Shown here: in pieces, positions 1 to 64,000 of the stretch
Layout: each line of letters opens with the position of its first letter
Position numbering within the stretch: position 1 is the first letter of the stretch
Source of the DNA: Microcoleus sp.
GTDB lineage: Bacteria > Cyanobacteriota > Cyanobacteriia > Cyanobacteriales > Microcoleaceae
Assembly: GCA_042408215.1 (NCBI GenBank)
Contig: JAYFMW010000007.1
Location: 192,001-256,000, forward strand
Direction: 5' to 3'
Length of the DNA stretch: 64,000 nucleotides
The notes under the pieces: model-generated
What the model was told of the DNA's origin: nothing
The model's database searches: none
What the model saw: only the letters and a program-made list of their open reading frames with translations
Program-made: the position numbers and the translations under genes

Positions 1-43
1 GCGTTACACCGTGCAGAAACTCGAAAAAACCCGGTTTCTCGAC

Positions 44-3000
44 TCACCCGCGAAAGGTGCGATAGGCCGCTAATGCTGCTTGTTTCACGGTTTCGGGGAC
101 GATCGGAAAAGTAGTCAAAATATACGCAAATTCGGCTTCGGTTAAGCCGTAAAGGTGGGCGATGATGCCGTCTAATTCGGCTCGCAATTGAGCGCGTTCT
201 GTTTCATCGGTAACGCCTTCTCGGTGCGAGTTTAAGCCGACTTCTTGGGCTAATTCGTCAAATTCTGGGGCGGTGCAGATTAGTTTGGCGGCGCGTTGTA
301 CGATGTCGGTGAAGTATTTGTCACCTGATGTTAATCGCGGTACAGGAAGTTGATAAATATAGAAAAAGTTAAGATTTGTCGATACTCGCTGACGAAAAGC
401 ACAATCAATTACATAGCTATTCATCACTGACATAAAAAAGAGTTCAGCTTGACAATCTGGTTTTAGCTGTTCGCTATATTTGATGACGGCCGTTGGCAAC
501 TTATGATTGCAAAAAACTTCCCGTGGCAACATAGTCATAATCATTGTCCGTTCATTAGTGCTGGATGCAATATCTCTAAATGCCAGACGATAAGTTTGAT
601 AATTTAACTTTTGTCCTATATCTGTTTCATTGCGTTTCAATAATGCTTTGCGCCCTTCATCCTCATCTATCCAGTATTTTGGTTTCCCCATAGATGAGTA
701 AACTGATGAATCATTTTACCTTCATAAAGTGGCAGTCTCCCTTTCCCTGGTTCTTGCTTGAATAAATGACTGTCATTAGTCATGTGAAATTCCGCAGTTA
801 ACCGCAGATTCCATTTCCCCTCAATCTGTTCACCCAGCAAAGGGAATTGCAGCATTTTCTCAGCAATCCGAATATCCCCCTCATTTTTAAACTCCATCAC
901 CGAGAGAGAGTCAGGAGATAACTTCCGCACTAATTCAACGTTAACTTGCAAGCTATCAGCACTAGGAAATCTTTGCAGTTCATCCACATCAAGACGCATA
1001 AAAGCTGAGGGAAACTCAGTGGTTATCCCATCCTTCTCAAAAGTAAGAACAACTATTTTAAAACTCTTATGAACTCCTTCAAAAATTGTTTTACGATTTT
1101 CTAAACAAAATAACCCCGTGACTTTGGTTTGACTAAATAACATCTCCCGCAATTGCTTCGTACCCAAGTCAGTGTAAATGCCACTAGGGATAACAATCCC
1201 ACACTCGCCACCTCTGCGTAAGAGATTAAAACATTGCTCTACAAAAAGTTTATAGAGGTTAATATCCGTACCTGCTTTTTTACCATTGACAATCGAAATC
1301 TGATTTTTGTACTGTTCCGCTGAACGATAATAAGCACTGATATGAGGAAAATTGCTCTGATATTCCAACCAAGCATTAGAAACATCAATATCTTGCAGGA
1401 GTTTTTTTTGCTCTTTCTCGAAACTCTTAATATCCATCTTCTTTTTCGTCACTAAGTTGCTATAACTAGCAAAAAACTCCTTAGCATCTGGCTTAAAAAT
1501 TTCCCAAGGTGGATTAGTAATAATCGCATCAAAACCGCCCCGCTGATGCAAAATTTCATCAAACTCATAGCCCCAGTGAAAAGGCTTCAAAGCTTCAATA
1601 TCAGCGAGAGTCAGGGTACGCTTAATCGGCTTACCGCTAATCTGTGCTTGTTCAAACTTAATTTTTAACTCCTTGAAATCTTCCAACAAAATCTTATTAA
1701 TATTTTCGATAGCCGGCGCTTTCTTTTCGGCAATTTCATCTCGTAAACTCTGCAAGTTTTGGCTATAGGTAGTCGCATGACGGTAAATAGAGATTAGACG
1801 GTTTTTCTCCTCTAATACTTGTCTGTATGTCTTGTGAAACAAATTTAACTGAGTTCCACTTCCTTCATATTCTGCGTCATCTACCCGCAGTAATCCAATT
1901 AAGGAATTGCCCGCCATAATGTTAAAATCAATATTCGGCAACGGTTCCAAGTCGTTGACATTCTGCGCGGCCGAAACTAAGGCTAAAAACAGTCGCAATT
2001 TAGCAATTTCCACTGCTTCCGGCATGATATCCACGCCGTAGAGATTGTCGCTAATAATTCGTTTTTTGATGTAGTAGTTGAGTGATGTATGCTCTTTTTC
2101 GATGTCTTTTAGCAAGTCATTAAGGTAGCGATCGTTTAAAAATTTGCTTGTACCGATGACTGTTGAATAGATGTAAATTAGCGTTTTCATCGCTGCGACT
2201 AAAAACGCGCCGGAACCGCAGGCTGGGTCTAATAATGTTAAGTTTGGGAGGATTTCTGTTAGCAGGCTGCGGCAGAGATTGGCGTCGAGATTGGTGAGGA
2301 GTTCGGTGATGGTTTCAAAGTGATGGGGAGATCCCCCCCGGCCCCCCTTAAGAAGGGGGGAGGAAGAGTTGGATGCGTTGTCTTGTTGATGAAGAGATCC
2401 CCCCCGGCCCCCCTTAGTAAGGGGGGAGGAAGAGTTGGAGGAAGAGAGATTATTGACTTTATCGAGGATTAGTTTGTTGATTGTGCGATCGCACAAATAT
2501 TCAGTAATCTCCGGCCTGGTATAATAAGCACCAAAGGCTTTTTGGTTAATGTATTTCTCAAAGATGTATCCCAAAACCGCCGGATTAATTTCGTTTTCCT
2601 TCCCGCCCACTGTATCGTCAAGATTCCAAGAATAGGCGGCAAATAAATTAAATATTTTCTCAAAAGCAGCATCGGGTATGGCGATATTCGGATAATTTTG
2701 TTCGATGGGATGTTCGAGAAACAGTCCCCCATTCAAATATTTAACATCGCCGATTAATTCTTTAACGCCTTCCTCCCGCAAATCGAGAGGTTTAGCAAAT
2801 CCCTCAAAAAACAGTGTTTTCAAGAATTCTGAGTAAAATAAATCCGTTCCCCGCTGCTTGCTTTCGGCTAACTTTTCCTGCAAGTACAGCATTTTGCCGC
2901 TGTCGATAAATCCTTTGCGCTGCAAAAAATAAACAAACATCAAGCGGTTGAGTAAAACCGAAGTATACCAGCGTCTATCTGTTTCTTTGTCAATGCCGCG

Positions 3001-3546
3001 AATCACACTTAAAAATTCAACGTGTTGCTGTTTAAACTCTTCAAAAAACTTTTTAGTTACTCGTTCGACATCCAAGCCAGCCTGCAATCTTTGGGCGACA
3101 TCAATCACCGAAAGCGTTTCTAATTCTTCTAAATCAACCTTTAAAGCTGTCACTTTACTCAGCAGCAAATCGCAAGGTTCCCGTTTCACGTATACATGAT
3201 CGCGGGGATAAAGTTTTGTACCTTCGCGCTTCACCCAATACCAGAGACATTTGGTGCGATTTTTGTCAATAAAAATCAACAGATTTTCGGCGGAAATTTG
3301 GACTATTTCGCGATAAATCGTCAGTCTTTGGGCGCTGTTGGGGATATTTCCGCTATCGGCGATAATTTCATATACAACTACTCCGTTAAGTTGGGCGATG
3401 GCTTTTCGGGAATAAGTCTCGCCTTCTATTTCTACAGATACGGTTTTGTGGGATGATGGATTATCCCAACCGAGTTTTTGGACGAATAGTTTGTTGAATT
3501 CAAAGTCTTGGAGAAGTTCGCGGGATTCTTTAAGTGTTTGTGGCAT
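44..3546 (-). pseudogene. Eco57I/Type IIG-like N6-adenine DNA methyltransferase with C-terminal target-recognition region, split by a -1 frameshift near 680-691 (ORFs 667..3546 and 44..691)
   Basis: Motif I LDPACGSGAFL, motif IV IITNPPW, GAYYT and YGVDI are present. The downstream ORF continues the typical C-terminus (RLAFRDIASSTNERT...RAELDGIIAHLYGL). Start placed at ATG 3546 (MPQTLKES) because the longer N-terminus is translated repeat DNA. Confidence 0.85.
2328..2439. repeat. Two copies (66-bp period) of a GC hairpin repeat inserted in frame in the methyltransferase
   Basis: gagatccccccc-ggcccccctt(aag/agt)aaggggggaggaagagttgga at 2328-2373 and 2394-2439; translates as SNSSSPL(T/L)KGGRGGS twice. 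Confidence 0.9.
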
Positions 3547-3559
3547 GGTTATATATATG

Positions 3560-3648
3560 AAGGAAGTTCGGCAACGGATTCTGTAACGGATGTAACGGAT
3601 GTAACGGATGTTTGGCAACGGATTTTGTAACGGATTTAACGGATGTTA
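3560..3648 (+). repeat. Dispersed TAACGGAT(G/T) repeat element
   Basis: aggaagttcggcaacggatt followed by 9-bp taacggatg units; the same element occurs at 9738-9790 and inverted at 9851-9912 and 9955-10008. Confidence 0.85.
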
Positions 3649-3669
3649 TGGAATTAGGGGTGGGTGGTT

Positions 3670-3828
3670 AGAAACCGGGTTTTTGCGAGAATACTGGTTG
3701 ATAGCCTTTAATCTCGGAAAAAACCCGGTTTCTTGGGCGGAGTCGCTAAATCGATAAATCAGAAACCGGGTTTTTACTGAATTTGCGGGCTACAGCGAAG
3801 TATTTTCGCAAAAACCCGGTTTCTCGAC
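3670..3828. repeat. Two copies of the AGAAACCGGGTTTT...AAAACCCGGTTTCT palindromic repeat
   Basis: Inverted termini at 3670-3733 and 3761-3824; further copies at 14879-14944 and a partial one at 24-43. Confidence 0.85.
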
Positions 3829-3837
3829 TCCCAATAA

Positions 3838-6800
3838 TTATTTCTCCTGAAACAAGCCTAAAGAACAAATAATCATTGGTTCCCGTTTGTCTTCGTCTTC
3901 ATTGACTATACACAAACGGTCGTCCATCCGCAAACCCACGACTAATTCAGCTAATTGTCGATCGCCAATTCCGCTTTTTAACTGCCGATTTAACGTGTCA
4001 ATTGCGGACTGGCGCAGGGGATAGCGGTAAATTTCATCGATGGCTTTTGACAAATCATCGGATGCAAATATTGTACCATTCATTTCCTTAAAGTAACTTT
4101 TCAAACGTTCGTATGTTCGGAACCGGGCCCCGGAAGGCCTGCCCAATTGTCCGCCCGCAGTTAACTCTTCTTCTGCTATCAACTCTGCACCTTTTGTGAC
4201 TAATTCGTGATGCTGTTTGTCTCTGGGAATTGCTGGTGTCGCTTCGTCGCAGGCTGCAATTCTGAGGATGCCGAGTTGCGATTGACTAACGCTATTGCTA
4301 TCGCGATCGACCCAAATTAACGAATCATTTCCCTCGGCGGTTTTCATGTACAATAAAACTCCTTCTGGTTGCAAGGGTGCGGGAGTATGATTGCGAGTTG
4401 AATAAACTACATTTGGCATTGACTCAATGGTTTTTTTCAAAATTGGGTTGTTGTCCGTGGCATTTTTCCAAATTTGAAAAGCTTCCGATGTTAAGTCAAC
4501 TTCGGCATCTTCTTCTCCATCTAAAATACCGGATTTTTCATTGTAAATATCGAGAATAATTTGTGGTGAATCGTCCTCAAAAAATGCCTCGTCGGTTCCG
4601 ACAACTTCGGCATTTTCTTGCAAGCGTCGGCGCAGTCTTTCGCGCAGGTTGATAATGCGATCGACTCCTTCGTCTGGCAAAAACGAATAGCACAAAATGC
4701 GATCGGCTTGCTGTCCGATTCTGTCCACTCTTCCCGCCCGCTGAATCAACCGAATAATTGCCCAAGGTAAGTCATAATTAACGATAATCGCACTGTCTTG
4801 TAAGTTGTGACCTTCACTCAGAATATCGGTGGTAATTAAGATTCGCAATTCTCGTTCTGGGGAGATTTTGTCACGCTTACCGTTGCTAGTCGGACTAAAC
4901 CGAAATGTGAGTTCGGTGGGGTCTTTTGATTTACCTGTCACCGATGCGGTGCCCGCAATATTTAGCTTAGTTAAATTATCAGTTATATAGCGGACTGTAT
5001 CGGCAAACTGAGTAAAAATTAATACTTTCTCGCGGGGGTGAGTTTCTGTCAGCAATTTCACCAAAGCAGCTAATTTTTCATCTGGTTGAGAATGCCATTC
5101 ACCGCAAGTTTGCAAGACTTCAATCAGACAGCGGGCATCTGCTAGCAAATCCCGTTTTAACTTCTTGGTATCAAAAAAGTCAGATTTGAGCCATTTAAAC
5201 CTGCGCGGGTAGCGCGTTTGATATTCTCGATAAACAACTTCTGCCCGCTGTTTAAAACTCTTTTCGCTTAACAGCAATTCTGCTTCAATATCTAAAGTTT
5301 CGCCCGCATCATCTTCGATTTCTTCGCTTTCAAAACTGCTAACCACCACAGAATCAGCATCTTCATCGCTGTTGCGGGTATCCAACAAGTCTGCATCCTG
5401 GGTGCCGATCGGAATATCGCAGTTTTGGTCGATCGCATATAAGTAGATAAAATTCCGCAGGATGTGGCGCTCGATCGACTGAATAAAGGCACTACCGCTG
5501 CTTTCTAGGCGTTTAAACAGGTTTGTCCGCGAAAATCCCATTAACCGGCGACCCCCACGGAATAAGGCATTTAACTGCCGCTGTTCTGCTTCAGTCGGCT
5601 GTTGTTTGGGTTTTTTGGCGATGTAATTTCCCAGCCCGTAACGCGGCAGATTTAGTGCATTGATGACTTCGACAATTTCCTCAAAGTCAAGCTGGGAGTT
5701 AGTTGCGGAAGTTTCCGAGGAAAACTTAATGGTTCTTGGAATGCGATCGGGAAAATAGGAGCGCGTGCGATCCTCTTCGAGGGCTTCGCTAACGGCAAAT
5801 TCTAGATATTTGCGCTTCTTCTCTGCGTCAGTTTCCGCATAATTTTCTTTAATAAAAGAGCGAGTGCGCCTCACCATATAGCGCTTCATCAAATCTCGCC
5901 AATCATCAGGATGTTCGCTTTTTTCAAAAGCAGCCAAAGAGCGCACGGGACATTGATGCCGCTTAATAAATTCTAACTCTCCTTGACTGCCTCCGCCCAA
6001 TTGATTGAGCAAAGCTTCGGGCCGCAATCCTAAATTTTGGTCTTCAGGAATAAACAGCCGCAACTGAGAAGATAAATCTAAATAGGTTTTGTTGTAGGGA
6101 GTTGCTGAAAGCAAAATACATTTACTTTCGTTGATTGCAATATATTCTTGAATCGCTCGATATCGCTTGCCTTCTCGGTTTCTGAGGTTGTGACTTTCAT
6201 CGATTAAGACAACTCGATAGCGGCGCAATTCTGGCAATTCTTGCTGCACCAGACTGATGGATAAGACTTTGGCGCCAGCAGGCGATATTTATAATTCATA
6301 CTCATCCCACATTTTCACCAAGTTTTTGGGACAAATAATCAGGGTTTCCAAGAAACAGTCTTCTTGTAAAATTTTGGCGATCGCCGTACCGACTAAAGTT
6401 TTACCCAACCCTACAACGTCGCCAATAATTACGCCTCCCCGTCTGGTAATGTGACGGGCGGCTAACTTAACGGCTTCTTCTTGAAATTTAAATAAACCCT
6501 TAAAAGCGCGGGGAATCTGAAACTCAGCAATACCTGCGATCGCCTCGCGGGACAAATGATAGACAATGTTGAGATAGATGTGATAAGGTGGAATTAGTTC
6601 GGATCTCGCCCAACTGCGATCGATAATTTCTGCAAGTTCTTTGGAAATATCAACACAGCCATATTCTTCCCAGCGATCGTCAAACCATTTTTGCAACTTA
6701 TTACAAGCATCAAAATCTAAAATATCAATGTTCAATTCTCCTTGTTTCGATAGTCCCGATAAAGTCAGATTGCTGCTGCCCAAAAAACCTACAATTGGGC

Positions 6801-7254
6801 TGTTTGGGTCTTGACGATGAACGAGATAAAGTTTAGCGTGCAGTGGGTAAGCTAAGAATAATTTAACAATAACTTTTCCGCTTTTAATCTGATAGCTTAA
6901 CCTGCGTAAGCCCTGCTCGTCGCGATCGTTGGGAGCGCCGATCGTCAACTGGTGGCGAAATTCCTCAGCCATCCGTTTTTTGAGCCGAATAATGGCATTA
7001 TTGTCAATCCCCCCGTGATGGGAAATTAGGCTAAAACTAGCATTCAATTCATCGGCAGGCAAACTTTGCATTCCCACCAAAAGGCGGCAGCAGGCTCCTT
7101 GATTTCCCACATATGCTTCGATTAAATCGCCAATGTTCCGCCATCCCCGAAGGTTGAAATAGCCAACGCAAAAATCGGCGCGATAGGAGAGTTTAATGGT
7201 TTCTCGTAATGCTGGTAGCAGCGATTGTTCGATGTTGTCAAAAATGCGCGGCAC
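3838..7254 (-). pseudogene. PLD-family nuclease fused to SF2/SNF2-like helicase, interrupted by an in-frame TAA at 6289-6291 (ORFs 6289..7254 and 3838..6249)
   Basis: HAKLY...GSSNLT (PLD), GDVVGLGKT (Walker A), IDESH, SATP and QRAGRVDRIG. Both ORFs share one frame with 13 sense codons between the stop and the GTG at 6249. Start GTG 7254 (MPRIFDNI) has AGAGGA upstream. Confidence 0.85.
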
Positions 7255-7624
7255 TTGGTTTCCTCTGTGATGATTAATGTTGGTCAAAAAAAGTTGTATC
7301 CCCTACTTTAAGAAGAAGTCGGGGATTGGGGTATTCTGTTTTATAACTTTTAATTGTGAGTATAGAACTGATTTTAATATTTATTTGATACTGGTCATTA
7401 TAATTAATTCCTTAATTTGCTCTCCATTCTAATCAATTTGCTCCTCGGTTGCTGCGCCAAAGCCGCTCGAACAAAGGGCGATCGCACCCAACCAACCCCA
7501 GCCGCTAGCCCCAAGTGAGGGAATCCCCCGCAGCCCCCGCTTCTCGACGCGGTACAATAAATGCAATCATACTTACGCTTATATTGAAAAAGTTACACAC
7601 AACGCCACAGGAGACAACAGACGC

Positions 7625-9736
7625 ATGGGTAAAGTAGTTGGCATTGACCTCGGAACAACAAACTCAGTAGTAGCCGTCATGGAAGGCGGCAAACCGGTTG
7701 TGATTGCCAATGCAGAAGGGATGCGGACAACTCCCTCGGTAGTTGCTTTCACAAAGGAAGGAGAACGCCTTGTCGGACAGATGGCCAGACGACAAACTGT
7801 TCTCAACCCACAAAACACGTTTTACGCCGTCAAACGGTACATCGGACGCAAATATACCGAACTGACTCCAGAAGCAAAGCGCGTCCCTTACACAACTCGT
7901 CGCGACGACAACGGGAACATCAAAATCAAGTGTCCTCGCCTGAAAAAAGATTTTGCCCCAGAGGAAATTTCGGCGATGGTTTTGCGGAAGTTGGCCGATG
8001 AAGCCAGCCGCTATCTCGGACAAGAAGTGACGGGGGCTGTAATTACTGTTCCCGCTTATTTCAACGACTCCCAGCGACAGGCGACGCGGGATGCGGGACG
8101 AATTGCCGGACTTGATGTCAAACGGATTTTAAATGAGCCGACAGCGGCTTCTTTGGCTTACGGTTTGGAGAGGCGAGAAAGTCAAACTATTTTAGTGTTT
8201 GATTTGGGCGGTGGCACTTTTGATGTGTCGATTTTAGATGTGGGAGATGGAGTATTTGAAGTTAAAGCAACTAGCGGCGATACTCAATTGGGCGGCAATG
8301 ATTTTGACTCCAAAATTGTGGATTGGTTGGCAGAACAATTCTTAGAAAAAGAAGGCATCGATCTGCGACGCAACCGCCAAGCTTTGCAGCGCTTGATCGA
8401 AGCATCAGAAAAAGCGAAAATAGAGCTGTCGGGAGTGGGCGCTACAGACATTAATTTGCCCTTTATTGATGCCAATGAAGATGGCCCTTTGCATCTGGAA
8501 ACGAGGCTGACTCGCGGTCAATTTGAGGGGCTATGCAGTGATTTAGTGCAGCGGCTGCGTCGCCCGGTTAAACAAGCTTTGGCTGATGCAAATTTGAGTC
8601 CTTCTCGCATTGATGAAGTTGTGTTAGTTGGTGGTTCGACTCGCATTCCTTTGGTTCAGCAAATAGTTCGCAGTTTGATTGATAAAGAGCCGAATCAAAA
8701 TGTGAATCCCGATGAAGTTGTGGCGGTGGGTGCGGCAATTCAGGCGGGGATTTTGGCGGGCGATGTGCGGGATGTGCTGCTTTTGGATGTGACGCCGCTG
8801 TCCCTGGGTTTGGAAACGATCGGCGGTGTGATGAAAAAATTGATTCCTCGCAATACTACTATTCCAGTCAGGCGATCGGACATTTTTTCGACTGCTGAAA
8901 ACAACCAAACTGTGGTGGAAGTTCACATCATCCAAGGTGAACGGGAATTAGGCAGGGATAATAAGTCTTTGGGACGGTTTAAACTGACTGGAATTCCGCC
9001 GGCACCACGGGGAATTCCGCAGGTACAAGTAGCTTTTGATATTGATGCTAACGGGATGCTGTTGGTGACAGCTTTGGACAAAACTACTGGTAGGGAACAA
9101 AGTATTACTGTGCAAGGTGCTTCCACGTTGTCTCAGCAAGAAGTGAATCAAATGATTCGCGATGCTGAACAGTTTGCTCAAGCTGATAAGTTGCAGCGGG
9201 AAAGGGTGGATAAACGCAATCGCTCTGAGGCTTTGGCTTATCAGGCTGAGCGGCAGTTGCGAGAAGTTGCGCTCGATCGCGGAATGCAGTTTGCTCAAAG
9301 AAATCGCCAGCGAATTGAAACTTTAATTCGGGAATTGCGAGACAGTTTGGAACGCAATGATGAGCGGGGAGTCGATCAAGTTGGTTCGGATTTGCAGGAT
9401 GCTCTTTACGATTTGAGCCGGGAAGTTGCAGCGTTTGCGATGGATGATGACGATGATGATTTCTTTGAGTCTGTGAAGCGCACTTTTTCCGGCGAGGGTA
9501 GCAAGCGACGCAGCGATGACTATAGTAATGCTAAGCCCTATCGCCGATCGACTGTCGATCCAATTCCCGATCGTATGGGCGATCGTATGGGCGATCGGAT
9601 GGGCGATCGGATGGGCGATCGTATGGGCGATCGTATGGGCGATCGTATGGGCGATCGTAGAAGCAGCGCTAATCGCCCAAGTCGCCCTTATCAAAATCAA
9701 AGTGACGATTGGGATGATGACGACGATTGGCTCTAA
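7625..9736 (+). CDS. dnaK: Molecular chaperone DnaK, DnaK3-like paralogue with acidic C-terminal tail
   Basis: [25 protein letters not shown]; ends [10 protein letters not shown]; followed by a dnaJ gene. Confidence 0.97.
9569..9658 (+). repeat. 12-bp coding tandem repeat, (DRMG)x7
   Basis: gatcg(t/g)atgggc seven times plus gatcgt, inside the dnaK 3' end. Confidence 0.95.
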
Positions 9737-9737
9737 T

Positions 9738-10008
9738 TGAAGGAAGAAGGAAGTTCGGCAACGGATTTTGTAACGGATTTAACGGATGTAAGAAAGAAGC
9801 AAGAGAACTGATTGTAATTGTAAGATATAGCACGGCTCTTTTCCTGCTAATACAAAATCCGTTGCCGAACTTCCCTCATCCATCTGTTACATCCACTACA
9901 TCCGTTACATCCATTAAATTCATTGCCGAACTTCCCTCATCCATCCATCCATCCATCTGTTATATCCGTTAAATCCGTTACAAAATCCGTTGCCGAACTT
10001 CTTCCTTC
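9738..10008. repeat. Inverted copies of the TAACGGAT element filling the dnaK-dnaJ spacer
   Basis: 9738-9790 is a near-perfect reverse complement of 9955-10008; a more degenerate inverted copy lies at 9851-9912. Confidence 0.85.
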
Positions 10009-10015
10009 TCCAACT

Positions 10016-11176
10016 ATGCAGAACTTTCGCAATTACTATCAAATTCTGGGAGTACCCAGAGATGCTTCGGCTGATGAAATCAAGAAAGCCTATCGACGGC
10101 TGGCGAGACAGTTGCACCCTGATGTAAATCCGGGGAATAAATCTGCTGAAGATAGGTTTAAGGATATTAATGAAGCTTACGATGTTCTTTCCGATCTCGA
10201 TAAGCGCGCTCAATACGATCAGTTTAGTAAATTCTGGAAGCAAAAAGGATTTCAAAGCAAACAAGGCGTGCGAATTCCCAATTTTTCGACCTGGGGAAAT
10301 GGCAAAGCTAGCAGCAAAAAAACAGCGGAGAATGTCGATTTTAGCGATTACTCTGATTTTAATAAATTTTTCGATCAAGTGCTCGGAAGACGCCGGGAAG
10401 TGAGGATGGCGACAGCGAATGATGCACCGCGAGTTCCCTCCTCGGAAACCTGGAGTACGGCTTCTAAGAAAACGAGTTATGTAGCTAATTCTAGGGAAGA
10501 TAGAAGGGATGTGGTCGATCGCGAAACCAGAAGAGATATGGACGATCGCGAAATTCGACGGGAAACAGTCGATCGCGAACCTAGACGGGAAACAGTCGAT
10601 CGCGAACCTAGACGGGAAACAGTCGATCGCGAACCTAGACGGGAAACAGTCGATCGCGAAACCAGAAGAGATATTGAGGCGAGGCTGACTTTGCCTTTGG
10701 AAAGGGCTTATTCCGGGGGAACCGAGCGAATTCGTCTGGAAGATGGGCGATCGATCGAGGTGACTATGCCTCCTGCTATGGTATCAGGCCAGCGGATTCG
10801 CTTGCGAAATCAAGGTATTGGCGGCGGGGATTTGTACTTGAAAATAACGGTTTCTCCCCATCCATTTTTCAGGTTAGAAATGTCGGATATTTGCTGCGAA
10901 TTACCACTGACTCCTAGTGAAGCGGTGTTGGGTGGAGATGTTGAAATACCGACGCTGGATGGTAGGGTGAAAATGAAATTGCCACCTGGAGTTACGTCTG
11001 GGAAGCAGTTGCGGCTGGCTAACAAGGGCTATCCGACGGGAAATGGCGATCGGGGCGATCAGCTAGTAGAAATTTTGGTATTAATTCCCAAGGAAATTAG
11101 CGCCGAAGAACGAGAATTGTACGAGAAATTGCGGCAGGTTGAGTCTTTTAAACCGCGTCAGGATTTATCTGTATAA
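10016..11176 (+). CDS. dnaJ: DnaJ-class co-chaperone without zinc finger (type II/CbpA-like)
   Basis: J-domain NYYQILGV...LHPDVN and a C-terminal DnaJ_C region. Start moved to ATG 10016 because the upstream extension is repeat DNA. Confidence 0.92.
10514..10672 (+). repeat. 27-bp coding tandem repeat ([13 protein letters not shown], about 6 copies)
   Basis: gtcgatcgcgaacctagacgggaaaca units with degenerate outer copies. Confidence 0.92.
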
Positions 11177-11243
11177 TTGAGTTAATGGTTAATTGCTAAT
11201 TACTAATGGCAATTAATCCTGATAAAACAACAGAATACCTAGC

Positions 11244-11270
11244 TCCCCGACTTCTTAGAGAAGTCGGGGA
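11244..11270. terminator. Perfect 12-bp-stem hairpin after dnaJ (possible terminator or palindromic repeat)
   Basis: TCCCCGACTTCT-TAG-AGAAGTCGGGGA. There is no clear U-tract, and a degenerate copy at 7299-7325 suggests a repeat family. Confidence 0.5.
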
Positions 11271-11391
11271 TATCAAATAATCAGAAAATTTTTACTAAAT
11301 ATTTAAGTAAAATTACTGTTGTAATTATTGCTGAAATAGCTAATAATTTATAGCAAGGTAATTATTCCATAATCAGGAGCATTCTGCTACA

Positions 11392-13824
11392 ATGACTAAA
11401 ATGCCGCCTCAATGCAAAAATCTACAAGAACAGGTTGACTCTTTACTGCAACTGCTGCGTCAAGAATCGTCTTTGCGACAACAAGATCTTACAGCGGTGC
11501 AAGCTTCTTTGAAAAAAGCAATTTCTCCAGAGTTTGAGATTGTGTTTGCGGGTGCTTTCAGTGCCGGAAAATCGATGCTAATTAATGCTTTGTTAGAGCG
11601 AGAATTGCTCTACAGTGCAGAAGGACACGCGACTGGTACTGAATGTTATATCGCCTTTGCTGAGCCGGAAAAAGAGCGAGTTGTCCTCACATTTTTGAGC
11701 GAAGTTGAAATTCGAGAAGAAGCGTATGCTCTTTGCGACAAGTTAGGTTTAACTACTGAACTTAATATTAATCAAACAGATGTAGTACCGCTTTTATGTA
11801 AGGGATGTAACATAATTATTGAAAAGGAAGGCGGCGAAAATAAATCGGAACTAGCCAAACAAGCTAAGGCTTTGATGCTGCTGTTAGAAGGTTTTGAGGC
11901 AAATCGCGATCGCATCCAAACTCTCGAAAACGCCACCTACTCGATGGAACAGTTTAACTTTTCCAATCTCAAGGAAGCTGCTAGTTATGCTCGCCGGGGT
12001 AGCAACAGTGCGGTGCTGAAGCGAGTCGAATATTATTGTTATCATCCCTTGCTACAAGATGGCAATATTATTATTGATACGCCGGGAATTGATGCGCCAG
12101 TACAACGAGATGCAGAATTGACTTATGATAAGATTGAAAGCCCCGATACTTCGGCGGTTGTCTGCGTTTTGAAAGCAGCTTCGTCAGGGGAAATGACGAC
12201 GGAAGAAACCGAGTTGATGGAAAAGACGCGGGGAAATCCGGGAATTCGCGATCGGCTTTTTTACATTTTCAACCGCATCGACGAAACTTGGTACAACACT
12301 CAACTGCGACAGCGCTTAGAAAATCTGATTAATTCCGACTTTCGCGATACAGCGAGAGTTTACAAAACTAGCGGATTGTTAGGATTTTACGGTAGTTTGA
12401 TTAAAAATACCACAGGGCGCGATCGCTTTGGTTTAAATACAATATTTGCCGAAAGTCAAGGGCGATTTTCTGTAGATGGTAAATTAAATTCAGATTTTCT
12501 CGGTAGTGAAGAAACTCCGCAATTTATCAACGAATTCAACCGCTACTGTGCCAATTCCGGCAAACTACCTCCCAGCAAATTTCGGATTTCAGTTAATAGC
12601 TACGAAACACCAAATCAAAACTACGTGCGGATTCTTGCAGAACAAGGAAAACCGTTAATCGAGCAATTAATTCAAGATAGCGGCATCGAAGATTTTCGCA
12701 CAGCCATCACCCGCTACCTCACCGAAGAAAAACGCCCGCAACTGTTCAAAAATCTAGCAGACGATTTAGAAGACTTGTGCATTCAACTGCGGAAACATTA
12801 CCAAACAATCCAGCGTAATTTGGACAGCCAACCCCGCGAAATTGAGGCGATGAAAGCACAGGAACTTTTACGTTTAAATCAAGAATTGCAGCAAGTCGGA
12901 CAGGATTTTCGGGAACATATCGCCACAGAAATCAATGAAATGATTATGAATAAATGCGATGTTTTTGATAACGATTTTCAGCAACTGCAATCTCGGATGA
13001 TTCGGCGCTTAGATGAATTGCTAGATAGCTTTTCGGTTGAGGCAGCTTACGGGCGCACTGTGCTCGCTCATCCCCGCAATGCTACAGCACCTTTAATTGC
13101 TGTTTTAGTTGAGGCTCTTTACTATTTAGCCAATCAGTTAGAAGATATTTTAGTAGAGTCTACTGCGTCACTGGTTGTCAATTTTTTCCAGTATTTGAAA
13201 GACAGCGTTCGCAAATCTGAATATTATCGACTTCTCTATCGGTTGTTGGGGAATGACGGGGGAATTGAACAGCAGTTAGAGGAGTTGTCAAAGCGGGTTT
13301 CTGATGCTTTGGTAAATGCGGCGGGCGTTGAGTGCGATCGCTACGTGCGAGAAAGTCCCCGTTTTTACGACGAAGACACATTTTCGATTTATCAATTCCG
13401 GCAAACATTGCAGCAAACATCCCAAGGTTACGACTGCGAAAACATGGTAGATGCCCAACCAGCAATTCGGCAATTATTGCGCTTAGATTTCGAGCCAAAA
13501 GTATCAAAAACAATCCGACAAACCTTCCGACAAACTGTTAATAAGACGCTGAAAGATCATTTGTTACCGATGGCCCAAAAGCAAGCCGATGAGATTTTGC
13601 AGAAATACGATCGAGCCCGCGATTATGTGGAGCAAACTCTAGCACAGGAGGCGGAGGAGAAAATTGCGCGTAACCAGCGGCTACAAGCTGAGAATGATGA
13701 AAAGATCGAAAAGTACGATCGGGCGGTTTCAGGAATCAATAGCTGTTTGCAGGCGATGCAATTGTACGAGCATTTGTTGCCCGTAATTGGACAAAATGAT
13801 GGTGTTGTGGTGGATGGTGAATGA
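11392..13824 (+). CDS. Bacterial dynamin-like GTPase (SynDLP/KGK-clade-like)
   Basis: GAFSAGKS (G1), DTPG (G3), NRID (G4), long helical stalk, HPRN motif, Cys8 and a C-terminal Cys (INSCL); 810 aa; KGK gene downstream. Confidence 0.9.
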   Translation: MTKMPPQCKNLQEQVDSLLQLLRQESSLRQQDLTAVQASLKKAISPEFEIVFAGAFSAGKSMLINALLERELLYSAEGHATGTECYIAFAEPEKERVVLTFLSEVEIREEAYALCDKLGLTTELNINQTDVVPLLCKGCNIIIEKEGGENKSELAKQAKALMLLLEGFEANRDRIQTLENATYSMEQFNFSNLKEAASYARRGSNSAVLKRVEYYCYHPLLQDGNIIIDTPGIDAPVQRDAELTYDKIESPDTSAVVCVLKAASSGEMTTEETELMEKTRGNPGIRDRLFYIFNRIDETWYNTQLRQRLENLINSDFRDTARVYKTSGLLGFYGSLIKNTTGRDRFGLNTIFAESQGRFSVDGKLNSDFLGSEETPQFINEFNRYCANSGKLPPSKFRISVNSYETPNQNYVRILAEQGKPLIEQLIQDSGIEDFRTAITRYLTEEKRPQLFKNLADDLEDLCIQLRKHYQTIQRNLDSQPREIEAMKAQELLRLNQELQQVGQDFREHIATEINEMIMNKCDVFDNDFQQLQSRMIRRLDELLDSFSVEAAYGRTVLAHPRNATAPLIAVLVEALYYLANQLEDILVESTASLVVNFFQYLKDSVRKSEYYRLLYRLLGNDGGIEQQLEELSKRVSDALVNAAGVECDRYVRESPRFYDEDTFSIYQFRQTLQQTSQGYDCENMVDAQPAIRQLLRLDFEPKVSKTIRQTFRQTVNKTLKDHLLPMAQKQADEILQKYDRARDYVEQTLAQEAEEKIARNQRLQAENDEKIEKYDRAVSGINSCLQAMQLYEHLLPVIGQNDGVVVDGE

Positions 13825-13849
13825 TTGCGATTTTGGCGATTAAAATTAC

Positions 13850-14092
13850 GGCGATTGGAAATCGCGGCTACACAGACAAAACCCGCCTACGCGGGTTGAA
13901 AACATTCTTAGTCCGCGTAGGCGGACATTGTTTGTGTAGACGCGAATTCTATTCGCCGGGTATCTTTGGTTGTGAATACCGGGCGATTGGAAATCGCGTC
14001 TACACAGACAAAACCCGCCTACGCGGGTTGAAAACATTCTTAAGTCCGCGGAGGCGGACATTGTTTGTGTAGACGCGATTTCCAATCGCCGG
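13850..14092. repeat. Two tandem copies (132-bp period) of a ~110-bp palindromic element
   Basis: ggcgattggaaatcgcg.ctacacagacaa...ttgtttgtgtagacgcgatttccaatcgcc with an internal aacccgcctacgcgggtt hairpin. Confidence 0.9.
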
Positions 14093-14162
14093 GGCTATTG
14101 TCAAAAGAGAGATGCTACTCTAAAATAGCTAGGATGACAGTTAAAAAGACTTAGAGATTAAT

Positions 14163-14600
14163 ATGGAAGATAAATTTGATTTTCACAACTGTGGTAATGA
14201 TGATGCTTTATCTTTTGGTAACGCAATGCTTAAAGTAGGAAAATTGAAGGAAACAGTAAATAACGTTTTGCCGGAAAATGGGTTAGGACATACACTCAAT
14301 CAGTTGTTAAGCCAACAGCAGCTAAATATTGATGTAGGTGTACCTGAAAAAAAAGGTTTTTTATATGGGAAGTGGTTTAGTCAAGGTATAGATTGTGAAA
14401 TTCTCAGAGTGGGTGCTCAGGGCTGGAAGAAAGGAAAGATTAAGCTCAAACTCAATGTCACTATAGAGTTTTGTCCAGACGAACCTGAAGTAGAAGAAAC
14501 ATCAGAAAACAACGAGTCAGAAACTAGCACGCCAGAATCACCCCTCGATGATTTGCGCCGCCAACTACTCAACCTTGAAAATCAACCCAACAATTCATGA
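14163..14600 (+). CDS. KGK domain protein
   Basis: WFSQGIDCEILRVGAQGWKKGKIK...IEFCPDEPE...SPLDDLR pattern. Confidence 0.88.
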   Translation: MEDKFDFHNCGNDDALSFGNAMLKVGKLKETVNNVLPENGLGHTLNQLLSQQQLNIDVGVPEKKGFLYGKWFSQGIDCEILRVGAQGWKKGKIKLKLNVTIEFCPDEPEVEETSENNESETSTPESPLDDLRRQLLNLENQPNNS

Positions 14601-14842
14601 CTAAAACCCCTAGAATCCCCATTCCCCCAGAAGTCAGAAAATATGTATTCGATCGCAATAAATACCAATGCCAAAGTTGCGGTCAAACCAAACAAGAAAC
14701 CCAACTCTCGATCGATCATATCATCCCCCTAGCCCGCGGCGGCAGCAACGACATCAGCAACCTGCAAACCCTCTGCCGCACCTGCAACCAAAAGAAAACC
14801 GACAAACTAGACCCCCGCTTCCGGCGTCACTTTGACCTTTGA
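14597..14842 (+). CDS. Small HNH endonuclease
   Basis: CQSCG...IDHIIPLARGGSNDISNLQTLCRTCN; ATGA overlap with the KGK gene. Confidence 0.92.
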   Translation: MTKTPRIPIPPEVRKYVFDRNKYQCQSCGQTKQETQLSIDHIIPLARGGSNDISNLQTLCRTCNQKKTDKLDPRFRRHFDL

Positions 14843-15029
14843 TATTTAACAGTATTAAGACTTACGCATAGGGACTCCAGAAACCGGGTTTTTTACTGAG
14901 AAGACGCGTTACCAACCACAAATTTAGTAAAAAACCCGGTTTCTTTGGTCGAAATGCGTCCAGGACTAAAATATTCATCTCTCTCCTCTCTTCCTCTGCG
15001 CCCTCTGCGCCCTCTGCGGTTAAAAAAAC

Positions 15030-18000
15030 CTACCATCTATAATACCGATAAGGATCATCCCCCATCTCAAAATCCGTCCTATAATCCGAGTGATAAAACT
15101 CCCCACTCGAACCATTAAACACAACCCCATCCACCTTAAAACTCGCCCCCAAATTAGCCAAAATCTGAGCATTAGCGCGAGTTTGCCGCCAGCGAGTAAA
15201 ACGCAAATAAGTCTTAGCATCAGCATTCAAACCATCCGAGTCAAGCTGAGAGAAAATCGCCACACCCTTACCTACAGCAACCCGACTTAACAAACCGTCA
15301 GCACCAATTTCTCCCCCAGACTTAATCAACCAAGTATCATAAAAAGAGCGCGATCGCAAATCCGAACCACTAACACCCCTCACCTCATCCCAACCCGGAA
15401 CCGCCAGCGAACCACCGAAATCCTGAACAGGCTGCAAACCCACACCCAAACCAGCAACAGGCACTTGTCGCGGCAAGAAAAACGCCTTCCCCCCGCCATT
15501 CAAATAAGCCCGCAAATCAGCATCTTTCACATTAGCCTGGGCCCCCACAATCGTCAAACCAACATCCTGAGAAAGCGACTCAGCCCGCTGATAAATTACC
15601 CCCAAATTATCCAACTTCTTCGCATCCCCATCTCCCCCAATTAACACAACCCGATCCGGCTTCCCAGAAACAATAGAATTCATCCCGTAACTCACAAGTT
15701 TTTGGACTAATTGCGCCGCCCCACCATCCGCAGAAAAATGGTCTTCCAAATCCAACTGATTTAAAATCAATCGCCCTTTTCCGTAATCCAATTCCATCAA
15801 CGGCGAGTAAGCTAAATCAAACTCAGACTCCAAAATTGGCCGCCAAGAAGTGCGGTGTGGCTTCTCAATAGAAGCGCTGCTGACACCGCCACGATTTCCC
15901 CAATGCCAGCCGTACCAAGGCGAATTTGCCGGACTCAATCTTGCGGGTTTTTGAATTGTATCTGGGTAAGCTTCAAGCAATGTGCTTTCTCCTATCCAAT
16001 CCCGCAAATCTGCTTCATCCAAACCGCTAACTACTGGGTGGTTACTATCAATTGGATAGACGCGGCGGCTGACGTGTTCCGCAACCCGGAAACCCATATT
16101 TCGCAGCCATTCCCGGCGCTGAGGAAACACAATTGCCTTGCCACCATTCCGCACAAAAGTTTCTAAATTACCCGGCAAATTTTGCCCGCTAGAAAACGCT
16201 TCCCGACCAATAATTAGTAGGGGCAATCCCCCCGTGGTTGACCCTACACCATTCCAAGGCACAACTTCGTAACCTAATTGTTTTAACATAGCCGATGTTT
16301 TGCCAACCGGGTCAAATATTGCCACCGCATCTTTTACTGTGGATGGAGTGGAAAAAACCCGGAAAGCAAAAGTATCAGAATGCGGGCGATCGCCCAGCCT
16401 CGCAGTCAGGCGAATTTCGCCGTCAGCCTTGCCGGAAATTGTATTTGGAAGTTTCACATCAATTGGGAAAAACAGCGTCCCTGCCGTCTCAATAGTCCCC
16501 TTATTTTCGCCCTTTTCAACCACTTTCCTCCCCACCAAAACTCGCCAATTAAAAGCAAAATCTTGTTGGGCCCTTGTATCGTTAATTAATACTATTTGCT
16601 TCGCCAATTTGCTGCCCGCAAAAAAGCTGTGGTCTTTCGCAGTAAAAGTCGGCTTAGCACCAGCAATCCAAGCCAAAGTCGGGCCGTTATTATTCATAAT
16701 TGCTTCGCCCCCAGGATAAATATTGTAACCCTCTGGCTGCAAATGATGCAAAAGATTATTTGACACCTGCTTCAAATAAACGCCCCGCCGTCCAGGTTGA
16801 AATGGTCCAATATCCACCTTAATTTTGCCAGCATCCGAAACTTCCCAACCATGCCCATCGTTCCAAGGAATCATCCCCCCAGACATCCCAAAAGTCCGCC
16901 AACTCCGCCAAGTATTCGTACTGAACAAATGCTGCAACTTTTGAAAAGCCGGTGCAAAATCTAACTCTTTATTAAAATGCCAACTTTTATATTCTTGACC
17001 TTTGACAAATTGCTCGCTAATTTTATTTTTATAAGCCGGAGTTTCCAACTCATAAGCCTGTTTTCCCAAATAAATCGCCGCAAACTCCGTCATCCAAGGT
17101 TCGCTGACAATCACATTACCAAAACCAGCTCGATTTCGCATCATCGTGGCGTGTAGTGGTGTCCCAAATTCCACTACCATGTAGGGCATTTCTCCGGTTT
17201 TGCTCCACTCAGAAATCCATTCTTCTCGTTCTTGCAATGGGATTAAATTTAAATAAGAATTCAGCGCATAAACATCGCCAAAAGTCGCGCCTTGGTGTAC
17301 CATCACAGGTCTAGTTTTGTCAACTAATTTCATAGCAGCAAAAGCCTCATTTCCCAAGGTGGTATTTTCCTGGAAACGCCTTTTGTCTCTGGGGTTGAGA
17401 GTTCCTTCTACTTCTTTTTTGCCGATGCGGCGGGGATTTTGGTCGTCACTGTTGCCGAAAAAATTAGGACTTGTGGCCCACATTAATACTGATGGATGAT
17501 TGCGATAGCGGCGCATTTCTGTCGCCATTCGCCTTTTCCAGCGGTCTCTTGTTGGGCGGTTATTCCACTTTCCACTCCAAGCTAAGTTAGTAATATCTAA
17601 GGCGGGAGCCATAACTGGAAAGCCTTTGAGGTCTGCTCTTTCGGAAAACAGTTCTCGGAAGTGCCACCGACCCCGTTCGTCGTGATTCCAAGGCCACATT
17701 TCTATTATATTAAAACCGGCTTTAACGTAGCCGTCAATTAATTGGTCAGCTACTTCTACTGTGCCGCTTGCCCAACTATCGGAATGCAAGATTGGTCGCA
17801 GGCGAAATTCTGTGCCATTTAAGAAAAATTTACGTCCTTCTATCCAAAATTCTCGGAAGCCGAAGGGTTGGTCGTACTGCGTATTAATGCCACTTCCTTT
17901 TACTTCTAATTCCAGGGTGTAAAGGTTTGGTTGACCGACATCCCAAAGGCGGGGGTTTTTCCAATCCCACTGGACGTTTACGGTTTGAATTTGTTGAGCT

Positions 18001-18854
18001 TTAACCTGGGTAGTGCCGGTAAATTTTTGTTGGAGTTTGCCCTTTTCGTCGAGCATTTTAGCGACTAGCTGAATTTGACCTTTTTGTGTAACGTCTTTGA
18101 GTTCTACATCTAATTTAATTTGCTTTTTTCTGGTGGAAGTTTGGACGAATACGTCGCTAATTAGCGGGCCTTGTGGCAGGCTGAAAATTCGGACTTCGCC
18201 GATTATTCCTCGCGATAGCAGATTGGATTTTGTTGTGTAGATTTCTGTGGGACTCATAATCACGGCTTTGTCTTTTTCGTCGGAGACTGCCGCGACTAAG
18301 ATAGAAATAGTATTGTTGCCTGGTTTTGCTACTTTAGTAATTTCAATCGTGCCGTAGGGCCATTCAATTTGACCGCTGTTAATGTCGTTGACAAAGATGA
18401 CTGCATCGGTACTGACTCTGGCTAAATCGATGAAAATTCGGCGGTTTGTCCAGTCACTGGGAATTTCTATATTCCTCTGATACCAGGCTTTTGATAATTG
18501 TTTGCTGTTGAAGTTTTCCCAGTCTTTACCGGTGCCACGAGAGATGATTCCGGGTACGGATTCGCTTTTTTCTCTTTGCCAGTCTCCGGGTACCTGGATG
18601 GAGCCCCAGCTTGGGGATGGGGGGGGATTTTGGGGGTTGCCAATGGCGGGGACAAATTGCCAGGTGCCGTTGAGATAAATCTGGTCGCGTTTGTTGTCGA
18701 TCGCACCTAAGGTCGCTGGGGTAAGATTGGGAAAGCCGATCGAGATGACTGAGTTACTAGCCCAATTGGGGTTTTCAAGTGCGTAACCGATGAATCCGAA
18801 GATAATTGCTGCTGCGAAAAATAATCCGATAATTTTTGCCAGCTTTTGATTCAT
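15030..18854 (-). CDS. Large glycoside hydrolase family 2-like protein with N-terminal signal/membrane anchor
   Basis: LNGTWQF, PRLWDVGQPNLYTL, FGFREFWIEGRKFFLNG, RYRNHPSVLMW and VVEFG; hydrophobic N-terminus. Confidence 0.8.
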   Translation of the reverse strand: MNQKLAKIIGLFFAAAIIFGFIGYALENPNWASNSVISIGFPNLTPATLGAIDNKRDQIYLNGTWQFVPAIGNPQNPPPSPSWGSIQVPGDWQREKSESVPGIISRGTGKDWENFNSKQLSKAWYQRNIEIPSDWTNRRIFIDLARVSTDAVIFVNDINSGQIEWPYGTIEITKVAKPGNNTISILVAAVSDEKDKAVIMSPTEIYTTKSNLLSRGIIGEVRIFSLPQGPLISDVFVQTSTRKKQIKLDVELKDVTQKGQIQLVAKMLDEKGKLQQKFTGTTQVKAQQIQTVNVQWDWKNPRLWDVGQPNLYTLELEVKGSGINTQYDQPFGFREFWIEGRKFFLNGTEFRLRPILHSDSWASGTVEVADQLIDGYVKAGFNIIEMWPWNHDERGRWHFRELFSERADLKGFPVMAPALDITNLAWSGKWNNRPTRDRWKRRMATEMRRYRNHPSVLMWATSPNFFGNSDDQNPRRIGKKEVEGTLNPRDKRRFQENTTLGNEAFAAMKLVDKTRPVMVHQGATFGDVYALNSYLNLIPLQEREEWISEWSKTGEMPYMVVEFGTPLHATMMRNRAGFGNVIVSEPWMTEFAAIYLGKQAYELETPAYKNKISEQFVKGQEYKSWHFNKELDFAPAFQKLQHLFSTNTWRSWRTFGMSGGMIPWNDGHGWEVSDAGKIKVDIGPFQPGRRGVYLKQVSNNLLHHLQPEGYNIYPGGEAIMNNNGPTLAWIAGAKPTFTAKDHSFFAGSKLAKQIVLINDTRAQQDFAFNWRVLVGRKVVEKGENKGTIETAGTLFFPIDVKLPNTISGKADGEIRLTARLGDRPHSDTFAFRVFSTPSTVKDAVAIFDPVGKTSAMLKQLGYEVVPWNGVGSTTGGLPLLIIGREAFSSGQNLPGNLETFVRNGGKAIVFPQRREWLRNMGFRVAEHVSRRVYPIDSNHPVVSGLDEADLRDWIGESTLLEAYPDTIQKPARLSPANSPWYGWHWGNRGGVSSASIEKPHRTSWRPILESEFDLAYSPLMELDYGKGRLILNQLDLEDHFSADGGAAQLVQKLVSYGMNSIVSGKPDRVVLIGGDGDAKKLDNLGVIYQRAESLSQDVGLTIVGAQANVKDADLRAYLNGGGKAFFLPRQVPVAGLGVGLQPVQDFGGSLAVPGWDEVRGVSGSDLRSRSFYDTWLIKSGGEIGADGLLSRVAVGKGVAIFSQLDSDGLNADAKTYLRFTRWRQTRANAQILANLGASFKVDGVVFNGSSGEFYHSDYRTDFEMGDDPYRYYRW

Positions 18855-18942
18855 GGTTGTTTACCGTCAGAAAATTAGCTTATCCAATCTGTCCCTTCAT
18901 CCAGAATAGCAACGAGAGGGCAAGAGCGGGAGATTCGGAGAC

Positions 18943-19198
18943 GGGGCATGGGGCATGGGGCATGGGGCATGGGGCATGGGGCATGGGGCATTAATCTGCC
19001 TACTGACTACTGACTACTGACTACTGACTACTGACTACTGACTACTGATTACTGACTACTGACTACTGACTACTGACTAATGACTAATGACTACTGACTA
19101 CTGACTACTGACTACTGACTACTGACTACTGACTACTGACTACTGCCTACTCCCTACTGACTACTGACTAATGACTACTGACTACTGACTTCTGACTT
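18943..19198. repeat. STRR-type heptamer tracts, (GGGGCAT)x7 then (CTACTGA)n
   Basis: Directly visible 7-bp tandem units at 18943-18991 and about 19000-19198. Confidence 0.95.
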
Positions 19199-19329
19199 CT
19201 TCAAATCAGTCTCAGGGAAGATGGCAAGCTGGCCAAAAATATGGTTTGGTTGTAAGAAAATACATAATTATGATTAATATTTTTTAAAGTCAGTAAAGAA
19301 AGTAGCGCGATCGCAACAGGTCAACAAAA

Positions 19330-22300
19330 ATGAGTTTGTTTCAGGTACTGCCCTTACCAATTAAACCTTACGGTATTTCTAGATTTGCCACTGGCTCGGC
19401 ACTGTTGCTGACAACTTTGTTACTGTTTGCACTCAAGGCCAATGCTGTAATCTTATTTTTTGCCGCTGCAATGGTTACGGCTTGGTATGCTGGCTTAAAG
19501 TCCACAGAAAAAAGACTGGAAAAAGAACGAGCCTCTTTGATAACATCTATCTCAAAAGTGATGGGCACAGCCACCTGCTTGATTGTAGTTCTCGACAAGG
19601 AAGGACGCATCGTTCGCTTCAACCAAGTTTGCGAAAAAACCACTGGTTACTCATTTGCTGAGGTTGAAAATAAATTTGTTTGGGATGTATTCTTAATCTC
19701 CGAAGAATTAGACCCAGTTCAAAGAATTTTCACCCAACTCAAAACCGAAGATGTTTCCAGTCAATATGAAAATTATTGGCTGACAAAAAATGGTGAGATG
19801 CGCTTAATTAATTGGTCAAACACAGTGATTTTTGATGGGGACGGTTTGGTAGAATATGTCATAGCAACTGGTATCGATGTTACCGATAGCCAACAAGCCG
19901 AAATCGCCCTAGCTGTATCATACGATCAGCTAGAAACTAGAGTCAAACAGCGAACAGCAGAATTGACAGTAGCGAAGGAAGCCCTGCAAGCTCAAGAAGA
20001 ACGATTTCGCTGTTTAAGTTCCTGTTCCCCTGTCGGCATTTTTATGGCGGATATTCAGGGGTGCTGCACCTATGCAAACCCGCGATGTCAGGCTATTTAT
20101 GACATGAGTTTTGAAGAACTTGTAGGCGGTGGCTGGCAGAATTGCATTCACCCAGAAGACAGGGAGCTAGTGTTGACTCAGTGGCAGGATTATACCAGGG
20201 AAGGTAGCGAATATGCGATGGAATATCGCTTGCAAACATCCGAGGGAATTGTGCGCTGGGTTAACGTTAGTTGCTCCCCCATGTTTTCCGACTCTGGCGA
20301 ATTGATGGGACACGTAGGCACTGTTAGAGATGTCACAGAACGTCAACAAGCACAAGCTGCTTTATCCACCAGCGAACAGCAACTGAGAACACTGCTAGAA
20401 AATACGCCAGATATCATTATCCGCACCGATAAAGAACTGCGTTATGTCTACGTGAATCAAGCCGTAGAAAGAACCCAAGGACAACCAGCGCAGCACTTCA
20501 TCGGGAAAACCAGTCAAGAACTAGGAATGCCGCCGGAACTGTGCCAAATCTGGGATGAAACTCTGCATAAAGTCTTAGAAAATGGTCGGGAAGAAATCAT
20601 AGAATTTCAAGCACCATCAAGCAGCGGAATCAGAAGTTATCAATCTCGCATAGTTCCTGAATTTGACCAAGCAGGTGCAATTCAATATGCCTTAATTGTA
20701 GCGCGAGACATCACCGAACTCAAACTTGCAGAAGTTCAAAAAGCGCAACTGACAATCGAGCAAGCAGCCAGGGAAAAAGCAGAAATTCAACAACAGCGAG
20801 CGGCATTTTTAGCAGAAGTCAGCAAAATGCTGGCTGCTGCGTTTGATCGGGAAACGGTGTTGCAAAAAGTGGCAGAATTAGCAGTGCCAATTGTAGCAGA
20901 CGGGTGCTACATTCACTTAACAGAAAGGGACGGAACTGTGCACCAAGTCGCGCTAGCTCACACAGAAATTGGCATGGTTAATGCTGTGAATAAGTTGAGA
21001 ATTCGCAACCCGCTTGACGAGATTTTTGTGCATGGTTATCCCCTAGTAATTCGCACGGGAAAATCTGAACTAATTACTGAAGTTAATCAGGAAATTTTAG
21101 CAGCAGGAGCCGAAAATGAAGCAGAACTAGAAGTATTGCGTCCGCTGAATATCTGCTCCCACGCTTGCGTGCCGATGACGGCGCGGGGACGGGTAATCGG
21201 CGCTATTAGCTGCTTTACATCGAAGTCTGGCCGCCGCTACAATTCCGAAGATCTGGCAATGCTAGAAGACCTAGCTTATCATGTGGCGATCGCCCTGGAC
21301 AACGCTAGACTTTATGCAGAAGCACAGCAAGCACTGGCTCAAACATCGGAATCCTTTGCTTTAATTGACTCACTGTTGGAAGCATCTCCTTTAGGGATTT
21401 GTTTTCTCGATCGCGAAATGCGCTACATCCGCATCAATCAAGTCTTGGCAGAACTCAACGGTTTGCCGACAGCAGAACACTTGGGTCAAGACTTCCGCCA
21501 ACTGTTGCCAGAATATGCGGCAAAATATGCACCTCTAATCCAGCAAGTTTTAGAAACCGGTCAGCCACTTTTGAACGTAGAGATAAGCGGTGAATCTAAG
21601 GGAAAACCGGGAGATTTCCGACATTGGGTAGGTAACTACTATCCGGTCAAAAATGCCAGCGGAAAAATACTTGGGGCGGGCATAATTCTCACAGATATTA
21701 CCGTAGCTAAACAGACAGAAATAGCTTTGAGAGAAAGCGAAAGACGGTTCCGCAGCGTGGTAGAATCGAATATGATCGGTATCGGTTTTTGGGATAAAAA
21801 AGGCGCAATTACTGAAGCTAATGATGCCTTGCTGAAGATGATTGGATATACCAGGGAAGAGTTGGTTTCGGGAAACCTGTCGTGGTCGGAACTCACGCCA
21901 CCGGAATACGAATATCTCGATACAAAAGCAATCGCAGAAATCGCAGCTACCGGATATTGTACGCCTTTTGAAAAAGCATACATTCGCAAAGATGGTTCGC
22001 GCTTCCCAGTTTTAGCCGGTGGCGGACACTTCCAGGGATGTCAAGATCAAGGCTCGTTCTTCGTGCTCGATATTAGCGATCGAAAACTTGCAGAAGCAGC
22101 GCGATCGTCCATCAATCAAACTCTCGAAGCCCTAATTCGCGCTTGTCCTCTGGCAATTACCGTTTTTAGCGCCCACGACTATCGGGTGAAAATGTGGAAC
22201 CCAGCCGCCGAGAGGATTTTCGGCTGGAGTGAATCAGAGGTACTGGGCAATTTTCTGCCCAGCGTTCCCCCAGACAAGCAACAGGAATTCACAGCTAACT

Positions 22301-23691
22301 TGAAAGGGATTCGGGAAGGAAAGGCGATCGCAGGTGTGGAAACTCGCCGCCAAAGGAAAGACGGTAGCCCCATCGATATCGGTTTGTGGGCAACTCCCAT
22401 CGACGACGGCAAGGGCAATATTAATTGTATGTCGATCGTCGCCGATATCAGCGATCGCAAACAAGCGGAAGCAGAACGCGCTCAGTTGCTCGATCGCGAA
22501 CGGGCGGCGCGGGCTGAAGCTGAAGCGATCAACCGCCTCAAAGACGAGTTTTTAGCGACTCTTTCCCACGAACTGCGAACGCCTTTAAATGCGATTCTGG
22601 GCTGGTCGCAGGTGCTGCGCGGTCGCCCGTACACGGAAGCGACTTTAGCCCGCGCCTTAGAAGCGATCGATCGTCAAGCAAGAGTACAGACGCAGCTAGT
22701 GGAAGATTTGCTGGATGTTTCGCGGGTGATTCAAGGTAAGCTTTGTCTAAAAGTCGGCTGGTTCGACATGGTAAATGCGATCGAGGTGGCTGTGAATTCA
22801 GTGAGTTTGGCGGCCGAGTCCAAGTCGATCGCAGTGAAGTCAAAACTCGATCGCGGCTTCGGATTGATGTGGGGCGACGCCCAGAGGTTGCAGCAGGTAG
22901 TATTGAATTTGCTGACTAATGCGATCAAGTTTACGCCGGCACATGGAGAAGTCGAGATAGAACTGTCGGCGGTAGCGCTTAATCAGGAATCTGCCCGCGC
23001 CAATCATGTTGCGATCCGAGTTCGCGATACGGGAAAAGGCATCAATCCTGAGTTTCTCCCTTATGTGTTCGATCGCTTCCGCCAAGCTGACGGCTCGATT
23101 ACTAGGGCTCACAGCGGTTTGGGGCTAGGATTGGCGATCGTGCGGCACTTGGTGGAACTCCACGGCGGTACTGTGTGTGCCGAAAGTCCCGGTGAAGGCA
23201 AAGGTGCCACTTTTACGGTGACGCTACCGCTGAAACAACCGAAAAGCCAGAAGTTACAGTTGAGAGGGGACAGGAATTTCGAGGAAACGCGATCGCGCGA
23301 TCTCGATGGGTTAACTGTTTTGGTCGTTGATGACGAACCAGACAACCGCGAGTTTTTGAAAGTCGCCCTTGAAGAGTCCGGGGCCAGTGCGATCGTGGCT
23401 GCAACGGTTGCGGAGGCGATCGAGATTTTAGCACAGTCCCAGCCCGATATTTTAGTCAGCCACATCGGTATGTCGAGCGAAGATGGCTACTCCCTAATCC
23501 GCAAAATCCGAGCCTCGGAATCCGGCACAACCAAGCGCTTGCCAGCAGTAGCGCTGACCGCTTATGCTAGCGAAACAGACCGCACTATGGCTCTCGCAGA
23601 AGGCTATGACGAACACTTAACAAAGCCGATCGAACCGGCTGTATTCGCAGCAGTTTTAGCCAAGATCTCCGAGTCCAGAAATAGTTTTTAA
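19330..23691 (+). CDS. Hybrid sensor histidine kinase (multiple PAS, GAF, HisKA, HATPase, receiver-like domain)
   Basis: FLATLSHELRTPL, NLLTNAIKFT, DTGKGI, GLGLGLAIV; repeated PAS/PAC ends (DITE/DISDRK); LVVDDE receiver start. Confidence 0.95.
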   Translation: MSLFQVLPLPIKPYGISRFATGSALLLTTLLLFALKANAVILFFAAAMVTAWYAGLKSTEKRLEKERASLITSISKVMGTATCLIVVLDKEGRIVRFNQVCEKTTGYSFAEVENKFVWDVFLISEELDPVQRIFTQLKTEDVSSQYENYWLTKNGEMRLINWSNTVIFDGDGLVEYVIATGIDVTDSQQAEIALAVSYDQLETRVKQRTAELTVAKEALQAQEERFRCLSSCSPVGIFMADIQGCCTYANPRCQAIYDMSFEELVGGGWQNCIHPEDRELVLTQWQDYTREGSEYAMEYRLQTSEGIVRWVNVSCSPMFSDSGELMGHVGTVRDVTERQQAQAALSTSEQQLRTLLENTPDIIIRTDKELRYVYVNQAVERTQGQPAQHFIGKTSQELGMPPELCQIWDETLHKVLENGREEIIEFQAPSSSGIRSYQSRIVPEFDQAGAIQYALIVARDITELKLAEVQKAQLTIEQAAREKAEIQQQRAAFLAEVSKMLAAAFDRETVLQKVAELAVPIVADGCYIHLTERDGTVHQVALAHTEIGMVNAVNKLRIRNPLDEIFVHGYPLVIRTGKSELITEVNQEILAAGAENEAELEVLRPLNICSHACVPMTARGRVIGAISCFTSKSGRRYNSEDLAMLEDLAYHVAIALDNARLYAEAQQALAQTSESFALIDSLLEASPLGICFLDREMRYIRINQVLAELNGLPTAEHLGQDFRQLLPEYAAKYAPLIQQVLETGQPLLNVEISGESKGKPGDFRHWVGNYYPVKNASGKILGAGIILTDITVAKQTEIALRESERRFRSVVESNMIGIGFWDKKGAITEANDALLKMIGYTREELVSGNLSWSELTPPEYEYLDTKAIAEIAATGYCTPFEKAYIRKDGSRFPVLAGGGHFQGCQDQGSFFVLDISDRKLAEAARSSINQTLEALIRACPLAITVFSAHDYRVKMWNPAAERIFGWSESEVLGNFLPSVPPDKQQEFTANLKGIREGKAIAGVETRRQRKDGSPIDIGLWATPIDDGKGNINCMSIVADISDRKQAEAERAQLLDRERAARAEAEAINRLKDEFLATLSHELRTPLNAILGWSQVLRGRPYTEATLARALEAIDRQARVQTQLVEDLLDVSRVIQGKLCLKVGWFDMVNAIEVAVNSVSLAAESKSIAVKSKLDRGFGLMWGDAQRLQQVVLNLLTNAIKFTPAHGEVEIELSAVALNQESARANHVAIRVRDTGKGINPEFLPYVFDRFRQADGSITRAHSGLGLGLAIVRHLVELHGGTVCAESPGEGKGATFTVTLPLKQPKSQKLQLRGDRNFEETRSRDLDGLTVLVVDDEPDNREFLKVALEESGASAIVAATVAEAIEILAQSQPDILVSHIGMSSEDGYSLIRKIRASESGTTKRLPAVALTAYASETDRTMALAEGYDEHLTKPIEPAVFAAVLAKISESRNSF

Positions 23692-23697
23692 TCTGTT

Positions 23698-23905
23698 TTG
23701 ACATACTCACCGCCCTAAAAACTGCGGTGGTTGCTGAGCCTAGTCGAAGTATGATTCTTGACACTTCCGAAAGGCGAAGCTACCGAAAGTAGTCTGACTC
23801 TCCTGAAATGTCCATTTAGAGTCGTGGCGATGCCTCATCCCGACTTTTCTCAATTTTAGCTGAAAGCCGTCCTAGAAGGACGGGGTTTTAGACCCATTTT
23901 TCTTG
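23698..23905 (-). mobile_element. Non-autonomous IS200/IS605-derived miniature element (left and right ends, no ORF)
   Basis: On the minus strand it begins after TTAT with CAAGAAAAATGGGTCTAAAACCCCGTCCTTCTAGGACGGC (hairpin) and ends CACCGC...GCGGTGAGTATGTCAA (hairpin plus TCAA). Confidence 0.7.
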
Positions 23906-24050
23906 ATAAACTGGTACTAAATTTGACCTGACTCTAAAATTTAGATGCGCCTCAGCTTATCCGATCCACCTGGGAACCGATTTATCCGTCAGGCGAACAC
24001 GGTTAATCATTGTCAATTCTAAAATCTACAATCTAAAATCGATCGCCCCT

Positions 24051-27000
24051 ATGCCCCTTGAGCCCCTCCATCGCTTAGTCCCCAAAATTGCAGGACAACT
24101 TCCTCTGCGAACCATTCTGATTGTCCCCTTCGTTCTGCAAACGGTAAGCGCCGTAGGGTTAGTGGGCTATCTTTCCTTCACAAACGGTCAGTCAGCCGTC
24201 GAGAATCTGGCGGAGCGGTTAATCGAACAAGTAGCAGAACGGATTAGCGTCAGCCTCGCAGCCAACCTGCAAGCTCCCCAGGACCTTGTAGCAGCCAACC
24301 GGAGCGCCGTACAGCAAGGAATGCTGAACCTCAACGACACTGAACAACTGCGACAACAGCTTTGGCATCAAACAACCCTCAACCCGCTACTCCAATCTAC
24401 CGTATTTGTAAATGACCAGGGCTCAGAAATTGGGTACGGCCGCCTACTCACTAAAGAACTTGTCACACAAGTAAAAAGGCTGACTGGGGAGGATTTGTCG
24501 ATCGGTACTCCCTTCCTGAGTCGCCTGAAAAATACCGATCGAGGTCAACGAAAATACTACTTGGTAGACTCAAAAGGCAATCCGAGAAAACTGTTTTATA
24601 CGTTTGGGATCGATAACCGCACAACTCCTTGGTATCGCTATGCAAAAGCCTCCGGCCAACAAACTTGGTCGCCAATTCTTGTGTTCCAGGTTGTACCCTC
24701 CTTAGGCATTTTCGCATTATATCCCATCTCTGATGCTACCGGAAAATGGCGGGGCGTTTTTAACTCTAATTATACGCTGTCGGCAATCAGTACCTTTCTT
24801 GAAAAGCTACAATTCTCACCGTCGGGACAGACTTTTATAGTGGAGCGTTCTGGCAATCTGGTTGCCACATCAACTCTAGAAACCCTCGTTGTGAAGTCAG
24901 CAAAGGGGCAACCAACGCCATTACTAGCCGTGAATAGTCGGGATACCCGAACGCGAGACATTGCAAGGCAACTGGCTCAGAAATTTGGCAATTTCCGCAC
25001 CCTGCAAACCACTGAGCAACTTAAACTCTTTAGTAACCACGATCGGCAGTTTGTCCGCGTGACTCCTTATCGCGATCGATATGACTTGGATTTGTTGATT
25101 GTGGTTGTCGTGCCAGAATCTGATTTCATGGCTCAAATCCGGGCGAATCAACGCAACACAGCTTTGTTATCTGTTGGTACGTTGGCGCTGGCGATCGCCA
25201 GCGGCCTATTCACTGCTCGTTGGATTACCACACCAATTTTGCGCTTGAATACCGCCGTCAAAGATCTTGGCTTAGGTGCCTGGGATCAAACAGTAGAAAT
25301 TGAACGCTTTGATGAAGTGGGAGAACTGGCAAATTCCTTTCATAAAATGGCAGCGCAACTGCAACAGTCTTTGGCTGAACAACAATATTTAAATGAAGCT
25401 TTAGCCCAGAGCGATCGCCAACTGAAGCAATTGCTCGAAGCTATACCTCTAGGGGTATCTATCCATGATGTGAGTGGTAAAGTCATCTATCTCAATCAAG
25501 CATCCAAGCAGCTCCTCGGCATTGAAACTTTACCCGAAGCCGAAACCGAGCAATTAGCCCAAGCCGATCGGGTTTATCAAGCAGGAACCGAGGAGTTATA
25601 TCTGGTAGAAAATATGCCAGTGATCCGCTTTATTCAGGGAGAAAAAGCAAGGGCTGACGTTCTGGAAATTCGTCAACCGGGTGGAAGAGTTCCGATAGAA
25701 GTTCATAGCACGCCCCTGTTTGATGACAGTGGAAACAAGATCGGGGCGATCGCTGCCTTCTGTGACATCACCGATCGCAAACAAGCTGACAAAACCCTAG
25801 CTAATTACAATCGCACCTTAGAAAACCAAGTCACTGAAAGGACAGAAACTTTACGGGAGAGCGAACGCAGACTGTCTACATTGATCGCTAACCTGCCGGG
25901 CTATGTCTATCGCGTTGCTAACTATCCCGACTATCAGCCTGAATTTATCAGTGAGGGCGTGTTCTTAGTCACAGGATATCGGCAGGAAGAATATTTGATC
26001 GATCGCACCATTGCTTGCGGACAGGAAATCCACCCAGCCGATCGGGATTCAGTTTGGGAAATTGTCCAGATAGCTGTTGCAGCAGAGCAACCTTATGAAT
26101 GTGAGTATCGAATCATCACAAAATCCGGTACTCAAAAATGGGTTTGGGAACGGGGACATGGTATCTATGCAGAAAACGGCGAAATTCTGTTTGTCGAAGG
26201 TTTTGTTACAGATATTAGCGATCGCAAACAGATAGAAGAGAAACTACAATGGAGCGAAACGCGGCTCGACACGATCGTTACCAATACCTCTGATGGTATC
26301 ATGATCGTCGATCGGCAAGGTAAAATAAATTTTGCCAACCCAGCCGCCGCCCAGCTATTCGACAAACCCTCTTCTGAATTGCTCGGCTATCAGTGGGGAA
26401 TACCTCTGCAAGACACCTCAGAGATATCGTTGATTGATGTTAATCGGAAAATCCGCACGGCGGAAATGAAGTCAACTCCTACTAAATGGCTGGGAGAATT
26501 AGCCTATATTATCGCCTTGCGAGACATTAGCGATCGCAAGCGGATAGAACAAGAAATCCGCGAACTGAGTACGGCCCTGGAAAATGGGGTAGAAGGAATC
26601 TCGCGGCTGGACCAGCAAGGACATTACGTCACTGTTAACAAAGCCTATGCCAGCATAATTGGCTATCAACCCGAAGAGATGAGCGGCATGGAATGGCTGC
26701 GCACCGTACACCCTGATGAGTGCGAAAAAATGATCGCAGCCTACCAGGAAATGCTCGAAGTTGGCAAAGTAGAAGCTGAAACCAGAGGCATCCGTAAAGA
26801 TGGCTCGATCTTTTATCAGCAAATTGTCATGATCGCAGCCTATGACGATCAATATAGCTTCATCGGTCATTACTGCTTCATGAAGGACATTAGCGATCGC
26901 AAATTAGCCGAGGAGGCCTTGCGTGAGAGTGCACAACGAGAACAAGCCATCGCTAGAGCGATCGAACGAATGCACCAGTCCTTAGATATTGCCACAATAT

Positions 27001-28973
27001 TCAATACTACAACCGCTGAACTGCAAGAAACCCTCAAATGCGATCGAGTCGTTATCTATCGGTTTAATCCTGATTGGAGTGGAGAATTTGTCGCCGAGTC
27101 AGTCAGCCCTGGCTGGATACCTCTGATACCAGAACAATTGCCAGAACAATTGGGCGATCGTCATGAGCCAAACAATCTCGTGGCAGACTCTAGTTGCACA
27201 GCAAAAACGCTCCCAGGCTCTCCTCTAACAGTGCTGGATACTTATATACAAGAAACCCAAGGCGGTGTCTATAGTCAAGGCGCTCTTTATTGCATGACAG
27301 AAGACATTTACAACGCTGGGTTTACTCCTTGTTACCTCAAACTTTTAGAGCAATTTCAAGCCAGAGCCTACTTAATTGCCCCCATCTTCTGTCGCAATCA
27401 ACTGTGGGGTTTACTCGCCAGTTATCAAAATTCTACACCTCGCACTTGGCGCGAAGTAGAAATCAATATTGCGCTGCAAATTAGCACTCAACTCGGAGTT
27501 GCCTTACAACAAGCTCAATTACTCGAAGCCACTCAACAGCAAGGGGTACAACTCCAACAAGCCGCCTTAGCAGCAGAAGCGGCTAACCGCGCTAAAAGCA
27601 CCTTTCTCGCCAATATGAGCCACGAACTGCGTACCCCCCTCAACGCCATTCTAGGCTTCTCCCAATTGATGCGCCACTCAACCAACCTCAATCCCCAAGA
27701 ACAGGAAAATATTCGGATCATCAACCGCAGTGGAGAACATCTACTGAATTTAATTAATCAAATATTAGATTTAGCCAAAATTGAGGTGGGACGCATTACC
27801 CTTAACCCAACCGACTTTGAATTAAGGAGCCTGCTGAACGAGATCGAAGAAATGTTCCAACTCCAGGCCCTAGAGCAACAATTGTCATTAATCGTTGATT
27901 GTTCAGAGCATCTCCCCCAATACGTGCGAACCGATGTTGTCAAGTTACGCCAAGTTTTAATGAATCTGCTTTCTAATGCGGTTAAGTTTACAAAAGAGGG
28001 AGGCATTTCTTTAAAAGTCAAACAACAAACAACAGACAACCAGCAACAAATAACAATTAGGTTTGAAGTAGAAGACACTGGATTTGGCATGGCTCCTGAT
28101 GAATTATGTCAACTATTTCAACCCTTTGTTCAAACTAAAACTGGGGAAGCATCCCACAAGGGAACAGGCTTGGGGCTGGCAATTAGCCAACAGTTTGTCC
28201 ATCTCATGGGAGGCTGCATTACTGTCAATAGTCAAGTGGGATGTGGCACTATCTTCAGATTTGAGATCCCAGTCAGTGCGGTTGATGCTGCTGTGATTAA
28301 ACCCAGACAGCCCTTACGTCAGGTAATCGCCCTTGAACCCAACCAGCCGCGTTATCGTATTTTGATTGTGGACGATCACCAGGACAATCGCCAACTGCTA
28401 GTCAAACTACTCAACCGCTTTGAATTTGAACTCGCAGAAGCTAGTAATGGCATAGAAGCGATTGAAAATTGGTCGAGTTTTGAGCCACACTTAATTTTTA
28501 TGGATTTGCGGATGCCGGTGATGGATGGGTATGAAGCGACGAAACGGATTAAAGCCAACACTAAAGGTCAAGCTACCGCAATTGTTGCTGTGAGTGGCAA
28601 TAATGTCGATGTAGCCGGAACCGTTATTCTCTCTAGTGATTGCGATGACTTTATCCGCAAACCCTTCCGAGAGGCAGAAATCTTGGACACCCTTCACAAT
28701 CATCTCGGAGTGCGTTACATTTACGCTCAACCAGAGAGTGTTTCGGAGTCAACTCAAATCGAGGCTCTGACTCCTGAAGCTCTTGCGGATTTACCCGCGG
28801 ATTGGGTTGCATCTTTAGAACAAGCTACGATTCAGTGCGATTTAGAATTAATCCTCACCCAAATTGAGCAAATTCGCGATCGGAATGACTCTTTAGCTAA
28901 CACTCTAGTTGCTTTGGCTAACGAGTTTCAATTTAATCAAATACTAGATCTCATCCAGTCAAAAATAAATTAG
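24051..28973 (+). CDS. Membrane hybrid histidine kinase (Cache-like, HAMP, PAS x4, cyanobacteriochrome-type GAF, HisKA, HATPase, REC)
   Basis: Two TM segments, DEVGELANSF (HAMP), DTYIQETQGG...PCY (CBCR GAF), FLANMSHELRTPL, LIVDD...FMDLRMP. Confidence 0.93.
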   Translation: MPLEPLHRLVPKIAGQLPLRTILIVPFVLQTVSAVGLVGYLSFTNGQSAVENLAERLIEQVAERISVSLAANLQAPQDLVAANRSAVQQGMLNLNDTEQLRQQLWHQTTLNPLLQSTVFVNDQGSEIGYGRLLTKELVTQVKRLTGEDLSIGTPFLSRLKNTDRGQRKYYLVDSKGNPRKLFYTFGIDNRTTPWYRYAKASGQQTWSPILVFQVVPSLGIFALYPISDATGKWRGVFNSNYTLSAISTFLEKLQFSPSGQTFIVERSGNLVATSTLETLVVKSAKGQPTPLLAVNSRDTRTRDIARQLAQKFGNFRTLQTTEQLKLFSNHDRQFVRVTPYRDRYDLDLLIVVVVPESDFMAQIRANQRNTALLSVGTLALAIASGLFTARWITTPILRLNTAVKDLGLGAWDQTVEIERFDEVGELANSFHKMAAQLQQSLAEQQYLNEALAQSDRQLKQLLEAIPLGVSIHDVSGKVIYLNQASKQLLGIETLPEAETEQLAQADRVYQAGTEELYLVENMPVIRFIQGEKARADVLEIRQPGGRVPIEVHSTPLFDDSGNKIGAIAAFCDITDRKQADKTLANYNRTLENQVTERTETLRESERRLSTLIANLPGYVYRVANYPDYQPEFISEGVFLVTGYRQEEYLIDRTIACGQEIHPADRDSVWEIVQIAVAAEQPYECEYRIITKSGTQKWVWERGHGIYAENGEILFVEGFVTDISDRKQIEEKLQWSETRLDTIVTNTSDGIMIVDRQGKINFANPAAAQLFDKPSSELLGYQWGIPLQDTSEISLIDVNRKIRTAEMKSTPTKWLGELAYIIALRDISDRKRIEQEIRELSTALENGVEGISRLDQQGHYVTVNKAYASIIGYQPEEMSGMEWLRTVHPDECEKMIAAYQEMLEVGKVEAETRGIRKDGSIFYQQIVMIAAYDDQYSFIGHYCFMKDISDRKLAEEALRESAQREQAIARAIERMHQSLDIATIFNTTTAELQETLKCDRVVIYRFNPDWSGEFVAESVSPGWIPLIPEQLPEQLGDRHEPNNLVADSSCTAKTLPGSPLTVLDTYIQETQGGVYSQGALYCMTEDIYNAGFTPCYLKLLEQFQARAYLIAPIFCRNQLWGLLASYQNSTPRTWREVEINIALQISTQLGVALQQAQLLEATQQQGVQLQQAALAAEAANRAKSTFLANMSHELRTPLNAILGFSQLMRHSTNLNPQEQENIRIINRSGEHLLNLINQILDLAKIEVGRITLNPTDFELRSLLNEIEEMFQLQALEQQLSLIVDCSEHLPQYVRTDVVKLRQVLMNLLSNAVKFTKEGGISLKVKQQTTDNQQQITIRFEVEDTGFGMAPDELCQLFQPFVQTKTGEASHKGTGLGLAISQQFVHLMGGCITVNSQVGCGTIFRFEIPVSAVDAAVIKPRQPLRQVIALEPNQPRYRILIVDDHQDNRQLLVKLLNRFEFELAEASNGIEAIENWSSFEPHLIFMDLRMPVMDGYEATKRIKANTKGQATAIVAVSGNNVDVAGTVILSSDCDDFIRKPFREAEILDTLHNHLGVRYIYAQPESVSESTQIEALTPEALADLPADWVASLEQATIQCDLELILTQIEQIRDRNDSLANTLVALANEFQFNQILDLIQSKIN

Positions 28974-29274
28974 CTATGAATCCTATCAATTCCGGTTGCA
29001 CTCAGCAATGATTGTTAAAAGTTGACAGTTGACAGTTGACAGTGAGTCGAAAAACTGAAAATTGCGCTTATATAGCAGAGCTTGAACGAATCAGGAAGAA
29101 GTCGATGCGATCGGGAAATTCCGGGCAATGGTTACATCTTCCTTCTTGCTTCTTCCTTCTTGCTTCTTCCTTCTTGCTTCTTCCTTCTGCTCTAGCCATA
29201 TTTACTCCGAATTTATCCATAAACTTTCAGTCTTTTAAACTAACTTCTCGTAATTTTTTCCAGAAATCATATCT

Positions 29275-29381
29275 GATATCGTTTCCGGTTGCATCGGAAT
29301 GATTTAACCGCAGAGGGCGCAGAGGGCGCAGAGGGAGAGAAGAGAGAGATGAATAATTCCGATGCTACCGGATTTGATATG
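29275..29381. repeat. MITE-like element with imperfect inverted ends and internal CGCAGAGGG units
   Basis: atatcgtttccggttgcatcggaat...attccgatgctaccggatttgatat; inverted copy at about 50741-50837, partial copy at 14971-15021. Confidence 0.75.
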
Positions 29382-30323
29382 AGGTTTTGAAGTATTTCAC
29401 AGCCATTCCATGAAGGGAATAGTTTTTTTGTTTGACAGTCATGTTCAACCGTTGTGTCATGCTTCCCATTGTCGCTCTACTGACAGTTAAGCCAATTTTT
29501 TGAGGTAGTAAATAACAGAGTTATTCGAGAGTGACATCATTATTTACTTCAATTAATACCGCTAATACGAGCAGTTTTTCTGGCTTGAGTTTAAGTTGAC
29601 CCATCGATCAGTTTGAGGAGCAATATTTGGGGTCTGAGGATACTGTTTAAGCAATTTTTAGACCCAACTGAGAGCTACACAAAAACGAGGGGCTATTGCT
29701 TTTTGTGAGATGGGTTAATTGTGGTACAAATCGATCTTTTTTTGCCGAAAATCAAGAGAATGAGATTTCATTTTGAGTCTAGTATGATGCTTTATACAAC
29801 CATTCATTGCCATAAGTCGATCGCTCTCCGTCAGCGAGGCTTTGACTCCAGATTGAATTATGGTGCATTCTATCTTCTGTTCTATATTTTCCAGTTATTT
29901 GGAGTTAGTCATGTGATACCTCATCGGCCTGAGACAAGCTATCATAGCAAAATATCAGCCGAGAATCTGAAATTCGCCCTCGAAAACCTGCCCAAGACGA
30001 AACCCAGTTTTTACTTTACACTACTTTTGGTCTGGCTGAATCCGAGTTGTTTTAGGAGTCAATAGCCGTCATTTTGCGATCGTGTTACGAGTTGATTCAT
30101 TGGGATTTAGGAGCAGCCTGGATTCCTAATGCCGCTCAGACTTTGCTAATGTGCAGTCGAGCTTTTTATGCAAAGAAACCTAGTTTCTACCACTTCTCAA
30201 AAGCTATGCAACACCCTTGTCGTTCCTCCCTAGGGCGTGTTTTCTTTCCCCAGATATCCCCCCACATTCTTGCCCCTACTCACCCCCTACTGCCCGATCC
30301 AAGGGGAGCAGGGCGTGAATAGG

Positions 30324-30470
30324 CAGGGCTGTTTCATTAGAGCGGAAAATCGCGATTTTGTAGGGGTAGTACCAAGAGTGCCTACCCCCCCCACAGACGA
30401 TGTAATGAGCGTTTCAGACCCCAGGGCCGGCACTCTTGTCACGGCCCCTACACAGAATGAAACAGCCCTG
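30324..30470. mobile_element. 147-bp MITE with perfect 15-bp terminal inverted repeats
   Basis: CAGGGCTGTTTCATT (30324-30338) and AATGAAACAGCCCTG (30456-30470); internal GTAGGGG...CCCCTAC REP-like unit. Confidence 0.8.
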
Positions 30471-30630
30471 GATAAGTAGGGGGATCTTCGAGGGGGAACC
30501 GAGAGGAATGTGGACTCAGAATAACAATCATTTGTCGCAAGGACGAAGAGTCCTTATTTGCTGAAATCTTTAAGAGAGGACTGAAGTCCTCACTAGGAAA
30601 TCCCGAAGGATTAGAACACCGGAATTTATC

Positions 30631-31170
30631 TTATTTCAAGTCCAGCAAACCGCTAGTTTTAAGCTTGGGATTAAACCGAATTTCCTCGGTAACACCGCGA
30701 GCTTTTAACTGTGATAAAATTTCATTTTCCACTCGGCGCGCTACATTTTTCAACAACTTATCTTTAGCAATTTCATCTGCCACAATGCCTTCATAACTTG
30801 CCACTTCTGCCGCAGTCATCACAGTTTTAGTATCTATCGGATCGTTCCAGAAAGCAGCATCGGCATCATTCCCAGTCGGTAGGGAACCGTTTTCAGCAAT
30901 CCAACTCGATCGGATGCTGTCTAGAATAGTGCGGTTTGGTCGATCGATAGTTTGGACTTTCAGCCAGTAGCACTGTAGAGGTTGGCGCACGAGATGCTGT
31001 TTGAGGCTGAGATAAATATCACGAGAATAGCCGACAAATTGTAGCACTTTATCCTTGTCGAAAATCCCATAAACGCCGATTTTTCCCTGTACGAACTCCG
31101 GCAATTTTCCCTCAGAGTCAATGTAGGGAATCAATTCTAAGCTGGCGAGGGATTGAATGTCTGATGTCAT
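30631..31170 (-). CDS. GIY-YIG nuclease family protein (cyanobacterial/plant type)
   Basis: GVYGIFDKDKVLQFVGYSRDIYLSLKQH motif. Confidence 0.8.
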   Translation of the reverse strand: MTSDIQSLASLELIPYIDSEGKLPEFVQGKIGVYGIFDKDKVLQFVGYSRDIYLSLKQHLVRQPLQCYWLKVQTIDRPNRTILDSIRSSWIAENGSLPTGNDADAAFWNDPIDTKTVMTAAEVASYEGIVADEIAKDKLLKNVARRVENEILSQLKARGVTEEIRFNPKLKTSGLLDLK

Positions 31171-31221
31171 TTTTTCTGAATTGTCGATCGTTAATTATTC
31201 CAGCCGTTGACCTGAATTTAC

Positions 31222-31548
31222 CTAACTCTTAAAAACACGATAAATGGCACAGAGTCTGCTGGGCTTAAACACCTTCGCTTGGAACATAAAATTAGGCGGC
31301 ACATTCACGATCGCAAAATCACTCTTACCATGATACTGCTCAAATTGCGCAGGCATTCCCTTCGGCGTCTCGCTGCTGTAAGGTACTGGCTGAAAAAGTA
31401 ACTCTGTAAACTCAAGGCGCGAGCACTGCAATTGTAATGCTACTTGCTGGAGAAAGCTTTCAGCAGTTAATAAACTCAACAGTACAGCTTTAGCCTCTGA
31501 TTCGAGGACAAAACTGCCATCATAGCTTTCGATAATCTTGAGACCCAT
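31222..31548 (-). CDS. Hypothetical protein
   Basis: 108-aa ORF with ATG start, co-oriented with the GIY-YIG gene; no motif recognised. Confidence 0.7.
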   Translation of the reverse strand: MGLKIIESYDGSFVLESEAKAVLLSLLTAESFLQQVALQLQCSRLEFTELLFQPVPYSSETPKGMPAQFEQYHGKSDFAIVNVPPNFMFQAKVFKPSRLCAIYRVFKS

Positions 31549-31876
31549 TTTCTGTATACCTGACGACTGATCTATCCTGAATTTTACCTTCTTGCGGCAC
31601 GATCTGAAAGGTCGATCGATTTTAGATTGTAGATTTTCGATTGGAGAATTGGAGAATTGAACCCACGGAGGGATCCGGAGACCCTGGACTCAATTGCTTG
31701 ATTGTCAAAAATTGTTCTGATTTCTTTCCCGATCGCTTTTATAGAAAGAGGTCGCCCGCCCCAAAACTCAGCTTTTTAAGGCACGGGATGTAGGCTCCAC
31801 GGCGATTTTAATCGCCGTCCTTGTACTTGCATTAGTTGCACTTCCCACCAATTATGCTATCATACAGGCCTAACTG

Positions 31877-32977
31877 GTGAGTCGGGCCACGATCGTATAC
31901 GAATTCAAAGTTAAAGGGAAAGAACGACAATACCAAGCGATTGATGAGGCTATTCGTACTTCTGGATTCATCCAAAATAAGTGCTTGCGCTACTGGATGG
32001 ATCGCCCAGGTGTGAGTAAATACGACCTTAACAAATATTGTGCGGTATTGGCTAAAGAATTTCCTTTTGCTGACGCACTTAATTCAATGGCTCGACAGTC
32101 GGCTGCTGAGCGTTCTTGGAGTGCTATTTCTCGATTTTACGACAATTGCCGGAAAAAGGTTAAAGGTAAAAATGGCTTTCCTAAGTTGAAAAAATTCTCT
32201 CGTTTTGTGGAGTATAAAACTTCAGTATAGGAACTATCTAAAACTCTAAAAAATATCATTTTTGCCGATAAAAAAGCTATGAAAAAAATGAATCTAAAGG
32301 GAACATACGACCTTAAATACTATGACATAAAGCAAATTAAAAGAGTGCGATTTGTACGTCGTTCCGACGGCTATTATGATCGATTTGCGGTAGATGTAAA
32401 GGTGAGAATTGAAACTGAACCTACCCATCAAATAGTTGGTTTGGATCTGGGGTTAAAGTATTTTATTGCTGATGACAAAGGCAATGTTGAACCACCCCCT
32501 CAGTTCTCTCCAAAATCTGAACGGCAATTAAATCGCGATCGCCGCCAGAAATCGATCAAATATAGCAGCGATCGCAAGAAAGCAAGACAACCGCAGTCTA
32601 ACAACTACCAGAAAGCTATAAATAGATAGGCCCGAAAACATTTAAGAGTAAGTAGGCAACGAAAAGAATATTGCAAGAGATTAGCATATTCCGTCATTCA
32701 ATCTAAGGATTTGATAGCCTAGGAAGATTTAAATGTTAAAGGACTGGTAAGAAATCGACATCTAGCTAAATCTATTAGTGATGCTGGCTGGTCAACTTTT
32801 CGCGGTTGCTTAGAATATTTTGGGCAAAAATATGGGAAGGTGACGGTAGCAGTACCGCCGCACTATAGGAGTCAAAATTGTTCTAACTGTGGTAATAAAG
32901 TGCAAAAATCTCTTTCTGTTAGAACCCATATTTGTCCGCATTGTGGGTTTCCAGCAGACCGGGACGTAAACGCCAGC
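31877..32977 (+). pseudogene. tnpB: TnpB RNA-guided endonuclease, 5' part, with three in-frame TAG stops
   Basis: One frame with stops at 32228, 32627 and 32720. VGLDLG (RuvC-I), EDL (RuvC-II), CSNC/CPHC zinc finger, DRDVNAS (RuvC-III). Confidence 0.93.
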
Positions 32978-33374
32978 AGTAGCCCGCACCGGCAACGGGT
33001 ATTTCTACAAGCTAACTGTAACAGACCCAGATGGCGACCTGCTGACTTTTAGATTGACCAAAGCACCAACAGGAATGAAGGTTGACAAGGACAGTTTGAT
33101 TGTCTGGACTCCCGGCGCAGGCGATGTGGGGCAGAAACAGGACGTGTCGGTGTCGGCTAGCGACGGCCAGGGGGGAAGCGACACTCAATCCTGGACTGTT
33201 AATGTCTCTAATTCGGCCGTTAACCGACCTCCAAGTATTACTTCGGTACCGGATACCGTTACTAATTTAGAGCGAGTTTATCGCTACCAGCTAACAGCTA
33301 CCGACCCCGAAGGAGACTATTTACTGTGGAGTTTGGATAATGCTCCCAAGGGTATGGTAATCGATGCTAATTAA
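32978..33374 (+). pseudogene. Fragment of the Ig-like repeat region of a large RHS protein
   Basis: YKLTVTDPDGD...APTGM and NRPPSITSVP...YRYQLTATDPEGD...APKGM repeats; no native start; ends abruptly at 33374. Confidence 0.8.
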
Positions 33375-33478
33375 GCGTTGTTGCCGATACTTATGCACCT
33401 AAAGTCAATATTATTGCCAGCAAAAATACAGCTAATCTCGGAGATTCGGTCACATTTACCGTCAATGCTGTCGATAAC

Positions 33479-36400
33479 GTGAAAGTAGAATCTTTGGGTT
33501 TGACTATCAACGGCACTCCTGTAGTTTTGGATGCACAAGGTCAAGCAAATGTCAAGGTAAATAATTTAGGAAATTTCACAGCAGTTGCAACAGCTAAAGA
33601 TGCGGCTGGAAATGTGGGGAATGCGACTCAAGCTGTGGCTGCAATTGATACTAGCGATGTCAACGCGCCAACTATCAACATCAGTTTAGAAGATGATGCA
33701 GAAATTACCGCACCTGTCAATATAGTTGGCACAATTAGTGACAGCAATTTAGCTTACTATACATTGGAAGTTGCCCCGGTTGGTGGCGGGCAAATTCCGG
33801 GCGATGGCGGAGGATTTAAGGAGGTTTATCGGGGAACTGCTGCTGTCAGCAACGGAACGGTTGCGACATTTGACCCGACTGTTTTAGCTAACGGCGCTTA
33901 CGTTCTCAAGTTCACTGCTTTCGACGCTAACGGTAACGGTTCGACTACTGAAAGGACGGTGAATGTTTCGGGTGATTTGAAGTTGGGGAATTTCCGGTTG
34001 TCGTTTACTGATTTATCCGTTCCAGTTGCGGGAATTCCGATTAACGTGACTCGAACTTACGATTCTTTGAATGCGAATAATGGCGATGATTTTGGCTACG
34101 GCTGGCGGATGGAATTCCGGGATACTGATTTGAAGACTTCTTTGAAAGCTGATCCGACTTACGAGGAGTTGGGGATAAATACCGTACCGTTTGACAGCAA
34201 GACTAAGGTGTTTATTACGTTACCTGGTGGTAAGCGGGAAACCTTTACTTTTAAGCCGACTCCGCATCATTTGAATCAGTATTTGGGAGGGGCTGGGCCG
34301 GGTGCTCAGATGTTCAAGCCTGCTTTTGAGTCTCAGAAAGGTTCGACGATGACTTTGACGGTTAAGGATGCGAATTTAGTCAGGAATGAGAACGGGTATT
34401 ACGGGGTGAACGCACAGCCTTTCAATCCTGAAAATCCTGCCTTTGGTGGGGTGTACGTGTTGACTACTAAGGAGGGATTGGTTTACGAGATTGATGCGAA
34501 GTCTGGGGATTTGTTGACTGCTACTGATGCGAATGGGAATAAGCTGACTTTCTCGGATGCGGGGATTAAGAGTAGTTCGGGTAAGTCGGTGACTTTTGAG
34601 AGGGATGTTGATGGGAGGATTGTCGGTGTTGTTGACCCGGATGGCAAGAAAGTCAAGTACGAATACGACGCGAAAGGGGATTTGGTTGCTGTTAAGGATA
34701 GGGAGAATAATGCAACTCGGTTTGAGTACGAAGATGAGGACAGACCGCACTTTTTAACTGAGGTAATTGACCCGTTGGGACGCAGTGGAGTCAAGACTGA
34801 CTACGACGATTCTGGTCGCCTCAAGCAGATGGTTGATGCGAATGGGTCGGCGGTGGAATTGGTTTATGACCCTAATAATTCCCTTCAGAAAGTTAAGGAT
34901 GTTTTTGGGAAGGAGACGACTTATGTTTACGACAGTCGGGGGAATGTTTTAACTGAGATTGACCCGTTAGGGAAGAGGGTTGATCGGACTTTTGATGGGG
35001 ATAATAATGTTTGGACTGAGACTGTAATTACCACTGAATTAAATGCTGCTGGCAATCCGGTTGAAATGCGGCAAACAACTGAATGGACTTACGACAGTCG
35101 GGGGAATAAGTTAACTGAAAAAGACCCGTTAGGTAATGTTTCGCGGTGGACTTATAACAGTCGGGGACAGGTTTTGACTGAAACCGACGCCCTGGGGAAT
35201 ACTGCGACTTACACCTATTCTCCGAGTGGGAATTTGCTGTCAACAAAAGATGCTGCGGGGAAAATTACCCAGCACAGTTATGATGCAAGGGGTCTGCGCC
35301 GTTCCACAACAGATGCTAACAACAAAATTACCCGCTATGAATACGACAATTCCGGCAATTTGATTCGCCAAACAGATGCAGAAGGCAACGACACTACTTA
35401 CACCTACAACAATTTAGGCAAGCGGTTGACCGAAACGAGAAAAGTAACTACTCCTTACGGGTTAGAAGAGTTAGTTACCGAGTGGAAATACGATGCAGAA
35501 GGACGGGTAGAATCCGTCATTGACGCCGAGGGTTATCTCACTAAATACGAATACGATGCTAACGACAACCGCACGGCTGTTGTTGATGGCTCGCGACGCC
35601 GGACTGAGTACGTTTACAATGAAAAGGGACAGTTGGAAGATATTATTTATCCTGAGAAAAATCCCAACGATCCTACCAAAAACCTGAAACTTAACAACAC
35701 TTACGACGCAGCAGGTCGCTTGGTAACTAGAACTGATGAATTGGGTCGCGTTACTCAATACAAATATGATGACGCGGGTCGCTTAACCGAAACAATTTAC
35801 CCCGATAAAACTCCTGCAAATGAGTTAGATAACCCCAGAACCAAAGTCGAGTATTACAAAAATGGCAATGTCAAAGCTGAAATTGACGAGCGGGGAAATC
35901 GCACCGAATACCGCTACAATGCTAACAACGAACTTGTCGAAATTATCTACCCAGACGGCACGCCCGATACTCTTGCATACAATCCGAAAACTGTTTACCA
36001 ATACGACGCAGCAGGCCGCCGGATTAGCGAAACAAATGCTCGCAACCGTACCACTACTTTTGTTTACGATGAATTAGATCGACTCACAGAAACTCGGTTC
36101 CCGGACAATACTAAAACAACCGCAACTTACGATGCTTTGGGACGGCGCGTTAGTTCCACTGACCGCAACGGTAAAGTAACAAAATACGAGTACAATGCAG
36201 CAGGTAAATTGACTGCTGTCGTCCAAAATTTGAATCAACCGGGTGTTGGATTAATTGAACTCAGGACTGAGTACAGTTATGATGAAGCAGGTCGGTTGAC
36301 TGGCGTTAAAGATGCCAATACTCGCGTTACTGAATACGATTACGATTTGGTAGGTCGTCCCTTAGCTACAATTTTACCCGATGAAAAATGGTCAGAAACT

Positions 36401-38446
36401 TATTACGATGGGGCTGGGAATGTTATCGGGTTAACGGATTTTAACGGCAACAGCGTTTTTTACGATTACGATGCGGGTGCTGCCCCTTCTGTTGGCAGTC
36501 AAAATCCTGTCAGGTACGCTTATACTCCAACTGGAAAGATTGCCAGCATTGTTGACAGTCGGGGTACGACCAGTTACAAGTATGATGAGCGAGATAGATT
36601 GATTTCTCGGACTGACCCGGATGGGCCTTACACGGCAAACAATGTGACCATTGAGTACGGGTATGATGCTGCGGGAAATATCACTTCGGTTGCTGTTCCG
36701 AACGGTACTACTGGTTACACTTACGATGAAAGAAATCGTTTGAAAACGGTGACTGACCCGGATGGTGGGGTGACGGCTTATTCCTACGATGCGGTTGGCA
36801 ATTTGTCAAGAACTGAATTCCCGAATGACGTGATTGAAACTCGCACTTACGATGATTTGAATCAGCTTAAGTTGCTGGAGTACAGCCGCCAGGGAACGGT
36901 GTTTTCTAAGTTCGATTACACCTTGGATGCTGCGGGGAACCGCCGCGCTGTTACTGAGTTGAACGGGCGCAAGGTTGAGTACGAGTATGACGATTTATAT
37001 CGGGTGACGAAGGAGACGATTACGGATGCTGTTGCGGGAAATCGGACGGTTAGTTACACCTATGATAAGGTTGGCAATCGCCTGAGTCGAAATGATTCTG
37101 TTGAGGGAGTTACGACTTATGTTTATGATAGCAACGACCGCCTGAAAACGGAGGAGTTGAAGCAGAATAATGCGGTCGTGCGTTCTTACGAGTACGGCTA
37201 CGATGATAATGGAAATACTCGGACTCGGACTCAGAAGGATGCTGCTGGTAATGTTGTTGAAACCGTAACTTACAGTTGGAATAAAGAGAATCGTTTGGTT
37301 GGAGTGCAAAGCTCTAATGGGGATACAGTTGCTTACAGTTACGATGCGGATGGAGTTCGGGTCAGCAAGACTGTGAATGGGGTAACGACTGAGTATTTGG
37401 TGGATAGCAATCGGGATTATGCTCAGGTTTTGGAGGAGCGTATTAATGACTCTTTGGGTGTGAGTTATGTTTACGGACGGGATTTGATTTCGCAGGAACG
37501 GGGGGTTGCTGATTCGTACTATTTGGTTGATGGTTTGGGCAGTACGAGGGGTTTGATGAATGGTGTTGGTGGGGTGACTGATGTTTACAATTATGATGCT
37601 TTTGGGAATTTAATTGGGAGGACGGGGAGTGCGGTTAATGGTTATTTGTATGCGGGGGAACAGTATGACTCGAATTTGGGGGGTTATTATTTAAGGCAGC
37701 GGTATTACGATCAGTATCGGGGTCGGTTTGCGTCTCAAGATCCGTTTGAGGGGTGGATGAGCGAGCCGATGAGCTTGCACAATTATTTGTATGCTCATGG
37801 GAATCCGGTTAATGCGATCGATCCTAGCGGTCTTTTTGCTACTACGGCTGACTACCTCAATCTTATATTCGCTGCTGGCGCTCTTGCTGCGATCGGCCAG
37901 GTCACGCTGAATACTGTTTTTACGTTCAGGGAAGGAACGCCGAACGAATTTCCGCCCGCACCGCCTCCTTTCCCGCTACCGCGCCCGTCGGAACCCGAAA
38001 TTTTGATTAACAAGCCGCCGGAGGATGGGTTTCCTCCGTCTCCGGAGCCTTTCCCGGTGCCGCAGCCTGAGAAACCGGAGCCTTTGATTACGCGGGTGCC
38101 GCTGTTGGGGCTTAAGGAGTATTTGGATAATTATGTTTTCTCTGCCATCTGTAACTTCTCTCCTAGAAAATTACAACATGAGTATAAACACGCGCCAGAT
38201 TTTGGAATTACTGGGAACTGGAATAGTACCAATCGCGCTCTCTTCATCAAAGCCTTGGAGGATCATATCCAAAATGCTCCCGTTCAAATACCAGGAACTT
38301 ATCGCGGTACGATACCAGTTACTCACTACTACGATCCAAACACTGAAAATTGGGTAGCTGTCGATCTAAACAACGATTTTGTCGCTGCTTGGAAACTATC
38401 AAACGCACAACGGGATAATTTATTAAATGGAGGAAATGTACAATGA
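33479..38446 (+). CDS. RHS/YD-repeat protein, N-terminally truncated, with colicin D-like tRNase tip
   Basis: RTYDS...FGYGW, many YD repeats, core YLYAGEQYD...NPVNAIDPSG. Tip KHAPDFGI...GTYRG...FVAAWKL resembles the colicin D ribonuclease domain. The frame is open from about 33371 without a start until GTG 33479. Confidence 0.9.
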   Translation: MKVESLGLTINGTPVVLDAQGQANVKVNNLGNFTAVATAKDAAGNVGNATQAVAAIDTSDVNAPTINISLEDDAEITAPVNIVGTISDSNLAYYTLEVAPVGGGQIPGDGGGFKEVYRGTAAVSNGTVATFDPTVLANGAYVLKFTAFDANGNGSTTERTVNVSGDLKLGNFRLSFTDLSVPVAGIPINVTRTYDSLNANNGDDFGYGWRMEFRDTDLKTSLKADPTYEELGINTVPFDSKTKVFITLPGGKRETFTFKPTPHHLNQYLGGAGPGAQMFKPAFESQKGSTMTLTVKDANLVRNENGYYGVNAQPFNPENPAFGGVYVLTTKEGLVYEIDAKSGDLLTATDANGNKLTFSDAGIKSSSGKSVTFERDVDGRIVGVVDPDGKKVKYEYDAKGDLVAVKDRENNATRFEYEDEDRPHFLTEVIDPLGRSGVKTDYDDSGRLKQMVDANGSAVELVYDPNNSLQKVKDVFGKETTYVYDSRGNVLTEIDPLGKRVDRTFDGDNNVWTETVITTELNAAGNPVEMRQTTEWTYDSRGNKLTEKDPLGNVSRWTYNSRGQVLTETDALGNTATYTYSPSGNLLSTKDAAGKITQHSYDARGLRRSTTDANNKITRYEYDNSGNLIRQTDAEGNDTTYTYNNLGKRLTETRKVTTPYGLEELVTEWKYDAEGRVESVIDAEGYLTKYEYDANDNRTAVVDGSRRRTEYVYNEKGQLEDIIYPEKNPNDPTKNLKLNNTYDAAGRLVTRTDELGRVTQYKYDDAGRLTETIYPDKTPANELDNPRTKVEYYKNGNVKAEIDERGNRTEYRYNANNELVEIIYPDGTPDTLAYNPKTVYQYDAAGRRISETNARNRTTTFVYDELDRLTETRFPDNTKTTATYDALGRRVSSTDRNGKVTKYEYNAAGKLTAVVQNLNQPGVGLIELRTEYSYDEAGRLTGVKDANTRVTEYDYDLVGRPLATILPDEKWSETYYDGAGNVIGLTDFNGNSVFYDYDAGAAPSVGSQNPVRYAYTPTGKIASIVDSRGTTSYKYDERDRLISRTDPDGPYTANNVTIEYGYDAAGNITSVAVPNGTTGYTYDERNRLKTVTDPDGGVTAYSYDAVGNLSRTEFPNDVIETRTYDDLNQLKLLEYSRQGTVFSKFDYTLDAAGNRRAVTELNGRKVEYEYDDLYRVTKETITDAVAGNRTVSYTYDKVGNRLSRNDSVEGVTTYVYDSNDRLKTEELKQNNAVVRSYEYGYDDNGNTRTRTQKDAAGNVVETVTYSWNKENRLVGVQSSNGDTVAYSYDADGVRVSKTVNGVTTEYLVDSNRDYAQVLEERINDSLGVSYVYGRDLISQERGVADSYYLVDGLGSTRGLMNGVGGVTDVYNYDAFGNLIGRTGSAVNGYLYAGEQYDSNLGGYYLRQRYYDQYRGRFASQDPFEGWMSEPMSLHNYLYAHGNPVNAIDPSGLFATTADYLNLIFAAGALAAIGQVTLNTVFTFREGTPNEFPPAPPPFPLPRPSEPEILINKPPEDGFPPSPEPFPVPQPEKPEPLITRVPLLGLKEYLDNYVFSAICNFSPRKLQHEYKHAPDFGITGNWNSTNRALFIKALEDHIQNAPVQIPGTYRGTIPVTHYYDPNTENWVAVDLNNDFVAAWKLSNAQRDNLLNGGNVQ
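33490..34575 (+). repeat. First copy of a 1086-bp imperfect direct repeat (second copy 44415-45500)
   Basis: Both ends align at the same 10,925-bp offset; the translations are nearly identical with scattered substitutions. Confidence 0.92.
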
Positions 38447-38850
38447 AGTTTGACATTACTAAATTTGAGTCGAAATTTGAAACTATCGTTCAACAATTTT
38501 TGGGAGGTGAAATGTCAGCAGAACAGTTTTCTTCTGATTTTACGACTCTCTGGATGAGTTTTAGGGATGAGCAATATAAAATCAAAGATACTTGGGATAA
38601 ACGCTACGATCTTGAACTTCTTGAGCATTTACAAAAAGGTGAACTAACAAGCGAAGAATTTACACAAAAATCTAGAGAACTTATGGGAACTACCGAGATT
38701 TTTGAGTTCATTAATATGGTAGACGCTATTCACAGTGCTTGCCATGTATTCAATCCTTTCCCTGGGCCTATATTTGAAGGGGAAATCACTGAAGAACAAT
38801 TAAGAGCAGAAGTTCAAGCACTTATTACCAACTATCAGAGTAAAAAATAA
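38443..38850 (+). CDS. Cognate immunity protein, colicin D immunity (ImmD)-like
   Basis: ATGA overlap with the toxin; acidic; FLGGEMSAEQF and FNP...EITEEQLRAEV resemble ImmD. Confidence 0.75.
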   Translation: MKFDITKFESKFETIVQQFLGGEMSAEQFSSDFTTLWMSFRDEQYKIKDTWDKRYDLELLEHLQKGELTSEEFTQKSRELMGTTEIFEFINMVDAIHSACHVFNPFPGPIFEGEITEEQLRAEVQALITNYQSKK

Positions 38851-38965
38851 TAGTTATAACGATTGATTTCCACTCGGGCGGCCGCCTGCGGGCTACTATT
38901 GACCAGACGAGCACGCAACTCACTACAATTACGATGATGCGGATGGAATACGGGTCAGCAAGACT

Positions 38966-40189
38966 GTGAATGGGGTAACGACTGAGTATTTGGTGGATAG
39001 CAATCGGGATTATGCTCAGGTTTTGGAGGAGCGTATTAATGACTCTTTGGGTGTGAGTTATGTTTACGGACGGGATTTGATTTCGCAGGAACGGGGGGAT
39101 GCTGATTCGTTCTATTTGGTTGATGGTTTGGGCAGTACGAGGGGTTTGACGAATGCGTCGGGGGGGGTTACGGATGTTTACAATTACGATGCTTTTGGGA
39201 ATTTAATCGGGCGGACGGGAAGCACAGTTAATGGTTATTTGTATGCGGGGGAACAGTATGACTCGAATTTGGGGGGTTATTATTTAAGGAAGCGCTTTTA
39301 TGATGAGTATCGGGGTCGGTTTACTGCTCAAGACCCGTTTGAGGGTTTGATGAGCGATCCGATGAGTTTGCACAATTATTTGTATGCTCATGGGAATCCG
39401 GTTAATGCGATCGATCCTAGTGGTCTTTCTACTCTTTCGATGGATAGCCTACTCAGTCTTATCGCAACTGCTGGCGCTCTGGCTGCGATCGCCCAGCCCG
39501 CGATGAATATTGTGTTCGGGTTCGTTAAGGAGGGAACGCCGAACGAATTCCCGCCCGCACCGCCTCCTTTTCCAGTGCCTCGCCCGTCGGAACCGGAGAT
39601 TTTGATTAACAAGCCGCCTGCGGATGGGTTTCCTCCATCTCCTGAACCTTTCCCGGTGCCGAATCCTGAGAAACCGGATCCTTTGATTACGCGGGTTCCT
39701 CTGTTGGGGCTTAAGGAGTATTTGGATAATTATGTTTTTGGCTCTGAAGTTACTCAAGAGCATCTTAATCAAATTAGACAGATTGTCAATAAATACAAAA
39801 ATTTTGAGTGTGTAGAATGCGCCAATGAAATTAAAACGTACCTGAAAAGCCAAAAAATTAAGGGAAGGCATATTAGACTTGATACAGGAAATGTCAATGA
39901 GAACATCTATGATGACAATGTTGTTCTAGAACATGGAGAAGCAATTTCACTTAATGGTAAGCACGAAGCTATTTTAATCGAAATCGACTTGGAATTAGCG
40001 ATGGCTAACGGTGTTATTGGCATAGAGAATGCAACAGTTAATCAAGCTGGCAAAGTTAAAGTCGTTTTTGATAATCATCGCCCTAATGGAATGATTCAAG
40101 AATCATGGTTAAATGGACTACAGTTTCGTGGTAAACTATTTGGGAACCCACCCCAACAGTTTTCTCAAAAGGGAAGCAGAAATTTTTAG
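38966..40189 (+). CDS. Orphan RHS core/C-terminal module with papain-fold toxin (Tox-PL-2-like) tip
   Basis: Duplicates about 37341-38139, then diverges into ECVECA...NGKHEAI...VFDN (Cys-His-Asp). It may be a silent cassette. Confidence 0.82.
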   Translation: MNGVTTEYLVDSNRDYAQVLEERINDSLGVSYVYGRDLISQERGDADSFYLVDGLGSTRGLTNASGGVTDVYNYDAFGNLIGRTGSTVNGYLYAGEQYDSNLGGYYLRKRFYDEYRGRFTAQDPFEGLMSDPMSLHNYLYAHGNPVNAIDPSGLSTLSMDSLLSLIATAGALAAIAQPAMNIVFGFVKEGTPNEFPPAPPPFPVPRPSEPEILINKPPADGFPPSPEPFPVPNPEKPDPLITRVPLLGLKEYLDNYVFGSEVTQEHLNQIRQIVNKYKNFECVECANEIKTYLKSQKIKGRHIRLDTGNVNENIYDDNVVLEHGEAISLNGKHEAILIEIDLELAMANGVIGIENATVNQAGKVKVVFDNHRPNGMIQESWLNGLQFRGKLFGNPPQQFSQKGSRNF

Positions 40190-40212
40190 TCGGAAAGAAA
40201 AAGGAGAATAAA

Positions 40213-40512
40213 ATGGAATTTCTTTACGATTTTTTAAAAGAGATTAAAAAGAGACCGGGAATGTTTTTGCGAAGAAAATCCATTTTATATTTGCATTCAT
40301 TTTTGACAGGCTATGACATGGCTCGCTTCCACATGGGATTGTCAAAAACTAAACAAGAACAGAAATTTAATGATTTTGCAGAGTGGATACCAATTAAGTT
40401 TAATGACAATTCTACTCGCTCTTGGGCTGACATAATTCTTTTAAATTCAGAAGATGAAAGCCAAGCTTTCGATCGTTTTTTTGAACTACTTGAAGAATTC
40501 AAAAATTTGTAA
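40213..40512 (+). CDS. Putative immunity protein for the papain-fold toxin
   Basis: Small ORF right after the tip with AAGGAG RBS; IKKRPGMFL...SWADII...FFELLEEF. Confidence 0.7.
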   Translation: MEFLYDFLKEIKKRPGMFLRRKSILYLHSFLTGYDMARFHMGLSKTKQEQKFNDFAEWIPIKFNDNSTRSWADIILLNSEDESQAFDRFFELLEEFKNL

Positions 40513-40539
40513 TCAAAATAACAATTAGAATATATCATA

Positions 40540-40632
40540 CTAAACCAGAAGCTAATAATCGTTTCGCAAGCTTTTAAGGATTGCGTTGAAAATAATGGTT
40601 TAGAGGGTCGGAAATTCAAACAAGTTACTTGA
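40540..40632 (+). pseudogene. 3' remnant of an Imm11/DUF1629-like immunity gene
   Basis: Reads KLIIVSQAFKDCVENNGLEGRKFKQVT-stop, resembling that family's C-terminus; no start. Confidence 0.45.
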
Positions 40633-40664
40633 GTCGTGCCTGATTTCCACTCGGGCTACCACTA

Positions 40665-41306
40665 ATGGATGGTGAAACAATGCAGCTAAACTTTTTTGAT
40701 TTTATTTTTTTAGAAAAAGAACTGGAATTCCTACCTTCTTTTCATAGACTCGCCTTTGCGGCTTCTATTTGCGAGAGGTTACTTCCCAACTACAACGCCT
40801 TCTCGAAAATCGAAAATTTTGGTAATTTTCGTGTCCTGAGACAAACACTGGATGAAATTTGGCAATTTTTACAAAACAATTCAGTAGATAGAACCAGAGT
40901 TCCTCAATTAATATATGATTGCGACAGCGATCTAATAATTCCCCACGCAGATGACTTTGGTGCTGGATATGCTTTAGAAGCGCAGGAAGCAGCTTTTGCA
41001 TTGTGCAATACTCTCGAAGCTTGTCTTAATCCAACACCGGAAGCTATTCTAAAAGTAGCTGATCGCGCTAAAAATACGATTGATGCATTTATCAATTTCG
41101 ATGAAACTTTCAGCCTACTGCAATCGCAAGATATGACAAAATATAAGCAGGCAATTGCTAGCCACCCCCTTGCAAGTCGAGAAATGGCAAAACAAACAGA
41201 GGATTTACAACGATTAAAAGGGACAGATATTTTAGATGAAGATTTTTTGGAGTGGCTTCGGACCTCTTCAAATAATAATGGAGTAAGTTTGATAGGCTTG
41301 TCCTAA
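40665..41306 (+). CDS. DUF416/YjaG-like protein, copy 1
   Basis: RLAFAASICERLLPNYNAF motif. Confidence 0.8.
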   Translation: MDGETMQLNFFDFIFLEKELEFLPSFHRLAFAASICERLLPNYNAFSKIENFGNFRVLRQTLDEIWQFLQNNSVDRTRVPQLIYDCDSDLIIPHADDFGAGYALEAQEAAFALCNTLEACLNPTPEAILKVADRAKNTIDAFINFDETFSLLQSQDMTKYKQAIASHPLASREMAKQTEDLQRLKGTDILDEDFLEWLRTSSNNNGVSLIGLS

Positions 41307-41332
41307 GTTATATTAAACTCTATTTAACAGCG

Positions 41333-41983
41333 ATGTCTCAGTCTGTAGTAATGACTCCACAATTTTTTAACTTGGATTCTTTGAAACAAGAAATCAAACA
41401 ACTGTCCCATCTTCACCAAGTAGCTTTTGCCGCTTCTATTTGTGAAAGAATGCTGCCAATGTACGAGAAATTTTCTCGAAGGGCGAATTGGGGGCAGCCC
41501 TCTTTACTAAGAGAAGTGCTGGATGAAGTTTGGCTGATTCTACAAGAGAAATCAATCGCTCCGTCAAAAATTCGTAAATTAATGGAAAAAATTGACGGTG
41601 AAGGTATTTGCCCGGACTCGGATTCAGACGATTTTTGTGATGCTTATTACCTTTTTGAAGCTCAATTCACTATTTTGGCACTCTACTCTACTCTGACAAC
41701 CCTACTAACATCAGAATCTAAACATATTATTGAAGTTGTCGAAAATGCTAGATTTGACACTATTGAGGGATTTATTAGTCAAAGAGACAAGCTATACGAA
41801 GTAAAAAACTATCAAGATATGTTGGAACCAATTGCCAACGATCCGCTAGCAAAGCAGGAACTTGCCAAGGAAATGGAAGACTTACAAAATCTAAAAAAGG
41901 TCGATAAATTGTCAGTCGAATTTTTAGAAAAGCTTCGCACCTCCTCTTGCAATAAAGGTAAAAGCTTAATTGACTTGTTATGA
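41333..41983 (+). CDS. DUF416/YjaG-like protein, copy 2
   Basis: QVAFAASICERMLPMYEKF; paralogous to copy 1 along its length. Confidence 0.8.
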   Translation: MSQSVVMTPQFFNLDSLKQEIKQLSHLHQVAFAASICERMLPMYEKFSRRANWGQPSLLREVLDEVWLILQEKSIAPSKIRKLMEKIDGEGICPDSDSDDFCDAYYLFEAQFTILALYSTLTTLLTSESKHIIEVVENARFDTIEGFISQRDKLYEVKNYQDMLEPIANDPLAKQELAKEMEDLQNLKKVDKLSVEFLEKLRTSSCNKGKSLIDLL

Positions 41984-42027
41984 GACAGACAACGATCCTA
42001 TCGAATCATTTGGGCAAACATTGGATA

Positions 42028-42156
42028 GATGAAAAAAATGCTCTTGACAATTTTTTTGAATTGTACGAACTGTTTAAACGAGACTTCCTAGAGTGGCTCC
42101 GCACCTTTTTTGACGACGGTGGTAGAATTTTAATCGATATCTATCTTGAGCTATAG
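42028..42156 (+). pseudogene. Chimeric remnant of two immunity-like genes
   Basis: Reads DEKNALDNFFELYELFKR (like the end of 40213..40512) then DFLEWLRTFFDDGGRILIDI (like the DUF416 ends). Confidence 0.65.
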
Positions 42157-42880
42157 GATGATAAGCGCTATGACCAACATACTTTCCAATTCTGAGAAAG
42201 TGGAATATCTCGAAACAGCAAAAATTGATTGGTTTCACAACCAACTCAAAGCCTGGGCATCCCAAAACTTGCGCGACTTTCCCTGGCGGCGCACGAGCGA
42301 CCCTTACGCCATTTTTATCGCTGAATTCTTGCTGCAAAAAACGGTAGCCTCAACAGCAGCTCCCGTTTATGAAGCCTTTATCTCCCGCTATCCTACCTTA
42401 GCAGTTCTGGCCGCAACGCCTATAGAAAAAGTTGCTGTCGCTTTACAACCTTTAGGTTTGCACTTTCGAGCCGAAAGACTCTGCCAGTCAATGCAAATCA
42501 TCCTCGAACAACACAACGGCAAAATTCCCCGCACGGAATCTGAATTGCTTCAACTTCCTGGAGTTGGCTTGTATACAGCACGTTCTATTTGCGCCCATGC
42601 TTTCTCCCAACCAAAAGCAGTCCTCGATACCAACGTCGCCCGCATTTTAGAACGGTTTTTCGGCTTGCAGGGCAATCGGGTAAAATCACGGTGCAAGCTA
42701 CTTTGGATGACAGCAGAATTGGTTGCCCCCAATACAGAAGTGGGAAAGTGGAACCTAACACTGATTGACTTTGGCGCAGCCATATGCACGGCTAAAAACC
42801 CTCGCTGCGCGGATTGTCCGCTGAATGATCGCTGCAACTACTACATAAAATCTACTCATCATAAATTAAGATCTCCATGA
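42146..42880 (+). CDS. Short HhH-GPD mismatch DNA glycosylase (MutY/MIG-like) with 4Fe-4S motif
   Basis: RDFPWRRTSDPY...EFLLQKT, LPGVGLYTA, LDTNVAR, CTAKNPRCADCPLNDRC; no C-terminal NUDIX-like domain. True start may be ATG 42158 or 42170. Confidence 0.88.
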   Translation: MSYRMISAMTNILSNSEKVEYLETAKIDWFHNQLKAWASQNLRDFPWRRTSDPYAIFIAEFLLQKTVASTAAPVYEAFISRYPTLAVLAATPIEKVAVALQPLGLHFRAERLCQSMQIILEQHNGKIPRTESELLQLPGVGLYTARSICAHAFSQPKAVLDTNVARILERFFGLQGNRVKSRCKLLWMTAELVAPNTEVGKWNLTLIDFGAAICTAKNPRCADCPLNDRCNYYIKSTHHKLRSP

Positions 42881-43180
42881 AACCAATCCCGCAATTTGAA
42901 GAACTCGCGATCGCCCTTATTGCCTCCAACCTCAACCCCACTCACTTTACCCCTGATTTCCTCTTCGGCAGCGGTATTGTCCCAGAACATTGGCAGCTAG
43001 CTCAACCCCCCCAGGGCGACCCCCACATGACAACAATTACCTTTACCAACGGCGCGATTGCATTTTTCACAACTAGACAGCCACTTTCTCAGAAACCCTA
43101 GAATCGAAATCTCTCAAACAGATACAAATACCGACAATCGTTTGCAAATGTGCCGATAGTTTGCTCAATGCCAACTATCA
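42877..43180 (+). pseudogene. Frameshifted, truncated hypothetical gene
   Basis: 74-aa ORF (NLNPT...FLFGSGIVPEHWQLAQPP); protein-like sequence continues in another frame (FSETLESK...NANYQ). Confidence 0.5.
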
Positions 43181-43276
43181 AAACAATCGGGCGATCGACA
43201 CCTTCGCGCATTCCCAACACAAATTTGTCCCTCGATAATTTTGCCCCAACAACTTATCAATTCCTGGGTCAATAAC

Positions 43277-43804
43277 TTAGGCACTCTCTCCAGCAATAAG
43301 AGGCGATTTAATTTTTGACTTTCGCCACTTTTCTGCACTTTGTTTGACAGCTTCTATTTCCTCAAAATCTACTCTAACAACAGCGATTTCAAATTCTATA
43401 CCTAAAACCGTACAAACTTCGAGGATTTCTACAAAACTGGCACATTGATAATCTGTATCTTCATACTGCTTGACTCGCTGTTCTTCAATTCCCAGTATCT
43501 GAGCCAATTCTTTTTGATTGATTTGGGCTGCTATTCTCGCTTTTATTAAAGCATCCGGTAGCTTATTTATGCTTTCAACTTTAAGTGAAATATGCTGAGT
43601 GCGATCGCACTTCAGCAATCTTTCATAATCAGCTATTTCTGCTCTAAAAACATCCAAGTGACTTTGGATCGATTCGCGCATCGCCGACCACCAAGGATCG
43701 TTATTTTTTACCTCTTCATCTTGAGCGTCATAATTGGCTAGCGTATGTTCACATCTTTTCGCTAACTCTTGGGTATACTCGTATTGTCTTTCATTTCTAA
43801 TCAT
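43277..43804 (-). CDS. XRE-family HTH protein, putative antitoxin
   Basis: MIRNERQY start; LIKARIAAQINQKELAQILGIEEQRVKQYEDTDY HTH; ATGA-coupled to the upstream gene's natural stop. Confidence 0.85.
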   Translation of the reverse strand: MIRNERQYEYTQELAKRCEHTLANYDAQDEEVKNNDPWWSAMRESIQSHLDVFRAEIADYERLLKCDRTQHISLKVESINKLPDALIKARIAAQINQKELAQILGIEEQRVKQYEDTDYQCASFVEILEVCTVLGIEFEIAVVRVDFEEIEAVKQSAEKWRKSKIKSPLIAGESA

Positions 43805-44247
43805 GGCCACCACCTTATTAAATCTATAGCAATAATTCCTTTAGGATTTCGTTCTCTGTCTCGCTGAAATAGTTCGTAGGAAGTGATATCATAACTGCCT
43901 ACTGGCTAGTCGGATGGAAAGATTTCACCGCGATAAAGAGCTTTTTGTGCTGCCCTGTCTGCATAATTTCTCAGTCGGGGGGCATAAGTTTTCAGATAAT
44001 TCATATCAACCTCTTCTCTATCCCAACAAGCATCAAAATCTTGAGGAGATAGTTTGCTAGTAATAAAACTGCCATTGATATAAATTGTTCTGCATCCTGC
44101 TGCTTTTAGTTGCTCCATTGCCATTTGCAATCCATCTATCATGCGACTGCGAAGTGGTGTTGTTCCAAATCGCTCTTTGAACTCTTCCCATTCTGTCCAA
44201 TACACTCCTGGTGGTAGGTTGCCGTTCTCATCAAATTCTGGAATCAT
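43801..44247 (-). pseudogene. DUF6932-like nucleotidyltransferase-fold protein (putative toxin) with premature TAG at 43906-43908
   Basis: MIPEFDENGNLPPG...INGSFITSK..PQDFD. After the TAG the frame continues ELFQRDRERNPKGIIAIDL to a TGA overlapping the HTH start. Confidence 0.8.
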
Positions 44248-44414
44248 GCGATCGCACCCTTAAATTTTAACACAATTTCCTTGTCTGTTTATAATGACTG
44301 TTGATTTACTCAGCATACCTCGATTGTTAACAAAAAGCGATCGCTCAACTTAGAACCAAAACCTTTAGATTGCTAACTTGGAACAATCCGACTTCGGATA
44401 AGCATCAAATAGTC

Positions 44415-45500
44415 ATCTTTGGGCTTAACTATCAACGGCACTCCGATTGCTATAGACGCACAAGGAAGAGCAACTGTCAAGTTAAATAACTTAACTCCCA
44501 TCACAGCAATTGCAACAGCTAAAGATGCGGCCGGAAATGTGGGGAATGCGACTCAAGTTGTCAGGGCGATTGATACTAGCGATGTCAACGCGCCAACTAT
44601 CAACATCAGTTTAGAAGATGATGCAGAAATCACTGCACCTGTCAACATCACCGGCACGATTAGTGACAGCAATTTAGCTTACTATACATTAGAAGTTGCT
44701 CCGGTTGGTGGCGGGAAAATTCCGGGCGATGGCGGAGGATTTAAGGAGGTTTATCGGGGAACTGCTGCTGTCAGCAACGGAACGATTGCGACATTTGACC
44801 CGACTGTTTTGGCTAACGGCGCTTACGTTCTCAAGTTCACTGCTTTTGACGCTAACGGTAACGGTTCGACTGCTGAAAGGACGGTGAATGTTGCGGGAGA
44901 TTTGAAGTTGGGTAATTTCCGGTTGTCGTTTACTGATTTATCCGTTCCAGTAGCGGGAATTCCGATTAATGTAACTCGAACTTACGATTCTTTGAATGCC
45001 AATGCTAGCGATGATTTTGGCTACGGCTGGCGGATGGAATTCCGGGATACTGATTTGAAGACTTCGCTAAAACCCGATCCGACTTATGAGGAGTTGGGCA
45101 TCAATACCGTAGCATTTGATAGCAAGACTAAGGTATTCATTACCTTACCTGGTGGTAAGCGGGAAACCTTTACTTTTAAGCCGACTTCGCATCATCTGAA
45201 TCAGTATTTAGGAGGGGCTGGGCCGGGGGCTGCAATGTACAAGCCGGCTTTTGAGTCGCATTCGGGTTCGACGATGACTCTGACTGTTAAGGATGCGAAT
45301 TTGATACGGAATGAGAACGGGTATTATGGGGTAAACGGACAGCCCTTCAATCCTGAAAATCCTGCCTTTGGTGGCATATATGTGTTGACTACCAAGGAAG
45401 GATTGGTTTACGAGATTGATGCGAAGTCTGGGGATTTGCTGACGGCTACTGATGCTAACGGAAATAAGCTATCTTTTAGCGATGCGGGGATTAAGAGTAG
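44415..45500 (+). pseudogene. Second, truncated copy of the RHS pre-core region
   Basis: Paralogous to 33490-34575; cut at AGTAG where the tnpB 3' part resumes. Confidence 0.88.
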
Positions 45501-45653
45501 ATCAACATTCTGAAACGGGGACTAGCTACGGTGGGGCACACCGGAACTTACGCTTGGGGAGATTTACCCTCTTGGGCTGTTGGTGTAAACTTGCGGTCTA
45601 ATGGCGAGTCGTTGAACCCCGAATCCCCTGATTTATAATCGGGGGAGTGTCAA
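45501..45653 (+). mobile_element. tnpB: tnpB 3' end and IS right end (probable omega/reRNA scaffold region)
   Basis: Translates INILKRGLATVGHTGTYAWGDLPSWAVGVNLRSNGESLNPESPDL-stop, then hairpin and GTGTCAA. Confidence 0.88.
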
Positions 45654-45693
45654 CATAGGTCTATCGAAATATACCAACTACAACTAAAAGGTT

Positions 45694-46491
45694 ATGCAGA
45701 AGATCGACGACGGATCATTAAGGGAGATGAGAAGTTCTCAAAACCTGCCAGAATGGCTAGAATTGGCAGAATACGCCTCTATTGCTGGTTCAGCTATTGG
45801 CACGATTGCCGCAGGATTGTCAGGGCACATTGTCTACGCTGCCACTCCCTTGACCCTAGCACTATCCCTGAATCTCGTCAATCGCCAGCGTTTCGACCAA
45901 AAAATGCAACAAAAGTCAAATTCTGCGATCGCGGGCGTAGAATTGGCAGTAAAGTCCCTCCAACAGCAAGTTCAGACACTACCTGGGGAACCTACGGAAC
46001 TCTACACCGCCGTCTCCGACTTGCAGCAAAAACTCAGTAGCTTGGAATCCCACACGATCGCCGACGTACAGGCTGCGGTAAAATCCCTTGAGCAACAAGT
46101 GCAGGAATTTCCGGGAGAGTCTCAGCAACTCTACCCCATGCTTTCCCAATTGCAGCAAAAACTGCACAGCTTGGAAAATAGCGCCCTCAGAGAGCAAGAT
46201 TGGGAAAATGTGAATGTTCGGTTTTTATTGATGGGCGAAAAATTAACGGAAGTTAAAAATATTACAGCAGAGTTGCAGGAGCGATCGTCCGAGGTAGACT
46301 TCAGTGAAATCCAAGATACCGTGAAGCAATTGCAAGTTTTACTCGCTCGACCCACAATAGACGTAGCGACACTGCAAACCGAGATGCATCAATTGCAGGA
46401 GCAAGTTTCCGAATTGGAGCGCCTCAATCAAGAAATTGTCAAGCCTTATTTGCAGCGCCTGATTCGTGCCATGAAACACCTCAGTCAGTAG
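45694..46491 (+). CDS. Hypothetical protein with N-terminal hydrophobic hairpin and coiled coil
   Basis: Hydrophobic WLELAEYASIAGSAIG...LSLNLVNR; internal 43-aa duplication (AVKSLQQQVQ/AVKSLEQQVQ). Start may be 45727. Confidence 0.75.
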   Translation: MQKIDDGSLREMRSSQNLPEWLELAEYASIAGSAIGTIAAGLSGHIVYAATPLTLALSLNLVNRQRFDQKMQQKSNSAIAGVELAVKSLQQQVQTLPGEPTELYTAVSDLQQKLSSLESHTIADVQAAVKSLEQQVQEFPGESQQLYPMLSQLQQKLHSLENSALREQDWENVNVRFLLMGEKLTEVKNITAELQERSSEVDFSEIQDTVKQLQVLLARPTIDVATLQTEMHQLQEQVSELERLNQEIVKPYLQRLIRAMKHLSQ

Positions 46492-46682
46492 TTATTGGTT
46501 ATTGGTCAGTAGTCATTAGTCAGTAGTCATTAGTCAGTAGTCGTAGGGTGCGTCGCCACTTTGAATCCCTCAAAAAAATAGACAATCGATGAGCGACGCA
46601 CCAAACCAAGAGTCCGACGTCCGACGTCCGACGTCATTTCGATCGAGTGCTGTATCGGCGATCGAGCTAGAAGCTCGCACTG

Positions 46683-47534
46683 CTAATTATGAAACTTTTG
46701 CCAAGCCTGCCAAAAAACATAAATCGATAAAATTGCCAAGAGCGATCGAAAAGCCAAACTCACAACTCGATCGGACAATCTGGGCAAAAACCGCGTGCTA
46801 ACTTGCACACCCAACAAACCCCCACCGCCCAGAATCAGCCCCACAACCCACAATACATTCCCCCGCGCAGCGTGGCCAGCGGTCGCCGAAATTGCCGTAA
46901 TCACGATCGCGCCCAAGCTCGTTTGAATTGCTGTTTTAATACTTTCTCCTAACAGCAAAATTTGCAGCGGCACCATAATCACGCCTCCACCCACACCAAA
47001 CAAACCCGCTAATAAACCAGCCGCACTGCCGGTAGCAATTCTCGCAAAAATGGGATTCACTAAAACATTTGAATCCTTGGGTAATGGGTCATTGGTAATG
47101 GGTAATGGGTAATTAGTAATGGGTAATTGAGGATTTTCCCGTCCCTCTTCCACTAGATTCTTAGCAGTCAAGCGTTTGCGAACTTCTACCAAATAAATAT
47201 TCAGCCACAGCAACAGCCCAAAAGTAACTAACAACAAATAAGGCGGAAATATCCCCGCCAAATAAACACCAACTTGTGCTGTGATTACGGCTGGAAATCC
47301 GATGCCTGCGACTTGACTCAAACTGAGATAACCCATGCGCCAATTCTGGAAGCTACCAGAAATCGCTGTAATGACGATCGACAAACTGCTGGTAGCAACC
47401 GCTTGCACAGGCGCGTAATTGAGAGCCACCAACAGAGGTACGAGTACCGTCCCGCCACCAATACCCAAAAATCCAGCTAGAATTCCGGCAAAAAGTCCGG
47501 CCGCAGCCAGAATCAATAATTCGTTGATAGTCAT
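46683..47534 (-). CDS. TauE/SafE (TSUP) family membrane transporter
   Basis: Two GFLGIGGG/GLFGVGGG..VP repeats, AVATSS, multiple TM helices. Confidence 0.92.
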   Translation of the reverse strand: MTINELLILAAAGLFAGILAGFLGIGGGTVLVPLLVALNYAPVQAVATSSLSIVITAISGSFQNWRMGYLSLSQVAGIGFPAVITAQVGVYLAGIFPPYLLLVTFGLLLWLNIYLVEVRKRLTAKNLVEEGRENPQLPITNYPLPITNDPLPKDSNVLVNPIFARIATGSAAGLLAGLFGVGGGVIMVPLQILLLGESIKTAIQTSLGAIVITAISATAGHAARGNVLWVVGLILGGGGLLGVQVSTRFLPRLSDRVVSLAFRSLLAILSIYVFWQAWQKFHN

Positions 47535-47863
47535 TAGTTAGTAGTCATTAGTCATTAGTCATTAGTCATTAGTCATTAGTCATTAGTCATTAGTCATTAG
47601 TCAACAGTTAACAGTTAACAGTCATTAGTTAGTAGTCATTAGTTAGTAGTCATTAGTCATTAGTCAACAGTTAACAGTTAACAGTCAACAGTCAACAGTT
47701 AACAGTTAACAGTCATTAGTTAGTAGTCATTAGTCATTAGTCAACAGTCAACAGTTAACAGTTAACAGTCATTAGTTAGTAGTCATTAGTCATTAGTCAA
47801 CAGTTAACAGTTAACAGTTAACAGTCAACAGTTAACAGTCAACAGTCAACAGTCAACAGTCAA
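47530..47863. repeat. Mixed STRR heptamer tract (AGTCATT, AACAGTT/AACAGTC)
   Basis: Direct tandem heptamers with higher-order blocks. Confidence 0.95.
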
Positions 47864-47873
47864 CTCCCAACTT

Positions 47874-48716
47874 TTAAGAATCATGAGTTGTACCGTCGGG
47901 CATAATCGCCCGCCTCAAATCAGCATCCCGGAAGTTAGCTCGATTGAGGTTAGCATCAATCAAAACTGCTTCCATCAGAACGGCCCCGCTGAAATTAGAC
48001 CAGCACAGCTTAGCCCGGTACAAATTAGCACCGCTCAAATTAGCTCCCCGCAGGCTTGACCAACTCACATTGGCGACTCTCAAATTAGCATTGCTCAGAT
48101 TAGCTTCGCTCAGATTAGCCCCAACCATCGTTACTTGGCGCAAATCTGCACCAGTAAGATTTGCGCCGCTGAGCATCGCCCCGCTGAGGATAGCAGTTGT
48201 CAAGTTAGCTCTTTCCAAAAGCGACTCGCTGAGAATAGCATTTGTCAGGTTTACCGCTTTGAGAATTGACCAACTCAAATTTGCCTTCATTAAATTAATG
48301 CGAATCATGCTAGCGTCCGTTAAGTTGGCCGCCGACAAATTTGCTTCAGTAAAGTTAGCTTCTGTCAGATTTGCTTCCGTCAAGTTAGCCTTGCTCATAT
48401 TGACTTCTCTAGCCATTGAGCCACGCAGGTTCGCTCCACTAAGGTTGGCTCCGCTCAGATTGGCGCGACTCAAATCAGTGCCGATGAGATTTGCTTCGCT
48501 GAGGTTGGCTTCCGTCAGATCAACCCCTGTGAGTTTCACCTCGCGCAGGTTCGCTCCCGTCAGGTTGGCGCCTTTGAGATTTGCATCCTGGAAATTAGCT
48601 CTGGTAAAGTTAGCCTCGCTGAGGTCTACCCCCTTGAGGTCAGCCCCCGCGAGGTTAATCTCTCGAAAAATTCTTTCTCCGGCCGCATATTGCCTCAAAA
48701 TTCGATCGGCCTCCAT
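47874..48716 (-). CDS. Pentapeptide repeat protein
   Basis: Continuous A(N/D)Lxx repeats; YAAGERIF start and MPDG end. Confidence 0.95.
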   Translation of the reverse strand: MEADRILRQYAAGERIFREINLAGADLKGVDLSEANFTRANFQDANLKGANLTGANLREVKLTGVDLTEANLSEANLIGTDLSRANLSGANLSGANLRGSMAREVNMSKANLTEANLTEANFTEANLSAANLTDASMIRINLMKANLSWSILKAVNLTNAILSESLLERANLTTAILSGAMLSGANLTGADLRQVTMVGANLSEANLSNANLRVANVSWSSLRGANLSGANLYRAKLCWSNFSGAVLMEAVLIDANLNRANFRDADLRRAIMPDGTTHDS

Positions 48717-49045
48717 GTAATTCGCCTCGCAATTTTTTTTTCAAAGGTTGGAGAGTGATGCATTATACCACACACATCATCTCAGATAACCATCGTATTC
48801 ACTCTGTAAGTTGTAGCATCAGTAAAGTCTTTGCACCGCCGGTTCTCTTTGATAAAAAATTCAAAGAGGATGCGGTTGTGTGGCTCTATCCTAAAAACAC
48901 CCTTGCAAATGTCAAAGATTCTGAGAAAATCAAAAATAGCGTAGAGCAGTCAGCAGTCAACAGCCAGCAGCAAATAAAAACTAACAGCAGAGAATTGACA
49001 ACTGACGGCTGACTGCTTTCTGAACCACTGACAAAGGAAGTTAGA

Positions 49046-50731
49046 ATGCCTGAAAATTTGAGAAGCCAAGCTGTGACTGGGGGCGTGCAGCGTGCGCCCA
49101 ACCGGGCCATGCTGCGGGCCGTTGGTTTTGGCGACAGCGATTTCACTAAACCGATTGTGGGAATTGCTAACGGGTACAGTACGATTACGCCCTGCAATAT
49201 GGGATTGAACGAACTGGCTGTGCGGGCGGTTGCGGCTACAAAGGAAGCGGGCGCGATGCCCCAGATGTTCGGTACGATTACGATCAGCGACGGCATCTCG
49301 ATGGGAACTGAAGGGATGAAATATTCTTTGGTGTCGAGAGACGTGATTGCTGATTCCATCGAAACTGTTTGCAATGGTCAAAGTATGGACGGTGTGCTGG
49401 CTGTCGGCGGTTGCGACAAGAATATGCCGGGGGCGATGATTGCGATCGCCCGCATGAACATTCCTGCTATTTTTGTCTACGGTGGCACGATCAAACCAGG
49501 ACACCACAACGGACGCGATTTAACCGTGGTCAGCGCTTTTGAAGCTGTCGGTCAATTCAGCGCCGGCAAAATTGACCAAGAAGAACTCACCGCAGTAGAA
49601 CAGAAAGCTTGTCCGGGCGCTGGTTCTTGCGGCGGAATGTTCACAGCAAATACCATGTCCAGCGCCTTTGAGGCGATGGGTATGAGTTTGCCCTATTCTT
49701 CGACAATGGCTGCCGAGGATGCCGAAAAGGCAGACAGCGCGGCCGAATCTGCAAAAGTTGTGGTAGAAGCGATTCGCCAACAGTTGCTACCTAGCCAAAT
49801 TTTGACACGCAAGGCCTTTGAAAATGCGATCGCCGTCATCATGGCAGTCGGCGGTTCAACCAATGCTGTGCTGCATTTATTAGCCATTTCCAATGCGATC
49901 GGTGTTGAACTTGAGCTCGACGATTTTGAAACGATTAGAGCCAAAGTCCCAGTGCTATGCGACCTCAAACCCAGCGGTAAATATGTAGCAACAGATTTGC
50001 ACAAAGCCGGCGGCATTCCGCAAGTGATGAAAATGCTGCTAGAACAAGGTTTGCTCCACGGAGATGCGCTGACAATTACCGGAAAAACAGTGGCTGAAGT
50101 GTTGGCAAATATTCCTGCGGAACCTCGCACCGACCAAGATGTAATTCGCCCTTGGAACAACCCGCTTTACCCTCAAGGACATTTAGCAATTCTGAGGGGA
50201 AATCTGGCAACAGAAGGAGCAGTGGCTAAAATTACTGGCGTTAAAAAACCGATAATTACCGGGCCAGCGCGAGTATTTGAATCAGAAGAAAATTGTTTAG
50301 ATGCAATTTTGGCCGGAAAAATTCAAGCGGGAGATGTGATTGTGATCCGCTACGAAGGGCCAAAAGGCGGGCCGGGAATGCGCGAAATGTTAGCTCCAAC
50401 TTCAGCAATTATTGGCGCAGGTTTGGGTGATTCTGTGGGCTTAATTACTGACGGCCGCTTCTCTGGCGGAACTTACGGAATGGTTGTCGGTCACGTTGCA
50501 CCAGAAGCACAAGTTGGCGGCACAATTGCTCTGGTAAAAGAAGGCGATTCGATTACTATTGATGCTCAAAATCGCTTGTTGCAGCTCAATGTTTCTGAGG
50601 TCGAATTGGAGCAGCGCAGGGCAAGTTGGCAACCACCTCAACCTCGCTATACTAGGGGAGTTTTGGCTAAATACGCTAAGTTGGTTTCTTCTAGCAGTAT
50701 TGGTGCTGTTACTGATTTGGGTTTGGGTTAA
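49046..50731 (+). CDS. ilvD: Dihydroxy-acid dehydratase
   Basis: [43 protein letters not shown]. Confidence 0.98.
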
Positions 50732-50905
50732 AAAAATTCCAATCCGTTGGCATCGGAATGATTCATCTCTCCCTGCTCTAACTCTGCGCTCTCTGCGCCC
50801 TCTGCGGTTTAATCATTCCGATACAACCGGAATTGATCTTACGTTTAATTAAGTTGATCTACTTAGAAGATTCCGAATCAACCAGAAACAACAAGAAAAC
50901 TTTTT

Positions 50906-50994
50906 AACCGCAGAGGTCGGCAGATAAACACAGATGAACGCAGATCAAATTCCATCAGCGTTCATCTGTGTCCATCCGCTGAGATCTGCGGTTA
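50906..50994. repeat. Long imperfect inverted repeat between convergent genes
   Basis: aaccgcaga...acacagatgaacgc / gcgttcatctgtgt...tctgcggtt flanked by T and A tracts; could act as a bidirectional terminator. Confidence 0.7.
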
Positions 50995-51006
50995 AAAAAA
51001 CCAAAA

Positions 51007-51537
51007 TTAACTGCGCTGATTTAAAAAGCGACTAGCCAGCGAAATTGTGTCTGTAATATCTACATCCCCATCTCCATCTGCATCTAAAAACGCATTCAAA
51101 ACTGAATTTCCACCTTGGTTAGGATTTTGGGTATTGCTACCAGTTTGCAGCAAATTCAGCACGATCGGCACTAAAACCGGTATCATCGCTTGCACTGTCG
51201 CATTATTCAAGCCGGTTCTTGCAGCTATATCTTGCACTATTTGCGCCAGTTGGCCACTCCCGAACAAACTCTGAACGGCTTGCGGATTGGGATTTGTGCC
51301 GCTAAATTGGTTGACAACTTGTTGCACTTGTGCATCCCCTGACTCCGATCGCACGTCTTGCAAGGCCGATCGCACGTAGGAGCCCAAAACCGACATCGCT
51401 AACTGAGTCGTGCCCGCATCAACGCCCTGATTGCCGCTCAACTGCTCTACCGCACCCAGAATTGAGCCCAACTGATTGGGACTTGCTTGTTGGCTGGGAT
51501 TGTCGATCGCGCTTAAAATTTGGTCAAATAGTCCCAT
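51007..51537 (-). CDS. DUF937 family protein with C-terminal EF-hand-like motif
   Basis: MGLFDQILSAI start; FLDADGDGDVDITD. Confidence 0.8.
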   Translation of the reverse strand: MGLFDQILSAIDNPSQQASPNQLGSILGAVEQLSGNQGVDAGTTQLAMSVLGSYVRSALQDVRSESGDAQVQQVVNQFSGTNPNPQAVQSLFGSGQLAQIVQDIAARTGLNNATVQAMIPVLVPIVLNLLQTGSNTQNPNQGGNSVLNAFLDADGDGDVDITDTISLASRFLNQRS

Positions 51538-51625
51538 AATTTTCGCTCCGTACTGTGATTACTCAACTATAGAAAATAAAATGTAAAAATCAAAGCATCA
51601 AGCCTTTCATTTGCCACTCTCGCTC

Positions 51626-53255
51626 ATGTCTTTGCCGCGTCTGTTAACCTTAATTGCTGCTTTTTGCCTCACCCTGGGGCTGATTATTGGGCTGGTGAGT
51701 TCCTTAACTGGACTTTACACTCAAGTTGCGCTCGTCTGCGTCTCCGCTGCTGGCTAATTTGCTGATCTTGGCGGTAATTGTACTTTTGGGCACGCTAATT
51801 TTTGCGCTTTTCTATTATTTAAGGCTGCTGCAAAGCCCTCAAAAAGTTAAGGGAAAACGAGTCTTAAAGCCCAAGATTCCAGTTGTGAAAACTGAGGCGG
51901 CTTCGGAAAATTTGAAAGCAATTAGACAACAAGTCGATCGCATTCAAGATGAAGTCGCGCGGCAAGCTTTGCTGTTGAGAGCACGGGAAATAGAAGCTAG
52001 TATGGCTCGCGGTAGCATTCGGATAGTTGTTTTCGGTACCGGTTCTGCGGGTAAAACTTCTGCTGTAAATTCGCTGGTGGGGCGGATGGCGGGACAGGTA
52101 GGCGCCCCTATGGGAACTACTGAAGTCGGAGAAACTTATACTCTCAAATTGAAAGGAATTGAGCGAGAATTGGCAATTACTGATACACCGGGAATTTTGG
52201 AGGCGGGAATAGCGGGAACTTACAGAGAGGAATTGGCGAGACAGTTGGCGGCGCAGGCAGATTTGATCTTATTTGTTTTGGATGGCGATTTGCGAAAATC
52301 TGAGTACGAACCGCTGCGAACTTTGGCGGAAATTGGCAAAAGGTCGATCGTAGTTTTTAATAAAGTTGACCTTTATCCAGACAGCGACAGAGATGCAATT
52401 CTCACTAGACTCCGGGAACGAGTTAAGGGTTTTGTCTCAGCAATGGATGTGGTAGCCATTAGCGCCAATCCCCAAAAAGTTGTGCTAGAAGATGGGACGA
52501 TTTTTCAGCCAGACCCGGATATTATGCCATTAATTCGGCGCGTGGCTGCGATTTTGCGAGCCGAAGGAGAAGACTTAATTGCTGATAATATTTTGCTCCA
52601 ATCTCAGCGCCTCGGAGAGCAAGCTCGCAAGTTAATTGACGTTCAAAGGCGCAGGCAAGCTGATAAAGTAGTAGAGCGATTTCAGTGGCTCGGTGCTGGC
52701 GTAATTGCGGTAACGCCTTTACCCGTTGTAGATTTACTAGCGACAGCAGCAGTTAACGCTCAAATGGTAGTAGAAATTGCTAAAATTTACGGCTGCGAAT
52801 TAACAATCGATCGCGCTAAAGAATTAGCATTTTCTCTCGCCAAAACCCTAGCCAGTTTGGGAATAGTTGAAGGTGTAATTCAAGTAGTATCAAGGGCGCT
52901 TCAGTTAAGCGTAGCTGGGTTTTTACTTGGTAAGGCAATTCAAGCAGTCAGCGCCGCTTATTTAACCAGAATTGCAGGTAAAAGTTTTATTGAATATTTT
53001 CGCCATGACCAAGATTGGGGCGATGGCGGTATCGCAGAAGTCGTGCAAAGACAGTTTCAATTAAATCGGAAAGACGAGTTTGTTAAAGCATTTGTCAAAG
53101 ATGCGATCGCCCGCGTCGTCGAACCTCTGAATATTTATCAGCAGGCACCGGAACCGGAATTAGAAATGGTAGCAGAAATAGAATCAGAACCCTTATACCA
53201 TCAGCAAGACGACGATTGGGAAACTCACAGCAACCAGCGAAACGATGATTGGTAA
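51626..53255 (+). CDS. YcjF/DUF697-associated small GTPase, with an apparent frameshift near 51735
   Basis: GTGSAGKTS, DTPG, NKVD; TPLPVVD (DUF697). A TM-encoding ATG frame at 51626 stops at about 51757, out of frame with the main ORF 51726..53255. Confidence 0.8.
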
Positions 53256-53278
53256 TTGGGCGAAGCGAAGCTCCGGGA

Positions 53279-53314
53279 TGGGGCATGGGGCATGGGGCAT
53301 GGGGCATGGGGCAT
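53279..53314. repeat. (GGGGCAT)x5 STRR
   Basis: Direct tandem heptamers. Confidence 0.9.
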
Positions 53315-53666
53315 CGGGAATTGTCACAATTTTAGATTTAAGATTTTAGATGGATTAGTAATTTTCATCGAAAATCGCAAATCGGACATCGAAAATCGGA
53401 TGGGGAATTTGCCATAATTTCTGGCAGCCCGATTTAAACCTTCGATCAACATGGTTTGCACTAAAGAAACGGGTACCATCGTTCAATGAGATGCTCCCTG
53501 AGTCTGGTTTCTTGAATTTTGTTAAGAAACTTTACAATAATTGTACATTTTGAGCGGTTACTGAGGGGCTCAGGTAAAACTATCCTCAGAGCGATCGGAT
53601 CGAACAGAATTTTGATAAGATTTAAAGTCTACAACAAAATTTGGTATTGTCCGGCGAGGTAAAATA

Positions 53667-54596
53667 ATGAGCTATCGTCCAATTATTCTCGGTATTGTCG
53701 GAGACAGCGCAGCGGGCAAAACAACCCTAACACGGGGAATTGCACAAGTATTGGGCCCAGAAAATGTCACCATCATTTGTACAGATGACTATCACCGCTA
53801 CGACAGAACGCAGCGGGCTGAAATAGGGATCACAGCACTGCATCCCGACTGCAATTACCTCGACATCATGCAGCAGCACCTCAGCCTGCTACGCACCGGA
53901 CAAGCTATTCTCAAACCCATCTACAATCACACCACGGGTACATTCGACCCGCCGGAATACATCAAGCCCAGCAAATTTGTCATAGTTGAGGGTTTGCTGG
54001 GTTACGCCACTCGCACAATCCGCGATTCTTACGACGTAAAAGTGTATCTCGCTCCCCCAGAAGAGCTACGAACTCAGTGGAAAGTTAAGCGCGATACTAT
54101 GAAGCGCGGTTATACCGAAGAACAGGTGCTGGCGGAAATGTCCAAGCGGGAACCAGATTCGGAAGAATTTATTCGCCCCCAACGCAAGTTTGCAGATGTT
54201 GTAGTTAGTTTTTACCCGCCAGAAGAGGACAAAGAATTAAATTTGAGCGTCCGTTTAGTGCTGAGACCGACAATTCCTCACCCGAATTTTACTGAGATTT
54301 TAGACCAAGGGAGCGAGAATTTTCAACCGGCAATTCGCTTGGGACTCGATCGGGATATGGGCAAACCGGTTGACGTTTTGGAAGTAGACTCTCACGCTAC
54401 TAGCGAACAAGTAAACGAACTGGAAATGATTTTGTGCAGCGAACTGCCCCACCTGCGAGGCTTTTGCTCTACCCAAGGCAATCCTGAAATTGGCAAACTG
54501 ATTGGCACCACTGGCGAAGTTTTGCAAAGTTACCCGCTAGCTTTGACCCAATTGCTAGTTGCCTACCACATGATGAAAGCAATACACATTTATTAG
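53667..54596 (+). CDS. Phosphoribulokinase-family kinase (second, non-canonical PRK)
   Basis: GIVGDSAAGKTT, TDDYH, KPIYNHTTG, VEGL, KRDTMKRGY. Confidence 0.85.
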   Translation: MSYRPIILGIVGDSAAGKTTLTRGIAQVLGPENVTIICTDDYHRYDRTQRAEIGITALHPDCNYLDIMQQHLSLLRTGQAILKPIYNHTTGTFDPPEYIKPSKFVIVEGLLGYATRTIRDSYDVKVYLAPPEELRTQWKVKRDTMKRGYTEEQVLAEMSKREPDSEEFIRPQRKFADVVVSFYPPEEDKELNLSVRLVLRPTIPHPNFTEILDQGSENFQPAIRLGLDRDMGKPVDVLEVDSHATSEQVNELEMILCSELPHLRGFCSTQGNPEIGKLIGTTGEVLQSYPLALTQLLVAYHMMKAIHIY

Positions 54597-54812
54597 TTTA
54601 GTTAGTGGTTAGTGGTTAGTTGTTAGTGGTTAGTTGTTAGTTGTTAGTTTTTGGTTGTTGGTTGTTGGTTTTTAGTTATCAGTTCCAATTACCAATTACC
54701 ATTACTAATTACCAATAACCAATAACCAATAACCAATAACCAATGACTAATGACTAATGACTAATGACTAATGACTAATGACTAATGACTAATGACTAAT
54801 GACTAATGACTA
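54597..54812. repeat. STRR heptamer tracts (TTAGTGG/TTAGTTG, CCAATAA, AATGACT)
   Basis: Direct tandem heptamers between convergent genes; the next gene's stop codon lies inside the tract. Confidence 0.92.
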
Positions 54813-55315
54813 ATGACTTGAGAATCTGCAATTTTCCAGATGCCATCCCAATACTCTAAGGTATAGCGAACTAGCTTAGTATTAAAACTGCTACTATCGA
54901 CTTTGCCATTTCGGTAAAGGGTGGCGTCTTCGGTGATTCTGACTTCAAGAGTGGCTTTGTTTCCAGATGCTGCAAAGCGTTCGACGGATTCAACTTTTTG
55001 GACACCGTATCGGTACTGAGAATTACTGTTTGTCAAATAGTCGATCGCCTTGACGGTATCGCTATACAAAATACCTGTAGTCATTCTAGCCAGCAATTGG
55101 CGATCGAACGGAGGAGCAAATATTCTCTGCTTAGCATCCAGCCACCGGCTAATTAAATCCGAAGCTTGTCCGAGAGTAATATTCTGACCTTGACTGATAT
55201 AATTTTCGCAGTAAGTTGTTGCTGGTCGTTGTCCGGCGCAAGTAATATTTTCCGCTGTCGCCGGCGCCGCCAACCACAAAGGAGTTAAGATGGCGACTAG
55301 GATTATCGGTTTCAT
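54803..55315 (-). CDS. Secreted ARC6-like IMS domain (DUF4101) protein
   Basis: Signal peptide MKPIILV...APATA; WLDAKQRIFAPP...VRYTL..WKIAD. Confidence 0.75.
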   Translation of the reverse strand: MKPIILVAILTPLWLAAPATAENITCAGQRPATTYCENYISQGQNITLGQASDLISRWLDAKQRIFAPPFDRQLLARMTTGILYSDTVKAIDYLTNSNSQYRYGVQKVESVERFAASGNKATLEVRITEDATLYRNGKVDSSSFNTKLVRYTLEYWDGIWKIADSQVISH

Positions 55316-55469
55316 ATCTAAAACCCTCAATCATCATAAATTGACTTGATTTAGCCAAGTTCTAGGTGATAATTATGAGGAGATCATCTCAAACTATCGT
55401 GAGTTCTTCAGAAATTTTATCTACATCATTTAGTGGCGGAATTTCGGAATTTTAATTGTATAGTTTTTG

Positions 55470-55676
55470 TCACAATTGAGGATAAATCCTCGGTGCCAAG
55501 CTCGTCAGATTAGCAAGGCCCAATAGCTGAATCGGCTGCGAGACTGGCAACTGACTTTGAGGTGCGGGCAGCATTTCGCCTCGGAAATCTAGGAGGGTGA
55601 CGAGCAGCAGGTAGGCAACTGCTAAAATTAGAGAAATCACGCCAGCGATCATCGCAATAATTTTTGAACTATCCAT
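55470..55676 (-). CDS. Small single-TM hypothetical protein
   Basis: One hydrophobic helix followed by LLDFRGEMLPAP. Confidence 0.7.
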   Translation of the reverse strand: MDSSKIIAMIAGVISLILAVAYLLLVTLLDFRGEMLPAPQSQLPVSQPIQLLGLANLTSLAPRIYPQL

Positions 55677-55745
55677 ATTTAGAAAGATTGAAGTATAGCT
55701 AAACTTAGCTTAACATTAATTAGAATCAGACTTGAATCTATTTCT

Positions 55746-56735
55746 TTGACCAAAATGGAACCTCTTATAGATACATCAATCACCACCGCAAGCTCTGGAT
55801 CTGCCCCAGTAGTGGAAATATTCAATCTGGGGAAGTTCTATCGTACCGGCTTCTGGATGAACCAAAAAATTGAATCGCTCAAAAGTTGCACTCTGACAGT
55901 CTCTCAGGGGGAAACTTTCGGGCTTTTAGGACAAAATGGAGCCGGGAAAACTACGCTGCTGAAAACGTTGCTGGGTATAGTCAAGCCGACTTCGGGCCGG
56001 GCACTGCTGTTAGGGAGGCCTTTGGGCGATCGCACTGTGAAGCAGCGAGTTGGCTATCTGCCAGAAAATCCCTACTTTTACGACTATCTCACGGGCTGGG
56101 AATTCTTGCAATTTGTGGCGGGGCTGTTTCAAATTCCAGCCTCAGTTCAGCGACAGCGAATTCCGCATTTGCTAGACTTAGTTGGGCTCAGTCAATCGAC
56201 GGCTGTCAAACAACATTTGCGCCAGTATTCTAAGGGTATGCTGCAACGAATTGGCATGGCTCAAGCTTTGATTAATAATCCAGAAGTGGTGTTTTTAGAT
56301 GAGCCGATGTCGGGTTTAGATCCGATGGGACGCTATCAGATGCGGGAGATAATTTTATCGCTAAAAAGTCAAGGAAAAACTATTTTTTTCAATTCCCACA
56401 TACTCTCAGATGTCGAGAAAATTTGCGATCGCGTGGGAATTTTAGCCAAAGGTGAATTAATTTGCATTGGTGCGATCGAGCAACTCCTAGGAAATACAGA
56501 AACTTACCACGTTCAAGGTAAGGGCGGCCACCTGAACATCCTGCAAAAATGGATCCCAGATCTGGAAGTTGATAATGACTTGTGGTACGGTCACTTAGAG
56601 GGCGATCCTCAAGATTTTTTTGCTAAAGTCAGCCTCACGGGAGGGCAGCTAATTAGCATGAATTTAGCAAAGCCTACTCTGGAAGAGTTTTTTATGCAGC
56701 AACTCGAAGAAAGAGGTATTTATTCGAGCAGTTAA
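55746..56735 (+). CDS. ABC transporter ATP-binding protein
   Basis: GQNGAGKTT, YSKGMLQR, FLDEP, NSH. Start may be ATG 55755. Confidence 0.95.
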   Translation: MTKMEPLIDTSITTASSGSAPVVEIFNLGKFYRTGFWMNQKIESLKSCTLTVSQGETFGLLGQNGAGKTTLLKTLLGIVKPTSGRALLLGRPLGDRTVKQRVGYLPENPYFYDYLTGWEFLQFVAGLFQIPASVQRQRIPHLLDLVGLSQSTAVKQHLRQYSKGMLQRIGMAQALINNPEVVFLDEPMSGLDPMGRYQMREIILSLKSQGKTIFFNSHILSDVEKICDRVGILAKGELICIGAIEQLLGNTETYHVQGKGGHLNILQKWIPDLEVDNDLWYGHLEGDPQDFFAKVSLTGGQLISMNLAKPTLEEFFMQQLEERGIYSSS

Positions 56736-56859
56736 AAGGGGACTTTAAATACTCCTGTCCCCCCCTGATTAAGGGTAGTTAGGGGGGAGCTTACATACAG
56801 ACAAGAAATATGTTATGCTAAACAAAGACACATTTTTGGTTGAGCGGTAAAAAAAGATC

Positions 56860-57020
56860 AATTTCTCAGACAAAACTTCCCTAACCCTTTCCCTAAACAA
56901 ACGCACAGCCGCCCTTTGTCCGATCGCCTTACTTGGCTCTATCAAAGCGGGAATTTCGGCGATCGGCAAAAACGGAAAAGCCAAACTGTTCTCTCTCAGA
57001 TCGTAATTCCCCTCTACCAA
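56860..57020 (-). pseudogene. 3' remnant of a Uma2-family endonuclease gene
   Basis: GNYDLRENSLAFPFLPIAEIPALIEPSKAIGQRAAVRLFRERV resembles cyanobacterial Uma2 C-termini; no N-terminal part. Confidence 0.55.
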
Positions 57021-57407
57021 TAGACATCTCCCAAAAAGAAATAGTTGACCGATCGCTATTAAGTTCTAATGGAATTATAGTTGACTTTTCCTTCTTGACA
57101 GATGGGGATAATTGTGATTTATTAGATACAGCGAAAGCCGAGAGTCACGGCAAACGCATTGCAGATTCGTGGAATGATCCTATGGTAGGGGCGGTGGGTT
57201 TGGCTTGGTGAGCCAGCCCCCTGCCCCCACGCGCGGGGCTTTTGGAGCAACCACTTCTGGATTGCCCCTACAATATCATCCATTAATTGTGCAACGCCCA
57301 AACGCATACTCCTTTGGATGATTTCTTAACAAGAATTGATGGTTTTTAAATTTCGCCAGAGGTTATGAAAAAAACAAAAGTAGATAAAATTACTCATCTA
57401 ACTAGAA

Positions 57408-60400
57408 ATGGAAACCCAAATAAATTACTGGAAACAGCAATTACAAGAAGTTCCCGAATTATTACAATTACCCACAGATAGAACTCGCCCCAGCATACAA
57501 ACCTATACAGGTAAAACACAAAGATTTACCTTAAATCAAGAATTAACCCAGAAATTACAAAAACTCTCCACCGAGTCTGGGACTACTTTATTTATAACCA
57601 CATTAGCGGCTTTCGCTACTTTACTATACCGTTACAGTGGGCAGTCAGACATTTTAATAGGTTCACCAGTAGCAAATTCTCAATACGAAGAAATAGAGTT
57701 ATTTATTAATACATTAGTCTTAAGAAGTAATTTGGCAGATAATCCTAGTTTCTTAAACTTACTCAATCAGGTTAAAGAAACCACACTAAAAGCATATAAA
57801 AATCAAGATATACCCTTTGAAAAGGTAGTGGAAGCATTACCAATTGAAGGATCTTTAAGTCATTCACCTATTTTCCAGGTGATGTTTGTCTTGGAGAATA
57901 CCTCGATGAGTGAACTGGAATTACTAAGAAAAACTGGGAGTGAATCTAATCAAGATAACACAACGACTAAGTTAGATTTAACTGTCTCCATGACTGAAAA
58001 TATCCAAGGTTTAGAGGGAGAATGGGAATATAATGCAGATTTATGGGATCGGTCAACTATTGAGCGGATGGTTACTCATTTTGAGAACTTATTATCAGCC
58101 ATTGTTGCCGCTCCTGATCTGACTGTTAATGAATTACCCTTATTGAGCGAAACCGAACGCGATCAATTATTAGTAGAGTGGAATAATACCGAAACAGAAT
58201 ATCCTCAAGATAAATGTATTCATCAATTATTTGAAGAACAGGTAAAACTCACACCCAATGCCATAGCTGTAATATTTGAAGAACAACAATTAACCTATTT
58301 AGAATTAAATCAAAAAGCCAATCAAGTCGCACATCATCTCCAAAGCTTAGGAGTAAAACCTGAATCATTAGTAGGTATTTGTGTAGAACGCTCCCTAGAG
58401 ATGATAGTAGGATTATTAGGGATATTAAAAGCAGGAGGTGGTTATGTGCCCCTTGACCCAAATTATCCATCCGAAAGGTTGAGTTATATGTTGACGAATT
58501 CAAAGGTTGATGTGTTATTAACTCAACAGGAATTATTGTCATCTTTACCGTCATCTACTGCCAATCTAGTTTGTTTGGATAGAGATTGGACAACAATTGA
58601 ACAATATAGTCAGTCTAATCTTGAGACGGGGGTAGGTTCACAGAATTTAGCTTATGTAATTTATACTTCCGGTTCTACTGGACAGCCTAAAGGAGTGTCC
58701 ATGAATCATCGTCCCCTTGTCAATCTTATACTTTGGCAAGTAAAACAATCATCTGCTAAATATGGCACAAAAACAGGGCAATTTACACCAATAAGTTTTG
58801 ATGTGTCTTTTCAAGAAATCTTTGCTACTTTGTGTTCAGGTGGAATATTAGTTTTAATCAGAGAAGAAATACGCAGAGATGGGACAGCATTATTAAAAAT
58901 GCTCACAGAAGAAGCCATCGAAAGACTATTTCTTCCCTTTGTTGCGCTAGAACAGTTAGCCCAGAGTGCGACAAATACTCAATTTCTCCCTCAAAATCTT
59001 CAGGAATTAATTACGGCTGGAGAACAATTAAAAATTACTCCGACACTAATAGAATTTTTCAATAAACTTCCTAATTGTCAACTAGAAAATCAATACGGAC
59101 CCACAGAAAGTCATGTAGTCACAGCATTTTCTTTAAAAGGTTCTGCCAATATTTGGCCATCACTGCCACCCATAGGAAAGCCAATAGCCAACGCGAAAAT
59201 ATACATCCTAGATAAACAATTTCAACCAGTACCCATAGGAGTATCCGGTGAACTTTACATCGGAGGAGATGCAGTAGCTAGAGGTTATCTTAATCGCCCA
59301 GAATTAACCACTGAAAGATTCATTTCTAATCCTTTTGGTGGCGATCGCGAAGCGCTGATGCAAGCAGATCGCCTTTATAAAACAGGAGATTTAGCCCGCT
59401 ATTTACCAGATGGTAATATAGAATATTTAGGACGAATAGATAATCAAGTCAAAATTAGAGGTTTCCGCATCGAACTAGGGGAAATAGAAGCAGTTATTAA
59501 CAACCATCCTCAAGTTCAACAGGCTGTAGTTATAGCCAGAGAAGATATTCCCGGAAACAAACGCTTAGTCGCTTATGTAGTTCCCAAACTCAAATAATAG
59601 TTTTACCTCAGATCAAGAACTCGATGCTAGCACAAGTGGCACAGTGGCAGCAAATCTGGAATACAAACTATAGCCAAACCGCATCGGACTTTGATCCTAC
59701 CTTCAATACTATAGGTTGGCGAGATAGTTATACAGGTCAAGCTATTCCTAAACAAGAAATGCGTCAATGGCTGGATACTACAGTAGAACGTATTCTTACC
59801 TGGAAACCAGACCGAGTTTTGGACATTGGTTGTGGAACGGGAATGCTTTTGTTTCAAATTGCGCCCAAGTGTTCTTATTATCTGGGGACTGATTTTTCTT
59901 CTCAGGTTTTGTCTTATGTAGAACAACAGTTAGAAAAGTTAGACGGAAATTGGTCACAAGTTTCTCTTTCCCAGAGAACAGCAGATAATTTTGAAGGCAT
60001 TGAACCTGCTTCATTTGATACTGTAATTATCAATTCCGTAATCGAATTATTTCCTAGCATCAATTACTTAAGTGATGTTTTAAAAAAAGCGATCCATGCG
60101 GTTAAAAAAGAAGGGATTATTTTTATAGGAGATATCCGTAATTTCTCTTTACTAGAAGCTTTCTATGCTAAACTTGAATTAGATAAAGCTTCAGATTTGC
60201 TATCAACAAAAGAGTTACAGCCGTACATTTTTGATAGCATGGGTAAGGCGGATCAATTATTGCTAAGTCCAGATTTTTTCATAGCACTAAAGCAACATTT
60301 TCCTTCCATCAGTCATGTGCAAATTCAACTCAAGCGCGATCGTCTACCATAATGAGATATCGAAATTCCGCTATGATGTTATTCTTCATATAGAAAAACA

Positions 60401-63400
60401 GGTTTTTCCCACAGCAGAATTTCAGTGGTTAGACTGGCAAAAAAATGACCTAACTGTGTCAGCAGTCCGTGATTTACTTAAAGAAACAAAACCAGAACTT
60501 TTAGGCATAAAGAATATACCTAACCCTCGTTTGAGTCAAGAAATCAAGCTTTTAGATTTATTGCATAGTGACACAGGATTAACTACAGTAGGTGAATTAC
60601 GATCGGCATTACAGGGTTGGGAAAATGATGGGATAGAACCTGAAGATTGGTGGGATTTAGGCACTGAGTTATCTCAGAATGTTTATATTAATTGGTCTGA
60701 GGTTAAGGGTTGCTATAATGTAGTTTTTCAATTAGGGGAAAAACTTTTCGACCATTCCCTAGGTAATATTCAGATTAAACCTTGGCTGAGTTATGGTAAT
60801 AATCCTCTGCAAAGCAAAATAGTAGGTAATTTAGAACAAAAATTGCGGACTGATTTGAAAAAAAGTCTCCCTGACTATATGGTGCCCACAGCTTTTGTTA
60901 TCCTCGATCAAATGCCACTAACACCAAGTGGTAAAGTGGATCGTCGTGGGCTAAAAGCTCCTGAAAAGTGCCGCCCTGAATTGTCAACAGTTCTGGTTAT
61001 TCCCCGCACAGATAACGAAAAACTGATTGCTAATATTTGGCAGGAATTATTACAGATAGATTTAGTAGGAATACATGACAATTTCTTTGAGTTAGGTGGC
61101 CATTCTTTAGTAGCCACTCAATTAGCATCCAGACTAAGAGAAAATTTCCAAGTAGAAATACCCCTCAGAGTCATCTTTGAATCGCCAACAATAGCAGAAT
61201 TAGATCAGGCATTAAGCCAATTACTGCTCCTCAAAAAAGGATTGAATATTCCCCCTCTAAAACCTGTTACACAAGATTTCGAGCAAATTCCCCTATCTTT
61301 TCAACAAGAAAGACTGTGGTTTGTCGATCAATTAGAAGGAGCAAATGCTACTTATAATATACCAGTAGCCATCTCGTTAACTGGTAATTTGAAAATTCAT
61401 GTCCTCCAAAAAGCCTTGTCTGAAATAGTACAAAGACATGAGGTATTAAGAACTAGCTTCCCAACAGTTGACGGCACACCAAGACAGATAATCGATCCAG
61501 AAGCTACCCTAAATATTAAGGTGACAGACTTACAGCATCTTGAAGAAACAGAACGCCAAACCGTATTAAAACAAGAACTACAACAACAAGCAAATATTCC
61601 CTTTAATTTAGAAGAAGCCCCCTTAATCAGATGTAGTTTATGGCAGTTATCTCAAACCGAATATGTGTTATTAATAACAATGCACCATATTGTGTCAGAT
61701 GGCTGGTCATTAGGAATATTGAATCAAGAAATTTCAACTTTATATAAAGCTTTTCTAGCAGGGAAATCATCACCTTTAGAAAAATTACCCGTGAACTATG
61801 CAGATTTTTCTGTTTGGGAAAAACAATGGTTAAGGGGAGAAATATTAGAAACTCAACTCAATTACTGGAGACAACAATTGCAAAATGCTCCAGAATTATT
61901 ACAATTACCTACAGATCGCCCTAGACCCAATATACAGACTCACAAAGGGAAAACCCAAAGATTTCTCTTAAACACAGAGTTAACCCAAAAAATCCAGAAT
62001 CTAGCCAATGAGTCAGGGAAAACTTTATTTATGACTTTGTGGGCAGCTTTTACCACATTACTATATCGTTACAGTGGACAATCAGATATTTTAATTGGGT
62101 CATCAATAGCTAATCGTAACCGCAGTGAAATCGAGTCATTGATAGGTTGTTTTGTGAATACTTTGGTCTTAAGAAGTAACTTTGAAGACAATCCTAGTTT
62201 CTTAGAATTACTCAACCAAGTTAAAGAAACTACACTTAAAGCTTATGAACATCAAGATGTACTCCTTGAACAAGTATTACCATCACATAGGTCTTTGAGT
62301 TATTCCTATCTATTCCAAGTAATGTTTATTCTCCAACCCCCAGTAGTAGAATTAGAACTACCAGGGATAATTTGTCATCAGTTATATCAAGAAAGCGCGG
62401 TCTCTAAGTTTGATTTAACAGTCTCAATAACGGAAACATTTCAAGGCTTAGAAGGCGAATGGGAATATAAGACAGATTTATGGGATGACTCAACTATTAA
62501 GCGGATGGCTAGTCATTTTGAAAACTTATTATCAGCGATTGTTACTCATCCTTATAAGACTGTTAATGAGTTACAATTATTGAGCGAAACAGAACGCCAT
62601 CAATTATTAGTAGAGTGGAATAATACCCAAACAGCATATCCCCAAGATAAATGTATTCATCAATTATTTGAAGAGCAGGTAAAACTCACACCCAATGCGA
62701 TCGCGGTAGTCTTTGAAGAACAACAATTAACCTATTTTGAGTTAAATCAAAAAGCCAATCAAGTAGCACGTCATCTCCAAAGCTTGGGAGTAAAAGCTGA
62801 ATCCTTAGTAGGGATTTGTGTAGAACGTTCTCTTGAGATGGTAATTGGAGTGTTAGGGACATTAAAAGCGGGTGGTGCTTATGTGCCGCTTGACCCAAAT
62901 TATCCAGCCGAAAGATTGAGTTATATGTTGACTAATTCAAGAGTTGATGTGTTATTAACTCAACAAGATTTATTGTCATCATTACCGTCAACACCTGCAC
63001 AGATAGTTTGTTTGGATAAAGATTGGGGAGTGATTGAAAAATATAGTCATTCCCCACTTAATACAGATGTAAGTTCAAATAATCTTGCTTATGTCATTTA
63101 TACTTCAGGTTCTACTGGACAGCCTAAAGGGGTAATGATAGAACATCGGAGTTTAGTTAAAGCTTACTGGGGATGGGAAAAAGCTTATCAATTAAAATCA
63201 ACTACAACTTCCCACCTCCAACTTGCTAATTTTTCCTTTGATGTGTTTACTGGTGATTGGGTACGCGCTCTTTGTTCTGGAGCTAAACTTGTGTTATGTT
63301 CATCGGAAATACGGACAGATCCGGCTCAACTTTACAGCTTAATGCGTTATCAAAAAGTGGATTTTGCTGAATTTGTCCCTGCTCTGATACGTCCTCTGGT

Positions 63401-64000
63401 TGAGTACCTTGAGCAAACTCAACACTTGCTTGATTTCATGCAAATACTAATAGTTGGTTCCGATATTTGGTATATGGGAGAATATCGAACTCTTGTAAAT
63501 TATTGTGGTTCAGATAGTCGCGTCATTAATTCCTACGGAATAACAGAATGTACCATTGATAGCACCTTCTTTGAGGATGAGAAAAATAGTATCCCAGAGC
63601 AAGCCTTAGTTCCGATCGGTCGCCCTATGTCCAACACCAAAATATATATTCTTGATCGACAACTCCAACCAGTACCTATAGGTGTAATAGGCGAACTCTA
63701 TATCGGAGGTGATGGTTTAGCCAGAGGTTATCTTAACCGCCCAGAATTAACACAAGAGAAATTCATAGCTAATCCTTTCCAAACAGGAGAACGCATTTAT
63801 AAAACAGGCGACATTGCTCGTTACTTAAATGATGGTAATATAGAGTATCTCGATCGCATTGATAACCAAGTCAAGATTCGAGGCTTCCGCATTGAGCTAG
63901 GAGAAATAGAAGCAGTTATCAACACTCATCCTCAAATCCAACAAACTGTAGCGATCGCGAGGGAAGACATACCTGGAAACAAACGCCTAGTCGCCTATAT
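57408..64000 (+). CDS. Non-ribosomal peptide synthetase (partial C, A, N-methyltransferase, PCP, C, A...), two frameshifts, runs off the window
   Basis: YTSGSTGQPKG twice, VLDIGCGTG (MT), FFELGGHSL (PCP), HHIVSDGWS (C). Frame changes near 59585 and 60344; the original frame appears open from 60345 to the window end. Confidence 0.93.

Follow-up and report, generated by a model that had tools for sequence, protein, structure and literature searches.

A dead tnpB-only IS200/IS605 element in Microcoleus interrupted by a fragment of an RHS toxin/immunity array: probably a nested scar and not a cargo-carrying transposon

The stretch of DNA analyzed here ("the window") comprises 64,000 nucleotides of a Microcoleus sp. 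contig (JAYFMW010000007.1, positions 192,001 to 256,000; assembly GCA_042408215.1). In a divergent intergenic region, flanked by one conserved gene on either side, it carries a tnpB-only element of the IS200/IS605 family, whose tnpB gene is split by a large insert (Table 1). Including the insert, the element spans 31743-45653 and thus forms a composite of 13.9 kb.

Table 1. Features of the composite locus (window coordinates).
Feature	Position	Strand	Basis or content
Target motif TTTTAT	31737..31742	+	Abuts element 5′ end; empty-site comparison, same boundary in L143
Element left end	31743..31876	+	Boundary from empty-site comparison
tnpB, 5′ part	31877..32977	+	367 codons with three in-frame TAG; Pfam, colinear with intact G028 TnpB
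Insert, 12,523 bp	32978..45500	+	RHS toxin/immunity array fragment; AGTAG at both ends; absent in L143
Remnant Ig-like domain of main RHS gene R	32979..33374	+	He_PIG and Big_9 matches
R, long open frame (1655 aa)	33479..38446	+	RHS repeat shell, Colicin D-like C-terminal toxin domain
Small ORF, candidate immunity gene	38443..38850	+	Position; overlaps R end
Orphan RHS C-terminal module, Tox-PL-2 (papain-fold) toxin domain	38966..40189	+	E = 1.6e-24
99-aa ORF, candidate immunity gene	40213..40512	+	3′ of orphan toxin; no family match
Two tandem DUF416 genes (40665-41306, 41333-41983)	40665..41983	+	PF04222, E = 1.1e-34 and 1.8e-28
HhH-GPD/endonuclease III-like gene	42146..42880	+	PF00730, PF00633, PF10576
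HTH protein gene	43277-43813	-	First of two-gene module 43277..44247
DUF6932 protein gene	43906-44247	-	Second of two-gene module 43277..44247
R′, internal RHS fragment	44415..45500	+	89.8% identical to R 33490-34575
tnpB, 3′ part	45501..45638	+	45 codons plus TAA; protein identical in L143
Element right-end hairpin (45625-45645) and terminal ...GTCAA	45625..45653	+	DNA fold, empty-site comparison

The element begins at 31743, immediately 3′ of GATCGCTTTTAT, and closes at 45653 with ...GAGTGTCAA, 3′ of the terminal hairpin. A first-pass annotation, made from the sequence alone, had placed a probable left end after TTAT and a right end at a hairpin plus TCAA, and had predicted that an empty site would exist in related genomes. 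Both ends were confirmed, and unoccupied sites were found at the exact boundary in three genomes of the genus (G014, G017, and G008), where GCTTTTAT is followed by CAT(A/G)..CTATC with nothing between. Comparing the filled site, in which the element separates TTTTAT from CATAGG, with the empty one, in which the two motifs adjoin, reveals insertion without target-site duplication. In 21 of 24 same-genus genomes (G001-G024), a single contig contains both flanks, separated by 37-2,325 bp, and homology to the related element in genome G028 ends at the right end. The TTTTAT motif is also the expected TAM. DNA folding places a left-end hairpin with an 8-bp stem at 31799-31818; subterminal imperfect palindromes are present at both ends, with whole-segment fold z-scores of only -1.96 and -1.75. 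An Rfam scan of 31000-47000 gave no match at gathering thresholds. If the element were excised, its right-end/left-end junction would read ...GTCAA joined to AGAAAGAGG....

No gene for the Y1 (HUH) transposase TnpA is present within the element, in which only 134 nt separate the left end from the start of tnpB; the search for tnpA that had been proposed succeeded only elsewhere in the genome, where at least 13 full-length Y1_Tnp matches are encoded. The element is non-autonomous, a state that the IS200/IS605 family accommodates. The hairpin-bearing termini, left and right, have no counterpart in any other element of this genome, so that there is no resident Y1 transposase that would obviously recognize them. 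A guide (omega/re) RNA would be expected at the tnpB 3′ end and right end; besides the lack of an Rfam match there, 34 nt inside the tnpB 3′ part (45527-45560) recur as a conserved stretch at TnpB 3′ ends of the genome.

With its TAG stops read as X, the 5′ part of tnpB matches OrfB_IS605 (PF01385, E = 2.9e-15) and the Cas12f1-like_TNB zinc ribbon (PF07282, E = 1e-17). The gene breaks off with ...GAC CGG GAC GTA AAC GCC AGC at 32977 and continues with ATC AAC ATT CTG AAA CGG at 45501, just as first read. The claim that the rejoined gene has a normal C-terminus and has lost no codon is borne out by exact colinearity with an intact homolog of 410-418 aa in G028 (locus L052, 75% nucleotide identity): G028 position 2130 pairs with window position 32950, 27 further bases lead to 2157, and 45501 pairs with 2158, i.e., the two halves abut with no base lost or gained. 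Across the break point, the G028 protein reads ...DRDINAS/INILKLG.... Three in-frame TAG stops in tnpB (32228-30, 32627-29, and 32720-22), which take the place of W, Y, and Y in G028, had escaped the first-pass annotation. The genome holds 38 near-full-length TnpB matches, the nearest other tnpB DNA is 66-69% identical, and a split at this codon is seen in none of its other tnpB genes. Among 185,579 species genomes, the closest TnpB shares 77% amino acid identity, and the nearest relatives (77% or less) are mostly found in records titled Anabaena, Nostoc, Calothrix, and Scytonema. A second copy of a close tnpB relative was found neither in the genome, nor in the 78 other genomes of the genus, nor in metagenome contigs.

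The insert had been described as a polymorphic-toxin cassette, which is correct as to kind; it is a truncated array fragment, however, and not a complete locus. The main RHS gene, R, has an RHS (YD) repeat shell (RHS_repeat, 18 stretches, E = 3.5e-136) and a C-terminal Colicin_D domain (E = 4.2e-19). At its 5′ end it is cut by the tnpB junction inside the Ig-like domain, and an N-terminal region for export or delivery is absent from what remains. An internal deletion of 923 bp has created a TAA at its junction (33370/33371); the paralogs on contig C30 extend 566-4783 codons upstream of the R breakpoint and hold ~923 extra bp at the deletion point. The small ORF overlapping the end of R gives a weak Colicin_immun match (E = 3.3e-4; 21.6 bits, below the 22-bit cut-off). 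The 5′ part of the orphan module (38924-39738) is 89% identical to R 37334-38139, and homologous HTH/DUF6932 pairs occur across the genus with 66-85% identity. R′ lacks a native 5′ region, and its 3′ end is truncated at the tnpB junction.

The insert represents part of a decaying RHS toxin/immunity array of a type usual in the genus. A 2.5-kb stretch 3′ of an RHS gene in another genome (G075:C109) is 94% identical to window 40559-43097, and the adjacency of DUF6932 to RHS recurs in G041:C4, with 88-92% identity over short stretches. In the genome itself, RHS paralogs are numerous and ~90% alike, with native full-length copies on contigs C30, C19, and C18. The nearest RHS DNA there is 92% identical or less, i.e., no donor copy above 92% was found in the genome, and the best candidates elsewhere (G075:C109 and G041:C4) cover the insert only in part.

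The search among relatives for an intact element at this locus, which the first-pass annotation had suggested, led to metagenome contig L143. There, the element occupies the identical TTTTAT site, between flanks that are 96.7% and 98.8% identical to those of the window; the insert is absent, and tnpB runs on without a break (GCCAGC directly followed by ATCAAC). L143 has the first TAG stop of the window tnpB and TAT (Y) at the positions of the second and third. Because the uninterrupted gene already carries the shared first TAG, the element was in place, and inactive, by the time the insertion occurred. The tnpB 5′ parts of L143 and the window differ at 46 of 1101 bases, and the 8 synonymous vs. 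36 non-synonymous codons imply that the gene has been without purifying selection since the two lineages split. Judged by these sequences, the element arrived small and was already broken when the RHS fragment entered. As to the insert, in simulations at 2.1% drift, taken for the window lineage as half of the 4.2% tnpB divergence, the 1655-codon frame of R stays open in only ~1%, so that the insert is either young or still under selection, and the term "scar" may understate it.

The history that very probably accounts for this locus is a nested scar formed in three steps: insertion of the element, death of tnpB, and a one-off insertion of an RHS fragment. A non-autonomous tnpB-only element of ~1.39 kb would have inserted 3′ of TTTTAT, for which the single-strand "peel and paste" route fits, given that the target was not duplicated. 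A W-to-TAG nonsense mutation would then have killed tnpB and started its neutral drift. Later, and in the window lineage only, a 12,523-bp double-stranded fragment, cut within one RHS gene on the left and within a second RHS fragment on the right, would have joined a break between the codons ...NAS and INI... of the dead gene, without homology and with target bases neither lost nor duplicated. What the comparisons establish is the order of these steps, where the breaks lie, and that the composite is unique.

Such a history presupposes that the contig is correctly joined, and the RHS paralogs, numerous and similar as they are, could have led an assembler to connect a tnpB copy wrongly to RHS repeats. 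The support by reads that had been called for was obtained for one side: contigs of X14 (931 nt, no mismatch), X16, and X2, runs that come from three independent studies, cross the left junction, and contigs of X1, X14, and X2 cross the boundary between left flank and element. The right junction (45500/45501) is not bridged by any contig piece among the matches listed, the nearest of which start at 45512 and 45516, and it rests on assembly and topology: tnpB has a single genomic copy, and its 3′ part must therefore join something other than the 5′ part, while no contig among the matches listed in four runs joins 32977 to 45501. The chance of an assembly artefact is accordingly close to nil. 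A biological alternative, raised by the first-pass annotation beside a one-off precise insertion, is that the whole 13.9 kb behave, or once behaved, as an IS200/IS605 derivative with cargo, whose toxin/immunity array is moved as one unit by a Y1 TnpA acting in trans on the retained hairpins of the two ends. Both ends are indeed complete, with hairpins, a TTTTAT target, and a TCAA terminus, and Y1_Tnp genes are available in the genome. However, the uninterrupted L143 element, at the same site and with the shared nonsense mutation, means that the composite did not arrive as a unit. It was looked for at other loci in vain: neither the composite nor either of its junctions has a second copy in the genome, a match across the junction is absent from all 78 further genomes of the genus, and the left-junction 27-mer is found in no metagenome contig. 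Moreover, the left end and the right-end terminus are unmatched in the genome, and only the internal 34 nt are common. Excision reportedly drops steeply as element length rises. Transient single-stranded DNA at the fork is needed for excision (PMC5371812). Relevant work on passenger genes of IS605 elements was not found in the portions of the literature that the search covered. A cargo-carrying derivative is hence highly improbable, and it is the one-off insertion that the unique composite, the L143 allele, and the exact colinearity of tnpB support. The composite is not a transposon, and the element ends persist only because nothing removed them.

The joining step itself is the puzzling part of the nested scar. 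The sequence claims of the first-pass annotation all proved correct, coordinates included; among them, the 12,523-bp insert is bounded by AGTAG (32978-32982 and 45496-45500). Both copies and the sequence immediately inside them belong natively to RHS genes, at two positions ~2.5 kb apart in full-length paralogs. The chance that two random breakpoints in the insert share a 5-mer is 0.0014, and this identity of the insert ends, which random breakage and joining do not predict, hints at an ordered intermediate. Microhomology with the target amounts to at most 1 bp, at the left junction, a poor fit to microhomology-driven models. Classical end joining is unavailable, as the genome (99.98% completeness) has no match to Ku (PF02735). 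The fragment might have been joined by illegitimate end joining or template switching. Several other mechanisms were considered and rejected. Site-specific integration with a shared core does not agree with a target that is without AGTAG and has lost no base, and circular permutation of one RHS gene does not agree with breakpoints ~2.5 kb apart and with R′ as a separate, 90% identical copy. An aberrant action of a Y1 transposase at the ends of the insert does not agree with folds of 81 nt across both junctions, which are no better than those of shuffles (z = +1.06 and +1.08), nor with the bases that precede the left breakpoint in the donor (GCAC) and the break in the target (CAGC), which differ. 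Guide-directed cutting finds no resident guide-like copy of the respective stretches: in blast searches of the genome, 30-35-nt stretches at both AGTAG sites had matches (≥20 nt) only inside RHS paralogs, and stretches on both sides of the tnpB break gave only self-matches beyond stray ones of 14-17 nt.

An ordered insertion could be envisaged if a segment of the RHS array had formed a circular or concatemeric intermediate, its ends having first been connected through the AGTAG microhomology. Opening of the circle at AGTAG by a cut with a 5-nt stagger, e.g., by a TnpB/Cas12-type nuclease, followed by fill-in and ligation into a blunt break, would leave AGTAG at both insert ends and agrees with a terminal direct repeat that is native to the donor at both positions, with its low chance probability, and with a target that was neither duplicated nor shortened. 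TnpB is reported to make staggered cuts 15-21 bp from the TAM, giving 5′ overhangs (PMC8612924), and TnpB homologs abound in this genome. On the other hand, the predicted circle/tandem junction motif (24-nt degenerate, ≤2 mismatches) occurs in 0 of 79 genus genomes, the genome itself included, the AGTAG-site sequences are confined to RHS paralogs without a guide-like copy, there is no Ku for blunt ligation, and the nuclease would need to have cut precisely at the microhomology. Besides, a coincidence of 0.14% is not impossible when many patterns are open to notice. An intermediate of this kind is therefore unlikely, and there is a slightly slimmer chance that the AGTAG ends are the footprint of an excised circular or concatemeric array segment that re-entered an unrelated break without homology and without Ku.

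The components of the nested scar resemble known systems to different degrees. With other tnpB-only (IS1341-type) IS200/IS605 elements, for which IS608 and ISDra2 are the paradigms, the element has in common the OrfB_IS605 and zinc-ribbon domains of TnpB, a subterminal hairpin at either end, a right end that finishes in TCAA, and an insertion site just 3′ of a short T-rich motif, with the target left unduplicated. It differs from the paradigms by the lack of tnpA, three nonsense codons and a 12.5-kb interruption in tnpB, and its single copy. Rhs loci with orphan toxin/immunity modules are described in enterobacteria. The insert is similarly composed of a main RHS gene with a variable C-terminal toxin, a small downstream gene, a 5′-truncated orphan C-terminal module (pre-toxin region 89% identical over 816 bp), and further small genes. 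Here, however, R is without its N-terminal region (566 or more codons upstream in the paralogs) and has its 923-bp internal deletion, and the array lies inside an insertion sequence instead of a native RHS locus. Nested insertions in decaying mobile elements are comparable in that insertion into a dead element is neutral and leaves the ends of that element in place. In the present case, the inserted DNA is a gene-array fragment with breakpoints inside genes, not another transposon, and it was joined flush, with an unchanged target and a donor-derived 5-bp terminal repeat.

The locus provides a worked example of a look-alike of a "transposon with cargo": intact ends around a gene array do not prove mobility, and here one metagenomic allele that predates the insertion was enough to decide what happened first. 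Annotations should flag three features as disrupted: the element, the main RHS gene, and the second RHS fragment. The combination of flush junctions with a donor-derived 5-bp terminal repeat remains a puzzle; if the AGTAG ends were the footprint of a circle, RHS toxin/immunity arrays could disperse to new loci by an undescribed, circle-mediated and homology-independent route. As it stands, fragments of such arrays can relocate by non-homologous joining in a cyanobacterium without Ku. In its new place, the insert may still supply immunity genes, and it may be a silent store of RHS C-terminal toxin modules, which could recombine with the full-length paralogs on C30, C19, and C18.

In genome G000 the window corresponds to positions 192001-256000 of contig C7. 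Relatives from the same genus delimit the element that carries the insert. In a base-by-base comparison, the empty sites of three of them (G014, G017 and G008) read ...GCTTTTAT followed by CAT(A/G)..CTATC..., and the window reads ...GATCGCTTTTAT, then AGAAAGAGG...(13,911 bp)...GAGTGTCAA, then CATAGGTCTATC... at the same place. The element therefore spans 31743-45653 and lies 3′ of TTTTAT without target duplication, which is the signature of IS200/IS605 insertion. Both ends proposed in the first-pass annotation are thereby borne out: the left boundary follows TTTTAT and the right end holds a hairpin (45625-45645); a left hairpin lies at 31799-31818. The stretch from the left end to tnpB contains no tnpA, which makes the element non-autonomous. 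The genes flanking it share one contig in 21 of the 24 same-genus genomes (G001-G024), at a spacing of 37-2,325 bp as measured by alignment ends; the exceptions are G012, with the flanks on two contigs, and G005 and G023 (74% complete), without usable matches. The largest gap, in G008 (L039), is occupied by a different tnpA+tnpB element of ~2.3 kb, and the 1,526-bp gap of G004 (L018) holds another TnpB-like ORF of 405 aa. The divergent intergenic region (31572-31742, 45654-45693) has been struck independently by three different TnpB-family elements, a count that covers the window's own genome (G000), G008 and G004; in G002 the gap measures 1,079 bp. Within the right-neighbour gene (45694-46491, coiled-coil-like), a segment of ~122 bp is duplicated in tandem, the copies being 70% identical (45926-46176).

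The interruption of tnpB is as the first-pass annotation described it. The 5′ part reads from GTG at 31877 to GAC GTA AAC GCC AGC, ending at 32977; the 3′ part resumes with ATC AAC ATT CTG AAA CGG at 45501 and ends in TAA (45636-45638), and the 12,523 bp in between carry AGTAG at both termini. An intact homologue in G028 (L052), a member of another family of the same order, is 75% identical to the window tnpB at the nucleotide level. Here, window position 32950 corresponds to 2130, 27 further bases lead to 2157, and window position 45501 corresponds to 2158, while the protein runs across the breakpoint from ...HCGFVEDRDINAS into INILKLGLSTAGHAGTYA.... The halves abut exactly, so no base was lost or gained at the insertion point, and the claim that they rejoin without loss of codons holds. 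The 5′ part encodes a Pfam OrfB_IS605 domain and a Cas12f1-like zinc ribbon and shows no frameshift over 1.1 kb; it contains three in-frame TAG codons (32228-32230, 32627-32629 and 32720-32722), which the first-pass annotation does not mention, at positions where G028 has W (TGG), Y (TAT) and Y (TAT). The window tnpB is dead, and no second tnpB split at the same codon was found in G000. The element belongs to the tnpB-only IS200/IS605 group, of which it is a new member, and a dead one.

The order of events is recorded in L143 (2,515 bp), the only contig found with the 29-nt right-end terminus in a scan of metagenome contigs, which supplies the uninterrupted element sought at this locus. It matches the left flank (31448-31873) at 96.7% and the tnpB 5′ part at 95.8%, and then continues directly into 45501-46247 at 98.8%, the joint reading ...GTAAACGCCAGCATCAACATTCTG...; its left boundary, TTTTAT followed by AGAAAGAGG, is that of the window. 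The first TAG (W codon) is common to both alleles, and L143 has TAT at the other two positions, where the stops are private to the window. The same site and the common TAG imply that the element was already resident and nonsense-bearing in the ancestor shared by the two alleles. The RHS fragment came in afterwards, in the window's lineage only. Between the alleles, 46 of 1101 bases differ in the tnpB 5′ part (8 synonymous, 36 non-synonymous codons) and 1 of 135 in the 3′ part, and the element has drifted without constraint since the alleles split. Divergence is uneven (left flank 3.3%, tnpB 5′ part 4.2%, 3′ part 0.7%, right flank 1.2%), and a boundary of recombination may lie at the insertion point or close to it. 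L143 also carries a private 239-bp insertion (its positions 429-667) between left end and tnpB start. This sequence, which resembles a miniature repeat element, has heptamer repeats (GGTTGAC/AGTTAAC) and a long palindrome rich in GC, and many partial relatives of it are scattered through the genome (188 blast hits).

Features of the insert, in window coordinates
Feature	Position	Remark
Remnant Ig-like domain of R, the main RHS gene	32979-33374	
R: 1655-aa open frame, 18 RHS-repeat stretches, Colicin D-like C-terminus	33479-38446	
Small ORF overlapping the end of R	38443-38850	
Orphan RHS C-terminal module with Tox-PL-2 domain	38966-40189	
99-aa ORF	40213-40512	
Two DUF416 genes	40665-41983	
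Endonuclease III-like gene	42146-42880	
HTH/DUF6932 gene pair	43277-44247	minus strand
R′, second RHS fragment	44415-45500	89.8% identical to R 33490-34575

The insert represents part of an RHS array of the ordinary kind. Its very first base already aligns with full-length paralogues on contig C30, whose open frames extend 566 to 4783 codons farther upstream; R has thus been cut off at the 5′ end. Between 33370 and 33371 these paralogues also hold ~923 bp extra, and the corresponding deletion in R, at which no microhomology is seen, gives rise to a TAA. R′ lacks its native 5′ region, and its 3′ end is cut by the tnpB junction. Comparable gene orders occur in other genomes of the genus: in G075 (contig C109), the DUF416 pair and the endonuclease III-like gene come after an RHS gene, with 94% identity across window 40559-43097, and in G041 (contig C4) the end of a DUF6932 gene adjoins an RHS fragment, as in the insert. 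Elsewhere in G000, no copy exceeding 92% identity to the insert was found. The RHS family of this genome is large (C30, about 1.4-76 kb; C19, about 104-120 kb; C18); one of its open frames, on C30, runs to 7,069 codons, and the family also includes several truncated fragments with differing 5′ ends.

The terminal AGTAG repeats originate from the donor. The left breakpoint reads ...CCCCCGCAC-AGTAG-CCCGCA... in the C30 paralogues and the right one ...GGGAT(T/A)AAG-AGTAG-T(T/A)CG... in R and four paralogues, which identifies both as donor sequence and not as a target duplication; the two positions lie ~2.5 kb apart in a full-length RHS gene. The uninterrupted tnpB contains no AGTAG. A derivation of L143 by loss of the insert is not credible: a deletion between the repeats leaves one AGTAG, and L143 has none. 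Microhomology between insert and target amounts to at most 1 base (C, left junction). Flush junctions of this kind, without loss or duplication, point to illegitimate joining or template switching: a double-stranded fragment may have been joined illegitimately into a break, or the template may have been switched during break repair. A search for Ku in G000 (99.98% complete) gave 0 matches, with Bacillus subtilis positive among the controls. The ~923-bp deletion in R, relative to four paralogues, has flush ends as well, a junction style like that of the tnpB insertion.

A minority reading holds that the segment ends were first joined at AGTAG, in a circle or tandem copy, and that a staggered cut of 5 nt then reopened this joint, the ends being filled in. 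Such a course would leave a 5-bp terminal repeat of donor origin; with random breakpoints in this insert, identical terminal 5-mers have a probability of 0.0014. TnpB-type nucleases do produce 5′ overhangs, 15-21 bp from the TAM (PMC8612924). However, the predicted junction motif occurs in 0 of 79 genomes, the sequences around the AGTAG sites were found only within RHS paralogues, and the cut would have to fall exactly at the microhomology. The sole unusual feature is the manner of joining: flush, Ku-less and with a 5-bp terminal repeat that comes from the donor.

The assembly is supported at the left junction. Nineteen public runs from 9 studies contain at least half of the sampled words of window 32400-33600, and contigs of four runs (X1, X2, X14 and X16, from four studies) were compared with 31400-46000. 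The left junction is bridged in X14 (931 nt, 32291-33221, no mismatch), X16 (1,349 nt, 31852-33200) and X2 (1,261 nt, 31961-33200); the X1 contig ends short of it, at 32953. The boundary between left flank and element is bridged in X1, X14 and X2. Spanning contigs thus confirm the left junction, and among the contig pieces listed none bridges the right one, the nearest starting at 45512 (X14) and 45516 (X16). No 32977-to-45501 joint was reported in the four runs. One run may be the source of the assembly, which limits independent support to at most three studies; junction contigs in several runs indicate that the composite allele is present in several freshwater samples.

Nothing suggests that the composite of element and insert is mobile. 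Between the alternatives raised in the first-pass annotation, mobile cargo or a one-off insertion, the uninterrupted element in L143 favors the latter, and mobile cargo is not supported: G000 has a single copy, and none of the 78 other genus genomes matches across the junction. Other tnpB DNA in G000 is at most 66-69% identical, the left end has no match in the rest of the genome, and of the right part only an internal 34-nt stretch (45527-45560) is common to other G000 elements. A search for tnpA, empty inside the element, gave at least 13 full-length Y1 transposase matches in G000, and a TnpB query gave 38 near-full-length HSPs (174 in total). Within the genus, the tnpB part matches only a 388-nt stretch of G018 (75% identical). 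The best TnpB relatives across 185,579 species genomes reach at most 77% amino acid identity, in records titled mostly Anabaena, Nostoc, Calothrix and Scytonema, and the left-junction 27-mer was found in no metagenome contig. Excision reportedly declines with element length, a finding said to go back to Ton-Hoang and colleagues in 2010. IS608 and ISDra2 excise from the transiently single-stranded lagging-strand template (PMC5371812).

R has lost its N-terminal region and so cannot be a complete, delivered toxin. Stop-free frames nevertheless extend over 1655 codons in R, 407 in the orphan module and 360 in R′. In 1,500 simulated runs, random substitution was set at 2.1%, which assigns the window lineage half of the 4.2% divergence of tnpB; these frames stayed open in 1.1%, 36% and 46% of cases, respectively. 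That R so seldom stays open implies one of two things: the insertion is far more recent than the split from L143, or the frames have been kept open, whether through selection or through gene conversion with paralogues on C30, C19 and C18. Orphan Rhs modules of enterobacteria serve as reservoirs of immunity genes and of toxin modules held in reserve. By analogy with these modules, the present role of the insert is most likely that of such a reservoir.
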